Notes under the pieces: model-generated
Seen by the model: the letters and a program-made list of their open reading frames with translations, nothing else
Database searches by the model: none
What the model was told of the DNA's origin: nothing
Source: Candidatus Bathyarchaeota archaeon
GTDB taxonomy: Archaea > Thermoproteota > Bathyarchaeia > Bathyarchaeales > Bathycorpusculaceae
DNA length: 64,000 nt
Direction of reading: 5' to 3'
Assembly (NCBI GenBank): GCA_963780185.1
Contig: CAWABA010000006.1
Location: 672,001 to 736,000 of the forward strand
In this document: positions 1-64,000 of the stretch, piece after piece
Layout of the letters: each line of letters opens with the position of its first letter
How positions within the stretch are numbered: the stretch's first letter is position 1
Translations under genes and position numbers: made by a program

Positions 1-182
1 AGAAGCCGACTTGCCATGGTAAATTCACGTTTTTATGGGATGACTGCTGCGAAAATAAGGCTATTACGTTTATTTTTGCTGCGTGCAAGTGCCGATTTTT
101 ATGCTGTATTATAGAATTTTTGGCAAGCCGTTTTCGAATCACAGTCGAAGGCTGGATTTCATGAAAAAACTGGATCAACATC

Positions 183-987
183 TCATGGCTTGTGCGCTTC
201 GGCTTCTATACGCATCATTCCAACGTGAACTGTGCCTTCGGCGTCGGGAGGGTGCCTTTTGAGGTAGCGGTCAACTATTTCTTGGACGAATTTCGCTCTG
301 AAGTTCAGCGGGTAGCCTGTCGGTGAAGGGGAGCCATGTTGTGCGTACCCATCCAGCTAAGCCTTCTGCGCCGTTGTGCTTCATGTCTTTGGGGAAAAGC
401 TCGACCCGTTCAGCAACCAAGCCTGCTTCTTTCAGGAAAGCGCTGTACTCTTCGGGGTCGTAGAAGCCGTAGGGAAACGCCATGTTGTCAAAGAAGCCTT
501 TCCAAGGCTCCACATCCTCCAAGCTCGTTTATGATGTTTAGTACGTCTTTGGCGTTGCCTTTGCCAGCCATCTGAAACAGCAACCTGCCGCAGGGCTTCA
601 GGCTTCTTTGAACGCCCGCCAAGGACAGCTTTTTGGTCAACAATCCAATGCAATGCGGCATTAGAGAAAGCCACGTCAAATTCTGATTGGAAAGTCAATT
701 TCCTTGCATCCATCACTTGAAAAGACAGGTTCGGAAAATCTTTCTGCGGGAAGCTGGTTTTTGCCAGGTTTATCATTTTTTGTGAGCTGTCCACGCCGAC
801 TGCTCTGCCGTAGGGATAGGCACCGTGCGAGTTCCGCCGTGATTTTTCCGTCTCCGCAGCCGATGTCCAGCAACGCTTCGTTTCCTCGAAGTTTCAGTTT
901 CGGTATGAGTTCTTTTGCCCATTGGAACTGGTTTTGGCTGTTTTTGGCGTAGTCTTGGGCGTTCCAGTTGTATGGTTGGTTTGCCAT
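183..987 (-). CDS. Class I SAM-dependent methyltransferase (trans-aconitate methyltransferase-like), broken by several frameshifts
   Basis: Motif I LDIGCGDGKIT and FSNAALHW; consecutive ORF pieces 676-987, 432-794, 488-679 and 271-522, plus a C-terminal GTVHVGMMRIEAEAHKP* ending at 183, join into one protein. Confidence 0.85.
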
Positions 988-1000
988 GTTTTGCGCCTGC

Positions 1001-1578
1001 TTACTTGAATGCCATCTGCGAGACGGAGTAGTAGACGATTTCGCCTCTGCGGTTCATGACGGCGAGGACCATCTCTTTCTTTTGGCTTTGGCATTGCCGC
1101 AGTGCATCTGCCATCTGGTTTATGCCGAGGGGTTTGCCTTCTTGAATGCTAAGCACCAGGTAGGGTGCTGTGTCTTTTCCGTAGGCTCCGCGTTCGTAAA
1201 CTCGAAAGTCAATTCCGCCGCCGAAACCTTCCCGCGCCACGTATCCTCGGCTTCTCAGGTCGCGGTAAACGATGTAGCTGACCCAGGCGTTCTCGTTGAC
1301 GGCTTCGTAGCAGCGCAGAGGTCTTGGAAATTCATGGCTTTGCCTTTTTCGCCTTCCACTTCCAGCATGCCCTTATCCGCAAGATACAATGCCTCAAAAA
1401 AGGTGAGCGTGAAAACCTTATCCTCCGACGTGCCGTATCCCCGTTGGGTAAGCGCGTCGATGCTGCTTTGCTCAGCTACCACTATGCCTTTTTTGCGAGG
1501 ATGCCGCTGGTTCGGAATTCTGGAGACGGAGTTTTTTTGTTCTCGGTCATGAGTTAAATCAACCGTAATAGACTCCAT
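1001..1578 (-). CDS. endA: tRNA-intron (splicing) endonuclease subunit, probably the structural beta subunit; frameshifted near 1310
   Basis: LTFFEALYL N-domain; GFGGGIDFRVY...KKEMVLAVMNRRGEIVYY C-domain; catalytic Tyr and His positions not conserved. Confidence 0.85.
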
Positions 1579-1724
1579 TTTAGGGTTGTTGGCTCTTTAA
1601 CGTTATGCTGGGCAAAACCCATTTTTTCGGCTGCTATAAGAAAACTGATAAATGGGTTCTGGAATAACTAGTGTTGGGTGTCAATTTGGTTTCTGAAAGA
1701 GTAACACATTTTCTTGGATGTCAG

Positions 1725-2983
1725 ATGGCTACCTCTAATTCCGTGAAACTGCACAAACTAAGAAAGTTCATCGCATCGATGTCAACTAAAGAGGCAAGGG
1801 GATTGGAGTTCGTCTCGCTCTACATACCTCAGAGACTTCAGTGGATAACGTTGTGGCAAACCTCAAGTGCGAGCTTGAATCCGCAGCCGCAAAACCTGAC
1901 GGAGCAAGGGACGTTAGGAATCGTCTTGAAGACGCCTTCAAAAACGTAATCCAGCGTCTGAGGCTGCAGAAGGAAATTCCTGAGAACGGGCTCGCATTTT
2001 TTGCAGGAACTTACGTCGCCGGTGGGTCAGGAAACGAAGTTTTAAACGTTGAGGAACTTGCCCCGCCCGAGCCAGTTGCGACCTATCTTTACGAGGTTGA
2101 CAACCATTTCCATTTAGAGCCGCTCAGAGAAATGTTAAGAAGCCAAAAGGTTGTGGGGCTTATCGCTATGGGTTCCAAGGAGGCTAGCTTCGGCGTAGCC
2201 AATGGTGAACGCTTCGAATTTCTCGAAGATATTACGTCGGGGATTCCTGGGAAGTCGGGGAAGGGCGGGTCAAGCCAAAGACGCTACGAGAGAGAACGCG
2301 ACATGGAAGTCACATACTTTTTCCATCGAATTGCAGAGCACGCAGCAAAGGAGTTTCTTGAAAACAACAAAGTCACTGCCTTGGCAGTGGGAGGACCGGG
2401 ACAAACGAAACAGGATTTTTTGAATGGCGATTTCCTTCATTACGAGCTAAAGAACGCACTCCTAAGCGTAGTCGACACGCAATCGGTCGGCAAAGAAGGG
2501 GTGCGAGAGGTGCTTGAAAAATCTTCTGAAACAGTGAAGAATATGTGTGCGCCCGAGGAGAAGATGGTTGTTCAACGGCTTTTGGCGGAGATGAACAAAC
2601 AAAGCGGTTTAGCCACTTACGGACTGGATTCGGTGTTGACGGCGCTTAAGGCGGGTGAAGCCGAAGTTGCATTGGTGACAGATTGCACAGATGTGATGGA
2701 AATTGTTGCGGTTTGCCAGAAATGCGGAAATTCAAAAGCCAAGATTGCGCGTAAAGCAGAGAGCAGTCAAGCTATGCAGGAAATAAGGTCAAGCCCCTGC
2801 GAGAGGTGCCGCGGAATTGAATACGTGGTGGAGGAAAAAGACATGGTGGATGTTTTGGAGGATTTGGCTTCGCAGACAAACGCGACAGTTGAAGTGATAT
2901 CTACAGAATCGGAAGAAAAAGCAAAGCTCGCGGCTTTGGGAGGTTTTGCCGCCCTCTTAAGATACAAACCAAAAGTCACCTGA
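1725..2983 (+). CDS. Archaeal peptide chain release factor aRF1/eRF1 homologue with degenerate motifs; frameshift near 1835
   Basis: N-terminal RGLEFVSLYIP, ENGLAFFAG, IPGKSGKGGSSQRRYER, VGGPGQTK, CxxC...CxxC mini-domain, C-terminal LGGFAALLRY. Confidence 0.9.
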
Positions 2984-3046
2984 GCAAAACCGCCAAAACC
3001 TTTTCCGCAGGTTATCCGCAAACAACCCAGCTATGGTGACGCATGT

Positions 3047-4076
3047 TCACTTGGCTGGCTTTGTTTTCTTGAATTTGCCGTAGTCTTTGGGGTAGTAGAC
3101 TTGGGTTTCGCAGATTATCGCTGACACGTACTTTAGGGGTGTTATGTCGAAGGCGGGGTTCATGACTTTAACGCCGTCAGGGGCAATTTGTACCGAGCCG
3201 ACATGGGTAACTTCTTCGGGTTTGCGTTCCTCAATAACCACGTCCGCCGCCTTGTGCAGGTAGGTCGAAAGTAGATTTCGGCGCCGCCACATAAAATGGA
3301 ATCCCGTGTTCATGCGCCAGCACCGCCACGCTGTAAGTGCCAATTTTGTTGACAACGGCGTCTTGGACGATTCGGTCTGAGCCCACGATGACTTTGTCGA
3401 CGAGACCTTTGCTCATGACGTAGCCCGCCATGTTGTCCGTTATCAAAGTCACAGGTATCCCGTCCCGCATAAGCTCGTAAGCTGTGAGCCTTGCGCCTTG
3501 AAGCAGCGGGCGGGTTTCGTCAGCGATTACGCGGATTTTTTTGCCTTCTTCCCAAGCCGCGCGGATGACCCCCAATGCGGTGCCGTATTCCACGGTCGCC
3601 AACTCGCCCGCGTTGCAATGAGTCAAAATCGTGTCGCCGTCCGCTATGAGCACGGAGCCGTTTTTGCCGATGGCACGGTTCTGCGCCGCGTCTTCGTCGG
3701 CAATTTTCTGCGCCTCCAAAATAACCGCTTGCTTGACGGCTTCAACGTTGCCAGTTTCGCTTCGCGCTTTGCTAAGAACGCGGTCTACGCCCCAGAACAG
3801 GTTTACGGCGGTGGGACGCTGCCGCTTGATGATTGCGCCTGCATCTTCAAGCTCAACGAGCAGTTTTTCTCGGCTTTGCGCCTTTGAATGGTAAGCTGCC
3901 AAGGCGACGCCGAAGCCTGCCGCTGCACCCAGCAGTGGGGCGCCTCTGACTCGCAGTGTTTTTATGGCTTCAGCCATCTGCTCGACGGTTTTGATTTCCA
4001 AAATGACTTCTTGTAGGGGAAGTTTGGTTTGGTCGGGTGTGATTACTGTCCCGTTTTGCCACTTTATCATCCGCAT
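3047..4076 (-). CDS. mtnA: S-methyl-5-thioribose-1-phosphate isomerase (eIF2B-like family); frameshift near 3260
   Basis: DQTKLP, VRGAPLLG, RPTAVNL, LTHCNAGELATVEYGTA, ETRPLLQGARLTA, NKIGTY, NPAFDITP. Confidence 0.9.
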
Positions 4077-4141
4077 GTTTCTTGACTCCAAATGAATAGT
4101 ATTTGCCTAGTTGTTCGGATAATGTTAAAGATTTTCTGTAG

Positions 4142-4531
4142 CTAATTCTGGGTCCGTTGAACCAAGTCGTAGAGGTTGCCGTAAAGGTCTTCGAAAACCA
4201 CGTCGACACCGTACATTTGCTGAGTTGGGACGCCGTAGAATTTGACACCTTTCGCCTTCAATGCTTCGTAGTCTCGTCGACAATCGTCCGTCTGCAAAGT
4301 CAAAAAAACATGGTCGCCAGCCTGCTTCCCCAACGCTTTCCGCTTCACTTCAGTGTTGGCTAAAACAAAAGTTAACTCAAGGTCAGACTGGTCTTTGGGC
4401 GAAACAGTAACCCAACGCATGCCGCCCCCGAAATTATCGTCCCGTCTTTTTTGGAACCCCAACTTTTCAATATAGAAAGCTATTGCTTCATCAAAATCCT
4501 TCACTAACAAGGTAACGTGACCTATTTTCAT
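4142..4531 (-). CDS. VOC/glyoxalase family protein
   Basis: HVTLLVKDFDEAIAFY...FEDLYGNLYDL. Confidence 0.9.
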   Translation of the reverse strand: MKIGHVTLLVKDFDEAIAFYIEKLGFQKRRDDNFGGGMRWVTVSPKDQSDLELTFVLANTEVKRKALGKQAGDHVFLTLQTDDCRRDYEALKAKGVKFYGVPTQQMYGVDVVFEDLYGNLYDLVQRTQN

Positions 4532-4602
4532 GCCATCCGCTCCTGAAATCTTCGAAGATGGAAAGAAAATGTTTGCCTAAGCATATAAGCTTAAGCGGGG
4601 GT

Positions 4603-5355
4603 TTATGCGGAGTTGTCGAATGGGGATTTTAGGTTTGTGACGACTTCGACGGGTGATTCTTCGCCTGACTTTAGCCGTTTTTTCCATTCTTCCCCGACTG
4701 CGATTAGCGAGAAGATGCCTGAAACTTCAGCTTTGGACTTCTTCACAAGGGTAACGAGCGCTTCTTGGGTTTCGCCGCTTTTAATCATGTCGTCTACGAT
4801 GAGCACGCTGTCGCGTTTTTTGATGGCTTCTTTTGGGATGTAGAGGGTGACGGTTACGCCTGAATCCCGCCCTAAAATGTAGGTTTCGTCTAGGAAGGCT
4901 TTAACGCCGACTTCCTTGTTGCGTTTGGCAACGATAAGGTTTACGCCAAGCGCGTTGGCAACCATGGTGGCTAACGGGATGCCGTCTACTGCGGCGGTTA
5001 AGACTTTGGTGACACGTTTTCCCGCGAAGTTTGCGAGGGCGTGGTTGGCGGCTTGCTGCAGGATGTTGTAGTCGCCGACGATTTCTGTGTTGTCAAAGTA
5101 GCCTGCGTCGTCGAATTTTATTCTGCTGCGTAATTCAGCTTCTAAGCCGACCATTTTGTTTAGGACTCGCCATAGCTGTTTGGCTCTTGCGGTGTTTGGC
5201 AGTACGTGTCCTTTTGCATAGCGACTTAGAACAGTGACGGGCAGGTCGGTTTTTGAGGCTAATTCACGGTAGGTGATGTTTCGTTTGTATTTTGCTGTTC
5301 GAAGCAGTTCAATGGTCATTAATCGTAGTTTCAAATCTTCTGCGTGAGTGCTCAA
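4603..5355 (-). CDS. HTH + phosphoribosyltransferase-domain protein (PurR-like regulator)
   Basis: N-terminal HTH (ITYRELASKTDLPVTVLSRYAKGHVLP); PRPP motif VLIVDDMIKSGET. Confidence 0.85.
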   Translation of the reverse strand: MSTHAEDLKLRLMTIELLRTAKYKRNITYRELASKTDLPVTVLSRYAKGHVLPNTARAKQLWRVLNKMVGLEAELRSRIKFDDAGYFDNTEIVGDYNILQQAANHALANFAGKRVTKVLTAAVDGIPLATMVANALGVNLIVAKRNKEVGVKAFLDETYILGRDSGVTVTLYIPKEAIKKRDSVLIVDDMIKSGETQEALVTLVKKSKAEVSGIFSLIAVGEEWKKRLKSGEESPVEVVTNLKSPFDNSA

Positions 5356-5543
5356 ACCTTATCCCCTATTTTGTACATTTATAAGTTAATTAATCGACGT
5401 TTAGTTACTATCGCAGCGATACAATTTATGGGTTTCTGTCTATAAGAGGCACTGCATGAATCCACATGCCTAAAAAAGTGCAGAAAGACACAAGACAGCA
5501 TACTTAGGCGCCTTTACATTAAACTTTTTAGACACCGCGCCAA

Positions 5544-6113
5544 GTGCTATACCAAAGGGGAAGATTCACGCAGAGGCTCAACCGACTATTCATAACCGCG
5601 CTTTTCGGCTCAATAATCTTCGTCGTCAACGCTTTTCTGCCGCCCCCCATAAACTATGTGCTAATAGTAGTCCAAGCAGTCATCCTCGCCCTAAGCGCGT
5701 TGTTCGTCAAAAGATTGGGCGCAACCTACGTCGGAGCAGTCGGCGGACTCCTGTCGGCGCTTTGGAATCCAGCGTTGGGTCCTTTCACCTTTGTTTTCGC
5801 AACTCTTTTCGGCGTTTTCGTCGACGGGTTCATATTCATCTTCAGAATCCAGGCTTCAAGCGAAGGCGTGAACCGTAACAGGCTGATAGCCGCAATGGCG
5901 TTTGCCACGATGCTTATCGGGTTAGCAAGCTATTCGGCGTTTGCTGTTTTTCCACAGTTCGTTCCTTTTGCCAAGGGACTCTTCGGTTTATTCATCGAAA
6001 GAAGCGCGATGCTTGATTTTCTTGTCCTGTTTATGGGTCCAGCTACAGGTATCGTTGCGGGTTACGCCGCCGCTTACCTGTGGAACAAGTACCTGAGGCA
6101 CATCCACGTCTAA
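5544..6113 (+). CDS. Integral membrane protein, ECF S-component-like
   Basis: About 190 aa, 5-6 hydrophobic segments, GATYVGAVGGLLS pattern. Confidence 0.55.
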   Translation: MLYQRGRFTQRLNRLFITALFGSIIFVVNAFLPPPINYVLIVVQAVILALSALFVKRLGATYVGAVGGLLSALWNPALGPFTFVFATLFGVFVDGFIFIFRIQASSEGVNRNRLIAAMAFATMLIGLASYSAFAVFPQFVPFAKGLFGLFIERSAMLDFLVLFMGPATGIVAGYAAAYLWNKYLRHIHV

Positions 6114-6379
6114 ACGCCTAGCTGTTTTATTTTTTCGTCAACCAACTGAGCAATCATCAAATTGGAGACAAAAACGCATTTCACACCAAGCAACTGCGCC
6201 AGCTCAGCAGGCTTCTGGTCCTCCGTTACCAGGAGCAAATTGTGTTTCCCAGCATACTCTACGATTTCACGGTCTTTAGCGGCCTTCAAGCCTGCCTCGT
6301 GGGCAGTCAGCACCTCGTAGCCTAAACTCTCAAAATATTCTTTGAGACCTGTGTACATCTCATCCAGCAATAACTTCAT
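6110..6379 (-). CDS. DUF5615/Mut7-C PIN-like protein
   Basis: MKLLLDEM...DREIVEYA...LLVTED. Confidence 0.8.
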   Translation of the reverse strand: MKLLLDEMYTGLKEYFESLGYEVLTAHEAGLKAAKDREIVEYAGKHNLLLVTEDQKPAELAQLLGVKCVFVSNLMIAQLVDEKIKQLGV

Positions 6380-6520
6380 GCGCTAACCCATTTCAGTTTC
6401 CGCGCCAAATTATTTAGCCTTTCCTAACCACTAGCATCGCATGTGCTAGGCGGACACGCAATAATTTTAAGCAACATGCTTCTAGCAATTCAGTCAGCGA
6501 TTGCGTTTGATGTGATGCAA

Positions 6521-7885
6521 ATGACCAAGCTGTTTGGAAGTTCAGGTGTTAGGGGTCTGGTGAACGTTGATTTGACGCCCCAGTTAGCGTGCAAGGTCGG
6601 CTTAGCCGTAGCCACGTACTCCAAAGCCAAAAAAACCGTGGTCGCCTGTGACACGCGGGTTTCCGGCGGCATGCTGCAGGATGCGTTGGTTTCAGGTTTG
6701 CTTTCAAGCGGTTCAGACGTCTATTTAGCCGACATCGTTCCAACGCCCGCTTTAGCCTACGTTACCCGAGCGTTGGGGGCAAACGCGGGATTCATGCTTA
6801 CAGCTTCACATAATCCGCCTCAGTACAATGGGATAAAAGTGTTCAAACCTGACAGCCTATCGTACACTGACATGGATCAAGACGCCGTCGAAAAAAAAGT
6901 ATCAGACGGCACCTACGCCCGGGCTGATTGGCAGAAACTTGGCAAAACCATCCCCGTCAACGCAAGCCAAATCTACCTGGAAATGGCTTCCAAAGCCGTC
7001 AAGCTCAAGCGACATTGGCGCGTCATCGTTGACCCTGGATGCGGCGCCACCTTCAACGTTGCCCCCACATTACTCAAAGCCTTAGGCTGCAAAATCACCG
7101 CGCTTAATGCTCAAGCCGACGGATATTTCCCAGCCAGAAAATCCGAACCCACCGCCGAATCGCTCAAAGATTTAGCCAGCATCGTCAAGGCGCTTGGGGC
7201 GGATGTCGGAGTGGCTTTCGACGGAGACGGTGACCGAGTGGCATTTGTCGATGAGAAGGGCGAGTTCGCGAATTTTGATCGTTCGTTAGCTGGGTACGCC
7301 GCTTACGCGCTCAAGCAGGGTGGCGGCGGAACGGTTGTAACCAATGTTGAGGCTTCTATGTGTGTTGAAACGATGGCGCAGAAGCAGGGCGGCAAAGTCA
7401 TCCGCACCAAAGTTGGAGACATCTACGTTTCCGAAGCCATAAAGCAGTCAGGCGCGGTTTTCGGCGGCGAACCCTGCGGCGCATGGGTACACCCCAAACT
7501 TCACTTTTGCCCCGACGGACCCCTCTCGGCAGCACTTATGCTAAAAGCTCTGGAGGACACGGGTCAAACCTTGAGCCAATTCATAGATGCCGTGCCCGAG
7601 TACATAACCCAGCGAAAAAACATTTCAGTCAAGAACGAACAAAAATACAAGACGATTGCAAAACTGGAGTCAGCCCTGAAGGCGACGTTTCCTGATTACA
7701 CGGATTTCTCGACGGTAGACGGCGTTCGGCTGGCGCTTAAGCATGGGTGGCTTCTGGTTCGGGCTTCTGGAACGGAGCCGCTTATCCGCTTAACTGTTGA
7801 AGGAGAATCCACGGCAGTGGCAAACGATATAACCCAAAAGGCTACTGCATTAATACGTAAGCAAGTTGAGGCTGAAGTGACATGA
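6521..7885 (+). CDS. glmM: Phosphoglucosamine mutase
   Basis: LFGSSGVRG, TASHNPPQYNG, FDGDGDR, RASGTEP; overlaps a glmU-like gene. Confidence 0.9.
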   Translation: MTKLFGSSGVRGLVNVDLTPQLACKVGLAVATYSKAKKTVVACDTRVSGGMLQDALVSGLLSSGSDVYLADIVPTPALAYVTRALGANAGFMLTASHNPPQYNGIKVFKPDSLSYTDMDQDAVEKKVSDGTYARADWQKLGKTIPVNASQIYLEMASKAVKLKRHWRVIVDPGCGATFNVAPTLLKALGCKITALNAQADGYFPARKSEPTAESLKDLASIVKALGADVGVAFDGDGDRVAFVDEKGEFANFDRSLAGYAAYALKQGGGGTVVTNVEASMCVETMAQKQGGKVIRTKVGDIYVSEAIKQSGAVFGGEPCGAWVHPKLHFCPDGPLSAALMLKALEDTGQTLSQFIDAVPEYITQRKNISVKNEQKYKTIAKLESALKATFPDYTDFSTVDGVRLALKHGWLLVRASGTEPLIRLTVEGESTAVANDITQKATALIRKQVEAEVT

Positions 7886-9168
7886 AAGCTGTATTGTTAG
7901 CGGCTGGCGAAGGCGTAAGGCTCCAGCCCATAACTGCCACGCGCCCCAAACACCTCATCAAAGTAGGCGGCAAACCGATCCTACAATTCTGCCTAGAAGC
8001 GGTCAAGAACGCGGGAATAAGCGAGGCAGTCATAGTTACGCATTATATGGGAGATGCCATACGCCAATATTTTGGAAACGGCGAAAAACTCGGCTTAAAC
8101 ATTAGCTATGTTGAGCAAAAAGCGGTTCTCGGCACGGGAAACGCTGCGGCGGTTGCCGAGCCTAACGTGGATGGAGACTTTGTTCTGGTTTACGGGGATT
8201 TGCTTTTCGGCATAGATGCGGTGAAGGATACTCTGCGTCTGTTTGAACATGGCAAAACGGCGGCGGTAGTCGGCGTCGTCCCAGTTGATAACCCTGAAAG
8301 CTACGGAATAATTGCGTTGGATGAGAAGAAAAGGGTCAAAGGCATAGTTGAGAAGCCAGCTGCTGGAAAAGCACCGTCAAACCTAGCTAACGCAGGAGTC
8401 TACGTGTTTTCACCTGAAGTTTTTGACAAGATACGCCAAACCGAAGCCTCGGTCCGTGGCGAATGGGAATTAACGGACGCTTTTACGCTTCTTGCAAAGG
8501 AGGGCAAAACTGTTTTGGCTGCGGAGCTTTCGAAGGACGACTGGTTTGACGTGGGCAGACCATGGGATTTGCTGGACGCAAACAATTGGGCGCTCAAACG
8601 CATGGACCACAAAGTTTTAGGCACTGTTGAGCAGGGAGCCCACCTCATCGGGCAAGTCACGGTTGCAGAGTCTGCGCGCATACGTTCAGGCGCCTACATT
8701 GAAGGACCATGTTTCATTGATGACGAATGCGATGTCGGACCAAACTGCTACATCCGCCCAGGCACCAGCCTCGGCAGAAAAGTCCGCGTTGGAAACGCCT
8801 GCGAAATCAAAAACAGCATCATCATGGCTGGCACGCATGTCGGGCACCTATCCTACATCGGAGACAGCATCCTCGGCGAACACTGCAACCTTGGCGCGGG
8901 AACCGTAACGGCTAACTACCGCATGGACGCAGGCTCCATAAAAATGATGGTGAAAGACCAGATGGTCAACACGGGAAGAAGAAAACTCGGCGCAGTCTTC
9001 GGCGACAACGTAAAAACGGGGATTAAATCGCTGTTTATGCCAGGCGTAAAGGTCGGTGCGAACAGCTGGGTGGGACCAGGCTTCATGGTGGAACAAGACT
9101 TACCTGCCGACACAATCGCTTACCAAAAGCAAAACTGCAGCATACAAGAAAAGAAAAATAAGCAATAG
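7882..9168 (+). CDS. glmU: Bifunctional sugar-1-phosphate nucleotidyltransferase/acetyltransferase
   Basis: LAAGEGVRLQPIT..PKHL; C-terminal hexapeptide repeats; TGRRKLGA. Confidence 0.9.
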   Translation: MKAVLLAAGEGVRLQPITATRPKHLIKVGGKPILQFCLEAVKNAGISEAVIVTHYMGDAIRQYFGNGEKLGLNISYVEQKAVLGTGNAAAVAEPNVDGDFVLVYGDLLFGIDAVKDTLRLFEHGKTAAVVGVVPVDNPESYGIIALDEKKRVKGIVEKPAAGKAPSNLANAGVYVFSPEVFDKIRQTEASVRGEWELTDAFTLLAKEGKTVLAAELSKDDWFDVGRPWDLLDANNWALKRMDHKVLGTVEQGAHLIGQVTVAESARIRSGAYIEGPCFIDDECDVGPNCYIRPGTSLGRKVRVGNACEIKNSIIMAGTHVGHLSYIGDSILGEHCNLGAGTVTANYRMDAGSIKMMVKDQMVNTGRRKLGAVFGDNVKTGIKSLFMPGVKVGANSWVGPGFMVEQDLPADTIAYQKQNCSIQEKKNKQ

Positions 9169-10024
9169 GCAGAGTTCAAAAAGCTTGGAAACCCCGTTTT
9201 ATGAATTCTGAGTTCATAAAGCTTTAGAAGTAAATCCTCGTTTTTGGAATTGGGTCCAGAGGGAAATGCATTTGATGGTTCGCCATCACCTTTTGCATCT
9301 TCCGGAAAACTCTGGAACCCACTCCCGATAATCCAACGGTTAAGATTTTTACAAGTGTTGTTTTCTGCAGATTTCCTTTTTGTCGGCTTAGACATAGGCA
9401 AGACTGAATAAGGGTGCGAGACACTTGAGTGGTGATGGAAGGTCAGGAGGGCAATCAAAATAAAGAATAAAGCGAAAAATAAACCGAAAAGCGAAGTAAA
9501 AGGTCAAACAAAAAACAAAGGAAAAAAGACTTGGAAGCAACAATAAAGCTTCCTTGGGCAAGCAAAGTAAGCTTGGCCCATTTTTGGCGACACGTGAAAA
9601 CAGGGATAGCCCTGATGATTCAAAAATATGAAGACAATGTCTTCAGGCTTTTGCAATTTTGCTTTTGATTTGAAATTGAGCCTCTTTGCGCCCTTAACTA
9701 GAAGGCCGCTTGCGAGGATGTTGTCTTTCACTCTAAGAAACTATCTACTCTTTTAAAGTCATTTTAAATTGAATTGTAAACCTGTTTATCATCAATTATC
9801 CAATAACGATGACTCAGCTAATTCCCAGTCGAACCAGTACGATTAATTCTTTGTAATGGCATTAGCCATCCGCACCGATAAGGAAACAGAAAAATAAGCG
9901 AAAGCTCTAACGGAGTCAAAATCAACAAGACTAAAAAGCAAAACGACCTCTAAAATAATAAGCGACAGAGGAATAACTCGTTTCCGCAACAAGAACATCA
10001 TCATTCCAAGAAAATCAACTTCAT

Positions 10025-13021
10025 TTGCTTGTAGAAGACCTAAAGAAATGCAATCTTGAGCACTCTAATTTGAAGAGTAAGAAACAACTCCGCAGCATCT
10101 TAAAGTTCATTGGCATTGGCTTCTTGTTATACAGGGACATTGATAATCAACTCGTTGAGAACCAAACAAAGAAACTCTCACTGCTGAAAAATGCTTACCC
10201 GATCTCGAATGCGTACTCGGTTTACCTCAAAGTACAGCTCAACACAATCGAAAAAGCCAGTCGCTTTCTCTCAAGCTCAGAAGAGAACAACTGGTCTGCA
10301 TCCATAGAGTCAAGTAAAGCAGATATAAACTATCTTCTTTCTTTCCCAAACCAACAACAACTGTATGATACTGAGATTATAAGTCAATTAGACAACGGAA
10401 AACAGTTCTTACTGAACTTCAACTCAAACTTAGAGAAAGCTCAACTTAGAAACAGATTGCGTGAGTTGAAAAGCGACATCATAAAGGCAAAACAAGAATA
10501 CGATGAACTGTACCAAAGACCCTTTTACTTCTCAAAAAGTGAATCCCAAAAATGGCATAGCAACAATTCCTCTCTTAGAGACCCGATTAAAAACGCACTG
10601 AACAAAGGAATTGTCGGATTAGACTTTCAAGACTCTCTCCATCAACTCAGAGATGTTTTTGAAAATGGTGAAAGGCTAGTCACAGAACGAAACCAGCACT
10701 TCATTGAAAGCGAAATACGAAAGGAAGAACTCTTCCCACCAGTTGAAGGTCAAACCTTAACGGAAGAGCAAAGAAGAGCCATAGTCGTTGATGAAGCTAA
10801 CACTCTTGTTGTTGCTGGTGCTGGAACAGGAAAAACAACCGCACTTTTAGGAAAGGCTCAATACTTAATGGCAAAGGGGTTAGCTCCACCTCAAGAAGTA
10901 TTGATTGTATCCTTTTCAAAAGCTGTTGCTGAGGAAAATAATACCAAAATTAATCATAACAGAAAAAGGAAGTTTGAGGTAAGAGACTACCACAGTTTAG
11001 GATTAAAACTCATCAGAGAATCAGCAGATGACGTTCCGAGCGTTTCCAAAGTAGCTGAAGATAAAATAGCTAACTCAAGAACCCTTCTTGAACTAATAGA
11101 AGCAAGGATAGGTGAAAATAGCTTTACACAACTCATCACCAACTACTTCCTCTTCAACTTCCAAGAATACAAAACCGTTTTTGATTTCGAACAGGAAGGC
11201 GACTACTTTTACTACTTAAAGAACAATGAAATTAGAACTCTGCAAGGGCACCGAGTAAGAAGTCTTGAAGAGTGTGAAATCGCCAACTTCCTCTACATCA
11301 ACGGAGTGAAGTATGAATATGAAAAACCCTTCAAAACTCCAAATCAAAGCAACGAAAGGATGCCTTACAGACCCGACTTCACCCTAACAGAATATGACAT
11401 ATGCATCGAACACTTTGGCATCGATAAAAATAACAAGACTGCACCGTGGGTCAACCAAGAGCAATACCTAGCAGACATGAAATGGAAGATAGAACAACAC
11501 GACTCAAACAAACTAATCAAAACATACAGTTATGATAAACAGGAAGGTCAGTTAATAGAAAGACTCAAAAAAGAACTAATCACACATGGAGTTGTCTTCA
11601 ACAGAATCCCCAACGAAGACATATTCAAAGAACTAAACAAATGGAAAAGAGTCAACTCCTTTGCGTCTTTTCTCTCCAAGTTCCTCAACCTCTACAAATC
11701 AACAGGAAAAGACGTTGAAGTCCTAAAGCAACAAAGCAACTCTAAGAGAACAAGCGCATTCTTAGAAATATTCTCAATCATCTACCAAGACTATGATGAA
11801 CAGCTACGCAAGTATAACACCATTGACTTTAACGACATGATAAACAAAGCAACCAATTCAGTTCAGCAGAATAAAACCTATTCAAGATTCAAGTATATAC
11901 TCGTTGATGAATTCCAAGACACAACCCAAAGCCAATATCGATTACTCAAGGCACTTCTCGAACAGAATAATGCGCGACTCTTCTGTGTAGGTGACGATTG
12001 GCAATCCATAAACCGTTTTGCTGGTGGAGACCTCTCAGTAATGACCGAGTTCGAAGAGAACTTTGGAAGCTCCGAAAGAAACTTTATTCAAGAAACCCAC
12101 CGTTTCTGTGACAAACTATGCATCTTCTCATCGAAGTTCATTCTTGCTAATCCTAACCAAATTCCAAAAGAAATAACAAGTAAACAGAAGGAGACAGGAC
12201 CAGCAGTCACAATCGTCTCTGACTGGACTGAGATGGCACTCGAAAAGATACTAAACGAAATATCTCAAAACCCAAACAAGAAAACCACTGTCCTAATAAT
12301 GAATCGCTACAGAGACATCGGAAAACCCTCTAACTTGGAAACTCTTGCTAAGAACTATCCAAACCTCTCAATCAATTACTCAACGGTTCACAAAGCAAAA
12401 GGACTCACAGTTGATTATGGAATAGTCATAGGTTTGAGAGGTGGACTAATGGGTTTCCCATGCCAAATAGAAGATGACCCATTGCTAAACTTGGTTCATG
12501 CTTGTGATGAGTATTATCCACACGCAGAAGAGAGAAGACTCTTCTACGTAGCATTAACCAGAGCAAGAAAACACGTCTACTTAGTAGTTGACGACCCAAG
12601 CAATGTCTCACAATTCGTTAAGGAGATTCAAGATAATGGGTATGAAGTCAATGATAATCTGCATAGAACTAAGCCGATTAGGTGTCCAAAATGTAAAACA
12701 GGGTTAACGCTTTGGCGATTGAAGTCTACAATCCGACCAGATGATGTCTACAAAGGATGGGGAGAATGTAGTAATGCTTCTTACTGTGATTACAGACCGA
12801 GGACGTGTCCCGAATGCAGGAACGGTTTCTTGTACAAGGATGGCTTAAATTTCACTTGTTCTAACGAACAATGCACTTACACGGAAAAAGCATGTCCTGA
12901 CTGTGAAGACGGTCATCTTGTAGAGCGAACCAGAAGAAGAGACGGAGCGGTGTTTCTCGGATGCTCAAATTTTGGGATAAATGGTTGTCCACACACCGAA
13001 GAACTCCCTGATAAGGCTTAA
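10025..13021 (+). CDS. UvrD/HelD (helicase IV)-like SF1 helicase with internal PD-(D/E)XK-like segment and C-terminal Zn ribbons
   Basis: LTEEQRRA, AGAGTGKT, VDEFQD, VGDDWQSI, TVHKAKG, EERRLFYVALTRA; YRPDF..ICIEHFG; repeated CxxC. Confidence 0.9.
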   Translation: MLVEDLKKCNLEHSNLKSKKQLRSILKFIGIGFLLYRDIDNQLVENQTKKLSLLKNAYPISNAYSVYLKVQLNTIEKASRFLSSSEENNWSASIESSKADINYLLSFPNQQQLYDTEIISQLDNGKQFLLNFNSNLEKAQLRNRLRELKSDIIKAKQEYDELYQRPFYFSKSESQKWHSNNSSLRDPIKNALNKGIVGLDFQDSLHQLRDVFENGERLVTERNQHFIESEIRKEELFPPVEGQTLTEEQRRAIVVDEANTLVVAGAGTGKTTALLGKAQYLMAKGLAPPQEVLIVSFSKAVAEENNTKINHNRKRKFEVRDYHSLGLKLIRESADDVPSVSKVAEDKIANSRTLLELIEARIGENSFTQLITNYFLFNFQEYKTVFDFEQEGDYFYYLKNNEIRTLQGHRVRSLEECEIANFLYINGVKYEYEKPFKTPNQSNERMPYRPDFTLTEYDICIEHFGIDKNNKTAPWVNQEQYLADMKWKIEQHDSNKLIKTYSYDKQEGQLIERLKKELITHGVVFNRIPNEDIFKELNKWKRVNSFASFLSKFLNLYKSTGKDVEVLKQQSNSKRTSAFLEIFSIIYQDYDEQLRKYNTIDFNDMINKATNSVQQNKTYSRFKYILVDEFQDTTQSQYRLLKALLEQNNARLFCVGDDWQSINRFAGGDLSVMTEFEENFGSSERNFIQETHRFCDKLCIFSSKFILANPNQIPKEITSKQKETGPAVTIVSDWTEMALEKILNEISQNPNKKTTVLIMNRYRDIGKPSNLETLAKNYPNLSINYSTVHKAKGLTVDYGIVIGLRGGLMGFPCQIEDDPLLNLVHACDEYYPHAEERRLFYVALTRARKHVYLVVDDPSNVSQFVKEIQDNGYEVNDNLHRTKPIRCPKCKTGLTLWRLKSTIRPDDVYKGWGECSNASYCDYRPRTCPECRNGFLYKDGLNFTCSNEQCTYTEKACPDCEDGHLVERTRRRDGAVFLGCSNFGINGCPHTEELPDKA

Positions 13022-13215
13022 ACAACTCTCGCATACTTACCAGAGACATTTAAGCTCCGAGAGTGAATGGTTAAAGCCAAAATCGAGATAACGCCGAAGG
13101 ATGAAAAAACTGTCTATGACAGCTTGGTCAGAATTCAAGAGTTAGGCATACTGCACAAAAAAACCGCCCATATTCGACAATACGCGACAATAACTTTAAC
13201 ATAGCGTCAACATAC

Positions 13216-13346
13216 AAAGTCGCAATCCGCCCATAGCAAAGTCGCAACTCGCAAGCAGGCTCCAGCCCCAAAGCAAAAAAGCAACCCAAAACATCAAAAG
13301 CCAACGCGGGAAGTCGCAACTTTCACCAAACCAAAAGTCGCAACTT
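13216..13346. repeat. Four direct copies of AAGTCGCAA(C/T), arranged as two pairs
   Basis: Copies start at 13217, 13239, 13311 and 13335. Confidence 0.75.
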
Positions 13347-13483
13347 ATTTATTTTCACAAAAAAACCAAAAAACCAGCGCTTCCACGAAACGAAATCAAG
13401 CATGCAACCGTTTTCTAGCGTTTAAGGCGTATTAAAGATAAATACTGGTAATGCAATCTCGTATCCGTAAGGAGAAAATAAAT

Positions 13484-13906
13484 TTGTCTGTAGCGCAAAG
13501 AAAGTATTTCACTGAAGTCTCATTACTCGCAGATAAAACAGTTTCTGTAGCAACTAATAACGGAAAAATATTCATCGGCACACTCCTCGGCATCAACCCA
13601 GACAACATGAGTCTCGTTCTAGCTGACGCAAGGGACGAAGCTGGAAAAACACTTCACCGGCTTTTCCTGAACGGAAGCGGGGTTTCTCAAATTTCAAGCG
13701 CAGAAAAACCCTTCGACCTCAAAGCCTTAGCCACAAGACTTGAAAAAGTCTTTCCGACTATGGTTAAACTGTACGAGGACAAGGGCTTCATCTGGGTCAT
13801 GGACAAAGTGAAACTGACGGAAAAAGGCGTCATTGAAGGTTCAGGTCCAGCAGCCGACCGAGTACAAAAGGTTTACGACCAGTTCATGAGCGAAGTTAAA
13901 CCCTAA
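13484..13906 (+). CDS. Lsm/Sm-like protein with C-terminal domain (SmAP3 type)
   Basis: Sm1 motif GTLLGINPDNMSLVLADA plus C-terminal VMDKVKLTEKGVIEGSGPAADRV; GGAG upstream of TTG. Confidence 0.85.
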   Translation: MSVAQRKYFTEVSLLADKTVSVATNNGKIFIGTLLGINPDNMSLVLADARDEAGKTLHRLFLNGSGVSQISSAEKPFDLKALATRLEKVFPTMVKLYEDKGFIWVMDKVKLTEKGVIEGSGPAADRVQKVYDQFMSEVKP

Positions 13907-14652
13907 ATAAACCAGCGCAACTGCTCTTCTTCTTTCTTCTTTTCTTCTGTAATGCTTCTAATGATGCCGAATGATTCTAGGACCTTTTTGATTTCATCGC
14001 CGGTCTCCTCCAGACGAGACATATCCACATTTAGATTAAGGTACTTTCCCAAAGTAATCAACGCGTAGCGAGCAGCGTTCACATCGGGATTCATGCCAGG
14101 CGTGTCAACAAGCAAAGAGAAACCTTTCAAATCCCTAACTCTCGCTAAACCAATGGATAACCCCGCGATACCGAAAACATGCCCAACCATCACCTTCGTT
14201 CCTAAATCAAGCGCCACCTGCATCGTATCCAAGTCTGTGGCTGTGCTGTAGATTCCAGGCACAGGTTGAGCCTCGTCTTTTTTGAAGCCGCCGATCGAAA
14301 TTACAAAGCGACATCCGAACTCCTGAGCTAAATCAAGAACCTTGCCGACAAGCTCATACTGCCCCACAGTCGTCAGCGCCTGAGTGTTACCGTACCAGAT
14401 AATCAAGTCGCGACCGCCCTCCAGTTTGGCGTAGTAGAGTTCGTTTCCAGGCGAAAGTGCTTTACCGTCTCCAGTGGTTACCGCGAAATCCTGAAAGGAC
14501 GACGAAAAAATCTGAACGAACCGGGTAGCTTTTAGCTCTTTTATCAAGTGGAGTGCTGCGATGTTTGCTACGAATCCTATACCAGGCAATCCTTCGATGA
14601 GGATTGGGTCGTTTAGTTTCGGTTTTTCGCTGATGTCGATGGAGCAGACCAT
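13903..14652 (-). CDS. PAC2-family proteasome assembly chaperone
   Basis: ILIEGLPGIGFVANIAA, SIGGF, PDVNAA. Confidence 0.9.
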   Translation of the reverse strand: MVCSIDISEKPKLNDPILIEGLPGIGFVANIAALHLIKELKATRFVQIFSSSFQDFAVTTGDGKALSPGNELYYAKLEGGRDLIIWYGNTQALTTVGQYELVGKVLDLAQEFGCRFVISIGGFKKDEAQPVPGIYSTATDLDTMQVALDLGTKVMVGHVFGIAGLSIGLARVRDLKGFSLLVDTPGMNPDVNAARYALITLGKYLNLNVDMSRLEETGDEIKKVLESFGIIRSITEEKKKEEEQLRWFI

Positions 14653-14983
14653 GGTTAACATCTCTTTTGTCAAGTATAGACAAACTTTGCGATATAAGGA
14701 TGCTGACATTTCGGATAAAGACGTTCGAAACTGCAACCCCGTTGCCCTTCAGGTTTTTTGAAAAGAAGGAAAAACCTCTTCATCATCAACATCATCAACA
14801 ACAATGGCAGGGCTGCTTAGAAGAGGAAACACCAAATAGCAAACAAGAAGCATCAGGGCAATAGCTTTTCCACAGTGCGGAGCTTGTGCAAAATAAATCA
14901 GCATGGTTTTCTTTAAGTTGCAACATGCTCCAGAGGTAAGAAAGGCATATAAGAGCTAGGGGTGAAACGGTAATAGACCAGCT

Positions 14984-16252
14984 ATGCATATGCAAAAAAC
15001 ATCTGTCGCCCGCATTGTTCTTCTAACGCTGATGCTGCTTGCCGCTGTTTCTCCCGTTTTCATCGCTAAATCAGATGCGCAAACCAACCAGAATTACTGG
15101 GTAACGGTGAAGCCGACAGGTGGCTCTCAAATGTACACTACGGTTGATAGAAATTGGACCTTATCGTTTGAGGCGCGGTGGAGCTACGGTAACAGTTCTG
15201 GTCAACTCATCAGCAACGCGGTGGTCACAATGAAGGTTTCTGGAGCGTCGGAGGGATCGTTAGGTACGCTTCAGCTGAACACGACTTCTGGAAACTTTGT
15301 CTTCAACTATTCTTCATCCGTCGCCGACAAAATAACTTTTACACCCACCCAATTAAAAACACAGGATGGAACAAAATATGCTTCCGCCCTTGTGACAGAT
15401 AGTGGGGCAGAGGCTTACGGTTTGCAATCGGCAGCGGTTACAGTTTGGTGGGATACCTTCCATGTGTCTGCAACAAAAGCGAACACAAGCAGCTCGAAGA
15501 CAGTCGACGTGTCAGTGAACGTAACCTATCTGCTGCTCCCTCAAGAAGGCTTAACCCTGCCCGCACAAGACACCTATTCAAACCAGACAGTCCTGCCCAA
15601 GATAGCAAGTGGCGCTGACGTAACCATTAATGGGATTAAAGCCCAAGAAACTGGATCAACAGGCGTCTACTCAGCACAGACCTCCACAATATTCCCCTCA
15701 GCCTACCTGCTGGTAGCAGTTTCACAAAACGGGTGGACAACAACCCAAACAGCGTTCAGCTTCACCCAGAAAGCAAACCAAGCAATCTGGAACTACGCAA
15801 TAATAATCATCGTTATCCTTGCCGCTGCATCGTTAACGCTGTACTTTTTTATGCATAAAAAGCCCAATCAACCTTCTTCATCGCCAAACCGACCAATGCT
15901 TCCCTTAATCGGCGGCGTTTTGCTGCTGGCGACTTCTGTTGTCAGCCTTTACTGGGGCGCCCTTGCAATTGAAGCCTCATCACATGGGTTTAGCTGGCTT
16001 ATTTTGGCAGTAACGGGTGTAAGCTCCTTCGCCGTGGGTGTTTTAGGCGGCGTTATGGCTTTGAGGCGGAAGAATCAGGCATTAGCTATCTTTGCCGCAT
16101 GCATCCCGTTGACAGTTAACGTCAGCATGGTGACTTATGCGCTTGGCGCTTACTCCTTAGCGGTTCCGTGGGTATTCATTTTCGCGTCAACTCTCGCTTC
16201 CATAATAAGCGGGGTGTTGATTGCACGCTTTGATGACCAATTCCCAAAATGA
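14984..16252 (+). CDS. Hypothetical exported protein with C-terminal TM helices
   Basis: Signal-peptide-like N-terminus, S/T-rich ectodomain, about 5 C-terminal TM segments. Confidence 0.75.
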   Translation: MHMQKTSVARIVLLTLMLLAAVSPVFIAKSDAQTNQNYWVTVKPTGGSQMYTTVDRNWTLSFEARWSYGNSSGQLISNAVVTMKVSGASEGSLGTLQLNTTSGNFVFNYSSSVADKITFTPTQLKTQDGTKYASALVTDSGAEAYGLQSAAVTVWWDTFHVSATKANTSSSKTVDVSVNVTYLLLPQEGLTLPAQDTYSNQTVLPKIASGADVTINGIKAQETGSTGVYSAQTSTIFPSAYLLVAVSQNGWTTTQTAFSFTQKANQAIWNYAIIIIVILAAASLTLYFFMHKKPNQPSSSPNRPMLPLIGGVLLLATSVVSLYWGALAIEASSHGFSWLILAVTGVSSFAVGVLGGVMALRRKNQALAIFAACIPLTVNVSMVTYALGAYSLAVPWVFIFASTLASIISGVLIARFDDQFPK

Positions 16253-16378
16253 CCAATGGCATTTGCGCTCAATAATAGTTAGATGAATCAAAAGCATTTT
16301 TCAATCAAACCAGCCACGTAGGTTTGCGGGCTAGTTGTTTTTTATAGGCGAGCCGTGATTCTTGTTTAGGCTTCAACC

Positions 16379-18004
16379 TTGAGTTTCGAAATAAAACAGA
16401 AAGACCTGCTGGGTAGAATAGGTAGACTGAAAACTAAAAGCGCAACAGTGGAAACCCCACTTCTGTACCCCGTAATTAACCCCAGCATCCAACTTGTGAC
16501 GCCCAAGAAACTTAAGGAAACATTCGGGTTTGAAGCTGTCATAACAAACTCCTATATAATCAGAAAACGCTTCGGCGACAAAGTCATCGACGAAGGCTTA
16601 CACAAGTTTCTGGGTTACGACGGCGCCATCATGACTGATTCCGGAGCGTACCAAATTCTTGTCTACGGCGAAGTTGAGGTGAGCCAGAAGGAAATTGTGG
16701 CTTATCAGGAAGGCATAGGCAGCGACATCGCCACCATGCTTGACATACCGACAGGCTGGAAAATAACAAAAGAGCAAGCGCAGGTTACTGTGGATGAAAC
16801 GCTGCGGAGGGCAAAAGACTTCTTCAAAATCAAGACCCGCGACGACATCTTGTGGGTTGGTCCAGTGCAGGGTGGAAGGCATCTGGATTTGGTGGCTAAC
16901 TCAGCGGTTGAAATGGGAAAACTTCCCTTTCAAATCCACGCGTTGGGAAGCCCCACGGAAGTGATGGAAAGCTACCGTTACGACGTCTTGGCAGACATGA
17001 TTTTAACCGCTAAAAAAGGCTTACCTGTTGACCGCCCGCTTCATCTGTTCGGCGCAGGGCACCCAGCCATGTTCTCTTTGGCTGTGGCTCTAGGATGCGA
17101 CCTTTTCGACTCAGCCGCCTACGCCCTGTACGCCCGCGAAGACCGCTACATGACTGACACCGGCACATGGCGGCTTGCAGAGCTAGATTACTTCCCATGC
17201 TGCTGTCCCCGATGCTCAACCGAAACTCCAAAGAGCTTACTGAAAAAGCCGAAGGAGGAGCGGGAAGTTTTCTTAGCTGAACATAACCTTTACGTTTGTA
17301 TGGCGGAGCTCAAAAGCATCAAACAAGCCATCAGGGACGGCAGACTGTGGGAGCATACAGAGATGCGGGTCCACGGTCACCCAGCGCTGCTTTCAGCCCT
17401 CAAAAAACTCCGCAGCCACGCTGACTTCCTTGAAACGTTCAGCCCCACAGTTAAAAGCAGCGGATTCTTCTATTTCGACTCCGTCGGACTGGCACGTCCC
17501 GAAATCACCCATTACCGCAAACGCATAGCCGAACGCTACGACCCGCCTAAAAAAGCCAAAGTTCTCTTCCTCGTACCCCAAACAAGAAACAAGCCTTTCC
17601 ACAAAGCGCCCGAGTTCAAGAAGATTAGGCAGCTTTTCCGAATTTTAGGCGAGGAGTTGGCGCGGCAAGTTCACGTTTGCGTTTACGCTGCCCCATTCGG
17701 GGTTATCCCGTTGGAGCTTGACGAGGTTTACCCGCTGAGCCAGCATGAGACTGCGTTGCCGCTTGACTTGGAAACCGGGAATTACGTGGCTGACCAAACG
17801 GCTGAATACATTAAACGTTCATCTTATGCAGGTGTGGTTTTGCTTAATGACCCTAAACTCTGGCAGGACAAGGTTAAATCGGCAACGGCAGCAGCTTGCG
17901 ACGTGAAAGGGTTGCTGTTTGACTCGGTTGACGCGGATGCAGGGAAGACCCAAGAGGTCATAGTTCGCCTAGAAAACATTTTGCGGAAGCAGTTAAGCGA
18001 ATAG
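16379..18004 (+). CDS. tgtA: Archaeosine tRNA-guanine(15) transglycosylase
   Basis: MTDSGAYQ, PVQGG, HLFGAGHP, DLFDSAAY, CCCPRC Zn site, HNL. Confidence 0.95.
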   Translation: MSFEIKQKDLLGRIGRLKTKSATVETPLLYPVINPSIQLVTPKKLKETFGFEAVITNSYIIRKRFGDKVIDEGLHKFLGYDGAIMTDSGAYQILVYGEVEVSQKEIVAYQEGIGSDIATMLDIPTGWKITKEQAQVTVDETLRRAKDFFKIKTRDDILWVGPVQGGRHLDLVANSAVEMGKLPFQIHALGSPTEVMESYRYDVLADMILTAKKGLPVDRPLHLFGAGHPAMFSLAVALGCDLFDSAAYALYAREDRYMTDTGTWRLAELDYFPCCCPRCSTETPKSLLKKPKEEREVFLAEHNLYVCMAELKSIKQAIRDGRLWEHTEMRVHGHPALLSALKKLRSHADFLETFSPTVKSSGFFYFDSVGLARPEITHYRKRIAERYDPPKKAKVLFLVPQTRNKPFHKAPEFKKIRQLFRILGEELARQVHVCVYAAPFGVIPLELDEVYPLSQHETALPLDLETGNYVADQTAEYIKRSSYAGVVLLNDPKLWQDKVKSATAAACDVKGLLFDSVDADAGKTQEVIVRLENILRKQLSE

Positions 18005-18058
18005 CCTAAGTACAGAAATAAGGCGTTTTATGATCCAGCCCATTATTTTGAAGGTATC

Positions 18059-18466
18059 TCATTTTCCTACTTGTGAAAAAGGTGTAATTGTTACCTGCGT
18101 CGGTTCATATTTTTGGCAAAGACAACTACCCGATTTCTGGCTTTTTTCGCAATACAAGTAACTTTTGTTGTGATCATTTCTGGGATGCCCGCATTTGCAC
18201 ATTTTCGAATCTATGAATGTAAGTTCCGAAGCCTCGAATGTTGCGTCGCAGTTTTGACATTTATCCCCCTTTTTACCTGTAGAATCTATAATAACATCAG
18301 AGCTGATGGACCAGTAGCCGCATAACGGGCAATAACCATTAGATTCTTTGTCCAGTTTTTTAATTGCGTGTGCTTTAGGATCAGGGAGATTTTTCAACAT
18401 CCAATAATAAGTAAATAGCGAGCGATCAAAGTCAGATGACATTAAATTCCTCAACATGGTAATCAT
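18059..18466 (-). CDS. Hypothetical Cys-rich (Zn-binding) protein
   Basis: CPLC, CQNC, CKCGH...CLC; AT-rich DNA. Confidence 0.5.
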   Translation of the reverse strand: MITMLRNLMSSDFDRSLFTYYWMLKNLPDPKAHAIKKLDKESNGYCPLCGYWSISSDVIIDSTGKKGDKCQNCDATFEASELTFIDSKMCKCGHPRNDHNKSYLYCEKSQKSGSCLCQKYEPTQVTITPFSQVGK

Positions 18467-18614
18467 AATTGTTCTTTTAATTATTCCTACGAGTGAGTCG
18501 GTAAACTATATAGATTTCCATTTCTCGCTGTACCATCATGAACCAATCTTTTTTCAGCTAGCGCAACCTAATTGACTTTAGACTCTAGTCTTAAAGCATT
18601 AATGGTGAGGAAAC

Positions 18615-19214
18615 ATGGAACCGACGTATGCTGACTTACATATTCACACTGTCTATTCAAGTGATTCTCTTATTCAACCCAAAACCTTGGTTGACATGCT
18701 TTCCGCGCACGGCTTCATCAAGGTTGCAGCTGTAACGGACCATGATAGCGTTAGAGGCATCAAAGCAACGGTTGAATTAGCCAAGGCTTATCCTGACGTT
18801 CTCATCATTCCAGGGGTTGAAATCAGCACGCCGCAGGGTGACGTTTTGGTTTTGGGAACGGATGAGTTGCCGCCGAAACCTTGGAGCCCCGAATGTGTGG
18901 TTGACTACGCGAAAAGCGTCGGAGCGGTGACTTCTGTTGCGCATCCGTTCCGCGAGTACGGCATGGGCGATTTAGCGAGAAACTACAACTTCGACGCGGT
19001 CGAGGTGCTTAACGGGAACTCGTCGGCTCAGGCGAACAGCGAGGCGAAGGCGCTTGCGAAAAGCATGGGTTTGCCTGGCACCGCAGGCAGCGACGCTCAT
19101 CAAGTGTCAGAGTTGTTTCGGGTGAACGCGAAAATTGACTGCGACTTGAGCGTTGAAGCTGTTTTGAAGGCGATTAAGAAGGGTTTCATATCTGCTCAGG
19201 TGACGAAGGGATAA
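18615..19214 (+). CDS. PHP-domain phosphoesterase
   Basis: DLHIHT, TDHD, AHP, GSDAH. Confidence 0.9.
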   Translation: MEPTYADLHIHTVYSSDSLIQPKTLVDMLSAHGFIKVAAVTDHDSVRGIKATVELAKAYPDVLIIPGVEISTPQGDVLVLGTDELPPKPWSPECVVDYAKSVGAVTSVAHPFREYGMGDLARNYNFDAVEVLNGNSSAQANSEAKALAKSMGLPGTAGSDAHQVSELFRVNAKIDCDLSVEAVLKAIKKGFISAQVTKG

Positions 19215-19295
19215 ATATGTTTTTAAAAGAGCAGAGTTTAATTTCTAAATGTTAAGGGGAAACTCAAAGACAAAGCTACAAAGGATTGGTTTTAT

Positions 19296-20552
19296 TTGCA
19301 GATTGGATTTTTAGGCGGCGCAAGAGAAGTCGGTAGAATGGGCATATCTGTCAAATCAGAGAAAACACAGGTCATACTGGATTACGGCGTTATGCTTGGC
19401 AATGAGCCTGGGTTCCCAATGCATGTTCCACCCAAAGACGTTGACGGGTTAATTCTAACTCATAGCCACCTGGATCATTCAGGCGCGCTACCGATCTTCT
19501 ACATAAACGACAAAAAGCCTCTGTATACGAACATGCTTAACCTTGAGTTGACGGAGGTTCTGATTCAGGATTTTATTCATCTGTCAAGTTACTATTTGCC
19601 GTTTGAGTATCTTGAACTTAAAACGTTGATGCGAAGCAACAAGCATCTGAATTTCGGCGTTGAAGAAACCGTCGGCGACATGAAGATTAAACTGCTTGAC
19701 GCGGGACACACTCCTGGAAGCGCACAGGTGCAGGTTGAAGCAGACGGCAAAAGGCTTCTTTTCACTGGCGACTACAACATGGAAGACACCATGCTGCTTA
19801 AAGGCGCAACCATGGATTACGGCGACTTCGACGCAGTCATAACAGAAAGCACCTACGCAAACGAAGACCACACTGCGCGGCCTGAACTTGAGAAAAGCTT
19901 CGCCGAGGCAGCGACCGATATAGTTGAACGGGGCGGAACGGTTCTGGTGCCCGCTTTCGGCGTGGGACGTGCACAGGAAATCGCCTGCGTGTTGTCAGCC
20001 CATCATTTTGAATTCCCGATAGTTTTGGACGGGATGGCCAGGGAAGCCAGCAGAATAATAATGGATCACAAAGAATTCCTCAGAGACCCGAAGCTCTTCA
20101 CGAACGCTATGCATTCGCTTGACTGGGTTGACGGGTGGCGTGACCGTCGCAGAGCAACGAAGGATCCCTGCGTGATCATTTCGCCTGCAGGCATGTTAAA
20201 GGGCGGTCCATCGCAGTTTTACGTTTCCAAAATCGGCAAGAAGGCGGCCAACGCGATTTTCCTTGTTAGCTACCAGATTCCTGGAACGCCGGGTAAACAG
20301 CTGCTGGATAAGGGTGTGACCACGATTGACGGCAGAGTGCAAAAGGTTAAGGCGCAATACAGGCATTTTGACTTCTCATCGCATTGTGGAGCAAGCCATC
20401 TTAAAGAAGGCTTAAGACGCCTCGGCGGCAAACCAAAAGTCTTCGCGGTTCATGGTGCAGAAGGCAATTGTGAGTTGCTTGCGAACTGGGCGAAAACCGA
20501 GCTGGGACTGGATGCTGTAGCGCCGAAAACTGGAGAAACTTACCAGATTTAG
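19296..20552 (+). CDS. Metallo-beta-lactamase/beta-CASP ribonuclease (aCPSF-like, no KH domains)
   Basis: GGAREVGR, THSHLDHSG, AGHTPGS, ESTY, FSSH, VHG. Confidence 0.9.
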   Translation: MQIGFLGGAREVGRMGISVKSEKTQVILDYGVMLGNEPGFPMHVPPKDVDGLILTHSHLDHSGALPIFYINDKKPLYTNMLNLELTEVLIQDFIHLSSYYLPFEYLELKTLMRSNKHLNFGVEETVGDMKIKLLDAGHTPGSAQVQVEADGKRLLFTGDYNMEDTMLLKGATMDYGDFDAVITESTYANEDHTARPELEKSFAEAATDIVERGGTVLVPAFGVGRAQEIACVLSAHHFEFPIVLDGMAREASRIIMDHKEFLRDPKLFTNAMHSLDWVDGWRDRRRATKDPCVIISPAGMLKGGPSQFYVSKIGKKAANAIFLVSYQIPGTPGKQLLDKGVTTIDGRVQKVKAQYRHFDFSSHCGASHLKEGLRRLGGKPKVFAVHGAEGNCELLANWAKTELGLDAVAPKTGETYQI

Positions 20553-20699
20553 CCTGTTCTGGCGCACTGACAAAGGGTTGTGCACCATGCATTTTTAATA
20601 TTCTGCTTTCCGCTTTATTACGGATAAAAAGGAAACCTTATTCTGTGTGCAATCCTATTTGCACGGATTATTAGCAACAGTAAACGTTAGGGAAACATT

Positions 20700-21575
20700 A
20701 TGAGTGAGCCGCAGCCGACTAAGACGCCGTCTAAGCAGCAGGATCGATTCAGCTTCGACGTCGTATATTTGATTCCGATACTGGCAAGCCTCATCTTCGG
20801 TTTGCTTTGCGCTTCGCTTCTCCGTACTCAGGAGCCCGCAACGATCCCTGTTACGCCTCTGCCTCAGAACACGGCTTCAGGGTCTTTTGGCAACGCGTTT
20901 TACTTCGTTATTTTGGTGGCTGTTGCAGCAACCGTGTTTTATCTTCTGCTCAAACGTAGAAGCAAAAAAATCATCAAAGGCTTAATCGTCGTCGCCATGA
21001 CCACCGCCGCATTGCTGCTCTCGCTTGTCTACTTAGCCGCAGTCTTACCAAGCAACCTCAGCATCCTGTGGATTCCTCTGTCCTTAATCATCACGGCGCT
21101 GTTTGACTTCGCCGTTTTCCGACTGGGCAGCATGGCAAGAAACGTGGCGGTTATCGGGATTGGAGGCGCACTCGGGGTCTTCTTCGGGTTTGAAATCCAG
21201 CTTTGGACAGCTGTGCTGATTTTGGCTTTCTTGGCGATTTACGATGTGTTCGCGGTTTATCGGGGTCCAGTTGGCAAAATCGCTCAGAGCCAAGGCGGAC
21301 TTGATGACCTGCAAGGTTTAAGCTACGACTTTCGAGACATCCAGATGGGGCTGGGCGACTTGGTGTTTTACTCGATGCTCAGCGGCGTCATGTTCTTCAG
21401 CTTTCCAACCAGCGTACTGCCCTGCATAGCTGCGATAGTCGGCATCATCGCGGGTTCAATCGTCACGTTCTTCATGCTTGAACGCAAAGGCATCTTCCCC
21501 GGCTTGCCGTTCCCAATCATGCTTGGCTTAGCAGGCGGCTTGATTATGGGACTGGTTATTCTGCCGATTCTCTAA
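20700..21575 (+). CDS. Presenilin-family (A22) intramembrane aspartyl protease
   Basis: YD and GLGD catalytic motifs, PGLP, multiple TMs. Confidence 0.9.
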   Translation: MSEPQPTKTPSKQQDRFSFDVVYLIPILASLIFGLLCASLLRTQEPATIPVTPLPQNTASGSFGNAFYFVILVAVAATVFYLLLKRRSKKIIKGLIVVAMTTAALLLSLVYLAAVLPSNLSILWIPLSLIITALFDFAVFRLGSMARNVAVIGIGGALGVFFGFEIQLWTAVLILAFLAIYDVFAVYRGPVGKIAQSQGGLDDLQGLSYDFRDIQMGLGDLVFYSMLSGVMFFSFPTSVLPCIAAIVGIIAGSIVTFFMLERKGIFPGLPFPIMLGLAGGLIMGLVILPIL

Positions 21576-21973
21576 GGCTTTCGGGCTGCATCGGCGCTTT
21601 TTGTGGTTGGTTTTTGATCACAAATACTAGACCCCCTCCCCTTGTCTTTGAAGCCATTTTTACCTCGGTTTTTAGATGTAAAAATGGGGTACCCCTCATT
21701 GGGTGAACTGCCCTGCTTGGGGCTTGTTTTGGGTTGATTTTTTGATTTGGGGTTTTTTTCAACCGTTTCTAATTCAGCGAAAGGCAGGTTTCATGTTGGA
21801 ACCCAAATCTGGGGGGTTTGACCTTTTCTGCAACAATTGATACAGCAGGTTTACCGCTATGTTGTCTCTGCCAATCAGGGAAAGAGGGTAAATCGGCAAA
21901 AGATTAATTATTGATGCATGAATGATAGAGCGTAAAATAGCGTCAAACGCTTAGAGGGAAGACCGCGATTGCG

Positions 21974-23192
21974 GTGAAGAGAGGGGGGAAGCAAACGCTG
22001 TATTCGCTATCTAACAGCATAAACGATGCAAAGCAGCCAGTCCGTAACCATAAACGTCCAAGCCGACGGCAATGCCTAGTCGTAGGCTTCATCATGGTTA
22101 CGATTTTAGCAGCAAGCTTCTTTGTACTGTACAGTGTGCCACAGGAGACCTATGCCCAGAACCCCACACAGTACACTGTATCCTCTAACATTCAATACCC
22201 TCCAGCCGCATCCGCCCAGCTGAATGTTCCCTTCTGCGACCAAGACGAATCTGTGAATAAACAGCACAACCTGGTCGGTTCATGTTGGGATGCATCTGCA
22301 GAGATGATTCTAAATTACTGGCATAACCAAGGGTACTTGGCGTCTGTCCCGTCTCAAGGCGAAATCTATTTGGGCACAATGTCCTTTGGCGCAGGCGGCA
22401 ACTTGAACGCTGAGTTAGCAGCCTTAGGCTTCTACAGCGCAGAATACTATCCACTTCAAACATCATACGCCAGCTACAGCGATTACCAGCAACAATGCAA
22501 CGCCTTCAACGCAAGCCAAATGATCTACAGCGCCCAAGTCGCCTTGTCGTTGGGGGTGCCGCTGGAAGCGACAGTGGAGACTCAACCGTACCCGCAAGCA
22601 AACGTGACCACTGGTGGAATAATCTGCGATTCAAGAGGACCAGACCACGCAATAGTCATAACGGGCTACAACCAAACAGGCTTCATATTTAATTCGGCAA
22701 CAAGCGAAAAATCTCAATCCCGCGTTTGTAACCGATGATAGGATGAATAAATACTCGAATGATGGGCAAGTAGTCAACGGCTACATGCTATATTGCCCGT
22801 ACCAAGAGTTCATAGACGCCTACAACAGCGAAATCTGGAGCTTCAACGCCATTTTTCCGCTTAACTACTCGGCCATCATGCGCCAACAAACCATGCAGCT
22901 TGTCAACGAAAACAAACAGGCAATATCTGGAATGCTAGTTTCATCTCCTTTCTCATCGGCAACAACCAACACAGATGGATATGCGACGCTGACCATCACA
23001 TTGTTGGGCACACCTATAGCCGTAGGCTACAACATGCAAACAAACGCCAACGGCAACTACTGTGGCCAATACAATGAGACGCACCAACTTAACCGCAGCT
23101 TCAGCGAAGACTACGGCATCTACATGCTATACCCGACAACCACGGAAAATTCGCAAGCGACAACAACGAAACAAATAGAATACGTTGAATAA
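21974..23192 (+). CDS. Membrane-anchored papain-like (C39-like) cysteine peptidase, split into two ORFs
   Basis: LNVPFCDQ...GSCWDASAEMILNYW and HAIVITGY in 21974-22738; continues in 22743-23192. Confidence 0.6.
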
Positions 23193-23495
23193 CTTTAACT
23201 TATCCCCTTCGCGAGGTTGGAAGGAGGAAATCTCCAGAAAAGAGCTTCTGGAGCCTATACACGGTATAACTTCAACTTCACCAAAGTCATCTTCTTCAGA
23301 CTCGATGTAACTGGATTCTCCAAAATTTGTTAACCAATGCATTTCGTCAGATTGAGGATCGGCTTGTTTTTGGTTTGTCGCATCTAAATATTGGAAAAGT
23401 TGTTGAGCTATTTTGCCAGCATCGTTTATTTTGGCAGCATCTGATATTTGATATTGCGTTTCCGAATCGAGATGTTTACTTTCTCCTTGAAGCAT
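23127..23495 (-). CDS. Hypothetical protein
   Basis: 122 aa ORF, no recognised motif. Confidence 0.35.
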   Translation of the reverse strand: MLQGESKHLDSETQYQISDAAKINDAGKIAQQLFQYLDATNQKQADPQSDEMHWLTNFGESSYIESEEDDFGEVEVIPCIGSRSSFLEISSFQPREGDKLKLFNVFYLFRCCRLRIFRGCRV

Positions 23496-23873
23496 AGTTA
23501 CCCCAAAAGTAGAATGTGGTTTGAAATACTTAGTTTTTCAGGCGGAGTCAGTATGCACTTTATCGCTGCCGCTACGTCTTTTCTGCTTTCAATATGCTAG
23601 ATTCAGAGTAAAGTTCGAGGTAAATTTTGTGGAGATGAATACATTTGAATCAACAACGACAAGAATTTGGAGACACAGCTGCAATATTCTACCGTCACTA
23701 GACTCGGATTCTCTTAAGTAACAAATATGCATCTGTCGGTGAGATATGTCTAAAATGTTGTACAGCGTGGGGACAGAGAAAGAAAGGTAAGCAAATTTGA
23801 ATAGAGATTTACGAGAGAGAAAGACTAAATTTTAACGCCCACTCACTATGCTGGCGTGTGAGAAAAGGCTGAA

Positions 23874-24365
23874 TTAAGTTGGATGACTTGTGATTGGTTG
23901 TCCTTTATAATGGTAGGTTATTTTATTTTTATACTGATTGTATCCACAAAAAATACAAATGTCGGCATAGTCTTTTGGCAAAACCTTTTTGCAATAAGGG
24001 CAGACCGAACATGCTCGTTGCTCGTTAGGAATAATAGTTAATTTTCTATAATAATCCTTACATTGACCATTATAATGAATACCTGCGATAATTGAGCCCA
24101 CAATTAAAAAAGGACCAGATAATGCAATCAAAAAAGAAAATCCGGTTACAAGTGCAATCCAATATGAAACATCGCCTCTATAAATTACAGTAGTTCCTAT
24201 CGTGATTAAACTGAAAGCTACAGAAAGGTATGTTGTAAGCGCTCCAAAAACGAAAAGGAATACCCATCCCAGTATCAATATTTTTCCTGTTTTTTTAATG
24301 TTTATTTTAGCTGCTTCAATTTTCTTTAGCAGATAAGCGTCGTTCGTTTCTTCAGACAAACCCAA
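23874..24365 (-). CDS. Two-TM membrane protein with C-terminal zinc ribbon
   Basis: Two hydrophobic segments, then CPYC...CIFC. Confidence 0.65.
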   Translation of the reverse strand: MGLSEETNDAYLLKKIEAAKINIKKTGKILILGWVFLFVFGALTTYLSVAFSLITIGTTVIYRGDVSYWIALVTGFSFLIALSGPFLIVGSIIAGIHYNGQCKDYYRKLTIIPNEQRACSVCPYCKKVLPKDYADICIFCGYNQYKNKITYHYKGQPITSHPT

Positions 24366-24686
24366 ACACTCACAGTATCAATAATTTAATTGAGCTTAAG
24401 AGATTTGCGTTAGTCTTGCAGCTGAACTTTGAGCATGAAGGTTATCTTCCATATTTTTCTGACGAACACGTTTGTTCAATCATCATTTAATCTTAGGTTA
24501 ATAACAGTTTGACTGTTAGGTTGATACGAACTGAACGCATCACTCTCCCAGTTTGATAGGTCAGCATCATGAACATTTGCAGGACCCATTACAGCGTCAA
24601 AGTTTACGTTTGATGGGTCATTATCGCTTTTTCTTATTCAAAATATTTAGAGGTGCGCATAATTTTAAAATCTAGTTAGCGCTTAT

Positions 24687-24947
24687 TTGTATTCATGGAA
24701 GCCTGTGAGATCGTCAAGCTTTTTCGTCAATAAAGCAATAGTTCCAACCGAGCTTAAAAGACGCGGCAATCCTGGTTATAGCAGATTCAAGGCACTTAGA
24801 ATTCTCATCTACTTCAGATTGAAAAGACTCGACAACGACACATGCATAGTTGAACATCTAAAGAAGCACAAAGTGGTTTCTAGAACCTTTAGGTCTTTAC
24901 AGAGTTTCAGAAAACTTAAACTTGAAGAACCGACTCTTTGGATTTAG
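24687..24947 (+). mobile_element. Truncated transposase remnant (N-terminal fragment, IS4/IS5-like)
   Basis: RRGNPGYSRFKALRILIY..LKRLDND..IVEHL resembles transposase N-termini; no DDE domain follows. Confidence 0.5.
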
Positions 24948-25000
24948 TGAAAGGTTAAAAGGTTAAGTTGACTTTGGGCTTATAGAAAGCGGCGTCTTAT

Positions 25001-25843
25001 ATGGATAAATCATGTGTTGCTCTTGTTAAGGGTGAACGGGGACATGAACCCGTTTGGAAAGCCTTAGATTTAATCGATTACAAATCAGCCTTGGCTGGTT
25101 GCAGTCGGGTTCTCATAAAAGTCAACTTCATAAACACCCAAACATGGGACACGGGTGCTACAACCGACCCAATGGTGGTTGAAGCCATAATCCTGCGGCT
25201 AAAAGAGCTAGGCAAAGAAGCCATCGTTGTTGAGTCAGACGCAACCGTAACCAACGCTGACAAAGCCTACGAAGCCACAGGCATGAAGGAGATGGTTGAA
25301 CGCAACGGCGTCAAATTCATCAACCTGCGCTACGAAAAAGACAAAGTCAAAATCCCCATCCCCGACTGCGAAACCCTCAACAGCATCACGGTGCCCCGCA
25401 TAGTCACGGAATCAGCCATAATCAGCGCTGCCAAACTGAAGACACACATGGCAACCAAAGTCACGTTGGGCATGAAAAACATGTTCGGATTGATGCCTGA
25501 CAAGTTCAAGGGAAAGTTCCACATGAACGGCATAAGCAAAGTCGTAGTCGACATCAACACCGTAATAAAACCTGTCTTAACCGTGATCGACGGCTTCGTC
25601 GCGATGGAAGGCAGAGGACCAACCGACGGCACCCCAGTCAAGATGGATTTGATAATCGCGGGAAGAGACGTTGTCGCCACCGACGCAACAGGCGCCAGAG
25701 TTATGGGACTTGATCCCCATGAAATCAGCCACATCCGAACCGCCGCCGAGAAAGGCTTAGGCAACATCGACAACATAGAAATCCTCGGCTCAAAACTCAA
25801 AGAGGTAAAACGCACATTTAAGCCAGCCAAAATGGTAAGATAA
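25001..25843 (+). CDS. DUF362 domain protein
   Basis: VLIKVN, GATTDP, KLKTH, TLGMKNMFG, MEGRGP, DVVATD. Confidence 0.9.
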   Translation: MDKSCVALVKGERGHEPVWKALDLIDYKSALAGCSRVLIKVNFINTQTWDTGATTDPMVVEAIILRLKELGKEAIVVESDATVTNADKAYEATGMKEMVERNGVKFINLRYEKDKVKIPIPDCETLNSITVPRIVTESAIISAAKLKTHMATKVTLGMKNMFGLMPDKFKGKFHMNGISKVVVDINTVIKPVLTVIDGFVAMEGRGPTDGTPVKMDLIIAGRDVVATDATGARVMGLDPHEISHIRTAAEKGLGNIDNIEILGSKLKEVKRTFKPAKMVR

Positions 25844-25852
25844 GCAGATCGA

Positions 25853-26794
25853 TTAACTTTCCTTGGCTGGATTTGCTTCTTTTCTGGAAACTGAATCGTT
25901 TATTGGTTCTAATGCTTTTTCGATGAATTCAAACTTTATCAACTTCAGAAGGCCTAACGTATCTTTAAAAAGATCTTTTTTTACTTCTTTCAGGGCTTGC
26001 GTTTGTTCCATATTTTCTGTTCCCTTTATTTTGGCGTGAGACAAATTATTTCGAATATTCGATAATCTTCCTAGCTCACTTTCGCCAACACCAATCGGAT
26101 AAATTCTTTTAAACGCTTTTCCATAATCATCGATGACCTTGAATGCATCAATGTAACTTCTATCAAAATCCCCGTTAACAAAGGCGTCCAAGGAAGAGCT
26201 TAGATAATATGTCAACAAATCGATATCCTTGAGTGCTTCTTTGCTAGTATATCTTTTCTTCAGTTCTTCTTTTATTATTTCAAGGTAGCGTTTTCGATTG
26301 CTTATTTTCAGAGCCTTGTTTAATACCAATGTTCTCCAAGAAATATTCAAACCAAAAATTGATGTAATAACAAAAATAATTATGGCTACGTTGAAGATAG
26401 CGCTTAAACTGGTTTTTACCAAACTCGTTGAAACAATCCCTGAGGTGCTAAGAATGATAAGAAGCCCTAAGAAAAATATTGAGTATATGGGAATGAGAGG
26501 GACCGCCCCCGCTCTTTTTCTGGTTTCCCAATGAATAGCAAACGGAACTCCAACAAGTAAGCCTACAATAACAAGGTAAGGACCGTTACTAAAATTTGAG
26601 TTTGAAGCCATCCAGAACAAGACAGACAAGGCGATGGCTATCACGAATGAAATGCCATAGAAAAAATATGCCAAACTAAAATCCGTTAAAAGAAGCGCCT
26701 GCCCTACAAACATCATCACGAGATAAAAAAACATTAAATATGATAACCAACCTGTGAGGGTAAAACGGGTTATCGCAATAAAAGCAATAGTCAA
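25853..26794 (-). CDS. Multi-TM protein with C-terminal HEPN-like domain
   Basis: 5-6 N-terminal TMs; helical C-domain with RNNLSH (Rx4H); AT-rich. Confidence 0.6.
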   Translation of the reverse strand: MTIAFIAITRFTLTGWLSYLMFFYLVMMFVGQALLLTDFSLAYFFYGISFVIAIALSVLFWMASNSNFSNGPYLVIVGLLVGVPFAIHWETRKRAGAVPLIPIYSIFFLGLLIILSTSGIVSTSLVKTSLSAIFNVAIIIFVITSIFGLNISWRTLVLNKALKISNRKRYLEIIKEELKKRYTSKEALKDIDLLTYYLSSSLDAFVNGDFDRSYIDAFKVIDDYGKAFKRIYPIGVGESELGRLSNIRNNLSHAKIKGTENMEQTQALKEVKKDLFKDTLGLLKLIKFEFIEKALEPINDSVSRKEANPAKES

Positions 26795-26988
26795 AACTAT
26801 GAAGAGAAGTACTCCGTAATCAAGATTCTTAACAAATTCCCGTCTTAGGCACTCTGATAACTTACTGAGACATCTTCAAGACTGTTCTATTTCTACTTTC
26901 TTTTTCGGTATTATGCCTTTGCATTATCGGATGCAAAAACTCAATTCGAATAATTTCTTGAAAAGCGTTTCAGCAAGGGCTTTATTAG

Positions 26989-27776
26989 GTGAACCGCGGA
27001 ATAAGCACTCTTATGGATGAATGGATAAGTGCCTTGCTGATTCCCTATCTCACGATTTTAGCAGTGCTCGTTTTCGTGCTATTACCGCCAGTTCGGAAAG
27101 GCCTATACCTTCTACCGCTGCCGTCCAAACTCCAAAGGCTGAATTACGAACCAAAAGTTCACTACTACGTTATTTCTAGGCAAATCTTGTTATTTTTCTT
27201 TCCATTTGGCGTCGCGCTCGGTATTTTTGGGTTTGATGTAGTAAAACAGCAGCTTGCAAGTTTATTCGTTCTTGGATTATCAATCAATGTTGCTTGGGTT
27301 GCGTATTTGTCAATGGTAACAAAAGCCCGTCTTACATTGACTTTGCGGTTGATAAACTTGAAGGCAATTTAAAGTCAGAAGTACAGATAGAACCGGGTAG
27401 CGAGCATGTTCTTTATACCCGAATTTACAATTTAGGGTTTAGTACATTAAAAAATGCAATTGTTTTGATTTACCTAGGCGAAGGATTTGAAATAATTTCG
27501 GTCGATGATGACAGATATAAGCAATTAGATTTTAGCAAGTATTTTAGTCTTCAAAAGACCAATTTTGGTGCTGCCTTTCCGCCAACGCACGAAAATTACC
27601 AAAGTCTGCCGCCACAAGAATGGTTTTTGTTTCCCTTAATTATCAGAGCACCGAAATCTGAGGGCATTCGAAAAATAGAAATTCAATTATACTCTGAAAC
27701 CAGTTGGGGATTAACAAAATACCCAGCCATGGTTCACGTAATAAAAAACGATTCAAATACAATTCATGCAAAATAA
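26989..27776 (+). CDS. Hypothetical membrane protein with C-terminal beta-rich domain; frameshift near 27300
   Basis: Overlapping ORFs 26989-27372 (TMs) and 27294-27776 (soluble). Confidence 0.55.
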
Positions 27777-27859
27777 GAAAAGAATTGTTATTGATGACTC
27801 GGACCGTTTGAGCTGAATTATATGAGGATTGATGGATAACAAGATAATGTAACGTAAAG

Positions 27860-28078
27860 TCAGTTTGTTTGTTGGCTTCGGTTTTCTTTTCCTCTGGTTG
27901 CCGAGAGCACCGCGGCTACTGCGAGTATGGTTACGGAGGCGTAGAGTGCGGCTTGTATGCCTGTGATGAAAGATGCGCTTAGGTCGCCTGAGAGTTTCAT
28001 GGTGCCGATGAATTCTTGGGCCGAAAGGTTGAAAGCGACAGGGTAGATGTAACTTTGTTGGATGCTGATGGTTGACAC
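27860..28078 (-). pseudogene. C-terminal remnant of an MFS (DHA2-like) transporter
   Basis: FITGIQAALYASVTILAVAAVLSATRGKE resembles the last MFS helix; rest of gene absent. Confidence 0.5.
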
Positions 28079-28658
28079 GTTTTATCTGCATTTAGAATTC
28101 GCTGGCAAAGAAGGCGGCTGGTCCGTTAACTTGCCTTTTCTGTGTACCCGATGCGGCGTCTGCTGTACGCTGGACGATTTCTTGACGGCGGGAGAAATCA
28201 CTGCCACGCCCAAAGAGCACCCGCAGGTTCACGCCAAATTAAAAGCCCTCTTCGACGAGCTCGGCAAGATGTGGGAGACGGACGAAGCAAAATACGACCA
28301 ATACACCATGCACACGCCCTGCCCCTTTCTCGTAAACAACGCCTGCAGCATCTACGAAATCCGACCCGGCGGCTGCCGACTCTACCCAAAAACCGCTTTT
28401 GGCATGCAAACCAAAGACTGCCCAGCGCTCACCCGATTCAAAAAACAGCGCCTCGCCCTCAAAAAAGGGAAAACCTGCAAGGAAAACTACTACTTTGTGG
28501 GGAAAACCGCGGGTTCAGCTAAAAATGGAGAAGCAGTCAAACCTGCGGTGCTAACTGAAAAACAGTTTCAAGCGTGCATCGCAAAGCTGCGAGAGGCAGG
28601 TGTCACGGATGAAGAATTAAAGCTCTTCAACGACTTCAACAAGGCACGTAAAAAATAG
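28062..28658 (+). CDS. YkgJ-family cysteine-cluster protein
   Basis: CTRCGVCC, CPFL..CSIYEIRPGGCRLYP. Confidence 0.85.
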   Translation: MLMVDTFYLHLEFAGKEGGWSVNLPFLCTRCGVCCTLDDFLTAGEITATPKEHPQVHAKLKALFDELGKMWETDEAKYDQYTMHTPCPFLVNNACSIYEIRPGGCRLYPKTAFGMQTKDCPALTRFKKQRLALKKGKTCKENYYFVGKTAGSAKNGEAVKPAVLTEKQFQACIAKLREAGVTDEELKLFNDFNKARKK

Positions 28659-28666
28659 CCAGACGC

Positions 28667-28918
28667 CTATTGGGTAGGCTCAGTGACTATTTCGGCGTCT
28701 GCACAGCCGCTTTCCAGATGCGTTATCCTAACTTTTAGGTGTTCGTTGAGTTTTGCGTTGCCGATGAAGATTAGAAAGTTTTTGATTTTGGCTATGCCTT
28801 CTCCGTTTGGACTCATCTGTTCAATGTCCACTTCGTATTCGTCTCCAATTTCAAATGGGTAACCAAAACCTCTTCCGCGGTTTTTTGCGTTTCTTGGGGC
28901 TCGTTTTTTTGGGCTAAT
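28667..28918 (-). CDS. Single TRAM-domain protein (not in ORF track; probable ATT start)
   Basis: Manual translation: PFEIGDEYEVDIEQMSPNGEGIAKIKNFLIFIGNAKLNEHLKVRITHLESGCADAEIV. Confidence 0.85.
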   Translation of the reverse strand: MSPKKRAPRNAKNRGRGFGYPFEIGDEYEVDIEQMSPNGEGIAKIKNFLIFIGNAKLNEHLKVRITHLESGCADAEIVTEPTQ

Positions 28919-29062
28919 AGTGCATCTTCCTCGATTTTGACATACAAGCTGTATTTAAAAGCAAATCTTGATTCTTTAAGGTTTCCTCTCTTCGGTGTCT
29001 CAGAGGCTACATACACATTCTCTAATGGGTACCTCACCATTTAGCTGTAGGCGTAAACAACT

Positions 29063-29857
29063 ATGGTAACTATCTTAATGCGTATTTCATGCGAAGACAC
29101 GATGTCGGCGGCAAGGTCAATTTGGGTAAGCCGAGAAACAGCCGACGTCGTCGGCGCAAACGCATTTCAAATCCTCGTCAGAGCCTCAGATGCCAACATC
29201 AGGTTCTTCAGCGGGAAAGCATCAAAAAGCCTCCTAGGCGGCTTGTTTTACCTTTTAGGACACAGATTCAACGCGGAAATGACGCAGAAGCAAATCGCGA
29301 TGCAACTAGGCATCTCAGAAGTTTCAGTCAGAAGATCATACAAAGACTGGCTCAACATGTACCCGTATTTTTTCATGGATTTAGCATCCAAAATGAAAGC
29401 GCCCCACACCACAACAAAAAAGAGCATGCCGAAAAAGAAACCTGCCCTCTCTGCCGAACGCCTCTACATCAAAGCCTGCGCCACGCCCTCCTTCAACGAT
29501 CTGCTGCTTGAAGCCGTTGACGACTCATTATCTATCTTAAGCAAAACAGTAAAAATTGCCTTGTACAACCATCTGGAAAACAACTTCCAAATCAAAAAAG
29601 AAGATATCCCCGTTAAAATCGGTGCATTCTCAAACGCGCTTGAAGGCATATTCGGCGAAATCGGTTCAAGGCACATAGAAATCCTCATCATGAAAAAACT
29701 CTTTGAAAAACTCAAAACCAAATACAAATGGGCCGCCTTCAAATTATCCTCCCGTGAAATGCTTGCTCCAGGAGTAACCTTCAAAGGATACATCATGCTG
29801 GCTCGACAGAACTTCGAAACAAAAAACAGCGGCAAAACCGAAATAGCCCTGACTTAA
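29063..29857 (+). CDS. TFB C-terminal cyclin/HTH-like domain fused to a DUF3227/NitrOD5-like helical domain
   Basis: GKASKSLLGGLFYL..MTQKQIAMQLGISEVSVRRSYK; LLEAVDDSLSIL..IKKEDIP..FSNALEGIFG. Confidence 0.6.
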   Translation: MVTILMRISCEDTMSAARSIWVSRETADVVGANAFQILVRASDANIRFFSGKASKSLLGGLFYLLGHRFNAEMTQKQIAMQLGISEVSVRRSYKDWLNMYPYFFMDLASKMKAPHTTTKKSMPKKKPALSAERLYIKACATPSFNDLLLEAVDDSLSILSKTVKIALYNHLENNFQIKKEDIPVKIGAFSNALEGIFGEIGSRHIEILIMKKLFEKLKTKYKWAAFKLSSREMLAPGVTFKGYIMLARQNFETKNSGKTEIALT

Positions 29858-29922
29858 AAAAACGAAATCCGCGTCTTTGAAAGAAAAAGAAGCGGCGAAA
29901 AGTCTGGGAAAACCTTTGCCGA

Positions 29923-30747
29923 TTACGGTTTGGATGCTGAAACGCTTATGCTTACAACGGTGTTTGCGGCTTGCTTCACTTCTTCAAGCGTCATTCCCAG
30001 GTGGCTAATCGTTTCTTTGGTTTCAGGTTCGCTTATGATGTAGTCAAGCGGGTAAACTTTTTCCTGCAGAACCTTCACGTCCACGAACCCAGCCTTGCGA
30101 ATCAACTCAAGGTATTTGTCTTTGATTTCGGCGCCTGAAATGCATGCCGCGTAGGCTTCAACGTTTTTCTGGATAGCTTCAGGCAACGCCTTCAACAGCA
30201 CAATGTCTGAAACCATCAAGCGACCCTGTGAAGCAAGAACCCTGAAGGCTTCCTCGAAAACCCGTTTCTTGTTCGGCGCAAGGTTGATGACGCAGTTCGA
30301 AATTATCACGTCAACAGAGTTGTCTGCCACAGGCAGGTTCTCGATTTCTCCTAGCCGGAACTCGACGTTTTTGTACTTGCCTTTTGCCGCGTTTGAGCGG
30401 GCTTTATCAAGCATTTCCGCAGTCATATCAACCCCGATTACCTTTCCGCTCTCACCGACTTTTTTGGCTGCTAAGAAACAATCAAAGCCGCCGCCTGAAC
30501 CCAAATCCAAAACACGCTCACCCATTTTCAGGGAAGCCAACGCCGTGGGGTTGCCGCAGCCTAAGCCAAGGTTTGCTCCGTCTGGAACCGCCTTCACGTC
30601 GGCGTCGGTGTACCCGATCATTTTGCTTACTTGCGGGTCGGCTGCTGCTGAGCAACTGCATCCGCTTGATGCGCAACTTGAACCACGGGTTTTAGCTGCT
30701 TTCGCATAACGTTTTCTAACTATTTTTTTGACTTGTTCTTCGTTCAT
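29923..30747 (-). CDS. arsM: Arsenite S-adenosylmethionine methyltransferase
   Basis: NLGLGCGNP, LDLGSGGGFD, ISNCVINL, ACISGA; Cys-rich N-terminus. Confidence 0.95.
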   Translation of the reverse strand: MNEEQVKKIVRKRYAKAAKTRGSSCASSGCSCSAAADPQVSKMIGYTDADVKAVPDGANLGLGCGNPTALASLKMGERVLDLGSGGGFDCFLAAKKVGESGKVIGVDMTAEMLDKARSNAAKGKYKNVEFRLGEIENLPVADNSVDVIISNCVINLAPNKKRVFEEAFRVLASQGRLMVSDIVLLKALPEAIQKNVEAYAACISGAEIKDKYLELIRKAGFVDVKVLQEKVYPLDYIISEPETKETISHLGMTLEEVKQAANTVVSISVSASKP

Positions 30748-31001
30748 TTTTCTGTCTCCTGTTTGGTGACTCCTTTAAGCATTGGACCAAGCGTTTTGGT
30801 TACGGCACCTGCCAGCTTTTCGGCTTTCATAAGCATGATGCAGCAGACCTCCCCGTTTTTTTCTGAGGCTACGACGGCGATTTTGTCGCTTGGTTTGAAG
30901 TTTGCTTTTTCCCGTAGGTCTTTGGGGAGGACGATTTGTCCTTTGGAATCCATTGTGACTATTGCATCTATTCTGCAGGTGTCGCTATCGCATTCAGTCA
31001 T
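30744..31001 (-). CDS. AbrB/MazE/SpoVT-family DNA-binding protein with Cys pair (HgcC-like)
   Basis: VTMDSKGQIVLPKDLREKA; CC motif; overlaps arsM start by 4 nt. Confidence 0.8.
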   Translation of the reverse strand: MTECDSDTCRIDAIVTMDSKGQIVLPKDLREKANFKPSDKIAVVASEKNGEVCCIMLMKAEKLAGAVTKTLGPMLKGVTKQETEK

Positions 31002-31174
31002 CTTTTCACCAAAACATGGAATGTGCGTTTATGGATTTAAGGTTTTCTGAAAAATAAGAAAAATCTGAATCGGCAGCTTTGTGTTGATTCTACCCAAAAA
31101 AAGAATTTTCTTACCAATCAACTTAAATATTCGCTCCCTGACCTCAATATCCCTTATTCAAGTGAGCGCCTAAG

Positions 31175-32257
31175 ATGGATAAACCCAAACCCCGCCTTTC
31201 ATGGCTCAGTAAATTCCTGACACTTTGGATATTTGTTGCAATGCTAGCAGGAGTCCTCATCGGCTACGCTTACCCGCAAACCGCCACAACCATAGGCTCA
31301 CTGAGCATCGGAACAACCTCAATTCCAATCGCGGTCGGACTCATCTGGATGATGTACCCGCCGCTGGCAAGAGTCCGATACGAAGACCTAAAAAAAGTAG
31401 TCACGGCAAAAGGATCAAAAACCATGTTTGCCGAATCAATTTCACTGAACTGGGTAATTGGTCCTCTGCTAATGTTTGTTTTAGCTTGGGTGTTTCTTGG
31501 GAATTACCCTGCACTTAGAAACGGCATAATCCTCATCGGCTTGGCACGTTGCATCGCGATGGTCATCGTTTGGAGTAACCTAGCTGAAGCCGACAATGAG
31601 TGGACAGCCATACTTGTTGCGGTAAACTCGGTTTTTCAAATCGTTATGTACTCCGTTCTCGCCTTCTTTTACATAACTATTGCGAGTTCTTGGATTTCGG
31701 GAACAGGCCAAGTCGTGAACATTTCCCTGTTGCAGGTTGCTCAATCCGTGGCTATTTACCTGGGGGTCCCGTTCTTCGCGGGTGTCATAACACGCTTCTA
31801 CTTCTTAAAAACCAAGGGAAAAGACTGGTACGAAAACCTGATACGAAAACTTGGGCACACCTCATTGATTGCTTTGCTGTTCACCATAGTTGTTATGTTT
31901 TCGCTTAAGGGTCAATTCATCGTGAGTTTGCCGTTAGATGTTGTCAGGGTCGCCATTCCGCTCTTGGTGTATTTCGTTGCGATGTTTTCCGTAGCTTTCA
32001 CGTTAGGGTACTTCTCGAAGCTGGGCTACAAAAGAACCACCTCGCTCTCCTTCACCGCTGCAAGCAACAACTTCGAGTTAGCCATCGCCGTGGCGGTAGC
32101 GGTTTTCGGTTTAGCGTCCCAAGAAGCCTTCGCAGCCGTCATCGGCCCCCTCATCGAGGTGCCAGTTATAATTAGCCTAGTGAACGTGGCTTTATGGTTA
32201 AGAAAGAAATATTACAAAGACGAAGACTCCAATAACATTAAGGTTAAGGTGCATTGA
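31175..32257 (+). CDS. acr3: Acr3-family arsenite efflux transporter
   Basis: GLIWMMYPPL, GLARCIAMV, SNNFELAIAVA, GPLIEVP. Confidence 0.95.
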   Translation: MDKPKPRLSWLSKFLTLWIFVAMLAGVLIGYAYPQTATTIGSLSIGTTSIPIAVGLIWMMYPPLARVRYEDLKKVVTAKGSKTMFAESISLNWVIGPLLMFVLAWVFLGNYPALRNGIILIGLARCIAMVIVWSNLAEADNEWTAILVAVNSVFQIVMYSVLAFFYITIASSWISGTGQVVNISLLQVAQSVAIYLGVPFFAGVITRFYFLKTKGKDWYENLIRKLGHTSLIALLFTIVVMFSLKGQFIVSLPLDVVRVAIPLLVYFVAMFSVAFTLGYFSKLGYKRTTSLSFTAASNNFELAIAVAVAVFGLASQEAFAAVIGPLIEVPVIISLVNVALWLRKKYYKDEDSNNIKVKVH

Positions 32258-32258
32258 T

Positions 32259-32708
32259 TTGGCTAAAACAAAGGTTATTTTTTTGTGTACACATAACTCG
32301 GCGAGAAGTCAGATGGCTGAGGCTTTTCTTAGAAAGTTTAGTGGAGACCACTTCGACGTGTACAGTGCTGGGTTCGATCCTAAGCCTGTGCACCCGTACG
32401 CCGTCAAAGTGATGCAAGAAATCGGCTACGACCTATCCAAACAGCAGCCTAAGGACCTTTGGCAATTAGCAAAAAATGAATACTTTGGAATTGCAATTAC
32501 TGTTTGCCGAAAAGGAGAGGAAGAAGACTGCCCGACCATCCCCGGTCCTTCAACAAGACTATATTGGAATATTGAAAACCCAAGTGCTTTTGAAGGCACA
32601 GAAGAACAAAAACTCGCTGAATTCAGGGCAATTAGAGACCAGATACAAGAGCATGTTAAGAACTTCCTTAAAGACAGGAAAATCCCTATTGCTGGAGAAG
32701 GAAACTGA
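32259..32708 (+). CDS. arsC: Arsenate reductase (LMW-PTP fold, thioredoxin-coupled)
   Basis: CTHNSARSQMAE; VC...CP redox loop. Confidence 0.9.
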   Translation: MAKTKVIFLCTHNSARSQMAEAFLRKFSGDHFDVYSAGFDPKPVHPYAVKVMQEIGYDLSKQQPKDLWQLAKNEYFGIAITVCRKGEEEDCPTIPGPSTRLYWNIENPSAFEGTEEQKLAEFRAIRDQIQEHVKNFLKDRKIPIAGEGN

Positions 32709-32713
32709 TTCCA

Positions 32714-33208
32714 ATGGCAAAAACAAAAATTCTCTTTTTATGCACTCACAATTCAGCTAGGTCACAGATGGCTGAAGGATTACTCAGGCAAATCTACGGC
32801 AAGCGATACGAGGTTTTCAGCGCAGGCACGGATCCAACCCAAGTTAATCCTTTGGCAATCAAGGCTATGGCTGAGATAGGCATAGACATTTCCCGCCAAC
32901 GCTCCAAAAGCATCGATGAGTTCACCGAGACAGACATTGATTTAACCGTGAGCGTTTGCCAAAGCAGCGCCAAAACCCTTTGTAAACTCTGCGGCCCCAC
33001 TACGTTCATGGGCAGACCAGACGTGGTTAACGCAAACCTGCATAAGACAAAGCATTACTTGGTGCATGGCTTTGATGACCCCTCTGAAGCCGAGGGAACC
33101 GAAGAGGAAAAACTCGCCGCTTTCAGGAAGATAAGAGACGAAATAAAGAAGTGGATTACTGAAGAATTCGCCGATTTAAATTTGGAAAACTTGCATCGCG
33201 GATACTAA
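32714..33208 (+). CDS. arsC: Second arsenate reductase paralogue with extended redox loop
   Basis: CTHNSARSQMAE; VCQSSAKTLCKLC; FDDP. Confidence 0.85.
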   Translation: MAKTKILFLCTHNSARSQMAEGLLRQIYGKRYEVFSAGTDPTQVNPLAIKAMAEIGIDISRQRSKSIDEFTETDIDLTVSVCQSSAKTLCKLCGPTTFMGRPDVVNANLHKTKHYLVHGFDDPSEAEGTEEEKLAAFRKIRDEIKKWITEEFADLNLENLHRGY

Positions 33209-33300
33209 GCGGCTGGAATTCCGCGTTTTGAGGAAAAACGGCTGCAAGCCAGCCATTTTGCTGGAAAGGTTTATTTTGTTGCATTCTTTATTGTTGGGAA

Positions 33301-33360
33301 CTTGCTGGCGGATAGTCATTATCCGTTGGGATGTGGTCCCTTGTGGACTGAACCGTAAGC
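33301..33360 (+). ncRNA. Candidate structured 5' leader of the rpl15e operon
   Basis: Two hairpins closed by CTTGC/GTAAG, lying between a TATA-like box (~33270) and the start codon. Confidence 0.55.
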
Positions 33361-33388
33361 ATATACTACATGGAGGAAAAAATAGAAA

Positions 33389-33982
33389 ATGGCATACAAG
33401 TACATAGCTGAAGAATGGGCAAACCGCGACGAAACCTTCGTTGAAGAACTCAACAGGCAACGCATGGTCCAATGGCGAAAACAGCCAGTAACCCTACGCA
33501 TCGAGCACCCGACAAGGCTTGACAAAGCACGCAAATTAGGCTACAAAGCCAAACAAGGCTTCGTTGTAGCACGCACAAGAGTGCGAAGAGGCGGACTCCG
33601 AAAACTACGTCCAGTCTCAGGTAGACGACCCAAACGCATGGGTGTCGCCAAATTCAAAGCAGGCAAAAGCATCAGACTCATAGCTGAAGAACGCACGGCA
33701 AAAAAGTTTCCCAACTTAGAAGTTTTGAACAGCTACTGGGTTGGCGAAGACGGAAAACACAAATGGTTCGAAGTTATCCTAGTTGACCCACACAGTCCAG
33801 TCATACTATCTGACAAAGACATCAACTGGATAGCAGAAAAGCAGCATAACGGCCGAGTCTTCAGAAGCTTAACAAGCGCAGGCAAAAGCGTCAGAGGCTT
33901 AAGGCACCGCGGCATAGGCTCAGAGAAAGCGCGACCAAGCCACCAGAGAGGCGCAAGACATAAAGACGTACAAAGGTGGTAA
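33389..33982 (+). CDS. rpl15e: 50S ribosomal protein eL15
   Basis: [41 protein letters not shown]. Confidence 0.97.
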
Positions 33983-33986
33983 AAAG

Positions 33987-34259
33987 ATGCACCATATAAA
34001 AGCAACCATAATCAAACGTAACGGCAAAAAAGCCACTAGCCGAGGATTCAGCCTCAGCGAACTCAAAAAAGCCACCTTAACAAAACAAGACGCAAAAAAA
34101 ATAGGCATACCACTCGACCTCAAACGCAAATCAGCACACGACGAAAACGTTGACACCCTAAAAGCACACAGTGAAAAAGCAAAAGCCGAAGTCAAACCAA
34201 AAGAAGCCACCGTCGCTGAACCCGCTGAGAAGAAGCCGAAGAAAAAAGCTAAAAGCTAG
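33987..34259 (+). CDS. rpl13e: 50S ribosomal protein eL13
   Basis: RGFSLSELK..A.KIGIPLDLKRKSAHDENV. Confidence 0.85.
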   Translation: MHHIKATIIKRNGKKATSRGFSLSELKKATLTKQDAKKIGIPLDLKRKSAHDENVDTLKAHSEKAKAEVKPKEATVAEPAEKKPKKKAKS

Positions 34260-34285
34260 AAGACTAAAACATCAATCGGTGTCAA

Positions 34286-34732
34286 ATGTCTTCTAAACTG
34301 CCAATAGCCTACGTGGATATTCGAGTATTCGCCCACGCAACCGAAGACCCTCAAAAGGTCCAAACTGCCGTACGAAACCTAATGCCAGACGAACTGGCTC
34401 AAACCATCCTTTTTGAATCATCCAATGTAACGGGGCACCATGGAAACCCCATCACAGTTGTAACCGCGCAATTAACAGACAAAAAGTTGCTTCCCAAGAT
34501 GCTGGAAAAAATCGGCGCCGGCTTAAACAGCCTCGACAAGGAACAGCTATGCACCAACCTGAAAATGCATCTGGAAAAAGGCAATCTGTACCTGCGCTTC
34601 GACAAGCAAGCCGCGTTTTTGGGGCAGCTTAGATTTACGCAAAACGATCCGATCCATGTTAAGATCCACTTCAAGAACAGAACGTCCGAGCAAATAGCCG
34701 AGCTAATGAAGTCTTCGGGGATGCTGCCGTGA
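34286..34732 (+). CDS. Predicted RNA-binding protein (DUF54 family)
   Basis: HATEDPQKV, GHHGNPI, LRFDKQAAFLG; typical rpl15e-RNase P context. Confidence 0.85.
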   Translation: MSSKLPIAYVDIRVFAHATEDPQKVQTAVRNLMPDELAQTILFESSNVTGHHGNPITVVTAQLTDKKLLPKMLEKIGAGLNSLDKEQLCTNLKMHLEKGNLYLRFDKQAAFLGQLRFTQNDPIHVKIHFKNRTSEQIAELMKSSGMLP

Positions 34733-35460
34733 CACGGCCCTTTGCTGACCTGCATTTACGCATCAACATAAAAGACACACAGGGGACCCAACGGCTAATC
34801 AGCAAAGCCTCACGCCTCGGGTACAAACAACTGGCTTTCCCGTTCACGTCACAGCCAAACGGAAATGAACTTGCCAGCCTCAAAGCCATGTGCCACGACG
34901 CAAACGTTGATTTTGTTTTGCGCGCTGATTTTTACCCGCGCTCCGAAATGGATTTGACGCGTTTTCTGCGCAAGTTCAGGCGCCAATTCGAAGTTATCTG
35001 CATATCATGCGACAACAAAGAAGTCGCCAGGCAAGCCGCCAAAGACAGACGCGTTGACCTATTGAACTTTAGCAGCCTTGACTATCGTAAACGGTTTTTT
35101 GACCGTGCCGAAGCCGAGTTGGCAAGCGGTTGCTTAGCCGCCTTGGAGGTGGATGTTAGGCCGCTTCTGGTTTTGGAGGGTCCGCCACGGGTTAGGCTGC
35201 TTATGAGCCTTCGACGTGAAGTCGCTGTGGCTCGGGAATTCCATATACCCGTCATTGTTTCCAGCGGCGCAGCTGAGGCGAGGCTTATGCGGACGCCCAA
35301 AGACATGGCTAGTCTTGCGTTTCTTTTCGGGTTAGACGAGGCAGCAGCCCTTGACGCCGTTTCAACTAATCCAGCGGCGATTGTTGAGCGGAACCGTGAA
35401 AAACTCAGCAGCCGCTTCGTTGCCCCAGGCATCACCGTGGTTAAGGAGGACAAGGCTTGA
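34729..35460 (+). CDS. rnp3: RNase P protein Rpp30
   Basis: PHP-like DLH, RQAAKDRRVDLL, VSSGA...RTPKD. Confidence 0.85.
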   Translation: MTRPFADLHLRINIKDTQGTQRLISKASRLGYKQLAFPFTSQPNGNELASLKAMCHDANVDFVLRADFYPRSEMDLTRFLRKFRRQFEVICISCDNKEVARQAAKDRRVDLLNFSSLDYRKRFFDRAEAELASGCLAALEVDVRPLLVLEGPPRVRLLMSLRREVAVAREFHIPVIVSSGAAEARLMRTPKDMASLAFLFGLDEAAALDAVSTNPAAIVERNREKLSSRFVAPGITVVKEDKA

Positions 35461-35771
35461 AGCGGGTTAAACGGCGCTACTTAGCCCTGCAAATAGACTG
35501 CGAAGTGATGCCAGGTGAACGCGAATTCATCGACGCTGTCTGGGGTTCTGTTACGCGGCTGTACGGGGAGGTTGGCGCAAGCATGACGGGGTTGGCGTTG
35601 ATTGGCTTCGATGTTGAGAGGAAGATTGCTGTGGTCAGGGTTTCGCTGGTGACGTTGCCTATGGCGAGGGCTTCTTTGGCAGCCATCACAAGTCTGGTGG
35701 GCAGGGAAGCGTCGGTGCATGTTTTGGCTGTTTCAGGCACGATAAAAGCGCTATACTCGAACGTAAAATAG
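35457..35771 (+). CDS. rnp2: RNase P protein Pop5/Rpp14
   Basis: KRRYLA, LYGEVG, VSGTIKAL. Confidence 0.9.
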   Translation: MKRVKRRYLALQIDCEVMPGEREFIDAVWGSVTRLYGEVGASMTGLALIGFDVERKIAVVRVSLVTLPMARASLAAITSLVGREASVHVLAVSGTIKALYSNVK

Positions 35772-35958
35772 CTTTTGACATTTTTTTGTGTAAAGTTTTG
35801 CTTTACTTAAGACAAGACACTCCGCTTATATGTCACGTATTTCCTTGAACAAATATGCAAAATAGTTCCAGAAATGTTTATCAACCGCATGTAAACGTAT
35901 ATTTGTCGTTACACAACTCTTGTGGGAGAAGGGTAAACAAGACAGAGTAGTGAAAAAC

Positions 35959-37182
35959 ATGGACTTACAAGACTATTATTTCAAGATGCTCCTAAAAACG
36001 GAGCCCATAATAGATGACACTACGCTCCGAGACGGAATCCAAATGCCAGGCTTAGCCGCTTCACCCAAAGACGCCGCAAAAATAGCCCAATTCCTCGCCG
36101 ACGTAGGCGTCGAACGCATCGAAGTCTTCCACTATCAAGAACCCGACAAAAAAGCAGCCAAACTCATCGCAGACCTAAACCTAGACCTGCGCGTCGCAGG
36201 CTGGTGCAGAGCCGTAAAAGAAGACATTGACAGCGCGGTTGCATGCGGATTCAAAGAAGTAGGCATCTCCCACCCAGTTTCAGATTTGCATTTTAGAGCG
36301 AAATGGCCTGAAAAAACCAGAGAACAAATCTTAGCCAACATAGTCAGCGTCGTTGAGTACGCGGCTAAAACTTGCGGTCTACGCACTTTCGTCCACGGCG
36401 AAGACAGCACCAGGGCAGACTGGGAATTCGAGAGAAAACTAATCAACGCCGTCGCCGACGCAGGAGCCGAATGCTACCGAATATGCGACACAGTCGGCAT
36501 AGGATTATCAGACCCCACCGCACCCCTACCTAACGGTATTCCAGCCAAAGTAGTCGCCATCAAGAAGGAAACCCGAATGCCCGCCATAGAAATCCACGCG
36601 CACGACGACTTCGGAAACGCCGTTGAAAACACCATGGCAGCGGTGAAGGCAGCTTCAGGAGTATGGGACAAAGTCTACGTCAGCACAACCTACTTAGGCA
36701 TAGGCGAACGAGCAGGCAACGCTGAAACCGAAAAAGTACTCCTAAACCTGTACCTACATCACGGAGTCAAAAAATACGAGGGCAAAACCCAGAAACTCAA
36801 AGCGACAGCTGACTACATCGGCAAAGCAACAGGCTACGTTGTTCCCCCGAACAAGGCAATCGTTGGGGACTACGGTTTCGCGCATGAGTCAGGCATCCAC
36901 ACACACGGCGTCCTAAGTGACCCATGGACCTATGAGCCTTACCCGCCAGAACTGGTCGGCAACACGCGGCGCCTCACCATCGGGAAACAGTCGGGAAAAG
37001 GCATAATCAAACATAAGATAACCGAGCTCGCAGGATCCGAGCCCGATGACCAAACAGTAGCCACCGTGGTTGAACGTGTCAAAGAAATCTACGCCAACGG
37101 CAGACGCGCATCGCTTAAAGAGGAAGAATTCAAAAAAATCCTACGCATTCTCGCAATATTGCCCAATGGCACAACCGCCTAA
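35959..37182 (+). CDS. DRE-TIM acyltransferase (homocitrate/Re-citrate synthase-like), no LeuA regulatory domain
   Basis: DTTLRDG, EDSTRAD, HAHDDFG, GIGERAGN, HESGIH, YEPY. Confidence 0.85.
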   Translation: MDLQDYYFKMLLKTEPIIDDTTLRDGIQMPGLAASPKDAAKIAQFLADVGVERIEVFHYQEPDKKAAKLIADLNLDLRVAGWCRAVKEDIDSAVACGFKEVGISHPVSDLHFRAKWPEKTREQILANIVSVVEYAAKTCGLRTFVHGEDSTRADWEFERKLINAVADAGAECYRICDTVGIGLSDPTAPLPNGIPAKVVAIKKETRMPAIEIHAHDDFGNAVENTMAAVKAASGVWDKVYVSTTYLGIGERAGNAETEKVLLNLYLHHGVKKYEGKTQKLKATADYIGKATGYVVPPNKAIVGDYGFAHESGIHTHGVLSDPWTYEPYPPELVGNTRRLTIGKQSGKGIIKHKITELAGSEPDDQTVATVVERVKEIYANGRRASLKEEEFKKILRILAILPNGTTA

Positions 37183-37319
37183 CCAACCCTCCTTGTTTGA
37201 CTCTTCAGCCCTGTCTTCAAGCGTAATGCCAAAAAGCAATTTAGACAAACCCTGATCAACGGCCTTTCTGCAATATCCTTAATAATTAGGTCAGATGTGA
37301 CTATTTATGGTGATATTAA

Positions 37320-37559
37320 GTGGAATCTGGAGTTGAAGTAAAAAAAGTGGATGAACAAGGTCGATTCATCCTGCCCGCAGATTGGCGTGAAGCAGAACTC
37401 ACCGAAAGCAGAGAAGTCTACGTCATCAAGAGAAAAGGATACCTCAAGCTAATTCCCAAGCGCAAAGTGGATCTAACCGAATACTTTGACAAAGCTGACT
37501 TAGGCGTGGAAGCCATCGGAAGCTGGAAGCAGTTCGAAAAGAAGTTTTACGAGGCATAA
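37320..37559 (+). CDS. vapB: AbrB-type antitoxin (VapB)
   Basis: KKVDEQGRFILP; directly upstream of a PIN gene. Confidence 0.8.
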   Translation: MESGVEVKKVDEQGRFILPADWREAELTESREVYVIKRKGYLKLIPKRKVDLTEYFDKADLGVEAIGSWKQFEKKFYEA

Positions 37560-37560
37560 C

Positions 37561-37986
37561 ATGAAATTTTTAGATGCAAACATTTTCATTTACGCATATT
37601 ACAAACCCAAAAAACCGCTAAGCCAAAAAGAAATGGACATGAAAGAGCAAGCGAAGCAAATAATTGTAAACATATCGGAAGGCAAAGAAAGCGTTCTAAC
37701 GACTGTTGTTCACCTGTCTGAAGTGGTTAATATTTTGAAGCATGGTATGAGACTTGATCAAGTGACCGCCATAATCCAAGGGTTGTTTATGCTTGATAAC
37801 GTCAGAGTAATTGACGTTACTCGTGACGCCTACTTCGCAGCTAACGAATTAGGCGTTGACCTAAGGCTTGATGCTAACGACGCCTTAGCCGTTGACGTTA
37901 TGAAACTGAATAAATTGAAAGAAATATATTCATTCGATGAAGACTTCGACAAAATAGAAGGAATCAGAAGACTCCCGTTCATTTAA
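37561..37986 (+). CDS. vapC: PIN-domain toxin
   Basis: FLDANIF, DAL, YSFDEDFD. Confidence 0.9.
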   Translation: MKFLDANIFIYAYYKPKKPLSQKEMDMKEQAKQIIVNISEGKESVLTTVVHLSEVVNILKHGMRLDQVTAIIQGLFMLDNVRVIDVTRDAYFAANELGVDLRLDANDALAVDVMKLNKLKEIYSFDEDFDKIEGIRRLPFI

Positions 37987-38029
37987 ACCCAAAAAACTAG
38001 CCTTAACTTCTAAAAGAAAGGTGAAAGTG

Positions 38030-38995
38030 TTAGGCTGGCTCGCATTTTTGTATGAGCCGTGCCCAGTTTTCGTCGGTGAACTTTTGCATTGCGTCTATGA
38101 CATGTTGGTTCTGCGGTGTGAAGAGGTGTCTGAACCTGCCTTGTCCCGCAAGGTAGTCTTTGACTGGTTTCTTCTTTTGTGGTGCGAGTTGGATGAGTTT
38201 GCTTGGCGTTGAGAGTTGGCGTTTGCCGTTTACTGCTTCCCAAACTGGGAAAACGCATGTTTCAACGGAGAGTTTTGAGTACTCCATTGTTTTGCCTGGT
38301 TCTGTACGCCAACCTCTTGGGCAGGGCGCGAAAACATGCATGAATGCGGGTCCTTCAACTTCGAGGCCTTTGCGGACTTTGGTCATCATGTCTTTCCAAT
38401 AGTAAGTGGTTGCAGTTGCTACGTACGGCATGTCGTGGGCTAGCATGATTTCCGTAATTGGTTTTTTCTTTTCAAGTTTGCCAGGTATTATTTTTCCTGC
38501 GGGGGTGGTTGTGGTTGCTGCGCCTGTCGGTGTAGCGCTGCTTCTTTGTATACCCGTGTTCATGTAGCCTTCGTTGTCGTAGAGGATGAAGAGGAAATCG
38601 TGTCCACGTTCAACAGCGCCTGAAAGGGCTTGCAAGCCAATATCGCAGGTTCCGCCGTCACCTGCCAATGCAATAATGTCAATGTGCTCCTGCGTGATTT
38701 TGCCTTTCTTGCGCATGATTTTCAATGCGGCATCGATACCTGAAGCGTTCGCAGCGGCGTTCTCGAAAGCCGTGTGCAGCCAAGGCAGCGCCCAAGACGT
38801 GTACGGGTAGATTGAGCCGACGATTTCCATGCAGCCAGTTGCTTGAGTCACAATTGTGGGTCCCCGCGTGGCTTTCATTATGAGCCGCAGGGTTGATGCT
38901 GGTCCGCAGCCTGCGCACGCTCGGTGACCTGACAGGAACACGTCCGGTTTAGACGCAATATCTTTTGCTGTGAACTTCCATTCTTGTGTTGTCAA
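38030..38995 (-). CDS. porB: Pyruvate/2-oxoacid:ferredoxin oxidoreductase beta subunit
   Basis: GHRACAGC, GDG...DNEGYMNTGIQRS, APCPRGW. Confidence 0.92.
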   Translation of the reverse strand: MTTQEWKFTAKDIASKPDVFLSGHRACAGCGPASTLRLIMKATRGPTIVTQATGCMEIVGSIYPYTSWALPWLHTAFENAAANASGIDAALKIMRKKGKITQEHIDIIALAGDGGTCDIGLQALSGAVERGHDFLFILYDNEGYMNTGIQRSSATPTGAATTTTPAGKIIPGKLEKKKPITEIMLAHDMPYVATATTYYWKDMMTKVRKGLEVEGPAFMHVFAPCPRGWRTEPGKTMEYSKLSVETCVFPVWEAVNGKRQLSTPSKLIQLAPQKKKPVKDYLAGQGRFRHLFTPQNQHVIDAMQKFTDENWARLIQKCEPA

Positions 38996-39011
38996 CTTTT
39001 TTCTCCTCCAT

Positions 39012-40244
39012 CTACTCCATTAGTCCTAGGAAACGCACCGTTTCGCCGATGTTTCCTGTCTTGTTAATCTTCAACAGGTCCTCGTAGATTTTTCGTAGCT
39101 CATGTGGGTTTGTGTCTCTTCCGCCGAGCCCGAAAATGTAGTTCACAATAGTCGGGTGGGCTTCTGCATCATAGAGTGCGTTTCGAACTTCGTTAAAGAC
39201 GGCGCCGCCGAAGCCGCCGAAACTCATGCTTTTGTCCATGACAGCGACGGTTTTGACGTTTTTGAGTGCACTTCGAAGCTGTTCGAAGGGGAACGGTCGG
39301 AAAGTGCGTATCCGCAGAACGCCTGCTTTGATCCCTTCTTGCCTGAGTTGGTCAACAATCACCTTTAATGTACCGGCTGTTGAGCCGACGACGACAATCG
39401 CGATTTCAGCGTCGTCAAACCGGTAAGTGTCGACGAGCCCATCACCGTAGTTTCTGCCAGTGAGCTTAGCATATTCAGCGTTGACCTCCTGTATCTTCTT
39501 GACGGCGTTTCTCATGCCTTCTTCCTGTTGCCTCTTAAATTCAAAGTAGTAGTTCGGCGACACGTTTGGCCCCATGGTCATTGGATTCGCAGGGTCAAGC
39601 TTGTACGGCACCGTTTTCCCCTCATGAGTGAACACCATTGGCAATTGCCGTTCTCCGACAAACTGCTTAATCGGGTCGTCTCCGAGGACGGTTACGTTTT
39701 CAAGAGTGTGGCTAATCGTGAATCCATCTAAACCCACAATTACAGGCAGCGAAACCTCAGCGTCCTCAGCTATCTTGAATGCTTGAATGATGCTGTCGTA
39801 TGCTTCTTGGGCGTTTTCCACGTAAATCTGAATCCAGCCGCTGTCGCGCTCTGCCATGCTGTCAGATTGGTCGCCGTGGATGTTCAGCGGCGCGGACAAG
39901 GCGCGGTTTGCAACCGCCATCACAACTGGCGCCCTGAAACCTGAAGTCACAAAGAGCATTTCATGCATCAACGCTAACCCCGCGGATGCGCTAGCAGTGA
40001 AGGTTCGTGCTCCCGTCGCGGCTGCGGCGAGGCAAGCGGTCATGGCGCTGTGTTCTGATTCGGTGCAGATGAACTCAGTTTGGACTTCGCCGTTGGCTAC
40101 GTACTCGCTGAATTTTTCAACTATGATTGTTTGGGGCGTGATCGGGTAGGCGGCGACAACGTCGACGTCGCATTGTTTCGCTGCCAGAGCGACTGCTTCA
40201 TCGCCGTTGAGTGCAATGGTTTCCTGTTTCGGTTTTTGGGTCAT
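39012..40244 (-). CDS. porA: Pyruvate/2-oxoacid:ferredoxin oxidoreductase alpha subunit
   Basis: AYPITPQT, ESEHSA, NRALSAP, GLGGRD. Confidence 0.92.
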   Translation of the reverse strand: MTQKPKQETIALNGDEAVALAAKQCDVDVVAAYPITPQTIIVEKFSEYVANGEVQTEFICTESEHSAMTACLAAAATGARTFTASASAGLALMHEMLFVTSGFRAPVVMAVANRALSAPLNIHGDQSDSMAERDSGWIQIYVENAQEAYDSIIQAFKIAEDAEVSLPVIVGLDGFTISHTLENVTVLGDDPIKQFVGERQLPMVFTHEGKTVPYKLDPANPMTMGPNVSPNYYFEFKRQQEEGMRNAVKKIQEVNAEYAKLTGRNYGDGLVDTYRFDDAEIAIVVVGSTAGTLKVIVDQLRQEGIKAGVLRIRTFRPFPFEQLRSALKNVKTVAVMDKSMSFGGFGGAVFNEVRNALYDAEAHPTIVNYIFGLGGRDTNPHELRKIYEDLLKINKTGNIGETVRFLGLME

Positions 40245-40540
40245 TTTGATTTTCCCTCTTCTTGTTGCGGTAACTTCATTGTTATTGCTTTAGTGGGACA
40301 CTCGTTTGCGCATATTCCGCAGCCTTTGCAGAAGTTCATGTCAAACCAGATGTCGCCTTTTTCTGGAGCCCATTTGATTGCGCCTTCTGGACAAAACATC
40401 ACGCACGTTAAGCATTTAGTGCATTTTTCTACGTCTCTGACTGGGTAGTAGGTTTTCCAGTCTCCTGTAAAGAAGCCGACGCTTGACTTTGAGCAAACGC
40501 CGCCGATGGCGAGTTCTTTCCAACTTCTCTCTTTGCTCAT
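40241..40540 (-). CDS. porD: Oxidoreductase delta subunit (2x[4Fe-4S])
   Basis: TGDWK, CTKCLTCVMFCP, CKGCGICANECP. Confidence 0.92.
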   Translation of the reverse strand: MSKERSWKELAIGGVCSKSSVGFFTGDWKTYYPVRDVEKCTKCLTCVMFCPEGAIKWAPEKGDIWFDMNFCKGCGICANECPTKAITMKLPQQEEGKSK

Positions 40541-41100
40541 TCACTCTTAGCCTCCTTGTAAGCTTCATTAACCACCGCAAAGTTTTTTTCAGCCAAATCT
40601 GTCCTGAAACGTCTGTTCAACGTTTTCTTTATGCCCTCCATTGTGACGATGCCGGTTGCTTTGGCGACGCATCCGAGAAGCGCCGTGTTGGTTATCGGTG
40701 CCCCCAAGATTCTTATGGAAATTTCGGTGGCTGGAACTGTCCAAACTTTGATTTTTGTTACTTTGAGTTTGGCTTTTAGGATGGCTGGTTCCTCGGCTGA
40801 GTTAATAATCAATATGTCGTCGTCGCTGTTTAACCCGGCTGCCACTGGAACTGACTTCAGCAGGGTGTTATCTAACACTACGGCAACGTCGGGCTCGTAA
40901 ATTGCGCAGTGTAACCTTATCGGTTCAAAGCTTATTCGTGTAAAAGCTGTTACTGGTGCGCCCATTCGTTCGGGTCCAAATTCGGGAAATGATTGAATGT
41001 ATTTGCCTTCGTCAAGGGCTGTTCTTGCCAGAAGTTCGCTGGCTGTCCATGCTCCTTGACCGCCCCTACCGTGCCACCTAAACTCCATCATTTTCTTCAA
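40537..41100 (-). CDS. porG: Oxidoreductase gamma subunit
   Basis: HGRGGQG, FGPERMGAPV. Confidence 0.92.
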   Translation of the reverse strand: MKKMMEFRWHGRGGQGAWTASELLARTALDEGKYIQSFPEFGPERMGAPVTAFTRISFEPIRLHCAIYEPDVAVVLDNTLLKSVPVAAGLNSDDDILIINSAEEPAILKAKLKVTKIKVWTVPATEISIRILGAPITNTALLGCVAKATGIVTMEGIKKTLNRRFRTDLAEKNFAVVNEAYKEAKSE

Positions 41101-41411
41101 ATAATCCTCTCCCCTAGAGTGGTTCAGTAAAATAAGTAAATACCTTCATATAGATTTTCCTAGATAAAAGGGTTAAATGCGGTGTTTTATGTAAAAAATC
41201 GGTTTTTTTAAGTTGACAAAGTTACTCTATTGCGTACATTTAGTAAGCTGTTTGAACTGAAGTTGTTGACCCGGCGTTGTTTAAACCGGGGCGATTTTTG
41301 GCAAGTTATCAATATCTGCTTCATGGGGAGTTAGCAATAAAGTTATATCTGCCCCATTCTTCTAGAGGCGGTACCTTTAGGGATTTCAAGCAAAGGATGG
41401 GCGAAGGGGCA

Positions 41412-42872
41412 ATGGCAGACGTAGTTTTAACTGCTGATAGAACTTTAATGAGCAATTATCATAACAACGAATTCTTGGGTTTCGGTACTTGTGCCCCTCC
41501 AAATTTTATTCCAGAATGGCTCTATAGCTACCTATTCTTTCCACCGCTAAAATCAAGCAAAGGCCTCCCGAAGGCGGCTCCTTATGGACTTCGGAAAACC
41601 GAAGCTCAACTTCTCAAAGAAGGCTTCGAAGTGGAAACAGTAAGCCCAAGCAATCTCGGCAGCCACCTGAAAGACGCCAAGGTTCTTGGAATTCACACGA
41701 TGGATCCCTTCGGGTTAGGTCCCGCTTCCTCGACACTTGCCGCGCTATTCAAGAAGGAACCGTACCTAGCAAAACATTTTTCCGCTTTAATGAGAAGCCC
41801 AGCCGTTCAAAAAGCAAAACAAAACGGCTGCAAAATAATTGTCGGCGGACCCGGCGCATGGCAGTTCCATTACCGTGAAAAAGCCGTCAAAGACTTCGGC
41901 ATAGACTGCATCCTTGAAGGCGAAGGAGAAAACGTCGTCGGCAAAATCTTCAAGGCGGCAATCGAAGGGCAAGAAATCCCAAGCCACTACGAAACCGGAG
42001 TCGACGAAACGCCCACTTTAGAGGAGATTCCCGACATTGTTAATCCATCGATTAACGGTTTAGTTGAGATTGGAAGAGGCTGCTGCAGAGGCTGCCAATT
42101 CTGCAACGTCACCCTGAGGCCGCTACGGTGGTACTCCATCGAGAAGATTAACCGTGAACTAAGCGTTAACATGGACGCAGGAAACCAAGGGGTCTGCCTC
42201 CACTCGGAAGACGTTATGCTCTACGGCTCCAAAAACACCACGCCCGACGCGGAAAAACTCGTCGAGCTCCATGAACTAGTAACTAAACGATGCAACGACC
42301 TTAGCTGGAGCCACTGCTCCCTCGCCGCTGTGGCGTCAAATCCTAAGCTTCTCTCAAAGCTGTCCGAGCTTATCTTGCAGAATCAGAATTGGTGGGGTGC
42401 CGAAATAGGCATAGAAACTGGTTCGCCTGAAATAGCCAAGAAAATTATGCCTGCGAAAGCTCATCCTTTCAGCGCTGACAACTGGCATGACGTTGTCGTC
42501 CAAGGCATGGGGGTAGCTCATGACAACATGCTGGTTCCCGCCTGCACCATTATCGTGGGGTTGCCTGACGAGCAGGAATCAGACATCCTTAAAACGATGG
42601 ATTTAATCGATGACCTCAAAGACATGCGCTGCCTCATCGTGCCGCTTTTCTTTGTCCCGCTGGGGCATTTGACAAGCGAAGACTGGTTCACAAGAACTAA
42701 ACTAAACGAGCTTCACAAGAAGCTGCTGATTCAATGCGCTGAACGCGACTTCCGCTGGGTTGACTCCCTGATCGACATATCTTTTTCAGGGAAATGGTAC
42801 CAACACATAACCAAAGAATTCTACAAAGGCTTCTCAGCAATCGCCAAACGCAAAGTACGCCAAATCGAGTAA
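41412..42872 (+). CDS. B12-binding-type radical SAM protein (paralogue 1)
   Basis: APYGLRK, IIVGGPGAWQ, RGCCRGCQFC, GIETGS. Confidence 0.9.
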   Translation: MADVVLTADRTLMSNYHNNEFLGFGTCAPPNFIPEWLYSYLFFPPLKSSKGLPKAAPYGLRKTEAQLLKEGFEVETVSPSNLGSHLKDAKVLGIHTMDPFGLGPASSTLAALFKKEPYLAKHFSALMRSPAVQKAKQNGCKIIVGGPGAWQFHYREKAVKDFGIDCILEGEGENVVGKIFKAAIEGQEIPSHYETGVDETPTLEEIPDIVNPSINGLVEIGRGCCRGCQFCNVTLRPLRWYSIEKINRELSVNMDAGNQGVCLHSEDVMLYGSKNTTPDAEKLVELHELVTKRCNDLSWSHCSLAAVASNPKLLSKLSELILQNQNWWGAEIGIETGSPEIAKKIMPAKAHPFSADNWHDVVVQGMGVAHDNMLVPACTIIVGLPDEQESDILKTMDLIDDLKDMRCLIVPLFFVPLGHLTSEDWFTRTKLNELHKKLLIQCAERDFRWVDSLIDISFSGKWYQHITKEFYKGFSAIAKRKVRQIE

Positions 42873-43152
42873 GCGCCCACGGAACGCTGCGGAGGCGGAT
42901 TTCCCTTCGTAATAGCCTACGCTAAAAACCTCGAAATAGCTCTTCCATGCCAAAAAGACACGCCGAACCCCAAATAATCCAAACCTAAACAAACAACTAG
43001 GCCAAAAAAATAGCAATATTGAAGACAGACAATCGCTCGCAGTCTCTAAACATAAGAACCTTAAACGAAATCAGGGTAGCCAACAATTTTTAAAGGGGAA
43101 TTTTTTACATAAATTTATTAGCACTGATATTCAACAGGTAAATTGGTATGTC

Positions 43153-43665
43153 TTGAAATTTAGTCGAAGTCTTGGAGCGTTACTTATCGCAGCCATAGCC
43201 GTTACAATCGGCGTCGTCGTTTTCCAACAGTTAGCTATGAAACCAGCGAACAGCGTTACCCCCTCAACGGCAGTTCTTGAGCCTGCAGCACCTGGCTACA
43301 TCGGAAACAGCAGCATCTACCTAATATCGGCAAAACCATACTACGGCACCTACCAGAGAACAACGGTATTCATGATAAACGTAACTGTCAGAAGCGACTA
43401 CACACTTCAACAGCCGCCTCCGAACACTTATCCACCTGAGGTTAACGTCACCTACTTCATTTTGTATGCTAAGCTCTACGATATAAAAGGCGCTCAGATT
43501 AATTCTACCTTGTATACGCCGAGCGGTCCCCCTTCTCTTTATTGGCAGGTCTTTTTGAACGACGGTCAAACCACGTCGTTGACTATCTACATGGCTACGA
43601 ACAATCGCGATGTTGACCATTACACCTTAACCTTCGGATATCTGGGAGGTATCCCCGTAGGTTAA
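43153..43665 (+). CDS. Hypothetical membrane-anchored exported protein
   Basis: N-terminal TM, N/T/Y-rich beta domain. Confidence 0.7.
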   Translation: MKFSRSLGALLIAAIAVTIGVVVFQQLAMKPANSVTPSTAVLEPAAPGYIGNSSIYLISAKPYYGTYQRTTVFMINVTVRSDYTLQQPPPNTYPPEVNVTYFILYAKLYDIKGAQINSTLYTPSGPPSLYWQVFLNDGQTTSLTIYMATNNRDVDHYTLTFGYLGGIPVG

Positions 43666-43861
43666 CGGCGGCCTGACTTCCTCAGCGCTTAAGAGACTTT
43701 CACACAATCTGAAGTATGTATGAATTCATTGCAAAAGTTTATGGGCCCCATTTTCATTTAATTATTTCAATACTTTTCGAGAGTATTTAGTCAGGCGATT
43801 TGATTATTTTTTGTATAAAATCAACATTTTGCTAGTTCTTCACACAAAACTATTGCTGCAA

Positions 43862-44308
43862 TTAATACTGGTTCCGCATGTTTTTATTCTCTTTTTTTGT
43901 CAAATTGCGTGTTTTAGAAATTTTTAGCAAGTGTAGTTTGCGGTTGTGCATGAACCAATTCAACGCTTTGCCCACGCCGAGTTCCACAAACGGGTACACC
44001 CCCATCGAATATGCAACCATAAAGGCGGGGAACACCCAGAAAGGCAATCCGCTGGCTGCTGCAAACCCGTACAGAAATAGGTAGGTTTGACTGAAAAACA
44101 GCAGCGGAAAACTGAGGCATCGCACATAGAAACTCAAACGCCACACTTGCTTGAAATTGAAGAATTCAAATGCAAAAGCAAATAGCAGAAAATCAAAGCC
44201 TGTCAACACGAAAGCGAGAACCGGATTCCCGCTTCCCATGCCTATGAAGCAGGCGGCAAGGTCTAAAGCTACAAAAACAAAGAAGAGGCTTTTATTCAAT
44301 CTTGGCAC
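43862..44308 (-). CDS. Hypothetical membrane protein
   Basis: Four hydrophobic segments. Confidence 0.55.
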   Translation of the reverse strand: MPRLNKSLFFVFVALDLAACFIGMGSGNPVLAFVLTGFDFLLFAFAFEFFNFKQVWRLSFYVRCLSFPLLFFSQTYLFLYGFAAASGLPFWVFPAFMVAYSMGVYPFVELGVGKALNWFMHNRKLHLLKISKTRNLTKKENKNMRNQY

Positions 44309-44563
44309 CTTAATGTTCTTAGCTATAGGCTCCGTCTCGATTTTGCAATCCTATTCTTTTGTCGTGTAATTATAGTTTTGCGAATTCAGCCTTCATATTT
44401 TGTTAATCCCGTGGTTTTGCTCGAAAGGCATCCCAACCTGAATGACTAAAAACCTCTGAGCCGCTTGCATGTTGACTGCACGGTTCAACAGTCTTTTTCA
44501 GGCGTATGGCTATGCTTAAATAGTATATTGGAACTGAAAAGTTGAATAAGGGCTTTATGTTGC

Positions 44564-44640
44564 GCCGTCGTGGCTCAGCCCGGTAGAGCGGCTGGCTGTT
44601 AACCAGTCGGTCAAAGGTCCGAATCCTTTCGACGGCGCCA
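44564..44640 (+). tRNA. tRNA-Asn(GTT), intronless, CCA encoded
   Basis: Acceptor GCCGTCG/CGACGGC; anticodon loop CT-GTT-AA; T arm AAAGG-TCCGAAT-CCTTT. Confidence 0.95.
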
Positions 44641-44882
44641 CTTTTTCCAGTTACGCATTTGTGACGTCGCTTTTCTACCTCAGCCTGTCACAGCAAGCGG
44701 TTCACCTCTAAGGGGAATCGGCATGGTGCTTTCGGGTCAGCTGCTTTTTGAAAACAATAATACTAAGATTTCGCTTTTTTTTAAAGGGCTTCTTGTTGAT
44801 TCGCATTATGAATTGAGCATCTATAGCTTCGCTTCATACAGGATATATATTGATTTTGCTATTTGAAATTGAAGGTTTACCT

Positions 44883-45338
44883 ATGGCTGAAAACGCAAGA
44901 ATACTCCTAATAGACGATGACAAAAACATCCGTCAAACATTAGAAATTGTGCTTAAAGAAGAAGGCTACTTTGTTGACACGGCTGAGAACGGAAAAGAAG
45001 CCGTCGAAAAATCTTTTGCCAGCTTCTACAACCTTGCAATCGTAGATTGGCGCTTGCCCGACATCGACGGAACAATACTCATAACCCAGCTTAAAGAAAC
45101 AACCCCGAAAATGGCGAAAATAATGCTCACAGGTTACCCTTCAATGAATAACGCGATAGAAGCAGTGAATCAGCGTGCCGACGCTTTCCTGGTAAAACCA
45201 GTCGACGTTGAAGAACTGCTCAAGAAAATCCATGAACTTCTCTTACTGCAACAGGAAAACAAAGAGTTCTGCGAAACCAAAATAGTTTCATTCATCGAGA
45301 CAAGAACCAAACAGATCCTCCAAGAAGACGGCATGTAA
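44883..45338 (+). CDS. Stand-alone response regulator receiver
   Basis: ILLIDDD, IVDWRLPDIDG, LTG, LVKP. Confidence 0.9.
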   Translation: MAENARILLIDDDKNIRQTLEIVLKEEGYFVDTAENGKEAVEKSFASFYNLAIVDWRLPDIDGTILITQLKETTPKMAKIMLTGYPSMNNAIEAVNQRADAFLVKPVDVEELLKKIHELLLLQQENKEFCETKIVSFIETRTKQILQEDGM

Positions 45339-45861
45339 CCTGAAAAACAGAACCCCTTCTATTCTCCTTTGAACCAGCGAAGATTTCTTTTCCGAATAAT
45401 GCCTGCAAATTCTGCAGTACGCCAGTTCAAGACGACGCAACATTCTGTCTCGGATGTCAACGGGGTGTAAAATGAAGGCAAAGTTACCGTTTTTTAGTCT
45501 TAAGAACTACAAGTCAGTTCGCCTAACACGAGAAAACAGGTACTTGCACTTTGTTTTTGTCAAAATAACAATTTGCAGCGAAAGGACAGAATGAATTATA
45601 TAAGAATGCCGTCGCAAGCTTGAAATTTGCATAATCTGGGGCTAAAATTTTTTCAACAGCCGATTACTTTAAATGCAGCATTTAATAATAAAGGCGAAAA
45701 TGGAGTCAAGAAACCTGACCGTACAGTGGGTTTAAGCTGAGAATCTGAATGCACGCTAAAAAAAATATAGAACTTCCAAACGATGCTTTCTTAGAGTTGA
45801 ATGTCTCTATTAATATCGGGGTTGTTCCAGACTAGGTATCCTGAGGTTTTGGCGAGGTTAT

Positions 45862-48625
45862 TTGGAAAAAACTACTTCTATGCCCGTTAACGAGGTCTTT
45901 GACGCACTGCAAACGTCAAAGAACGGTTTGACCTCCGAGGAAGCAAAGCTTCGCCTAAAAAAATATGGTTATAACGAGCTCGTGGAAAAAAAGCAAGCCC
46001 CACTCATCTACAAGTTCATTCGCCACTTAAGAGACCTATTCGGAATACTTCTACTCGTCGCAGCAGCCCTCTCATTCCCCACCAACCCCACGCTTGGCTT
46101 AATCATCGTCGCAGTCGTTTTCGTTAACATTTTCGTCGGCATATTCCAAGAATCCCGCGCTGAAAAAGCCATGGCGACCCTGAAAAGTTGGATGCCGCAG
46201 TTCGCAAAAGTAATCCGAGACGGTGAAGTTAAAAAAATTTCTGTAAAAGAAATCGTTCCAGGCGACCTCGTCATTTTAGAAGAAGGCGACCGCGTACCAG
46301 CAGACGCACGACTGATAGAAGCCTTCGAATTATGGACAAATAACGTTCCACTAACAGGTGAATCTGAACCTCAACCGCGAGTCGCGGAAGCCGTAGATGT
46401 CGTTGAGAGCGCTTACTTGTATGCTCCTAACCTTGTTTTCATGAGCACAAGCGTGGCGAAAGGTCAAGGAAAAGCCATTGTTTACTCAACAGGCATGGAT
46501 ACGCAGTTTGGAAAAATCGCACATTTAACTCAGACAATCCATGAAGAAGAAAGCCCGCTGCAGAAAGAAATCGCCTTGACCGCAAAGTACGACTTCACGA
46601 TTGCCGTTGCTGTGGGAGTAGTTTTCTTTGCGTCAAGTTTTCTTTTCCTCCATGCTTCTCTTGCAACCAGCATACTTTTTATGATCGGAGTCATGGTGGC
46701 ATGCGTCCCCGAAGGGCTCCAGGTAACAGTGTCAAGCGCCTTAGCCATCAACGTCCTCAAAATGGTCAAACAAAACGTTCTGGTAAAACGTCTATCTGCA
46801 GTTCAGACTTTGGGCAGCGTCACCGTAATCTGCACAGACAAAACAGGCACGATAACTAAGGGCGAAATGACCGTTAACAAACTTTGGGTTTACGATTTTG
46901 TAATTGACGTTTCGGGAACAGGGTACATGCCCGAAGGCGACTTCACTGTAAACGGTCAGCCGCTGGAGCCAAAGCAAGCGGCACCCATGGAAAAACTAAT
47001 TGAAATCGCTGCCTTATGCAACGGAGCGAAAGTTGACCCGCCTTCTGACAGAAACAGAAACTGGAGCGTCATAGGCGACCCCACAGATGGCGCCTTGCTT
47101 GTGGCAGCTCTTAAATCCAGCGTGAACATCCAGGATGAATCGGCTAAGAAGCCAACGATTGACATCTTGCCCTTCAGTTTTGAACGCAAACGAATGAGCA
47201 CCATTCACTGCTTTGAACGGCGACGTGCTGGTTTACACGAAAGGTGCGCCGAGGAACGTGTTGGATGTCTGCACCAAGGTGCTTGTCGGCGGCAAAATTG
47301 AAGAGTTAAACCATGAAAACATGATGTACATTGAATCCAGCATTCTTGAGTTCGCCAGCCAAGGCTTACGAGTCATCGCGGCAGCTTACAAAAAAATGAA
47401 AAAATCCGAGTACAACAAGGATGAGGCCGAAAGGGACTTAATTTTCGTTGGTTTAGCAGCGATGCGTGATCCGCCGAGGATGGAAGTCAAAGATGCAGTT
47501 TCCAAGGCTAAGCAGGCTGGAGTCAAAACAGTCATAATCACAGGCGACTATGGTCCAACGGCTGAGGCCATCGCCAAAGAGGTTGGAATTGTCGATCGGG
47601 ATTGCTGCCAAGTTATTCGCGGGGTAGATCTTGACGATTTAAGCGATCAAGCCGTCATCGATGAAGTGAAGAAAGGAAACGTAATTTTCGCCCGCGTTTC
47701 ACCGGAGCAAAAACTGAGAATAGTCACGGTTCTCAAGCACAGCGGAGAAATCGTCGCGGTCACAGGCGACGGAGCAAACGACGCCCCCTCACTTAAGGAA
47801 GCTGACATCGGCGTAGCCATGGGCCTTTCAGGCACCGATGTAGCCCGCGAAGCCGCAGACATCGTTCTGCTAGACGACAGCTTCGCCTCCATCGTGAAAG
47901 CCATCGAATCTGGCAGAGCAATCTACGAGAACATCCGCAAATTCATCGTTTACGTCTTCTCACACAACTGGGCTGAACTAATCCCATTCATACTCTACGC
48001 CGTCATAGGCATTCCACTGCCGCTGCTCGTGCCGCAAGTCTTAGCCATCGACCTAGCCATAGACGTCATACCCTCGTTGGCGCTAAGCCGAGAGCCACCT
48101 GAAGCAGGAATAATGGAGGAACCGCCCAGAAGCATAAAAGAACGATTGTTCACACGACGGGTTCTTCTGCGTTCAGTATTCATCGGAGTCATCATCGCCG
48201 CGGGAGCCATGATCGGATGCATTGCAGCTTGGACGCAGGGCGGATGGCACTTAGGAATGCAATTAGCCGCCAACAACCCGGTCTACATTAAAGGCGTAAC
48301 TTTGACTTTCTCAGGCATCGTGGTAGCTCAAGCAGGCAACGTTCTCGCATGCAGAACCAGCAAGCAATCAACCTTCAAAGCAAGTCTCAAAACCAACAAA
48401 TGGATAATCTTCGGCATCATATCGCAAATCAGCATCCTTTCACTGCTTGTTTACCTGCCAATAATGCAGCATATCTTCACGACATCAGCGTTGACTCTTG
48501 GCGACTGGGGGTTTTTGGTGTCGCTGGCTGTGATTGTTGTTTTCGCTGAGGAAATACGGAAGTTCTTCAGCCGAAGATTCAGTAAAACAAGCGCTGAAGC
48601 CCTTAAAATCCATGATCATACTTGA
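45862..48625 (+). CDS. Cation-transporting P-type ATPase (type II); frameshift near 47212
   Basis: LTGES, VPEGL, DKTGT, TGD, GDGANDAP; ORFs 45862-47301 and 47213-48625 are contiguous halves. Confidence 0.93.
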
Positions 48626-48688
48626 AAAGCGTGACTTAAGAATTTGGCTAAAATAAGGGTCAAGATTAGGGAAGAAAAGATGCGGGTT

Positions 48689-48793
48689 TTAATTGAGGGT
48701 TTTGGTCCTGAGTTCTATTCTGATGTTGTACATTACTACCCCGATTGAGGCGAAGATTGCGGCTATTGAGGCTATTTCAATTATTCCAAACAT
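48689..48793 (-). CDS. 34-aa single-TM small protein (not in ORF track)
   Basis: MFGIIEIASIAAIFASIGVVMYNIRIELRTKTLN; GGTGA SD-like site and own TATA box. Confidence 0.6.
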   Translation of the reverse strand: MFGIIEIASIAAIFASIGVVMYNIRIELRTKTLN

Positions 48794-48836
48794 ATTTTCA
48801 CCAATCCATTTTATAATTAGTTACTTGCCCAGCAGG

Positions 48837-48864
48837 ATATAAATATGGTTATGATTTGTTCATA
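48837..48864 (-). promoter_or_regulatory. TATGAACAA-N13-TTATAT promoter element, copy 1
   Basis: Same 9-mer and spacing as copies at 54664 and 56707. Confidence 0.7.
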
Positions 48865-48967
48865 ATTATTTCATAAAACCTAAACATACGTCTAAAAACT
48901 AAGCAGAAAATTTATATGGAATAACAACCATTACTCTTCAACCTAAAAAAAACAGAAGGAAAAAGAA

Positions 48968-49204
48968 ATGAAAGCCTACATACTCCTAAGCACAAAGCCC
49001 GGCACATCTCTGGAAGTTGTCCAAAAACTAAGAGAAAGAGTGAAAGAAACAGTCACCGCAGACGCCATATTTGGCCGATACGACGCTATCGTCATATTGG
49101 AAGCACCAGCGCTCGAAGAAATCAACAAGGTCGTTTACAAAATAATCGAAAAAGACCCCAACGTTATTCGAACAGAGACATCCATCGTGCTCACACCCAT
49201 GTAG
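48968..49204 (+). CDS. Stand-alone Lrp/AsnC ligand-binding (RAM) domain protein
   Basis: 78 aa, AIFGRYDAIV, RTETSIV; no HTH. Confidence 0.88.
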   Translation: MKAYILLSTKPGTSLEVVQKLRERVKETVTADAIFGRYDAIVILEAPALEEINKVVYKIIEKDPNVIRTETSIVLTPM

Positions 49205-49304
49205 CACCGAGATGGAAGCCGGCAAAACCCAATTTTTTCTTTTTTAATATTAAAAACAATGGCTTTTGAGATGAAAATAAATAAAAATTAGCGTTTTGCG
49301 CTGA

Positions 49305-49592
49305 TTATGGCGTTGTTTGATCGTTTTCCTCTAGTAGGCATTTTGGTCCTTTGTGGGCTTTGAGGACAATTGAGCTTACAGTACTTTTTACGCCTTTTAT
49401 TTTCATGATTCTGTTCTTGAGAACGTCTCGGAATTCTTCTATATCGGCGGCGGACACCAAGGTTACGATGTCGAATTCGCCTGTGACTTCGTATAGTTCT
49501 TCAAGATGTTCTAATTGGGCAAGCGCTATTAAGACGCTGTCCATTTCTGGGGATTCCACAAATATGTCTACGAATGCTAGTAGTCTTGGCAT
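49305..49592 (-). CDS. Stand-alone RAM domain protein
   Basis: YEVTGEFDIV, IMKIKGVKST; no HTH. Confidence 0.88.
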   Translation of the reverse strand: MPRLLAFVDIFVESPEMDSVLIALAQLEHLEELYEVTGEFDIVTLVSAADIEEFRDVLKNRIMKIKGVKSTVSSIVLKAHKGPKCLLEENDQTTP

Positions 49593-49770
49593 ATGGGTCT
49601 CTTTCCCATTGAACATGAGTTGCGGATATTTATAGTTTCGCTTGCCATGCAGACACCATATTCATTGTTAACGTGACAATTGCACAGCAATTTCGTTGAA
49701 TACTGGACATGCGTTAAAATAAGCCACCGCCAACATTCTAGCGCCAAGCCACCTCCACGCAACATGCGCG

Positions 49771-50250
49771 TTAACCGTTAACGGTGAAATTGCCGTAGAC
49801 AGAGGGGTAGCCTCTTATCAGTAGCAAGTTAAGTTGCAAAACATCCACGTACGGGTTGCCAAAAACCCAGAAAACGCCCTGTTTGTTCTGATCAACTATG
49901 TTCGTCAAAGCGTCAGCAGAGATGCCTGTTGCGTTGCTTATTGCGGGTATCTGCGAAACTGCGTCTTGGAGCGTTATGTCTGGATCTACACCTGAAGCCG
50001 AAGGGTTCGCGGTTGCGGTTTCGTTTCTTGTGTGGAAGAACATGGGTGAGGTGAAGGTTTGGGCGATTAGGTTTGATCCGACGGTTTGCCCGTTAAGTTT
50101 GGCGGGGCTGCCGTTTGCTTGGTAGGGGAAGAAGGCTTGGCCTATGCCTGTGATTAAGAACGGGTAAGCTATCCCGCATATCAGCAGCGAAACCAGCGCT
50201 AATCCGATGATTGGTTTGAAGTTCCATTTTTCTTTTGTTGTTTCAGTCAT
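49771..50250 (-). CDS. kdpC: K+-transporting ATPase subunit C
   Basis: YPFLITGIGQAFFPYQANGS, SASGVDPDIT, VDVLQLNL. Confidence 0.93.
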   Translation of the reverse strand: MTETTKEKWNFKPIIGLALVSLLICGIAYPFLITGIGQAFFPYQANGSPAKLNGQTVGSNLIAQTFTSPMFFHTRNETATANPSASGVDPDITLQDAVSQIPAISNATGISADALTNIVDQNKQGVFWVFGNPYVDVLQLNLLLIRGYPSVYGNFTVNG

Positions 50251-50262
50251 GACGGTTTTCTC

Positions 50263-52444
50263 CTAAATATGAAAAACTCCGGTAAGAAGCAGGTCGATTA
50301 GTTTGATTCCTATGAATGGCACGATAACTCCGCCCACACCATAAATTAAGGTATTTTTCAGAAAGAGCTCCATTGTGCTGGTAGGTTTGAAGTTGATGCC
50401 GCGCATTGCGAGGGGAATTAGAAGCGGAATAATTATGGCGTTAAAGATGAGAGCTGACAGCACTGCGCTTTGCATGCTGCCTAAACGCAGAATGTTAAGG
50501 CTGCTTAGCTCTGGAAGGGCGGTTGCAAAGATAACTGGCATAATCGCGAAGTATTTTGACACGTCGTTGGCGATGCTGAAAGCTGTTACAGCGCCTCTGG
50601 TCATCAGCAGTTGCTTTCCTAACATGACTACGTCGATTATTTTTGCTGGGTTCGATTCTAAGTCCACCATGTTTGCGGCTTCTTTTGCGGCTTCAGTGCC
50701 CGAGTTCATGGCTAAGCCAACATCTGCGGCAGAAAGTGCTGGCGCATCGTTGGTTCCGTCGCCGATCATGGCAACAATTCTGTTTTCAGCCTGTTCTCTT
50801 TTCGCTATCTTGTATTTGTCTTCAGGTTTAGCCTGTGCAACGTACTCGTCGATTCCCACCTCGGAGGCTATGTTTTTTGCAGTAAGAGGCTGATCCCCGG
50901 TAATCATTACGGGGCGGATTCCCATGACTTTGAGAGCCTGAATCTTGTCCTTAATGCCTACTTTAAGCACGTCTTTGAGTCTGATTATTCCTATAGCCAC
51001 ACCGTTGCGCATGACAGCGATAGGAGTTTCTCCAGCTGCAGAAATCCCTTCGACAATTAGGTCATAATTCTTAGGAACATCAGTAGCCAATTCTTTGATT
51101 GATTCGGGAGCGCCCTTTACAATGTTAATTTCTGATTCAAGCGTGTCAGCTTGGGTTTCTGCCGCTGCTATAGAGGCTTTTCGTCTAATGCGCATTCTCT
51201 CTCTTCCCGACTTATCGCCTTTTGGCAAGGTGAGACCCAAGTGCGCTATTTTTACTCCGCTTGTTCGGGTGACGGCTGAGAACGCCTCCACTTCTGACGT
51301 TGCTAGTGAGTTGAGTTCGTTTGGAACGAACCCTTTTTCGTATGCAAGCCGCAGTATGCTTCGTCCTTCTGGGGTATCGTCATGCCAAGAAGACAAGAAT
51401 GCTGCTTCGCCGACGTCTTCTTCAACGCATCCTTCGAAAGCGATGAATTCTATGGCTTGCCGGTTGCCAACGGTTATGGTGCCTGTCTTATCTAGAAGCA
51501 CCACGTCTGCGTCTCCCGCGGTTTCTATTGCTCTACCTGATTTTGCTACGATTTTGTTCTTGTAAAGTCGGGTTATGCCTGAGAGTCCGATGGCAGGTAG
51601 CAAGGCGCCTATGGTTGTAGGAAGAAGACAAACATATAGTGCGATCAGTACTGACAGGTCTGCGTCCAGACCAAGCGTTATCGACGTTCCCAGCAGTGCA
51701 AGTATGATTATGGTGAATATGGCGGTTAGTCCGATAAGCACCATGGTTATTGCCACTTCGTTTGGAGTCTTTGGCCGCTTGGAGGATTCCACCATCTTGA
51801 TCATTTGATCGATGAAGGTTTCTCCAGGATTAGTTGTAATCTTAGCTGTCAAGGTATCGCTTGCAAGACGTGAGCCGCCGATAAGGGAGTCTCCAGGCGC
51901 CTTCCTAACGGGGGCTGATTCGCCTGTGACGAGTGATTCGTCAACCATTGCGATTCCCTCGATTACGTCTGCGTCTAAGGGAACAACATCACCCGCCTCA
52001 ATGAGGACAAGGTCGTCCTTTTCTAAGTTCAGTCGATTTCACTACCACTATCTTTCGAGTCCATCCCTCAGTAACTATTTTTTTGCTGGATACTTCTGTT
52101 TCCAGTTTCCGCAGGCTTCCAGCCGTGCTTTTTGCCTGTTGCTCTGCAAGCGAATCAGACAGCGTGCTAAACCATACCGTAAGCAGAAGGATGGCGGCGA
52201 CTTCGACGTAGAAGATTTGTAGGCTAGGGTGAGCCACTGGAACGAATATCCGTGGGTCTATAGCCAGTGCGGCCACGATGAAGAAGGTGATTTCTACAAT
52301 CAACATCACTGGGTTCCTAAGTAAAGATTTAGGGCTCAGACGAACTACAGAGTCAACTAGCACTTTCCTGGAGAAAACTGTTCGAGTTCCAGTAGGCGCC
52401 GATTCCTTGACTGGCACTTGTTCTGCGGGTTTTTCAGTAGTCAA
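50263..52444 (-). CDS. kdpB: K+-transporting ATPase subunit B; frameshift near 52020
   Basis: RNPVM, TGESAPV, CLLPTTIG, LDKTGTIT.GNR, DDTPEGRS, GKQLLMTRGA. Confidence 0.95.
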
Positions 52445-54099
52445 AAGCCATTCACCAACCCTTTAAAGAAGGATGCTATCGGTCCAATCGCCAGAAACGG
52501 GAAGAAAGTAAGCACCACGAGTATAATGATGCTGGCAATCAAGACTACCGTGAATATCAAAGTGTCAGTTTTCAGACCCGAGGTTGTGCCGCCGCGTTTT
52601 CTGCCGATCATTGAACCTGAAAGAGCCAACAATATGAATATCGGAGCATAACGTCCGATGAGCATGACTATGGCGGTCGCTATGTTGAAGAACGGCGTGT
52701 TGGCTGAGCCGCCTAAGAAGTCTGAGCCGTTGTTGGCTGCGGCGCTGGTGAATTCCCAGAGGACCTGCGTGTACCCTACAGAGTTTCCACCCACCCCTAT
52801 CGCCGAGACCGCACCCGACGCGTAGGCGACTACGGTGGGAATAAGTATAATCATGGGGTGAATAAGGAAAGCAACCATCACAAGCTTAACGTCGCGGCCT
52901 GTGATTTTCATCCCTAAGTATTCAGGAGTTCTTCCAGACATTAAGCCGACGATGAACACCGTAATTATAATGTACATAACCATGTACATCAGGCCTACGC
53001 CTTTACCGCCGGGGATAGACTGGATAAACATGCCCAAGAACCCAGAAAGTATCGTCAAAGGATGGTTTCCCAGCAGCGCCGAGTTCAGCGAGCCTGTTGT
53101 GGCAACCGTTGTTGTGACGGTGTAAAAGCTGGACATAAATCCGCCGAATCTTACCTCTATGCCTGGCGCCACCAAAGGAAGAGCTGGAATAAATGCTAAC
53201 GCTAAGTTAACTCCAAAGAGAATGTAGGCACCCCAAAGCAATGGTCTGGACTCTGTTTTTTTGCCAATCATCTGGCCAAAAACGAAGATTAACGCTGTGG
53301 GGAGCAGAAGCATCAGGGAAATCATGAGAATGTTGCTGACGGGTGATGGATTCATGAATGGGTAGGCGGCGTTTGCACCATAAAATCCGCCTCCGTTTGT
53401 TCCTATTTGCATGATGGAGTCAAGAGAAGCCACTGGCCCGACAAAGATTGTTTGAGTTGCGCCCTCTACGGTTTTTACGACCGTGTAGCCGTTGAGGGTT
53501 TGGGGCACGCCTAAAGCGAGAAATATTATGGATGCGATGATGGTAAGCGGCAGGAAGATTCGGGTTATGGATCGGGTGAAGTCAACATAGAAGTTGCCCA
53601 TGTCTTTCGCGCCGTCAACCAGCCCTCGTATGAAAGCAATACCCATACATAGGCCTGTTATTGCCGATGTGAACATTAGCCACTGCAAAACGCTTATTTG
53701 GCTCAGGTACGAGAAAGCCGCTTCACCGCTATAGTGCTGCAGATCCGTGTTTGTTGTAAATGAGACTACTTGCATGAAAGCAAGGTCGGGTTTGATGCCT
53801 GTGAACCCCATGGGGTTAAGCGGTAAATTTCCCTGAAAAACCAGCACAAGAAAGCCAACAACCATCATAACGACGTTTAGCAGCAAGCCAGCGATGAAGT
53901 ACTGTTTCCACCCCATCGTCTGCTCAGTGTTTACACCAGTGATTCTGTAAATGAATTTCTCGATGGGACTGAAAATTTTGTCTAGACGACTTGGTTTTCG
54001 CTTAAAGACTGCTGTGAGGTAGGGCGCTATGAGCCAAGCTAAAAGTACTGTTACTCCAAGTATAAGTATGACTGACAGCACTTGAACTGCATCGATCAA
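52441..54099 (-). CDS. kdpA: K+-transporting ATPase subunit A
   Basis: SFTTNTDLQHY, GTNGGGF, TTGS, SAAANNGS, GRTPEYLG. Confidence 0.95.
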   Translation of the reverse strand: MIDAVQVLSVILILGVTVLLAWLIAPYLTAVFKRKPSRLDKIFSPIEKFIYRITGVNTEQTMGWKQYFIAGLLLNVVMMVVGFLVLVFQGNLPLNPMGFTGIKPDLAFMQVVSFTTNTDLQHYSGEAAFSYLSQISVLQWLMFTSAITGLCMGIAFIRGLVDGAKDMGNFYVDFTRSITRIFLPLTIIASIIFLALGVPQTLNGYTVVKTVEGATQTIFVGPVASLDSIMQIGTNGGGFYGANAAYPFMNPSPVSNILMISLMLLLPTALIFVFGQMIGKKTESRPLLWGAYILFGVNLALAFIPALPLVAPGIEVRFGGFMSSFYTVTTTVATTGSLNSALLGNHPLTILSGFLGMFIQSIPGGKGVGLMYMVMYIIITVFIVGLMSGRTPEYLGMKITGRDVKLVMVAFLIHPMIILIPTVVAYASGAVSAIGVGGNSVGYTQVLWEFTSAAANNGSDFLGGSANTPFFNIATAIVMLIGRYAPIFILLALSGSMIGRKRGGTTSGLKTDTLIFTVVLIASIIILVVLTFFPFLAIGPIASFFKGLVNGF

Positions 54100-54152
54100 T
54101 TAATCCGAAACTCCAAATCGCATTTTTGTTCACTATGGCTCCCTATCTCCAA

Positions 54153-54440
54153 CTAAGCAGCTGATGCAATTTTGGTTTTTTCCTGGCACCTTGGTCCTTT
54201 GCAAGGATGCAAGATAACGGTGACTATGGTGCTTTTTACACCTTTAATTTTCATAATTTGCTTCTGGAGAATGTCTCGAAATTCCTCAATCGTTTGAGTG
54301 CAAACTAGAGTTACGATGTCATATTCGCCTGCAACTTCGTAGACTTCTTCAATGTTTTGAAGTTTTGACAAAGCAAATATTACGGAGTCAATTTGCGATG
54401 TGTCAGCGAAAATGTTGACTGAAGCTAAGAAACGGCTCAT
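54153..54440 (-). CDS. Stand-alone RAM domain protein upstream of kdpA
   Basis: YEVAGEYDIV, IMKIKGVKST; paralogue of 49305-49592. Confidence 0.88.
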   Translation of the reverse strand: MSRFLASVNIFADTSQIDSVIFALSKLQNIEEVYEVAGEYDIVTLVCTQTIEEFRDILQKQIMKIKGVKSTIVTVILHPCKGPRCQEKTKIASAA

Positions 54441-54519
54441 TTTACGCCGCCTCCATCAACACAACAGAACACACCAAAACACAATAAAGGTTTAGCATAT
54501 TTATCTAAATCCGAGGAGC

Positions 54520-54615
54520 TTAGCGAACCTCTTTCAGGTCGTTTTCGATTAAGAAGGCTGAAAAATCAACGGCTTCTATTACATTATCCGAGATTTCTGA
54601 TTTGGGATATTGCAT
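54520..54615 (-). CDS. Possible 31-aa leader ORF
   Basis: MQYPKSEISDNVIEAVDFSAFLIENDLKEVR; lies downstream of a motif-bearing promoter. Confidence 0.35.
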   Translation of the reverse strand: MQYPKSEISDNVIEAVDFSAFLIENDLKEVR

Positions 54616-54663
54616 TTAAAGGCCTTCTTTTTCTCCTTTTAACCATAGGGTATGGATGCTGTT

Positions 54664-54691
54664 ATATAAGGTTAATTGTGATTTGTTCATA
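54664..54691 (-). promoter_or_regulatory. TATGAACAA-N13-TTATAT promoter element, copy 2
   Basis: Upstream of RAM-kdpABC. Confidence 0.7.
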
Positions 54692-55050
54692 CTTCTTAAT
54701 AATGAGTGAACATTTTATCAAAATTTTTTGGAAAAGTTAGAAAAAAAGCATTAAAAAAATGAACAGTCTTGAAAATCCGTACTCCGAGCCTCCTGAATAG
54801 ATGAACAAAAACATATTTTTGCAACAAATTATTCGCCGTATTTAACAGAAATCAATCATATATTTCAGCAGTTGTCCAACTTGCCACCGCGATCTTCAAC
54901 AAACCCATTCGACAAGTACCATTTTGACAAATTTCATTCAAAAATGGTTACTATCTTTAGGCAAATTTAAGAAAAAAGGAGTTTATAGCAAGTTGTCAAA
55001 CTTGCAAATTCATTTGAACCTTTTGAAGGTATTGTTTGCTCTTTCAACGT

Positions 55051-56553
55051 CTATGTTCCTTTGCCGCCTGGGAAGGGGAAGATGCCTGATTCTTTGCTTC
55101 TTGAGTTCAGCGCGAAGTAAGCAATTCCAACCGCCATCCAAATCGCTGCTATACCCACTGCAACGAGTGCTGCCCACTGTGTGTCGCCTCCGCCTATGAA
55201 GCCCAGCCATACCACTGCAATCAACATGACCACGTTTGCTGCGAAGCCTGCGATGGGAATTATGTATTTGGTCAGGATAGAGCGGCGTTCCTTAGATAGC
55301 GCGTAGACTGCTATGACGCAAGTTACTCCGTACAGCAGGAAAGTTCCGAAGTTGGATAGCAACGTGATAGCGGTCAAGTTTCTTAGTGAAAGGACACCGA
55401 AGGCACCGATTCCAGCGGAGACAAGAGTCATCACCCATACACCGATTGCGGGTGTGCCGTATCTTGGGTTGAGTTTTCCGAGCGCTTCAGGAACCTCAGT
55501 ATCGCGGCTAATGGCATATGTTACTCTTACACCCGTGTTCATGCATGACAACGTTGTGCCAAGTATCGCCACTGCAACGACCGCTGCTACGACAAGCATT
55601 ATGATGAAGCCGCCACCGCCGAACAAGCCGTTAATCGATTGGATGATCATGTCGCCTATTGGAGAGTTGGAAGCTGCTGCCGCGCCAAACGTGTATTTCG
55701 AGTTGATCCATGCCTGCATTCCGTAGTATTCCAGTAGGTAGCAGAACGCGCCCTGAATGACGAGCGAGAGTATAATTGCTTTTGGAACATCTCGGGGGTT
55801 TTTGGCTTCAGCAGTTAATGCTGTTACAGATTCGAAACCCACTAGGACGAGTATGGCGATTGTAGCTTGAAACAGCATGTGACTTGCACTGCTCGGAATT
55901 ATTACGCTCGCGGGGTTTTTGAAATAAAATGACACATGGTCAGGGTTTATGAAACGGTAAGCCAACGCGACACCTGTCACACCGATAAGCATGCCGATTT
56001 GCGCGATGTTGATCATGAGGTTTGTTTTTGTTGAGCCGTTGATTCCTCTGAAAGCAATGAAGCCGACAAGGACAGCGAAGGCAATGACGATTGCAACTTC
56101 AGTTAGCGGCGAGATTGCGATGCCGACGGTTGATAGTATGTACGTTATGAAGAAGCCCATCATGCCCACCATGACACCTGGATAAACCCAGTAGTAAAGG
56201 TGGGAAAGCCAGCCTACGATGAACTTTGCGTTTCGGGCGGTTTTGTTGCTGCTGCCTCTGTCAAGCAGGGCACGTTGGGCAAAGTAGTATGAGCTGCCTG
56301 CGCCAGCGTCTGGGTAGCGACGGGAGAGCCATGAGTAGGAAGCGGCGGTTAAGAAAGACAGTACCAAAGCTAAGAACAAGCCTGTCCATATGTCGGGAGC
56401 TGTGGAGGCTCCTCCGGGTGCAACTTGGGCTGCCTGCAGTTCGAAGGTGAGCCACAGGAAAGCACCCGGCGCTATGAGCGCCATGGCGTTGATGGTTAAC
56501 CCCATGAGGCTGAGGGTCTTTTTCATTTCAGGTGCGCTGTTTTCAGTTGCCAC
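55051..56553 (-). CDS. APC-family permease
   Basis: 12 TMs, AMALIAPG, YPDAGAGSSY, LVGFES, AEAKNP. Confidence 0.92.
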   Translation of the reverse strand: MATENSAPEMKKTLSLMGLTINAMALIAPGAFLWLTFELQAAQVAPGGASTAPDIWTGLFLALVLSFLTAASYSWLSRRYPDAGAGSSYYFAQRALLDRGSSNKTARNAKFIVGWLSHLYYWVYPGVMVGMMGFFITYILSTVGIAISPLTEVAIVIAFAVLVGFIAFRGINGSTKTNLMINIAQIGMLIGVTGVALAYRFINPDHVSFYFKNPASVIIPSSASHMLFQATIAILVLVGFESVTALTAEAKNPRDVPKAIILSLVIQGAFCYLLEYYGMQAWINSKYTFGAAAASNSPIGDMIIQSINGLFGGGGFIIMLVVAAVVAVAILGTTLSCMNTGVRVTYAISRDTEVPEALGKLNPRYGTPAIGVWVMTLVSAGIGAFGVLSLRNLTAITLLSNFGTFLLYGVTCVIAVYALSKERRSILTKYIIPIAGFAANVVMLIAVVWLGFIGGGDTQWAALVAVGIAAIWMAVGIAYFALNSRSKESGIFPFPGGKGT

Positions 56554-56663
56554 TAGGTTACCCCCATGATTCTTTTCTGGTAGATGCTGTGGGGTTGTCT
56601 TTGAGCGTCAAGAATAACCAATTCTTCAATGTTGCGTTTAGTCCCTTTGGTAACTTTTCTCAA
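56553..56663 (-). CDS. Possible 36-aa ORF translationally coupled to the permease
   Basis: TTG start after GGTG; its TAG overlaps the permease GTG (TAGTG). Confidence 0.45.
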   Translation of the reverse strand: MRKVTKGTKRNIEELVILDAQRQPHSIYQKRIMGVT

Positions 56664-56706
56664 ATGTAACACCAATTCAAGTTTAGCAACTAAACCGTTC
56701 AATCAA

Positions 56707-56744
56707 ATATAAATGTAGTTAATACTTGTTCATAACTCTTATGA
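56707..56744 (-). promoter_or_regulatory. TATGAACAA-N13-TTATAT promoter element, copy 3, with palindrome TTCATAA-N3-TTATGAA
   Basis: Upstream of the APC permease. Confidence 0.7.
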
Positions 56745-56820
56745 AAAACTGAAGAAACATACAGCAAAACAGTAAACTCCTCAACAAATAGAAAACAGAG
56801 CGCAGTTTGAAACAAATCGG

Positions 56821-57735
56821 CTAAAACCGACCTAACACCAAACCTATCGCAAAACTAAGCAACGGCGCAATAACCCAACCCAAAACAATCACAAGAAACG
56901 GCTTAAGCGAAACAAACTTAGATTTATACGATACGCCCGCTCCGAAAACCGCCGCCGAAAGCGCCTGCGTGTTAGACAACGGAATATTCAACAAAGTAGC
57001 CGCCTCCACGAGAACCGTAGAAGTCAAAAGAGTCGCCGTCGCGTTTGGATAACGCATAAGAAAAAGCTCCTCAGAAACCCTGCGAATCTCACCCGCGCTC
57101 AAAAAAAAGGCGCCCACAAAGATTGCGACGACCGCAAAAGCAACCATCGGCCAGTCAAACCCGCCTGTGGCAACTATTAAGCCAAGGGTGTTTGCGCCCA
57201 ACACGTATGAGGTTGAAAGGGCCAAAATTATGAGCAAAATCTTGTAAATCTGCAATCGGCGCCAAAAATTCTTTGGCTTACTCCTGTTGATGAAGCGGAT
57301 AAGGTAAAACGACAGTGCTATGGCGATGAGGGGTGCCGCAACCCACATGAATGCAACCTCGGCAACGTAGACCCCGTTTGTAAAAGTACCTTCGGCAACA
57401 GATAAGCCTGCAAGCATGCCCACGAGAGACATGCTTACTGACATGGGTGCCCTAATCAAGTCGGCGATGACAAAAATCAAGATGGCAACCAGCAAGGCTT
57501 CAGCCCGAAACTGCAGGGCACCGCTTGGCAACAGTACATTAACGGTTTTTGTCATTCCTGCGCCTTGAACCAGAAGCCCGACAGAAAATCCGACGGCGCC
57601 AAGCATCATCCCGAACCGCTTAGTTATGATTCTGGAGCCGACCGCGGGGCCAACGCAAGCGGATAGGTTGTTGCCTGAAACCAGCATTACCGCGATGAAT
57701 GTTAATACAAAGAGTCCTATTGAGAGCCACAGCAT
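56821..57735 (-). CDS. PiT-family inorganic phosphate transporter
   Basis: SGNN and GAN signature repeats, IPLSNTQ, WVIAP. Confidence 0.85.
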   Translation of the reverse strand: MLWLSIGLFVLTFIAVMLVSGNNLSACVGPAVGSRIITKRFGMMLGAVGFSVGLLVQGAGMTKTVNVLLPSGALQFRAEALLVAILIFVIADLIRAPMSVSMSLVGMLAGLSVAEGTFTNGVYVAEVAFMWVAAPLIAIALSFYLIRFINRSKPKNFWRRLQIYKILLIILALSTSYVLGANTLGLIVATGGFDWPMVAFAVVAIFVGAFFLSAGEIRRVSEELFLMRYPNATATLLTSTVLVEAATLLNIPLSNTQALSAAVFGAGVSYKSKFVSLKPFLVIVLGWVIAPLLSFAIGLVLGRF

Positions 57736-57742
57736 CTACGGG

Positions 57743-58414
57743 TCACTTAAGTATTGAAGTAACAACTGCAACAATGAGGTCGGAAAAATCTTCACATGAA
57801 TCAAGAATATCGTCGCATTTATGCAAAAGCTCCTGGTAATGGTGAAACTCCAGATAATGCAGGTTCGGCGTTATGCTGTAAAGCCTGTCGAAACCCAAGT
57901 CCTTGATGTCGTCACCCTTCTCCTCCAGCGTCTCGATTTCTTTTCGGAGTGCCAAAATCTCTGCGATGCTGGATGAGGAAAGCAGCTGTTTAAGCTTTGA
58001 GTGTGATTCCGATGCAAGCGCCAGCATGTTCGAATAGACTGAGTCCCAATCTGCATGGTGCATTTGAAAACCTGAGGCGTAGGCTTTTGACATTCGGGCA
58101 AGTTCTCTGCCGATGTAATAGTAGGTGTCCACGGTGTCGTCAGCCGTCTGGATAGATTCTAGGAGGCTGTCAATAACGTTGGGGCTGATGGCGCCGCCTG
58201 TTACGTCTTCGCTTATTTTAAAGGCAACCTCGTCGGATTTTTTTTCAAGCTGCTGCACGCTATGCAAGGCTTCAATTAATTCTTTTTCCTTGTAGTCTGC
58301 CTTGAACATGCCTGAAACGATTTTGTTGGATTCGACGGCGATGTCAACTATTTGCGACAGTTCGCTGAAAATGTTTTTTTCTCCAAGAACCAGGATGCCT
58401 TTGATGCTCTTCAA
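57743..58414 (-). CDS. DUF47 (PhoU-like) PiT accessory protein
   Basis: LEKKSD and LEEKGD repeats; upstream of PiT. Confidence 0.88.
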   Translation of the reverse strand: MKSIKGILVLGEKNIFSELSQIVDIAVESNKIVSGMFKADYKEKELIEALHSVQQLEKKSDEVAFKISEDVTGGAISPNVIDSLLESIQTADDTVDTYYYIGRELARMSKAYASGFQMHHADWDSVYSNMLALASESHSKLKQLLSSSSIAEILALRKEIETLEEKGDDIKDLGFDRLYSITPNLHYLEFHHYQELLHKCDDILDSCEDFSDLIVAVVTSILK

Positions 58415-58532
58415 CCGAAACGCCTCTCCGGTAAAACAATGAAAGCTAAGTCATATTAAACTTTACAATCTCAGCGAATACGATGTTGAGTAAAAAAGAT
58501 TCTCATATCAGAAAATCAAACGAAGAATAAGA

Positions 58533-59015
58533 CTAAATCACTTTGGTGTATTCTTTCACGGCGTTGAGGGCAACCAGCGTGGTGGTTCTTTTGATGAATC
58601 GTTCGGTTAAGAGCTTCTTTAAGAAAGCGTTAAGGCTCGGGTTGTCTTGAAACTTGGCGAAGACGACCGCGTCGTACTCACCAGTTATGTCATAAACGGA
58701 TTCCACATTGTTTTCTTGGGCTATTTCGGTTTCCACTTCCCGGATATGCCCGCCTTCGATCTGGATCATGATTATCGCTGTGAGAGCGTACCCCATTTTT
58801 GCCCTGTCAACGATGGGTATGTACCCGAGTATTACGCCTTCATGCTCGAGGGCTTCAAGGTGCTTGTGCAGAATGTTTGGAGTCACTCCGACTTTTTGGG
58901 CTAGCTTACGTAGACTTAGACGGGAATCGTCTTCGAGTGCGCGTATAATTTGCATATCGACGGAGTCTAACATGTTTTTTGGGCTTTTTTTGGTTGTTAG
59001 GCCCAAATTTCTCAC
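58533..59015 (-). CDS. Full-length Lrp/AsnC transcriptional regulator
   Basis: LDSVDMQIIRALEDDSR HTH plus RAM domain YDITGEYD. Confidence 0.92.
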   Translation of the reverse strand: MRNLGLTTKKSPKNMLDSVDMQIIRALEDDSRLSLRKLAQKVGVTPNILHKHLEALEHEGVILGYIPIVDRAKMGYALTAIIMIQIEGGHIREVETEIAQENNVESVYDITGEYDAVVFAKFQDNPSLNAFLKKLLTERFIKRTTTLVALNAVKEYTKVI

Positions 59016-59319
59016 GCCCCAAACGGTTACTTGACGTTTGTTTAGTTAATCAAGGAATATATAAACATCACCGCATTAAAATTGAAATAATGTAAACATT
59101 GGTTGGAGAACCCGACTGTCGAAATAGACAATCGATGTATTGACACTTAACGAATGTGCAAGCTCTGAAGCTACCAGAAAACATAGGACAACGCATGATG
59201 GTTGGCAAGGCAATCAATGGCTATAATGCTGCAACATTTGTTTGCGCGCACAGAATAACCTTATAAATCCTACCGTTAAGTAGAGTAGCTCATTCAACCC
59301 CTAGAATCGTTAAAACCTG

Positions 59320-60816
59320 ATGAATCGCATGGAAAACAACAGCATAGATGTAGTCTTAACCTCTGACAGAACCCTAATGAGCAACTACCACAACAACCAA
59401 TTCTTAGGATTCGGCACCTGCGCCCCCTCCAACTTCATTCCAGACGCACTTTACAGCTACCTGTTTTTTCCGCCGATAAAAACCAACCAAGGGTTACCGA
59501 CTGCTGCACCATACGGCTTAAGAAAAATTGAAGCTCAACTGCTAAAAGAAGGCTTCAACGTTCTGACGGTTAGCCCAGAGCACCTTCAGAATTATTTGAA
59601 GGGAGCAAAAGTAATCGGCATCCACACTATGGACCCATTCGGGTTCGGTCCAGCTTCAACTACTCTTGCCGCACTTTTCCAAAAAGAACCCTTCTTAGCA
59701 ACACACTTCCGCAACTTGATTACCAGCCCCATCATCAGGGAAGCAAAACATAACGGAGCAAAAATCATTGTAGGCGGTCCCGGCGCATGGCAATTCCGTT
59801 ACAGACCCCAGCTTGTCGAGAAAAAAATCATCGACTGCGTTGTGGAAGGGGAATCCGAAAACATAATCGGGAAACTCTTTAAATCCGCCTTAGACGGCGA
59901 GCAGCTACCGCCGCTCTTTGAAGTCCCAGCTAAAGACGTCCCCAAGTTAGAAGAGATACCTGACATTGTGAATCCGTCTGTAAACGGCTTAGTTGAGCTT
60001 GGACGGGGCTGCTGCAGAGGATGCGAATTCTGCAACGTTACGCTAAGACCCTTACGCTGGTACCCCCTTGACAAGATAGTTCGGGAGGTGGCGGTTAACG
60101 TGCAAGGCAAACAGAGGGTTATCTGCCTGCATTCTGAAGACGTCATGCTGTACGGTTCACAAAACGCCGTGCCAAACGACGAAAAACTCATCCAACTTCA
60201 TGAAAACGTGATGAGCAAAGTGAACACGGTAAGTTGGAGCCACTGTTCACTCGCCGCCGTAGCGTCAAAACCGCAGCTCGTCGCCAAACTCTCAGAAATC
60301 ATACTTCAGAAGCAAGCTTGGTGGGGAGCCGAAATCGGCCTCGAAACAGGTTCAGCCCAACTTGCAAAAAGAATTATGCCTGCCAAAGCTTTCCCGTTTA
60401 AACCCGAGGAGTGGCCTCAAGTTGCCCGCCAAGGATTCGGCATAATGCATGACCACAAGCTGATTCCCGCAGCAACACTTATCGTTGGTCTTCCCGAAGA
60501 AACAGAAGACGACATCACAAAAACACTCGAGTTGCTGGACGACGTTAAAGATTGCCGAAGCCTAATCGTGCCCCTGTTCTTTGTTCCGCTGGGCAGATTG
60601 AAAAACAAGGATTGGTTCCGTGAAACTCAGGTTAACAAGCTTCACGAGGAACTTATGTTCAAATGCGCTGAACACAGCCTTCGCTGGGTAGACAACCTGA
60701 TTGACATGTCATTCAGGGATAAGGGGTATCGGGCTCCGATCAAACAAGCTTACAAGATTTTCGCAGGATTAATAAAACGTCAAATAAGACGCGTAGAAAC
60801 CACGACTCTGCCGTAG
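59320..60816 (+). CDS. B12-binding-type radical SAM protein (paralogue 2)
   Basis: APYGLRKIEA, RGCCRGCEFC; colinear with 41412-42872. Confidence 0.9.
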   Translation: MNRMENNSIDVVLTSDRTLMSNYHNNQFLGFGTCAPSNFIPDALYSYLFFPPIKTNQGLPTAAPYGLRKIEAQLLKEGFNVLTVSPEHLQNYLKGAKVIGIHTMDPFGFGPASTTLAALFQKEPFLATHFRNLITSPIIREAKHNGAKIIVGGPGAWQFRYRPQLVEKKIIDCVVEGESENIIGKLFKSALDGEQLPPLFEVPAKDVPKLEEIPDIVNPSVNGLVELGRGCCRGCEFCNVTLRPLRWYPLDKIVREVAVNVQGKQRVICLHSEDVMLYGSQNAVPNDEKLIQLHENVMSKVNTVSWSHCSLAAVASKPQLVAKLSEIILQKQAWWGAEIGLETGSAQLAKRIMPAKAFPFKPEEWPQVARQGFGIMHDHKLIPAATLIVGLPEETEDDITKTLELLDDVKDCRSLIVPLFFVPLGRLKNKDWFRETQVNKLHEELMFKCAEHSLRWVDNLIDMSFRDKGYRAPIKQAYKIFAGLIKRQIRRVETTTLP

Positions 60817-60930
60817 GAAATCTACTTTTCCAGAAAGACGCTTGCAATCGTATATCGGCAAATTCCTTTAAATCGCCCTTGCAACTTTAATAATTTCATC
60901 CTAATTCAGTTCAACACGAGGCGCAATGGA

Positions 60931-61641
60931 TTGTCAAGCAATTTTGACGTAAAAGTGGAAGACAAACGCAGTGTCAAAGTAATCAAGAATGGACCCTACT
61001 TCGTTTCAGGACCCATCCCCCTGTCCCCCATGACAATAGAGTGCGACGGAAAAGGCACCCCGGTTAAGTGGGCCATAGACGACAAATTAAGCACCCCCCA
61101 AAATTACCTACTCTGCCGATGCGGACAATCAGCCAAGAAGCCGTTTTGCGACGGCAGCCACTTAAGAGTCAACTTTGACGGCACAGAAACAAGCGAAAAT
61201 GAACCTTACGAAAAGTTGGCGCAGGAAATCGACGGCCCAGAAGTGAAGCTTTACGATGCGGTGCTGCTTTGCGCTTCAGCCCGTTTTTGCCACAGAGGCG
61301 GAGACATCTGGGATGTAATCCACCGCACAGACATGCCTGAGGCAAAGAAAAACGTCATCGAAAACTGCTCAGACTGCCCGTCGGGAAGGCTCGTGGCACA
61401 TGACAAGAAAACCGGGAAGAATGTTGAGCCAGTTTTAGACAAATCAATCGGCGCCATAGAAGACCCCGCTATCGGAACAAGTGGGCCGTTTTGGGTTCGC
61501 GGCGGAATCCCCGTTTACTCTGCAAACGGAAAACTCTATGAAACACGGAACCGCGTGACGCTTTGCCGATGTGGGAAATCTACTAACAAACCGTTTTGCG
61601 ACAGCAGCCATTATCCAGAAGAGGATAGGGAGGTGAAATGA
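60931..61641 (+). CDS. CDGSH iron-sulfur domain protein
   Basis: CRCGQSAKKPFCDGSH, central ferredoxin-like CASARFC...CPSG, second CRCGKSTNKPFCDSSH. Confidence 0.92.
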   Translation: MSSNFDVKVEDKRSVKVIKNGPYFVSGPIPLSPMTIECDGKGTPVKWAIDDKLSTPQNYLLCRCGQSAKKPFCDGSHLRVNFDGTETSENEPYEKLAQEIDGPEVKLYDAVLLCASARFCHRGGDIWDVIHRTDMPEAKKNVIENCSDCPSGRLVAHDKKTGKNVEPVLDKSIGAIEDPAIGTSGPFWVRGGIPVYSANGKLYETRNRVTLCRCGKSTNKPFCDSSHYPEEDREVK

Positions 61642-61947
61642 ATGGCAGACGACAATTTTGAGCGAACAGTACAGGCTAAAGAGAAGGCGTATGTGCTCTT
61701 TTACGCTTCATGGTGCCATTTTTCACAGGCGTTCCTGCCAATATTCAAAGAATACGCGAAACGGCACCCTGATGAATGCATGAGCGTTGTGATTGACGAT
61801 AAACCAGACCTATGCGACAAATACTCAATCGACTACTACCCCACAGTGCTGCTTTTCAAGAAAGGCAAGGTTGACAAGCGGCTTGACGCTGAGCCAGGCG
61901 AAGGATTAACAAAAAAGCAGCTCATGCAGCTTATAGAGACCGCCTAA
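61642..61947 (+). CDS. Thioredoxin-fold protein (CxxS)
   Basis: FYASWCHFS, YYPT. Confidence 0.85.
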   Translation: MADDNFERTVQAKEKAYVLFYASWCHFSQAFLPIFKEYAKRHPDECMSVVIDDKPDLCDKYSIDYYPTVLLFKKGKVDKRLDAEPGEGLTKKQLMQLIETA

Positions 61948-62054
61948 ACCGCCCTTTAAGAAGAAAATGCGCGCAAAGTTTCTTCGCTCGTTTTGCTAGC
62001 TTGATGGAAAAAACCCATATATCCCATGGTAATCCATCAGAGACATGTGACTTG

Positions 62055-63188
62055 ATGTATAGAACGGGCGTTGCAAACCTTCCGCTTCATGGAGGAAAAG
62101 CTCCAAGTTGGCTTACAGTGCGAATGCGCAAACTAGCCAAAGAAATAGCCAACATAATGATTGACGAGTACGGCACTGCAACTTTTATCGAGCGCCTCTC
62201 TGACCCTTACTGGTTTCAAGCGTTCGGCTGCGTCTTAGCCTACGATTGGCACAGCAGCGGAGTAACCACAGTCGTCACAGGCATCCTCAAAACGGCGCTT
62301 ACGCCCGAAGAGCATGGCATCGCGGTGTGCGGCGGCAAAGGTAAAACATCAAGAAAAACCCCGAGCGACATCGCTGTGGCGGGCGAAAAGTTTGGTTTTT
62401 CCGAAGAAACCATCAAAGCGTTAACTTACAGCAGCAAAATGGCGGCGAAAGTTGACAACACCGCTATTCAAGCAGGGTACCAATTGTACCACCACGCCTT
62501 CCTAGTCACTCGGGACGAGAAATGGGCGGTAATCCAGCAAGGGATGAGCGAGCAGGACCGCTCGGCAAGACGGTACCATTGGCTCTCTGAGAACGTAACT
62601 GACTTTGTGGTTGAACCAGAAAACGCCATAGTCGGCGACGTCAAACGGAAGGCCGCATTGAACATGGTGGCGAAAAACAGCGAGGCATCCAGAAAAGCAT
62701 CTGTCGATTTGGCAAAAGAACCCACCCGCAAACTCATGAATCTCATTCAATCCGCTGCGAAACCCCTCAACCAAGCCTCCCTACAAGATTGGATGCCCAA
62801 AAACGGTGACCCATGGCAGCAAACCATCACCAGCCTCAACATGCCCCGCAACATAAACTGGGACACAATGAGCCGCGTCTACGAGTTCCAACCCAAAAAC
62901 TACGAAGAACTTCTAAGCGTCAAAGGCGTCGGACCAGCCACAATCAGAGGCTTAGCTCTTGTAGCCGAGCTAGTTTACGGGGAAAAGCCCAGTTGGGAAG
63001 ACCCAGTAAAATTCAGCTACGCATTCGGCGGCAAAGACGGCGTCCCCTTCCCAGTTGACCGCAAAGCAATGGACGAATCAATCCAAATCCTTAAGCAGTC
63101 CGTGGAGGAAGCAAAAATCGGTGAGAAAGAAAAACTCCAGTCGCTGCAAAGGCTAAGGCGGTTAGTTCCCGAAGGCGCGGATTCTTAA
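62055..63188 (+). CDS. DUF763 family protein
   Basis: LPLHGGKAP, WHSSGVTT, KVDNTAIQ, QQGM, FGGKDGVPFPV. Confidence 0.92.
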   Translation: MYRTGVANLPLHGGKAPSWLTVRMRKLAKEIANIMIDEYGTATFIERLSDPYWFQAFGCVLAYDWHSSGVTTVVTGILKTALTPEEHGIAVCGGKGKTSRKTPSDIAVAGEKFGFSEETIKALTYSSKMAAKVDNTAIQAGYQLYHHAFLVTRDEKWAVIQQGMSEQDRSARRYHWLSENVTDFVVEPENAIVGDVKRKAALNMVAKNSEASRKASVDLAKEPTRKLMNLIQSAAKPLNQASLQDWMPKNGDPWQQTITSLNMPRNINWDTMSRVYEFQPKNYEELLSVKGVGPATIRGLALVAELVYGEKPSWEDPVKFSYAFGGKDGVPFPVDRKAMDESIQILKQSVEEAKIGEKEKLQSLQRLRRLVPEGADS

Positions 63189-63258
63189 AAATGTCGGGTG
63201 CCAAGACAAATAAACTTTTATTGTTGCAGGTTTACTTATTTGCTTCGTGCTGGAAGGT

Positions 63259-63436
63259 GGGGTCGTAGTCCAGCCAGGCTAAGACGACGGGCTCCAGAAA
63301 GCAAACATATAACGGGTTTGCTGACTCCGCGAGGAGAATGACGAATTTCCGGAGCGGTCTTGAAGAAACCCGTAAAGAACGGCTTTTGGCTGTTCTTGGG
63401 TAAAGGTCGTCGGTTCAAATCCGGCCGACCCCACCA
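63259..63436 (+). tRNA. tRNA-Trp(CCA) with two introns (37/38: 63298-63367; 43/44: 63374-63403), CCA encoded
   Basis: Acceptor GGGGTCG/CGACCCC; anticodon stem ACGGG/CCCGT; T arm GTCGG-TTCAAAT-CCGGC; removing both inserts gives a normal cloverleaf. Confidence 0.9.
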
Positions 63437-63523
63437 CACCTAATTTTCATTGTTTTTCAGTGATGATTTGTCTGTTGCCCATCTCTAACTTGATTAATCT
63501 TATATTTGCTTAGCACAATAAGA

Positions 63524-64000
63524 ATGAAAGAGCGTAGAAAAATGATGTCATCTGATGCTAAAGGTCACCTGTTTGAAGATAAGGTTGCAAGGCTCTATGG
63601 ATTGATGGGCTATGAAGTCAAGCAAAATATCAGTTTGCTTGGGCATCGAGATCGACATCATACTTGATTACGAACTCCCGGGCGGCGTTCAAACCAAAAT
63701 TGCAGTAGAATGCCAAATTCTCTAAGAAAGGTAATCTGCGCAAGAATGATGCAATGGAAAGCATTAGAGCACTCTCTGATTTGCTCAAAAATGGGGTCGC
63801 GCAGTCCTTAATTATTGTTACAACAAACGGCTTCGCTAAAAATATTTGGGAGACAGCGAATGCGAATAAGATTAAGTTATTGACTTTTTCCGAGTTGCAG
63901 CACAGTATTCTTAAACTTTATAAGTACCTAGACCGGTTAATCGAGAATTTTGACTCGGACGAATTGAGTAGATACTACGTTAATTCACTTGCAAACGACC
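63524..64000 (+). CDS. Mrr-like restriction-endonuclease-domain protein, N-terminal part (two frameshifts; runs off the window)
   Basis: Reconstructed KGHLFEDKVARLY..GY..EIDI..IAVECK..IIVTTNGF..A. Confidence 0.75.

Follow-up and report, generated by a model that had tools for sequence, protein, structure and literature searches.

Layout of the gene and its frame break

The window, meaning the whole stretch of 64,000 nucleotides analysed here, carries on its plus strand a gene related to the archaeal release factor aRF1. The initial annotation placed this gene in a single open frame at 1725-2983, but no such frame is present in the assembly, where the coding sequence runs through two frames, that of 1725 and then that of 1841. 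The 5′ part (1686..1832, frame of 1725) codes for VSERVTHFLGCQ as the N-terminal tail, for helix 1 and for a stretch ending in EFVSLYIPQ, and this frame meets a stop at 1947-1949. The remainder (1832..2983, frame of 1841) continues with ETSVDNVV and encodes the rest of the N domain and the M and C domains; it has stops upstream in the same frame and ends in a TGA at 2981-2983. At the junction (1830..1834) the window is one base short relative to its orthologues (CCT CA- GAG). This was seen both in tblastn and in a DNA alignment with the closest orthologue, G120 (88% identical in amino acids), which has one base more at about 1832. Residues 1-56 of the G120 ORF align by tblastn to 1668-1835 in the frame of 1725.

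The ATG at 1725 is probably not the start codon, since the equivalent position is occupied by I, V, L or E in 10 of 18 aligned relatives and the frame remains open upstream, through the conserved sequence (N)LVSEKVTHFxGCQ. The true start most likely lies upstream, at TTG 1686. At the equivalent codon, 19 loci out of 23, the window among them, have TTG and one has ATG, and a single locus has a stop immediately before it; alternative starts are GTG 1671, TTG 1674 and ATG 1725 itself. A TATA-box-like ATAAAT at 1648..1653 (plus strand) is a putative promoter element. Of the 23 loci, 18, including the window, have this element upstream of a conserved His codon, the distance being 59-63 nt in 17 cases and 44 nt in the remaining one. 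The sequence GGGTG at 1676..1680 (plus strand), located 6-7 nt before the TTG, belongs to a conserved (A)GGTG element; 15 of the 23 loci have GGTG 30-31 nt ahead of the His codon. The element may act as a Shine-Dalgarno-like sequence or, for some relatives, as the start codon: in G001, G010, G023, G002 and G014 its GTG comes immediately after a stop and in frame, and in the window it is out of frame.

The one-base break is probably a local assembly error, because it sits in a frame-broken patch of about 4 kb around the gene, where all four neighbouring genes are broken too, including EndA (two shifts), an MtnA-like gene (two shifts) and a methyltransferase gene. Over the next 17 kb, the window copies of the genes compared were without a break. 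Poor assembly of the entire genome was ruled out by ORF-length statistics, in which the host equals two relatives (per Mb, 353 ORFs of 300 aa or more in the host against 375 and 362 in the relatives), so that the errors appear to be local. In short-read contigs 99% alike, an extra base at 3258, in a neighbouring gene, is absent; site 1832 lies outside the coverage of the same-strain read contigs. A programmed frameshift at 1832 was ruled out, as all 22 relatives' copies spanning the site keep one frame. It is unlikely that the window copy is instead a real pseudogene with a genuine, possibly recent frameshift. The frame is broken at a site beyond read coverage, the gene is dispensable within the genus (see below), and clearly broken copies occur in G101, G129, G472 and the second copy of G009; however, the lesion here is a lone one-base change in a lineage with a dN/dS of 0.091 against G120, it shares its patch with other broken genes, with no break seen in the genes compared over the next 17 kb, and the short-read contigs disagree with one of the neighbouring shifts. 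Among sequencing runs there was no RNA run, and three DNA runs from one study had small shares.

Domains and motifs

The predicted domain structure is that of aRF1. Three domains and a Zn mini-domain had been described initially, and Pfam, TIGR03676 and the fold agree on the three domains, with eRF1_1 just below its cut-off. In the 380-aa frame, eRF1_2 (~2153-2539, 9.7e-32) and eRF1_3 (~2555-2968, 2.8e-16) were identified, and eRF1_1 (~1922-2137) reached 22.7 bits against a cut-off of 23.8. On the aRF-1 model TIGR03676 (cut-off 234.7) the window frame scores 327 bits, G120 377 bits and the canonical copy of the host 509 bits. An AF2 model was built from the 88%-identical G120 orthologue (pLDDT 81.4). 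Its best PDB matches are aRF1 4af1 (TM 0.70/0.73, Foldseek E 1.8e-38) and eRF1; for the N domain the match is 2llx, the N domain of eRF1 (TMt 0.83), and the N-terminal tail is predicted to be disordered (pLDDT <50). That the protein is not Pelota holds both by sequence and by fold, where aRF1/eRF1 are the best matches and Pelota chains rank 26 or lower; the Pelota model TIGR00111 gives 74.5 bits against a cut-off of 177.65. The Rv2629/Balon model NF052289 gives 32.8 bits (cut-off 320), with the GG loop conserved in the paralogue, and the VLRF1/acVLRF1 model NF041024 gives 30.2 bits (cut-off 125). An identity as VLRF1/acVLRF1 (Vms1-like) was rejected, the match to PF18859 (35.7 bits) lying beneath a far stronger eRF1_2 match.

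The motifs first read from the sequence, GGS, AAAKPDG, YEVDNHF and two CxxC pairs, are real. In the N domain, AAAKPDG (1883..1903) forms the tip of the helical hairpin at the place of NIKS in aRF1. NIKS is found at the homologous place in none of the family members (0/139), among which the tip differs in sequence and length. YEVDNHF (2090..2110) replaces YxCxxxF with Val at the Cys position, and among the 133 of 139 members placed by motif search this position is Val in 131, Leu in one, Ile in one and Cys in none. The Y and F of this motif are kept in the family and the Thr of the GTS loop is lost. Loss of stop-codon reading was thus a fair inference, with neither NIKS nor the YxCxxxF Cys in any of 139 members and a tip of variable length. 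In the M domain, the catalytic-loop segment SGIPGKSGKGGSSQRRYERERD (2237..2302) contains GGS at 2264-2272, and GGC GGG TCA AGC CAA at 2264-2278 translates to GKSGKGGSSQRRYER. The Ser codon TCA (2270-2272) is, as noted from the start, two base changes away from Gln (CAA/CAG). Most positions of SGipGKsgKGG.SQRRYEReRd are at least 95% conserved, and across 89-90 aligned paralogues and canonical aRF1s the residues G, G, S(+1) and R(+4) never change. The C domain carries the Zn-ribbon mini-domain (2714..2809; CQKC 2714-2725, CERC 2798-2809), whose four Cys are at least 90% conserved and whose insert is also found in the canonical copy, and ends with GGFAALLRY (2939..2965), equivalent to the GGIAAxLRF/Y of aRF1 and Pelota, a motif tied to binding of the partner GTPase (PMC2613156). 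All features in the frame of 1841 are on the plus strand. The motif changes are common to a family of at least 139 proteins and are, by this comparison, neither chance nor error.

Distribution, catalytic-position states and origin of the family

A canonical aRF1 with NIKS, YRCDSRF and GGQ (contig C1 of the host, G000) and Pelota (contig C6; TIGR00111, 247.5 bits) were found in the same genome, and the product is therefore a paralogue, as proposed initially, and not the terminator of the organism. The canonical aRF1 is highly conserved and was present in 18 of 18 paralogue-bearing genomes in one comparison. Only one EF1A-type gene was identified in the host genome, and a dedicated GTPase partner was rejected on this ground. 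A predicted complex between the paralogue and this aEF1A scored 0.00 in a run without controls, and is no evidence either way. A link to pyrrolysine was also rejected, the best match to the PylS C-terminal model reaching 34 bits (cut-off 178) and PylD giving no match in this 93%-complete genome. No conserved operon partner was found, the MtnA-like gene being adjacent at 5 of 16 loci and EndA at 4 of 16.

In a class-wide sample of Bathyarchaeia (401 genomes) the paralogue family is limited to two families. Within the genus it is an accessory gene, present in 76 of 120 genomes and missing from 44, and its absence from 29 of 73 high-quality genomes indicates that it is dispensable. Both this dispensability and the lack of a conserved neighbour were counted against the reading preferred below. 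A scan for viral carriage was empty for the single protein, and a profile scan found 14 loci that are 24-44% identical and do not belong to the paralogue family; viral carriage was rejected.

The catalytic position is Ser in 76, Gln in 57, Glu in five and Trp in one of the 139 proteins, the single Trp being another observation counted against the preferred reading. Among 30 copies from relatives, Ser is encoded by five different codons (TCA 10, TCG 3, TCT 1, TCC 1 and AGT 1), Gln by CAG (9) and CAA (4) and Glu by GAG (1). We regard Ser at this position as a selected alternative state, not as damage. The view of GGS as a mark of lost catalysis, or as the defining trait of the family, did not stand: 57 of 139 members keep GGQ, and the GG and its flanks are invariant. 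Of the two motifs named beforehand as a test in close orthologues, GGQ was found and NIKS was not. In-frame stops, either as recoding or as an intermediate on a path from Gln through a stop to Ser, were rejected: in G005a, G076, G087, G113 and G447 tblastn detected no internal stops, and the apparent ones are at or past the gene end. The lesions in G472, G129, G101 and G009b are real and none affects the GGQ codon. In two-copy genomes both copies share the same catalytic state (9/9). That this state follows the host over the gene tree was tried for 17 genomes and set aside, the difference (2 versus 3 changes) being too small.

Purifying selection, named initially as a check, was borne out. The median dN/dS is 0.169 for the paralogue (74 pairs) compared to 0.053 for the canonical aRF1 (33 pairs), and by domain it is 0.27 (N), 0.13 (M) and 0.15 (C). 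These values indicate that the family is not decaying. In the phylogeny the paralogue forms a separate clade (100% support) apart from the terminator of the organism, and groups with a foreign aRF1 lineage (P0124-like, 42-43% identical) and not with the host's own copy, to which it is 37% identical; AU tests covered a 31-row subset. The gene would best be explained by descent from a classical aRF1, with lateral exchange and accessory status.

Relation to known factors and proposed function

Compared to canonical aRF1 (TIGR03676; PDB 4AF1, 3AGK/3VMF; G000 C1), the paralogue has the same three-domain body with an eRF1-type N fold, the GG turn with its SxRRYER flank, the Zn-ribbon insert and GGxAAxLRY. 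It differs by lacking NIKS and the GTS-loop Thr, by the change from Cys to Val and, here, from Gln to Ser, and by 13-18 extra N-terminal residues that carry HFxxCQ; its dN/dS is approximately threefold higher, and its distribution is accessory and patchy. With respect to class-I release factors, we thus found the eRF1_1/2/3 domains with an aRF1-like fold, and did not find GGQ, NIKS, YxCxxxF or orthology with the single essential terminator. GGQ has been called universal in a/eRF1 (PMC2613156). Methanosarcina aRF1-2 is likewise a second gene of the aRF1 family in addition to the main one (PMC12626013); compared by description only, the paralogue differs from it by occurring in two Bathyarchaeia families and by having no link to pyrrolysine. 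Motif loss is not mentioned in the passages of that paper's text on second aRF1 copies. Our literature search found no description of the paralogue family and no paper combining 'Bathyarchaeia' with 'aRF1', and the supplementary tables on two-copy genomes (Table S9, PMC12626013) may include the family. Pelota/Dom34 belongs to the same superfamily, shares the C-domain motif and acts at the A site independently of the codon, with aEF1A as its carrier in archaea; its N domain is Sm-like and it lacks the GGQ loop, whereas the N domain of the paralogue is of the eRF1 type. Balon/Rv2629 also has an aeRF1-like body without NIKS and binds irrespective of mRNA, but is bacterial, ~10% identical to aeRF1, without the GG loop and with an HP motif and a lasso loop (PMC10901736).

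The tRNA-mimicking body is kept whole in the paralogue: the N domain is of the eRF1 type, the M domain retains the GG turn and its basic flanks, and both the Zn ribbon and GGxAAxLRY are present in the C domain. Our preferred reading, to which we give a probability of about 0.45, is that it would be an A-site factor independent of stop codons and still active at the peptidyl-transferase centre, with rescue or release as its probable role. Like aRF1 and Pelota, it would be brought to the ribosomal A site by the cell's only aEF1A, and the loss of the decoding motifs suggests that it would bind there without decoding a stop codon. Judging from the invariant GG and flanks, the GG(S/Q) loop would then enter the peptidyl-transferase centre, where it would most likely promote peptidyl-tRNA hydrolysis on ribosomes that the canonical aRF1 cannot serve. 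The paralogue would then serve in release or rescue independently of the codon, by a proposed logic similar to that of bacterial ArfB/ICT1, in which the catalytic loop is used without stop-codon reading. ArfB/ICT1 have an unrelated fold of the bacterial RF type and a strict GGQ, and their C-terminal tail senses the empty mRNA channel. To our knowledge, all known release-type factors, including the codon-independent ArfB/ICT1, keep the Gln strictly, and its repeated loss here therefore suggests that selection may act on something other than water-specific hydrolysis.

GGS alone is no demonstration that catalysis is lost. Catalysis is described as depending on the backbone conformation of the Gly residues and on the main-chain amide of the Gln residue; the Gln side chain serves in packing and in the selection of water, and release remains reasonably active in a Q-to-E mutant (PMC4691834; the content of Shaw and Green 2007 is taken through PMC4691834 and PMC5799190). 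Release-factor paralogues have repeatedly been recruited to rescue (PMC6514570). A possible but clearly less probable alternative is a non-catalytic occupant of the A site and peptidyl-transferase centre, a hibernation, protection or regulatory factor or an aEF1A competitor that parks without release, as Balon does; a hibernation factor and an aEF1A decoy had both been proposed initially. It is consistent with the loss of NIKS, with the replacement of Gln by Ser, Glu or Trp, with the patchy, accessory distribution and with the recovery of Balon-type chains in the fold search (8v9j, rank 20, E 8.6e-20), and an aeRF1 homologue can indeed act as an mRNA-independent hibernation factor with EF-Tu (PMC10901736). 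However, Balon and Pelota lack the GGQ loop, while here no part of the protein is better conserved than the GG and its ~20 flanking residues, dN/dS is lowest in the M domain, GGQ is kept in 57 members and the score on NF052289 is far below its cut-off. That the paralogue is still a terminator, with a new stop-codon reading or a narrower codon or context range, as a second release factor like the Methanosarcina copies, is very unlikely: it scores above the NCBI aRF-1 cut-off, its N domain is under purifying selection, the Y and F of YxCxxxF are kept and two aRF1 copies occur in 4.3% of archaeal genomes (PMC12626013), but members differ in the sequence and length of the codon-contacting hairpin tip, neither the Cys nor the GTS-loop Thr is retained, a pyrrolysine system was not detected and the highly conserved canonical aRF1 is always present.

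The fuller form of our preferred reading, in which the paralogue would be the first release-type (ArfB-like) archaeal rescue factor, a codon-independent peptidyl-tRNA hydrolase of laterally acquired aRF1 origin, delivered by aEF1A and with its Gln/Ser state switched under selection, is doubtful. On this view the selection on the switch seems to follow the host background, with both copies agreeing in all nine two-copy genomes and Ser maintained by way of five codons. Such a switch might tune the choice of nucleophile, or might escape control or attack aimed at the (methylated) Gln. The pipeline name 'peptide chain release factor aRF-1' over-annotates these proteins and can mislead surveys of genetic codes and gene copies. 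Archaea split stalled ribosomes by Pelota and ABCE1, and for peptide release without a stop codon we know of no archaeal factor. The paralogue family has the anatomy expected of such a stop-codon-free peptide-release factor. It would also be a natural experiment on the 'universal' GGQ, in which the glycines stay fixed, Gln has repeatedly given way to Ser, and selection then appears to hold the Ser.

Gene layout and the frame break

The genome carrying the window encodes a canonical aRF1 on contig C1 (425 aa, with TASNIKS, YRCDSRF and GGQSARRYER; 509 bits on TIGR03676), Pelota on contig C6 (361 aa; 247.5 bits on TIGR00111) and a single aEF1A-type gene, while a pyrrolysine system was looked for in the genome and not found. 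The window gene is therefore an additional copy, a point that the initial annotation had left to a genome search. Pfam assigned its product to the eRF1 family in a 380-aa frame at 1841–2983 (eRF1_2, 9.7e-32; eRF1_3, 2.8e-16), with eRF1_1 scoring 22.7 bits, slightly below the 23.8-bit cut-off. All motifs quoted in that annotation are present on the forward strand, including GGS at 2264–2272 (GGC GGG TCA AGC CAA, giving KGGSSQRRYER), AAAKPDG (1883–1903) in place of NIKS at the tip of the hairpin, YEVDNHF at the YxCxxxF position (2090–2110), and the Zn-ribbon pairs CQKC (2714–2725) and CERC (2798–2809). In this assembly, 1725–2983 is not the single open frame that it proposed. The frame from ATG 1725 supplies 36 N-terminal residues (ending EFVSLYIPQ) and is closed by a stop at 1947–1949, and the remainder of the product, from ETSVDNVV onward, is read in a different frame. 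Compared with the closest orthologue, found in genome G120 (88% identical), one base is absent at ~1832, where the window reads CCT CA- GAG and G120 reads CCA CAT GAA.

Nor was ATG 1725 borne out as the start, as 10 of 18 aligned relatives have I, V, L or E in place of this "Met", and the open frame upstream of it runs through a conserved (N)LVSEKVTHFxGCQ in this alignment. Judged from the aligned sequences, the start is probably upstream of 1725. Of 23 loci, the window among them, 19 have TTG at the equivalent of TTG 1686 and G009 has ATG; in one copy of G005 this codon lies immediately 3′ of a stop. ATAAAT was observed upstream of the paralogue in 18 of the 23 loci, with a fixed spacing of 59–63 nt to the His codon in 17, and a GGTG element at a fixed 30–31 nt before the same codon in 15. 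Synonymous conservation is raised over the first 20 codons (1686–1745 and 22 loci of relatives), with identical-codon fractions of 0.77 and 0.66 vs 0.52 overall. The HFxxCQ motif of the N-terminal tail is paralogue-specific.

Between 1 and 4100, four consecutive genes are all frame-broken relative to G120 or Pfam profiles: a methyltransferase (271–987; pieces 676–987 and 432–794), the tRNA-intron endonuclease EndA (1001–1578; three pieces), the aRF1-like paralogue (two pieces, break at ~1832) and an IF-2B/MtnA-like gene (3047–4091; three pieces). From 4100 to 21500, the window copies of genes compared with G120 show no break, and genome-wide the density of ORFs of at least 300 aa is normal (353 per Mb; sampling two relatives gave 375 and 362). 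At 3258, the exact site of the MtnA-like frame break, one base of the window is absent from the short-read contigs (99% alike) of two runs, and the patch thus looks like a local assembly fault; this support concerns 3258, and no same-strain contig spans 1832. This copy could therefore be a genuine recent pseudogene, though that is quite unlikely. Its lineage is under purifying selection relative to G120 (dN 0.061, dS 0.671, ratio 0.091).

The cluster of one-base breaks may reach ~2 kb further upstream in the contig. The G120 assembly also has frame errors, since a sugar-nucleotidyltransferase gene with an unbroken frame in the window (7882–9168) is split into two frames there (contig C30, ~25510–26800, corresponding to window 7876–9165). 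On the reverse strand at 4603–5355, a 250-aa protein, read from sequence as having an HTH-like N-terminus and a phosphoribosyltransferase-like C-terminus, shares 100% amino acid identity with its G120 orthologue, and the neighbouring genes 83–97%.

Distribution and origin of the family

In a search of 5.8 billion proteins (E ≤1e-10) we obtained 883 matches. The best 120 of these are 69–100% identical and mostly 413–436 aa, the 100% match being the window's own protein, and the organism-labelled proteins among them belong to Bathyarchaeia, with "aRF-1" as source annotation. The family is accessory and patchy, being present in 76 of 120 genus genomes (44 of 73 high-quality ones) and in 31 of 401 sampled class genomes, where it was found in families f1 (29 of 104, window genome counted) and f7 (2 of 18) and was absent from the remaining 279. 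Nine genomes carry two copies, and clear breaks were seen in at least four copies (G101, G129, G472 and G009b). The canonical gene was also seen in all 18 paralogue-bearing genomes checked. No conserved neighbour gene was found, and no close relatives were found on viral contigs.

The paralogues form a fully supported clade (100%) on a long stem (0.75), and this clade groups with the canonical-looking aRF1s P0124, P0134 and P0140 from the homologue search (SH-aLRT 95–100). P0124 has NIKS, YRCDDHF and KGGQSARRY, and is 42–43% identical to the paralogue and 45% to the resident aRF1. The genus' own aRF1 is 37% identical to the paralogue and does not group with its clade; a test on a subset of 31 rows rejected a tree that joins the paralogue with the resident canonical copies (LG+G4; log-likelihood lower by 43.8, p-AU 0.0019). 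In some species pairs the dS of the paralogue is much lower than that of the canonical gene (G019–G009, 0.54 vs 1.48; G019–G002, 0.67 vs 1.93), while other pairs are without such a difference, a hint from sequence divergence that the paralogue may have been exchanged within the genus.

NIKS, YxCxxxF and GGQ are described as universal in a/eRF1 (PMC2613156), and two aRF1 copies are reported in 4.3% of archaeal genomes without a function being given (PMC12626013). No description of the paralogue family was found in the literature searched.

Motifs lost and parts kept

We aligned 135 paralogues with 20 canonical copies from the genus and 29 distant canonical aRF1s, and counted motifs on 139 family proteins. 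All 139 lack NIKS at the corresponding place and the Cys of YxCxxxF, which is replaced by Val in 131 of the 133 placed by motif search. The Thr of the GTS loop is lost, and members differ in both the sequence and the length of the hairpin tip. Conservation is highest in the M domain, where most positions of SGipGKsgKGG.SQRRYEReRd are conserved at 95% or more and G, G, S(+1) and R(+4) do not vary among 89–90 paralogues and canonical aRF1s. In the C domain, L.G..A.LRY is retained together with all four Cys of the Zn ribbon. For pairs with dS <1.5, a Nei-Gojobori script gave a median pairwise dN/dS of 0.169 for the paralogue (N 0.27, M 0.13, C 0.15; 74 pairs) and 0.053 for the canonical gene (N 0.04, M 0.04, C 0.06; 33 pairs), and the paralogue is therefore functional and evolves at about three times the canonical rate, with the weakest constraint in its N domain. 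This answers the question of purifying selection raised in the initial annotation: the family is selected.

For the G120 orthologue, the AF2 model (pLDDT 81.4, pTM 0.62) has aRF1 4af1 as its best fold match (E 1.8e-38, TM 0.70/0.73), followed by eRF1s; Balon chains (rank 20) and Pelota (rank 26) come further down. Its N domain resembles that of eRF1 (2llx, TMt 0.83), and the 20-residue N-terminal tail is predicted to be disordered. The paralogue is a selected, accessory, aRF1-derived protein that has an intact tRNA-mimic body and GG loop and is without the decoding motifs, beside a normal aRF1 and Pelota.

The catalytic position and possible function

Following GG, the 139 proteins have S (76), Q (57), E (5) or W (1); GGS is common, yet not defining, because Q is found in 57. 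Among 30 copies from relatives for which DNA was available, Ser is encoded by TCA (10), TCG (3), TCT, TCC and AGT (one each), Gln by CAG (9) and CAA (4), and Glu by GAG (1). Selection holds Ser at this position. A single clade of all Ser rows, a group named after the tree had been seen, was rejected (log-likelihood 153 lower, p-AU 0.0019). Parsimony gave 12 changes on the 139-row tree, which has many weak branches, and for 17 genomes 3 on the paralogue tree vs 2 on the canonical-gene tree; we therefore claim only "several" Q/S exchanges, each requiring two base changes. In two-copy genomes, the state agrees between copies in nine of nine (8 S+S, 1 Q+Q) at copy-to-copy identities of 57–100% (three pairs at least 91%), which hints that host background sets the state, in a small sample of related genomes.

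According to PMC4691834 (section 12) and PMC5799190, the Gly backbone conformation is indispensable and the water is coordinated by the Gln main-chain amide, while the Gln side chain serves packing and water selection; Pro at this position abolishes activity, while a Q-to-E mutant keeps reasonable activity. Ser or Glu here thus does not by itself mean lost hydrolysis. We infer, with a probability of roughly 0.45, that the paralogue hydrolyses peptidyl-tRNA on ribosomes that aRF1 cannot serve: it would be delivered by aEF1A, bind the A site independently of the codon, insert its GG loop into the peptidyl-transferase centre and release the peptide on ribosomes out of aRF1's reach. By analogy with Balon it could instead be a non-catalytic occupant, which is unlikely, as the paralogue conserves the loop lost in both Balon and Pelota. 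A terminator with a new specificity is very improbable. Recruitment of release-factor paralogues to rescue and biological conflicts has general precedent (PMC6514570). The fast evolution, patchiness, duplication and transfer all fit such recruitment, though none of these is a test of function.

The distant aRF1 homologues P0123, P0125–P0127, P0130 and many others are 500–1450 aa, two to three times as long as usual, and their alignments fall into two or three segments with breaks near the GGQ loop, a pattern that fits putative inteins at this site. Residues other than Gln after GG were also observed in archaeal aRF1-family proteins of unrelated lineages, namely P0137, P0172 and P0237 (GGW), P0187 (GGA), P0188 (GGF) and P0162 (GGE). 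NIKS is retained in most of these; P0162 is without it and is labelled a bacterial record. Textbooks may overstate the universality of this Gln.

Follow-up and report, generated by a model that had tools for sequence, protein, structure and literature searches.

The three box–TATA combinations in the window analysed here (64,000 nucleotides of a Candidatus Bathyarchaeota contig) are copies of one operator–promoter module, which links a kdp operon and an APC-family permease in a previously undescribed regulon. The reading we favour, with a probability of roughly 0.6, is that this composite operator–promoter is read by a dedicated ribbon-helix-helix (RHH) factor and controls a nitrogen-supply regulon that includes high-affinity K+ uptake. 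In this genome the regulon would comprise six promoters: those of glnA, of a leader ORF with the APC permease, of leader-RAM-kdpABC-RAM, of a 34-aa membrane peptide (with a divergent RAM-only gene), of a 20-aa peptide on contig C4 and of a decayed membrane-peptide gene on contig C9. Family-wide, glutamine synthetase, asparagine synthase and two ammonium transporters would join it, together with an operon for a CitMHS-type transporter.

All three copies of TATGAACAA-N13-TTATAT were found where the original prediction had placed them (Table 1), and no further copy occurs in the window, even with up to 2 mismatches. Against an expectation of 0.05 copies (sd 0.22), three were reached in 0 of 100 dinucleotide shuffles of the window. 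The whole 2.75-Mb assembly holds four exact matches, namely the window copies and one at C4:67022–67049, and the box does not precede many unrelated promoters. Relaxed versions of the motif did not rise above background (9 versus 9 and 7 versus 3 in the genome and the reversed genome), and a 41-position matrix gave five matches genome-wide at 40–57 bits, whereas in the reversed control no match exceeded 18 bits. The third copy extends, as proposed, to a palindrome; this exact 17-mer occurs twice in the genome, in module 3 and ~120 nt upstream of glnA, compared with no copies in the reversed genome or in three shuffles.

Table 1. Features of the window and the candidate regulator gene.
Feature	Coordinates	Strand	Remarks
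Box–TATA copy 1, TATGAACAA-N13-TTATAT	48837–48864	minus	exact match
Box–TATA copy 2, TATGAACAA-N13-TTATAT	54664–54691	minus	exact match
Box–TATA copy 3, TATGAACAA-N13-TTATAT	56707–56734	minus	exact match
Operator–promoter module 1	48837–48876	minus	43.9 bits; drives 34-aa membrane peptide
Module 1, box TATGAACAA	48856–48864	minus	
Module 1, TATA box TTTATAT	48837–48843	minus	
Operator–promoter module 2	54664–54703	minus	46.0 bits; drives leader-RAM-kdpABC-RAM
Operator–promoter module 3	56707–56746	minus	54.8 bits; perfect 17-bp palindrome TTCATAA-GAG-TTATGAA (56729–56745)
Extra element GAC-N4-GTY	48883–48892	minus	upstream of membrane-peptide promoters only
34-aa single-helix membrane peptide (TM32 family)	48689–48793	minus	GGTGA ribosome-binding site
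78-aa stand-alone RAM-domain protein	48968–49204	plus	PF01037, 36.9 bits; divergent from module 1
RAM-only protein, 3' end of kdp operon	49305–49616	minus	PF01037, 60.2 bits
kdpC	49771–50250	minus	PF02669, 130.9 bits
kdpB	50263–52444	minus	read in two frames
kdpA	52441–54099	minus	TIGR00680, 489 bits
RAM-only protein, first long kdp-operon gene	54153–54440	minus	related to solved demi-FFRP chains
31-aa leader ORF of kdp operon	54520–54615	minus	
APC-family amino-acid permease	55051–56553	minus	PF13520, 90.8 bits
36-aa conserved small ORF	56553–56663	minus	..RNIEEL..QPHSI[FY]QKRI..
Lrp/AsnC regulator, full-length, group A	58533–59015	minus	syntenic with cluster
188-aa RHH protein	G000:C7:93534–94097		RHH_1, 27.9 bits (cut-off 20.5)

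The element had been described as a 9-mer box; it proved instead to be the core of a ~40-nt module, TTCATAA-N3-TTATGAA-CAA-ATCWYAA-N6-TTTATAT, whose half-sites (TTCATAA, TTATGAA and ATCWYAA) stand in 10-bp phase and are locked to the TATA box. A weaker TnnA half-site stands further upstream, and the array ends 6 nt before the consensus TATA box. Module 1 has TTATGAA as its upstream half-site, in direct rather than inverted orientation, and the left half-site of module 2 is weak. The extra element GAC-N4-GTY accompanies 15 of 24 peptide promoters versus 1 of 80 others, at a distance fixed at 27 nt (28 nt for the window copy). Fixed spacing between box and TATA box was confirmed: with N8–18 permitted across 61 genomes, 65 of 72 exact matches had N13, and the other seven all lacked the conserved spacer signature.

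The predicted cis-element at a fixed TATA distance was borne out across relatives. At ≤1 mismatch the motif was present in 29 of 36 same-genus genomes, with controls near 0, and credible sites, defined by the spacer [AGT]T[CA]N[CT]AA (a criterion set after the data were seen), occurred in 29 of the 61 related genomes. Several positions outside the search constraint were near-invariant (T+10, 0.99; C+11, 0.84; A+14, 0.99; A+15, 0.98; T−11/−10, 0.90–0.92; A−6, 0.92) and others within the module varied freely (+19/+20, −4 and −2), a combination that argues for selection on contacts and disfavours recent duplication. The module was also found in relatives upstream of orthologous RAM-kdpABC-RAM operons (nine genomes for kdp) and APC-permease operons.

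Small ORFs of 34, 31 and 36 aa were found at the three promoters as described. The ATG of the membrane peptide lies 43 nt after the TATA box, and its codon-position pattern (0.28/0.21/0.44) indicates that the ORF is coding; no Pfam family was matched. Membrane-peptide sites number 24 in 15 genomes, and the stand-alone RAM gene beside the peptide gene is kept in relatives. Conservation of the 31-aa kdp leader is only weak, with an MQ[Y/H] start and, close to the C-terminus, an ..AF.. stretch. Relatives of the 5' RAM-only protein include the demi-FFRP chains 2djw, 2zbc, 2cvi and 2e1a, and the 3' RAM-only protein, 56% identical to it, probably starts at its second Met. One frameshift interrupts kdpB near 52020, in an A/G run; apart from this, kdpB is 81–87% identical to an intact 728-aa orthologue. 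The stated lack of visible kdpD, kdpE or kdpF-type control held, the KdpD and KdpF families not being found in the genome (93% complete). The APC permease scores under every NCBIfam equivalog cut-off. The stop of the 36-aa ORF overlaps the permease start (TAGTG), an arrangement in the sequence that suggests translational coupling; in two genomes (G016 and G019) the peptide gene is present in an additional copy that no permease gene follows.

A census of loci from 37 genomes, covering 123 signature-bearing sites, assigned 24 of these to the membrane peptide, 17 to APC permeases, 13 to Amt, 11 to the CitMHS operon, 11 to the 20-aa peptide, nine to kdp (three called by rule and six with KdpA 565–654 nt downstream), three to GS and one or two to AsnB; ~40% of module sites precede tiny proteins. 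Family scores were 366 bits for Amt (TIGR00836), 574 bits for GlnA (TIGR00653) and 860 bits for AsnB (NF006949), and a second Amt is encoded in CitMHS operons. This genome's own two amt genes have no module site upstream; a search of the genome for the NrpR family (PF01995) returned nothing, and one for PII gave only a weak match, containing a stop codon. It is the family-wide gene content (Amt, GS, AsnB and CitMHS) that argues for a nitrogen-supply regulon holding K+ uptake, and nitrogen status would be the signal, a label drawn from that content. The proposed link between Kdp and an APC transporter stands, but gene content favours nitrogen assimilation over the K+/ion-stress theme: in relatives Amt, GS, AsnB and APC permeases follow the module, and the exact palindrome lies in front of this genome's own glnA.

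The least unlikely of the alternatives is that the regulon answers K+ or osmotic state rather than nitrogen, as first proposed, with Kdp, TrkH, the mechanosensitive channel, glutamate/glutamine synthesis and amino-acid uptake building a K-glutamate or compatible-solute pool. The nine kdp operons under the module and the TrkH and MscS-like gene within the CitMHS operon of some genomes agree with this, as does the module being the sole visible control of kdp, given that KdpD, KdpE and KdpF were not found. However, K+ genes are outnumbered by Amt (the 13 sites plus the second Amt in CitMHS operons), GS, AsnB and APC permeases, no module-preceded kdp occurs in the seven amt-type genomes mapped in the first genome draw (G005, G007, G008, G011, G014, G015 and G030), and the exact palindrome stands at this genome's glnA.

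As for the factor, the RHH protein is the best regulator candidate. Among the 61 genomes, a credible site was present in 26 of 27 with the RHH gene (the exception being 65% complete) and in three of 34 without it (66%, 92% and 95% complete; G005, G022 and G028). G047, the only out-of-family genome with the gene, has a site ~80 bp downstream of it. In a second set of 121 genomes from 70 genera, 17 genomes (11 genera) had the gene, 14 of them with a signature-bearing site, two with a variant and one (G189) with no site match, and the 104 without it had 0 signature-bearing sites and one variant; in both sets the genomes are related and thus not independent, so that the counts overstate significance. 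Of 17 loci with the gene, 13 have a strong site (20–43 bits, against a 99th percentile of −0.6 for background) no more than 260 nt downstream, and one further locus has such a site upstream in divergent orientation; adjacency was also seen by coordinates in 11 genomes of the 121-genome set. In this genome the RHH gene is on another contig with no site adjoining.

Structure comparison of a predicted model (pLDDT 70.5) gave an N-terminal RHH domain, matching the PutA RHH domain on DNA (Z 6.6), Arc and NikR, and a V4R/H-NOX-like C-terminal domain, matching H-NOX (Z 8.7 and 8.3), Bet3 (Z 8.0), the DmpR and PoxR phenol-sensor domains (Z 7.5) and the V4R protein MJ1460 (Z 6.4). The C-terminal matches are middling (Z 6.4–8.7, rmsd 3.5–5 Å), those from Foldseek are weak, and no Pfam or NCBIfam family covers this domain. 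Dimers of RHH proteins usually sit on repeats spaced by one turn of the DNA helix. The half-site array would occupy about −35 to −65 relative to the transcription start, abutting or overlapping the BRE, and a dedicated factor would bind it and set transcription of a small regulon; the RHH protein, which we infer to bind the module, would act as a one-component regulator whose C-terminal domain would bind a small-molecule signal. We lean slightly towards activation rather than repression because the TATA spacing is rigid and the sequence immediately before TATA is not purine-rich; counting against activation, most characterised RHH proteins are repressors, and the module's TATA box is near-consensus.

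The RHH protein is preferred over Lrp, originally named as the nearest candidate regulator, because its phyletic pattern and adjacency fit far better. It is quite unlikely that the window Lrp, or a group-B paralogue beside amt elsewhere, binds the palindrome, with RAM-only proteins tuning it via mixed oligomers, for which FL11 and DM1 in Pyrococcus are a model. The position of the genes speaks for such a role: in 10 genomes of the kdp/APC type a full-length Lrp stands at the cluster head, at least 11 more, other genera included, have one immediately before the first Amt site, and most genomes have a full-length Lrp gene beside the regulon's main operon. Three RAM-only genes belong to the regulon, and the core CATAA-WWW-TTATG appears to match 13-bp Lrp/FFRP sites in form. 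Lrp-type factors are also reported to control nitrogen genes in other archaea, with glutamine-responsive Sa-Lrp (PMC3584215) and work on Haloferax Lrp (PMC8229911) as examples. However, orthologues of the window Lrp (70–82% identity) are found in only 11 of the 61 genomes, compared with 29 for the motif; the amt-linked group is 37–44% identical with a different recognition helix; a third group is in almost every genome, motif present or absent; some genomes with credible sites (such as G001, G004, G010, G024, G027 and G035) have the ubiquitous Lrp only; and the window Lrp has no module-like site in front of it. Its best NCBIfam match, haloarchaeal Lrp, scores 121.7 bits, under the cut-off of 190. 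The window Lrp is possible as a co-regulator of the cluster.

That there is no dedicated factor, the module being a duplicated strong promoter cassette or an extended BRE that an alternative TFB recognises, would suit the near-consensus TATA and the conserved CAAATCWYAAC abutting it where the BRE lies, but is very improbable, given that specific positions alone are invariant over >100 promoters of unrelated genes in several genera while neighbouring positions vary and flanks are unrelated, that the 17-bp palindrome and 10-bp phasing are typical of dimeric factors, that module presence tracks one regulator gene, and that the c23 protein near peptide genes in four relatives has no TFB-like sequence, as judged by eye.

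Compared with known systems, the module with its putative RHH factor resembles archaeal Lrp/FFRP activation (Ptr2, Sa-Lrp, haloarchaeal Lrp and glnA) in a site just upstream of BRE/TATA, in an A/T-centred palindrome and in the linkage of Lrp and RAM-only genes to the regulon, but the distribution of Lrp orthologues mismatches the motif. KdpA, KdpB and KdpC occur in the usual order of bacterial KdpFABC/KdpDE and Halobacterium kdpFABCQ, whereas KdpD and KdpF were not found here and the operon has a RAM-only gene at either end, the two being paralogues, and a leader ORF and module in front, an arrangement conserved in the genus. In E. coli, PtsN links nitrogen and K+ by its action on KdpD, without a shared operator. 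The NrpR regulon of Methanococcus and Methanosarcina likewise places glnA and amt under one nitrogen-responsive, sequence-specific factor. Its operator, GGAA-N6-TTCC, lies at or after the start site, and the module shares neither its sequence nor its position; nif genes and glnK were not seen here, and kdp is included. Nitrogen-regulated small proteins are also reported from methanogens: sP26 with GS (bioRxiv 10.1101/2020.05.06.080432), sP36 with AmtB (PMC10714827) and those of a Ribo-seq survey (PMC11456600). With NikR-type regulators the candidate shares an N-terminal RHH followed by a sensor-like domain, and Arc, MetJ, CopG and NikR operators are likewise arrays of short repeats with a spacing of one helical turn. 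The E. coli NikR operator is GTATGA-N16-TCATAC, and the TATGA/TCATA half-site in common with the module may be coincidence. The candidate's C-terminal domain is V4R/H-NOX-like, at modest Z, rather than ACT-like as in NikR; unlike those of NikR and other RHH regulators, the targets here are nitrogen and K+ genes, and, unlike the operators of NikR, Arc, MetJ and CopG, the site stands at a rigid distance ahead of an archaeal BRE/TATA.

The box TATGAACAA, predicted at three minus-strand promoters of the window at a distance of 13 nt from TTATAT, was found at exactly the coordinates proposed, and the predicted extension of the third copy to the palindrome TTCATAA-GAG-TTATGAA was borne out by the sequence. 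A search of the window with up to two mismatches gave no matches beyond the three exact copies of TATGAACAA-N13-TTATAT; shuffles put the chance expectation at 0.05, and three copies were reached in 0 of 100 of them. Genome-wide (13 contigs, 2.75 Mb), the exact pattern occurred four times; downstream of the fourth copy, on contig C4, there are likewise a ribosome-binding site and a small, 20-aa ORF. Because there were only four exact copies and relaxed patterns gave counts at the level of the reversed-genome control, the box was judged to be rare and specific and not a general promoter feature. A 41-position matrix identified five sites of 40–57 bits in this genome; in the control, no site exceeded 18 bits. 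The exact 17-bp palindrome has two genomic copies, one in the third window promoter and one ∼120 nt upstream of the glutamine synthetase gene glnA, the latter with a TATA-like TTTATTT downstream at near-canonical distance. With two mismatches allowed, the palindrome search was uninformative (31 matches versus 13–21 in controls).

Alignment of 104 sites, taken from 60 loci fetched around matches in related genomes, defined a module of ∼40 nt with the consensus ttTTCATAAaaaT-TATGAACAA-ATCWYAActa-nn-TTTATAT. The near-invariant positions include ones left unconstrained by the search, and +19, +20, −4, and −2 are free to vary. Three half-sites (TTCATAA, TTATGAA, and ATCWYAA) lie 10 bp apart between centres (near −8, +2, and +12), with a weaker T..A element one turn upstream at −19/−16; the end of the ATCWYAA half-site is separated from the TATA box by 6 nt. 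Every aligned module has TTTATAT or CTTATAT at +21 to +27. When the box-to-TATA distance was allowed to range from 8 to 18 nt, N13 was found in 65 of 72 exact matches, the other seven being without the spacer signature. Where the downstream gene belongs to a named class, its first start codon follows 38–59 nt past the TATA box and is preceded by a GGTG- or GGAG-type site. The motif is real, strongly conserved, and previously undescribed.

Features of the window and of other parts of the same genome (G000; positions with a C prefix are contig coordinates, all others are window positions; the window is C6:672001-736000)
Feature	Position	Strand	Remarks
Radical-SAM-like genes, paralogous (cluster c18)	41277-42872; 59320-60816	plus	flank the whole region
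Receiver-only response regulator	44850-45338	plus	near membrane-peptide locus
Second P-type ATPase	45862-48625	plus	split, two overlapping frames, 479 + 470 aa
34-aa single-helix peptide	48689-48793	minus	driven by module 1
Module 1	48837-48876	minus	box to TATA, 48837-48864
(TTTA)GAC-N4-GTY	48883-48892	minus	palindromic, 28 nt upstream of box
RAM-only gene, 78 aa	48968-49204		divergent from module 1 unit
Second RAM-only gene	49305-49616	minus
kdpC	49771-50250	minus
kdpB	50263-52444	minus	two frames, 148 + 561 aa
kdpA	52441-54099	minus
RAM-only gene	54153-54440	minus
Module 2	54664-54703	minus	box to TATA, 54664-54691; order: 31-aa ORF, RAM-only, kdpA, kdpB, kdpC, RAM-only
Direct repeat GTTGTCMAACTTGC	54871-54884; 54992-55005	plus	121 nt apart
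APC permease	55051-56553	minus	follows 36-aa ORF
TAGTG overlap	56551-56555		36-aa ORF stop, permease GTG start
36-aa ORF	56553-56663	minus	driven by module 3
Module 3	56707-56746	minus	box to TATA, 56707-56734
Lrp, full length	58533-59015		with PiT and PhoU_div protein, upstream of the three units
Tandem glutamine synthetase paralogues (L103)	C6:300402-303498		palindrome upstream of first paralogue only
20-aa ...YFPHV peptide locus (L107)	C4:66540-67130		divergent from small Cys/His-rich zinc-finger-like protein
Fourth exact box copy	C4:67022-67049
Fifth module of the genome (L104)	C9:110747-110787		40 bits
RHH protein gene	C7:93534-94097

Across 61 related genomes, the box was matched with at most one mismatch in 29 of the 36 genomes belonging to the same genus, in many cases with several clustered matches per genome, and a control search read backwards gave almost no matches. 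Outside the family, the exact palindrome was matched at the control rate, and no module was found in four fetched loci (L098–L101). For an account of regulon content, ORFs in the fetched loci were called and clustered, and representatives were annotated; the loci had been fetched for holding a site, so all counts are of sites and not of genes. Among 123 signature-bearing sites in loci of 37 genomes, 24 precede a 32-aa membrane peptide, 17 a leader with an APC-family amino-acid permease, 13 an ammonium transporter (Amt), and 11 a 20-aa peptide with the C terminus YFPHV. A further 11 precede a CitMHS-type transporter operon that runs onward into a small membrane protein and a second Amt, or into TrkH and an MscS-like gene. 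RAM-kdpABC-RAM operons account for nine sites (three assigned by the automatic rule and six with KdpA 565–654 nt downstream), glutamine synthetase for three (with asparagine synthase next in one case), and asparagine synthase for one or two; the remainder lie upstream of other small membrane peptides or unclassified ORFs. The fifth module of the genome itself precedes a decayed membrane-peptide ORF, in which the conserved 41-aa sequence of the relatives is lost. The tandem glutamine synthetase paralogues are 82 and 38% identical to the module-driven enzymes of relatives.

These results support part of the original prediction, which had proposed a new K+-stress regulon under Lrp. The proposal of a new regulon was right in kind, as the motif is rare, conserved (upstream of kdp in relatives as well), and tied to a defined gene set. 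The centring on K+ was less well supported: glutamine synthetase, Amt, asparagine synthase, and amino-acid permeases point to a regulon of nitrogen limitation, in which K+ uptake would be a conserved passenger.

As predicted, each window module is followed by a small ORF, none of which matched a Pfam family. The stop codon of the 36-aa ORF overlaps the GTG start of the permease, suggesting translational coupling. The permease leader is conserved as protein (..RNIEEL..QPHSIFQKRI..), and in two relatives (L022 of G016 and L043 of G019) an extra leader gene of this type with its own module is followed by no permease gene on that strand and faces another APC permease, which carries a different leader of its own; the conserved permease leader may therefore be an independent protein. 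The kdp leader ORF is poorly conserved. Both the membrane peptide (0.28/0.21/0.44 by codon position) and the 20-aa peptide (0.17/0.12/0.27) show the third-position excess of coding sequence. An Rfam scan of 48000–59500 (E ≤1) returned no RNA family and thus no known riboswitch or leader. A search of sequencing runs listed no RNA run containing this DNA and just two DNA runs, each sharing a small part of its words. The divergent pairing of the YFPHV peptide with the zinc-finger-like protein is kept in at least seven relatives.

KdpA, KdpB, and KdpC are all present in the window. Neither the KdpF peptide nor the KdpD sensor kinase (PF09604 and PF02702) gave a match in the genome, in agreement with the predicted absence of both, and a complex prediction of KdpA with the 34-aa peptide in a KdpF-like role (score 0.00, no verdict) is evidence neither way. 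One indel, located near 52020 within a run of A and G, splits kdpB into its two frames; orthologues of 725–760 aa are intact, and the remainder of the gene is 81–87% identical to an intact 728-aa orthologue. Either a sequencing error or a lesion of very recent origin could explain the frameshift. The second P-type ATPase is split as well, and two such genes suggest that the assembly contains homopolymer errors or that the genes are decaying in parallel.

Membrane-peptide promoters differ from the others in that the left half-site is direct, not inverted, and 15 of 24 of them, versus 1 of 80 others, carry a GAC-N4-GTY element at a fixed 27 nt upstream of the box. The (TTTA)GAC-N4-GTY sequence may be the site of a second factor. 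Near the membrane-peptide locus, the receiver gene is joined in relatives (L040, L043, L022, and L048) by a small conserved protein and in some also by a PAS histidine kinase, and these genes may provide another input to the region. Cluster c23, a small protein of the histidine-kinase/receiver neighbourhood in relatives, was considered as a TFB-like protein and discarded, as nothing TFB-like was seen in its sequence by eye. Both copies of the GTTGTCMAACTTGC repeat lie in the 360 nt that separate the permease from the kdp promoter, and a similar word occurs upstream of the genome's amt genes; with 8 genome matches versus 5 in the control, TTGTCMAACTT was taken to be a local repeat only.

The window Lrp, put forward in the original prediction as the nearest candidate regulator, contains HTH_24/AsnC and PF01037 domains and is syntenic with the kdp/APC cluster in relatives. 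Lrp homologues fall into three groups: the window type (group A, 70–82% identity) in 11 of 61 genomes; group B (37–44% identical), in ∼11 other genomes, with a different recognition helix and a position directly upstream of the first Amt site; and group C, ubiquitous with or without the motif. None of these matches the distribution of the motif, and Lrp is less likely to be the regulator. NrpR (PF01995) gave zero matches in the genome (93% complete), with the controls M. jannaschii and M. acetivorans matched, and PII gave only a weak, interrupted match.

A protein of ∼185 aa with an N-terminal ribbon-helix-helix (RHH) domain recurs immediately upstream of sites. In the candidate protein, the domain scored 27.9 bits for PF01402 (cut-off, 20.5), and the N terminus aligns to the PutA ribbon-helix-helix on DNA, Arc, NikR, and CopA (Z 5.4–6.6, rmsd 1.6–3.2). 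Residues Arg-9 and Thr-11 of the β-strand are invariant in 25 sequences, and at least 805 metagenome relatives are all unnamed or called Arc/MetJ-type regulators. The AlphaFold model (pLDDT 70.5) has a confident C-terminal α/β domain, for which the best natural matches were H-NOX, Bet3, the phenol-sensing domains of DmpR and PoxR, and a V4R protein (Z 6.4–8.7 over 98–130 residues, rmsd 3.5–5.0), a modest but coherent set; PMC5847659 describes HNOB and V4R domains as related. For the same domain, Foldseek against the PDB returned weak matches (E ∼1e-3) to designed proteins only, and the ESM Atlas nothing above 0.9; PF02830 and PF07700 were not matched in the protein.

The distribution of the RHH gene follows that of the motif. 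In the first set (61 genomes), a credible site, by a criterion set after the data had been seen, was present in 26 of 27 genomes that carry the gene (the remaining one is 65% complete) and in 3 of 34 without it; the sole out-of-family genome with the gene has a site ∼80 bp downstream of it. In the second set (121 genomes, 70 genera of the family), the gene occurred in 17 genomes of 11 genera, of which 14 have a signature-bearing site, two a variant, and one none; the 104 genomes that lack the gene yielded no signature-bearing site and one variant. These tables overstate significance, as the genomes are related. In 13 of 17 fetched loci, the RHH gene is followed by a strong site no more than 260 nt away, in one more the site is divergently upstream, and the order in other genera is Lrp, RHH gene, site-Amt, site-CitMHS. 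In this genome, the RHH gene has no adjacent site, and neither its surroundings nor the amt genes hold a module. The operator itself, with repeated short half-sites about one helical turn apart, resembles RHH operators. Taken from sequence and distribution, the RHH sensor-regulator is probably the factor of the nitrogen-centred regulon.

Mechanistically, RHH dimers would occupy the phased half-sites, at about −65 to −35, and determine how TFB and TBP are recruited to the adjacent BRE/TATA, and the C-terminal domain would sense a metabolite reporting nitrogen supply. The factor may activate transcription, a possibility consistent with the rigid spacing and with the scarcity of purines immediately upstream of the TATA box. 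It may also repress, with de-repression under limitation by analogy with NrpR; the near-consensus TATA box is consistent with this, and most characterized ribbon-helix-helix proteins are repressors. The Lrp proteins and the RAM-only proteins would probably be further layers, with possible roles in amino-acid sensing, control of the GAC-N4-GTY element, or regulation of Kdp after translation.

Archaea of the Bathyarchaeia abound in sediment and soil and are mostly uncultured, and to our knowledge their gene regulation is essentially unknown. A full-text literature search returned no description of a Bathyarchaeia nitrogen regulator, an RHH/V4R regulator, or such a regulon. Our fullest reading, tentatively held at a probability of roughly 0.3, is that the RHH plus V4R/H-NOX-like family acts as the master regulator of nitrogen in a Bathyarchaeia family without NrpR or a normal PII. 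Through a TATA-locked array, it would co-ordinate glutamine synthetase, Amt, asparagine synthase, and permeases with KdpABC and with micro-proteins (the 20-aa ...YFPHV peptide, 32-aa membrane peptides, and a 35-aa permease-coupled peptide), RAM-only proteins standing in for KdpDE/KdpF at the KdpABC pump. In the boldest form of this reading, nitrogen-controlled Kdp would use ATP to scavenge NH4+ in addition to K+, which would fit the tendency of lineages to place either the kdp or the amt operon behind the module.

The analysis provides a precise operator of ∼40 nt with more than 100 natural variants, a defined regulon, and a single strong candidate regulator. Such a system would show how nitrogen control is organized in archaea that lack NrpR, tie K+ uptake to nitrogen status via a shared operator, and extend, by several conserved micro-proteins, the small number of nitrogen-linked small proteins known from Methanosarcina; for archaeal genetics, the module could also be of use as a regulated promoter part. 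Among known systems, the NrpR regulon of methanogens, whose regulator family was not found in this genome, is closest by function, RHH regulators with a ligand domain (NikR) by architecture, and Lrp-type upstream activators (Ptr2) by position; the module system belongs to none of the three as they are defined.
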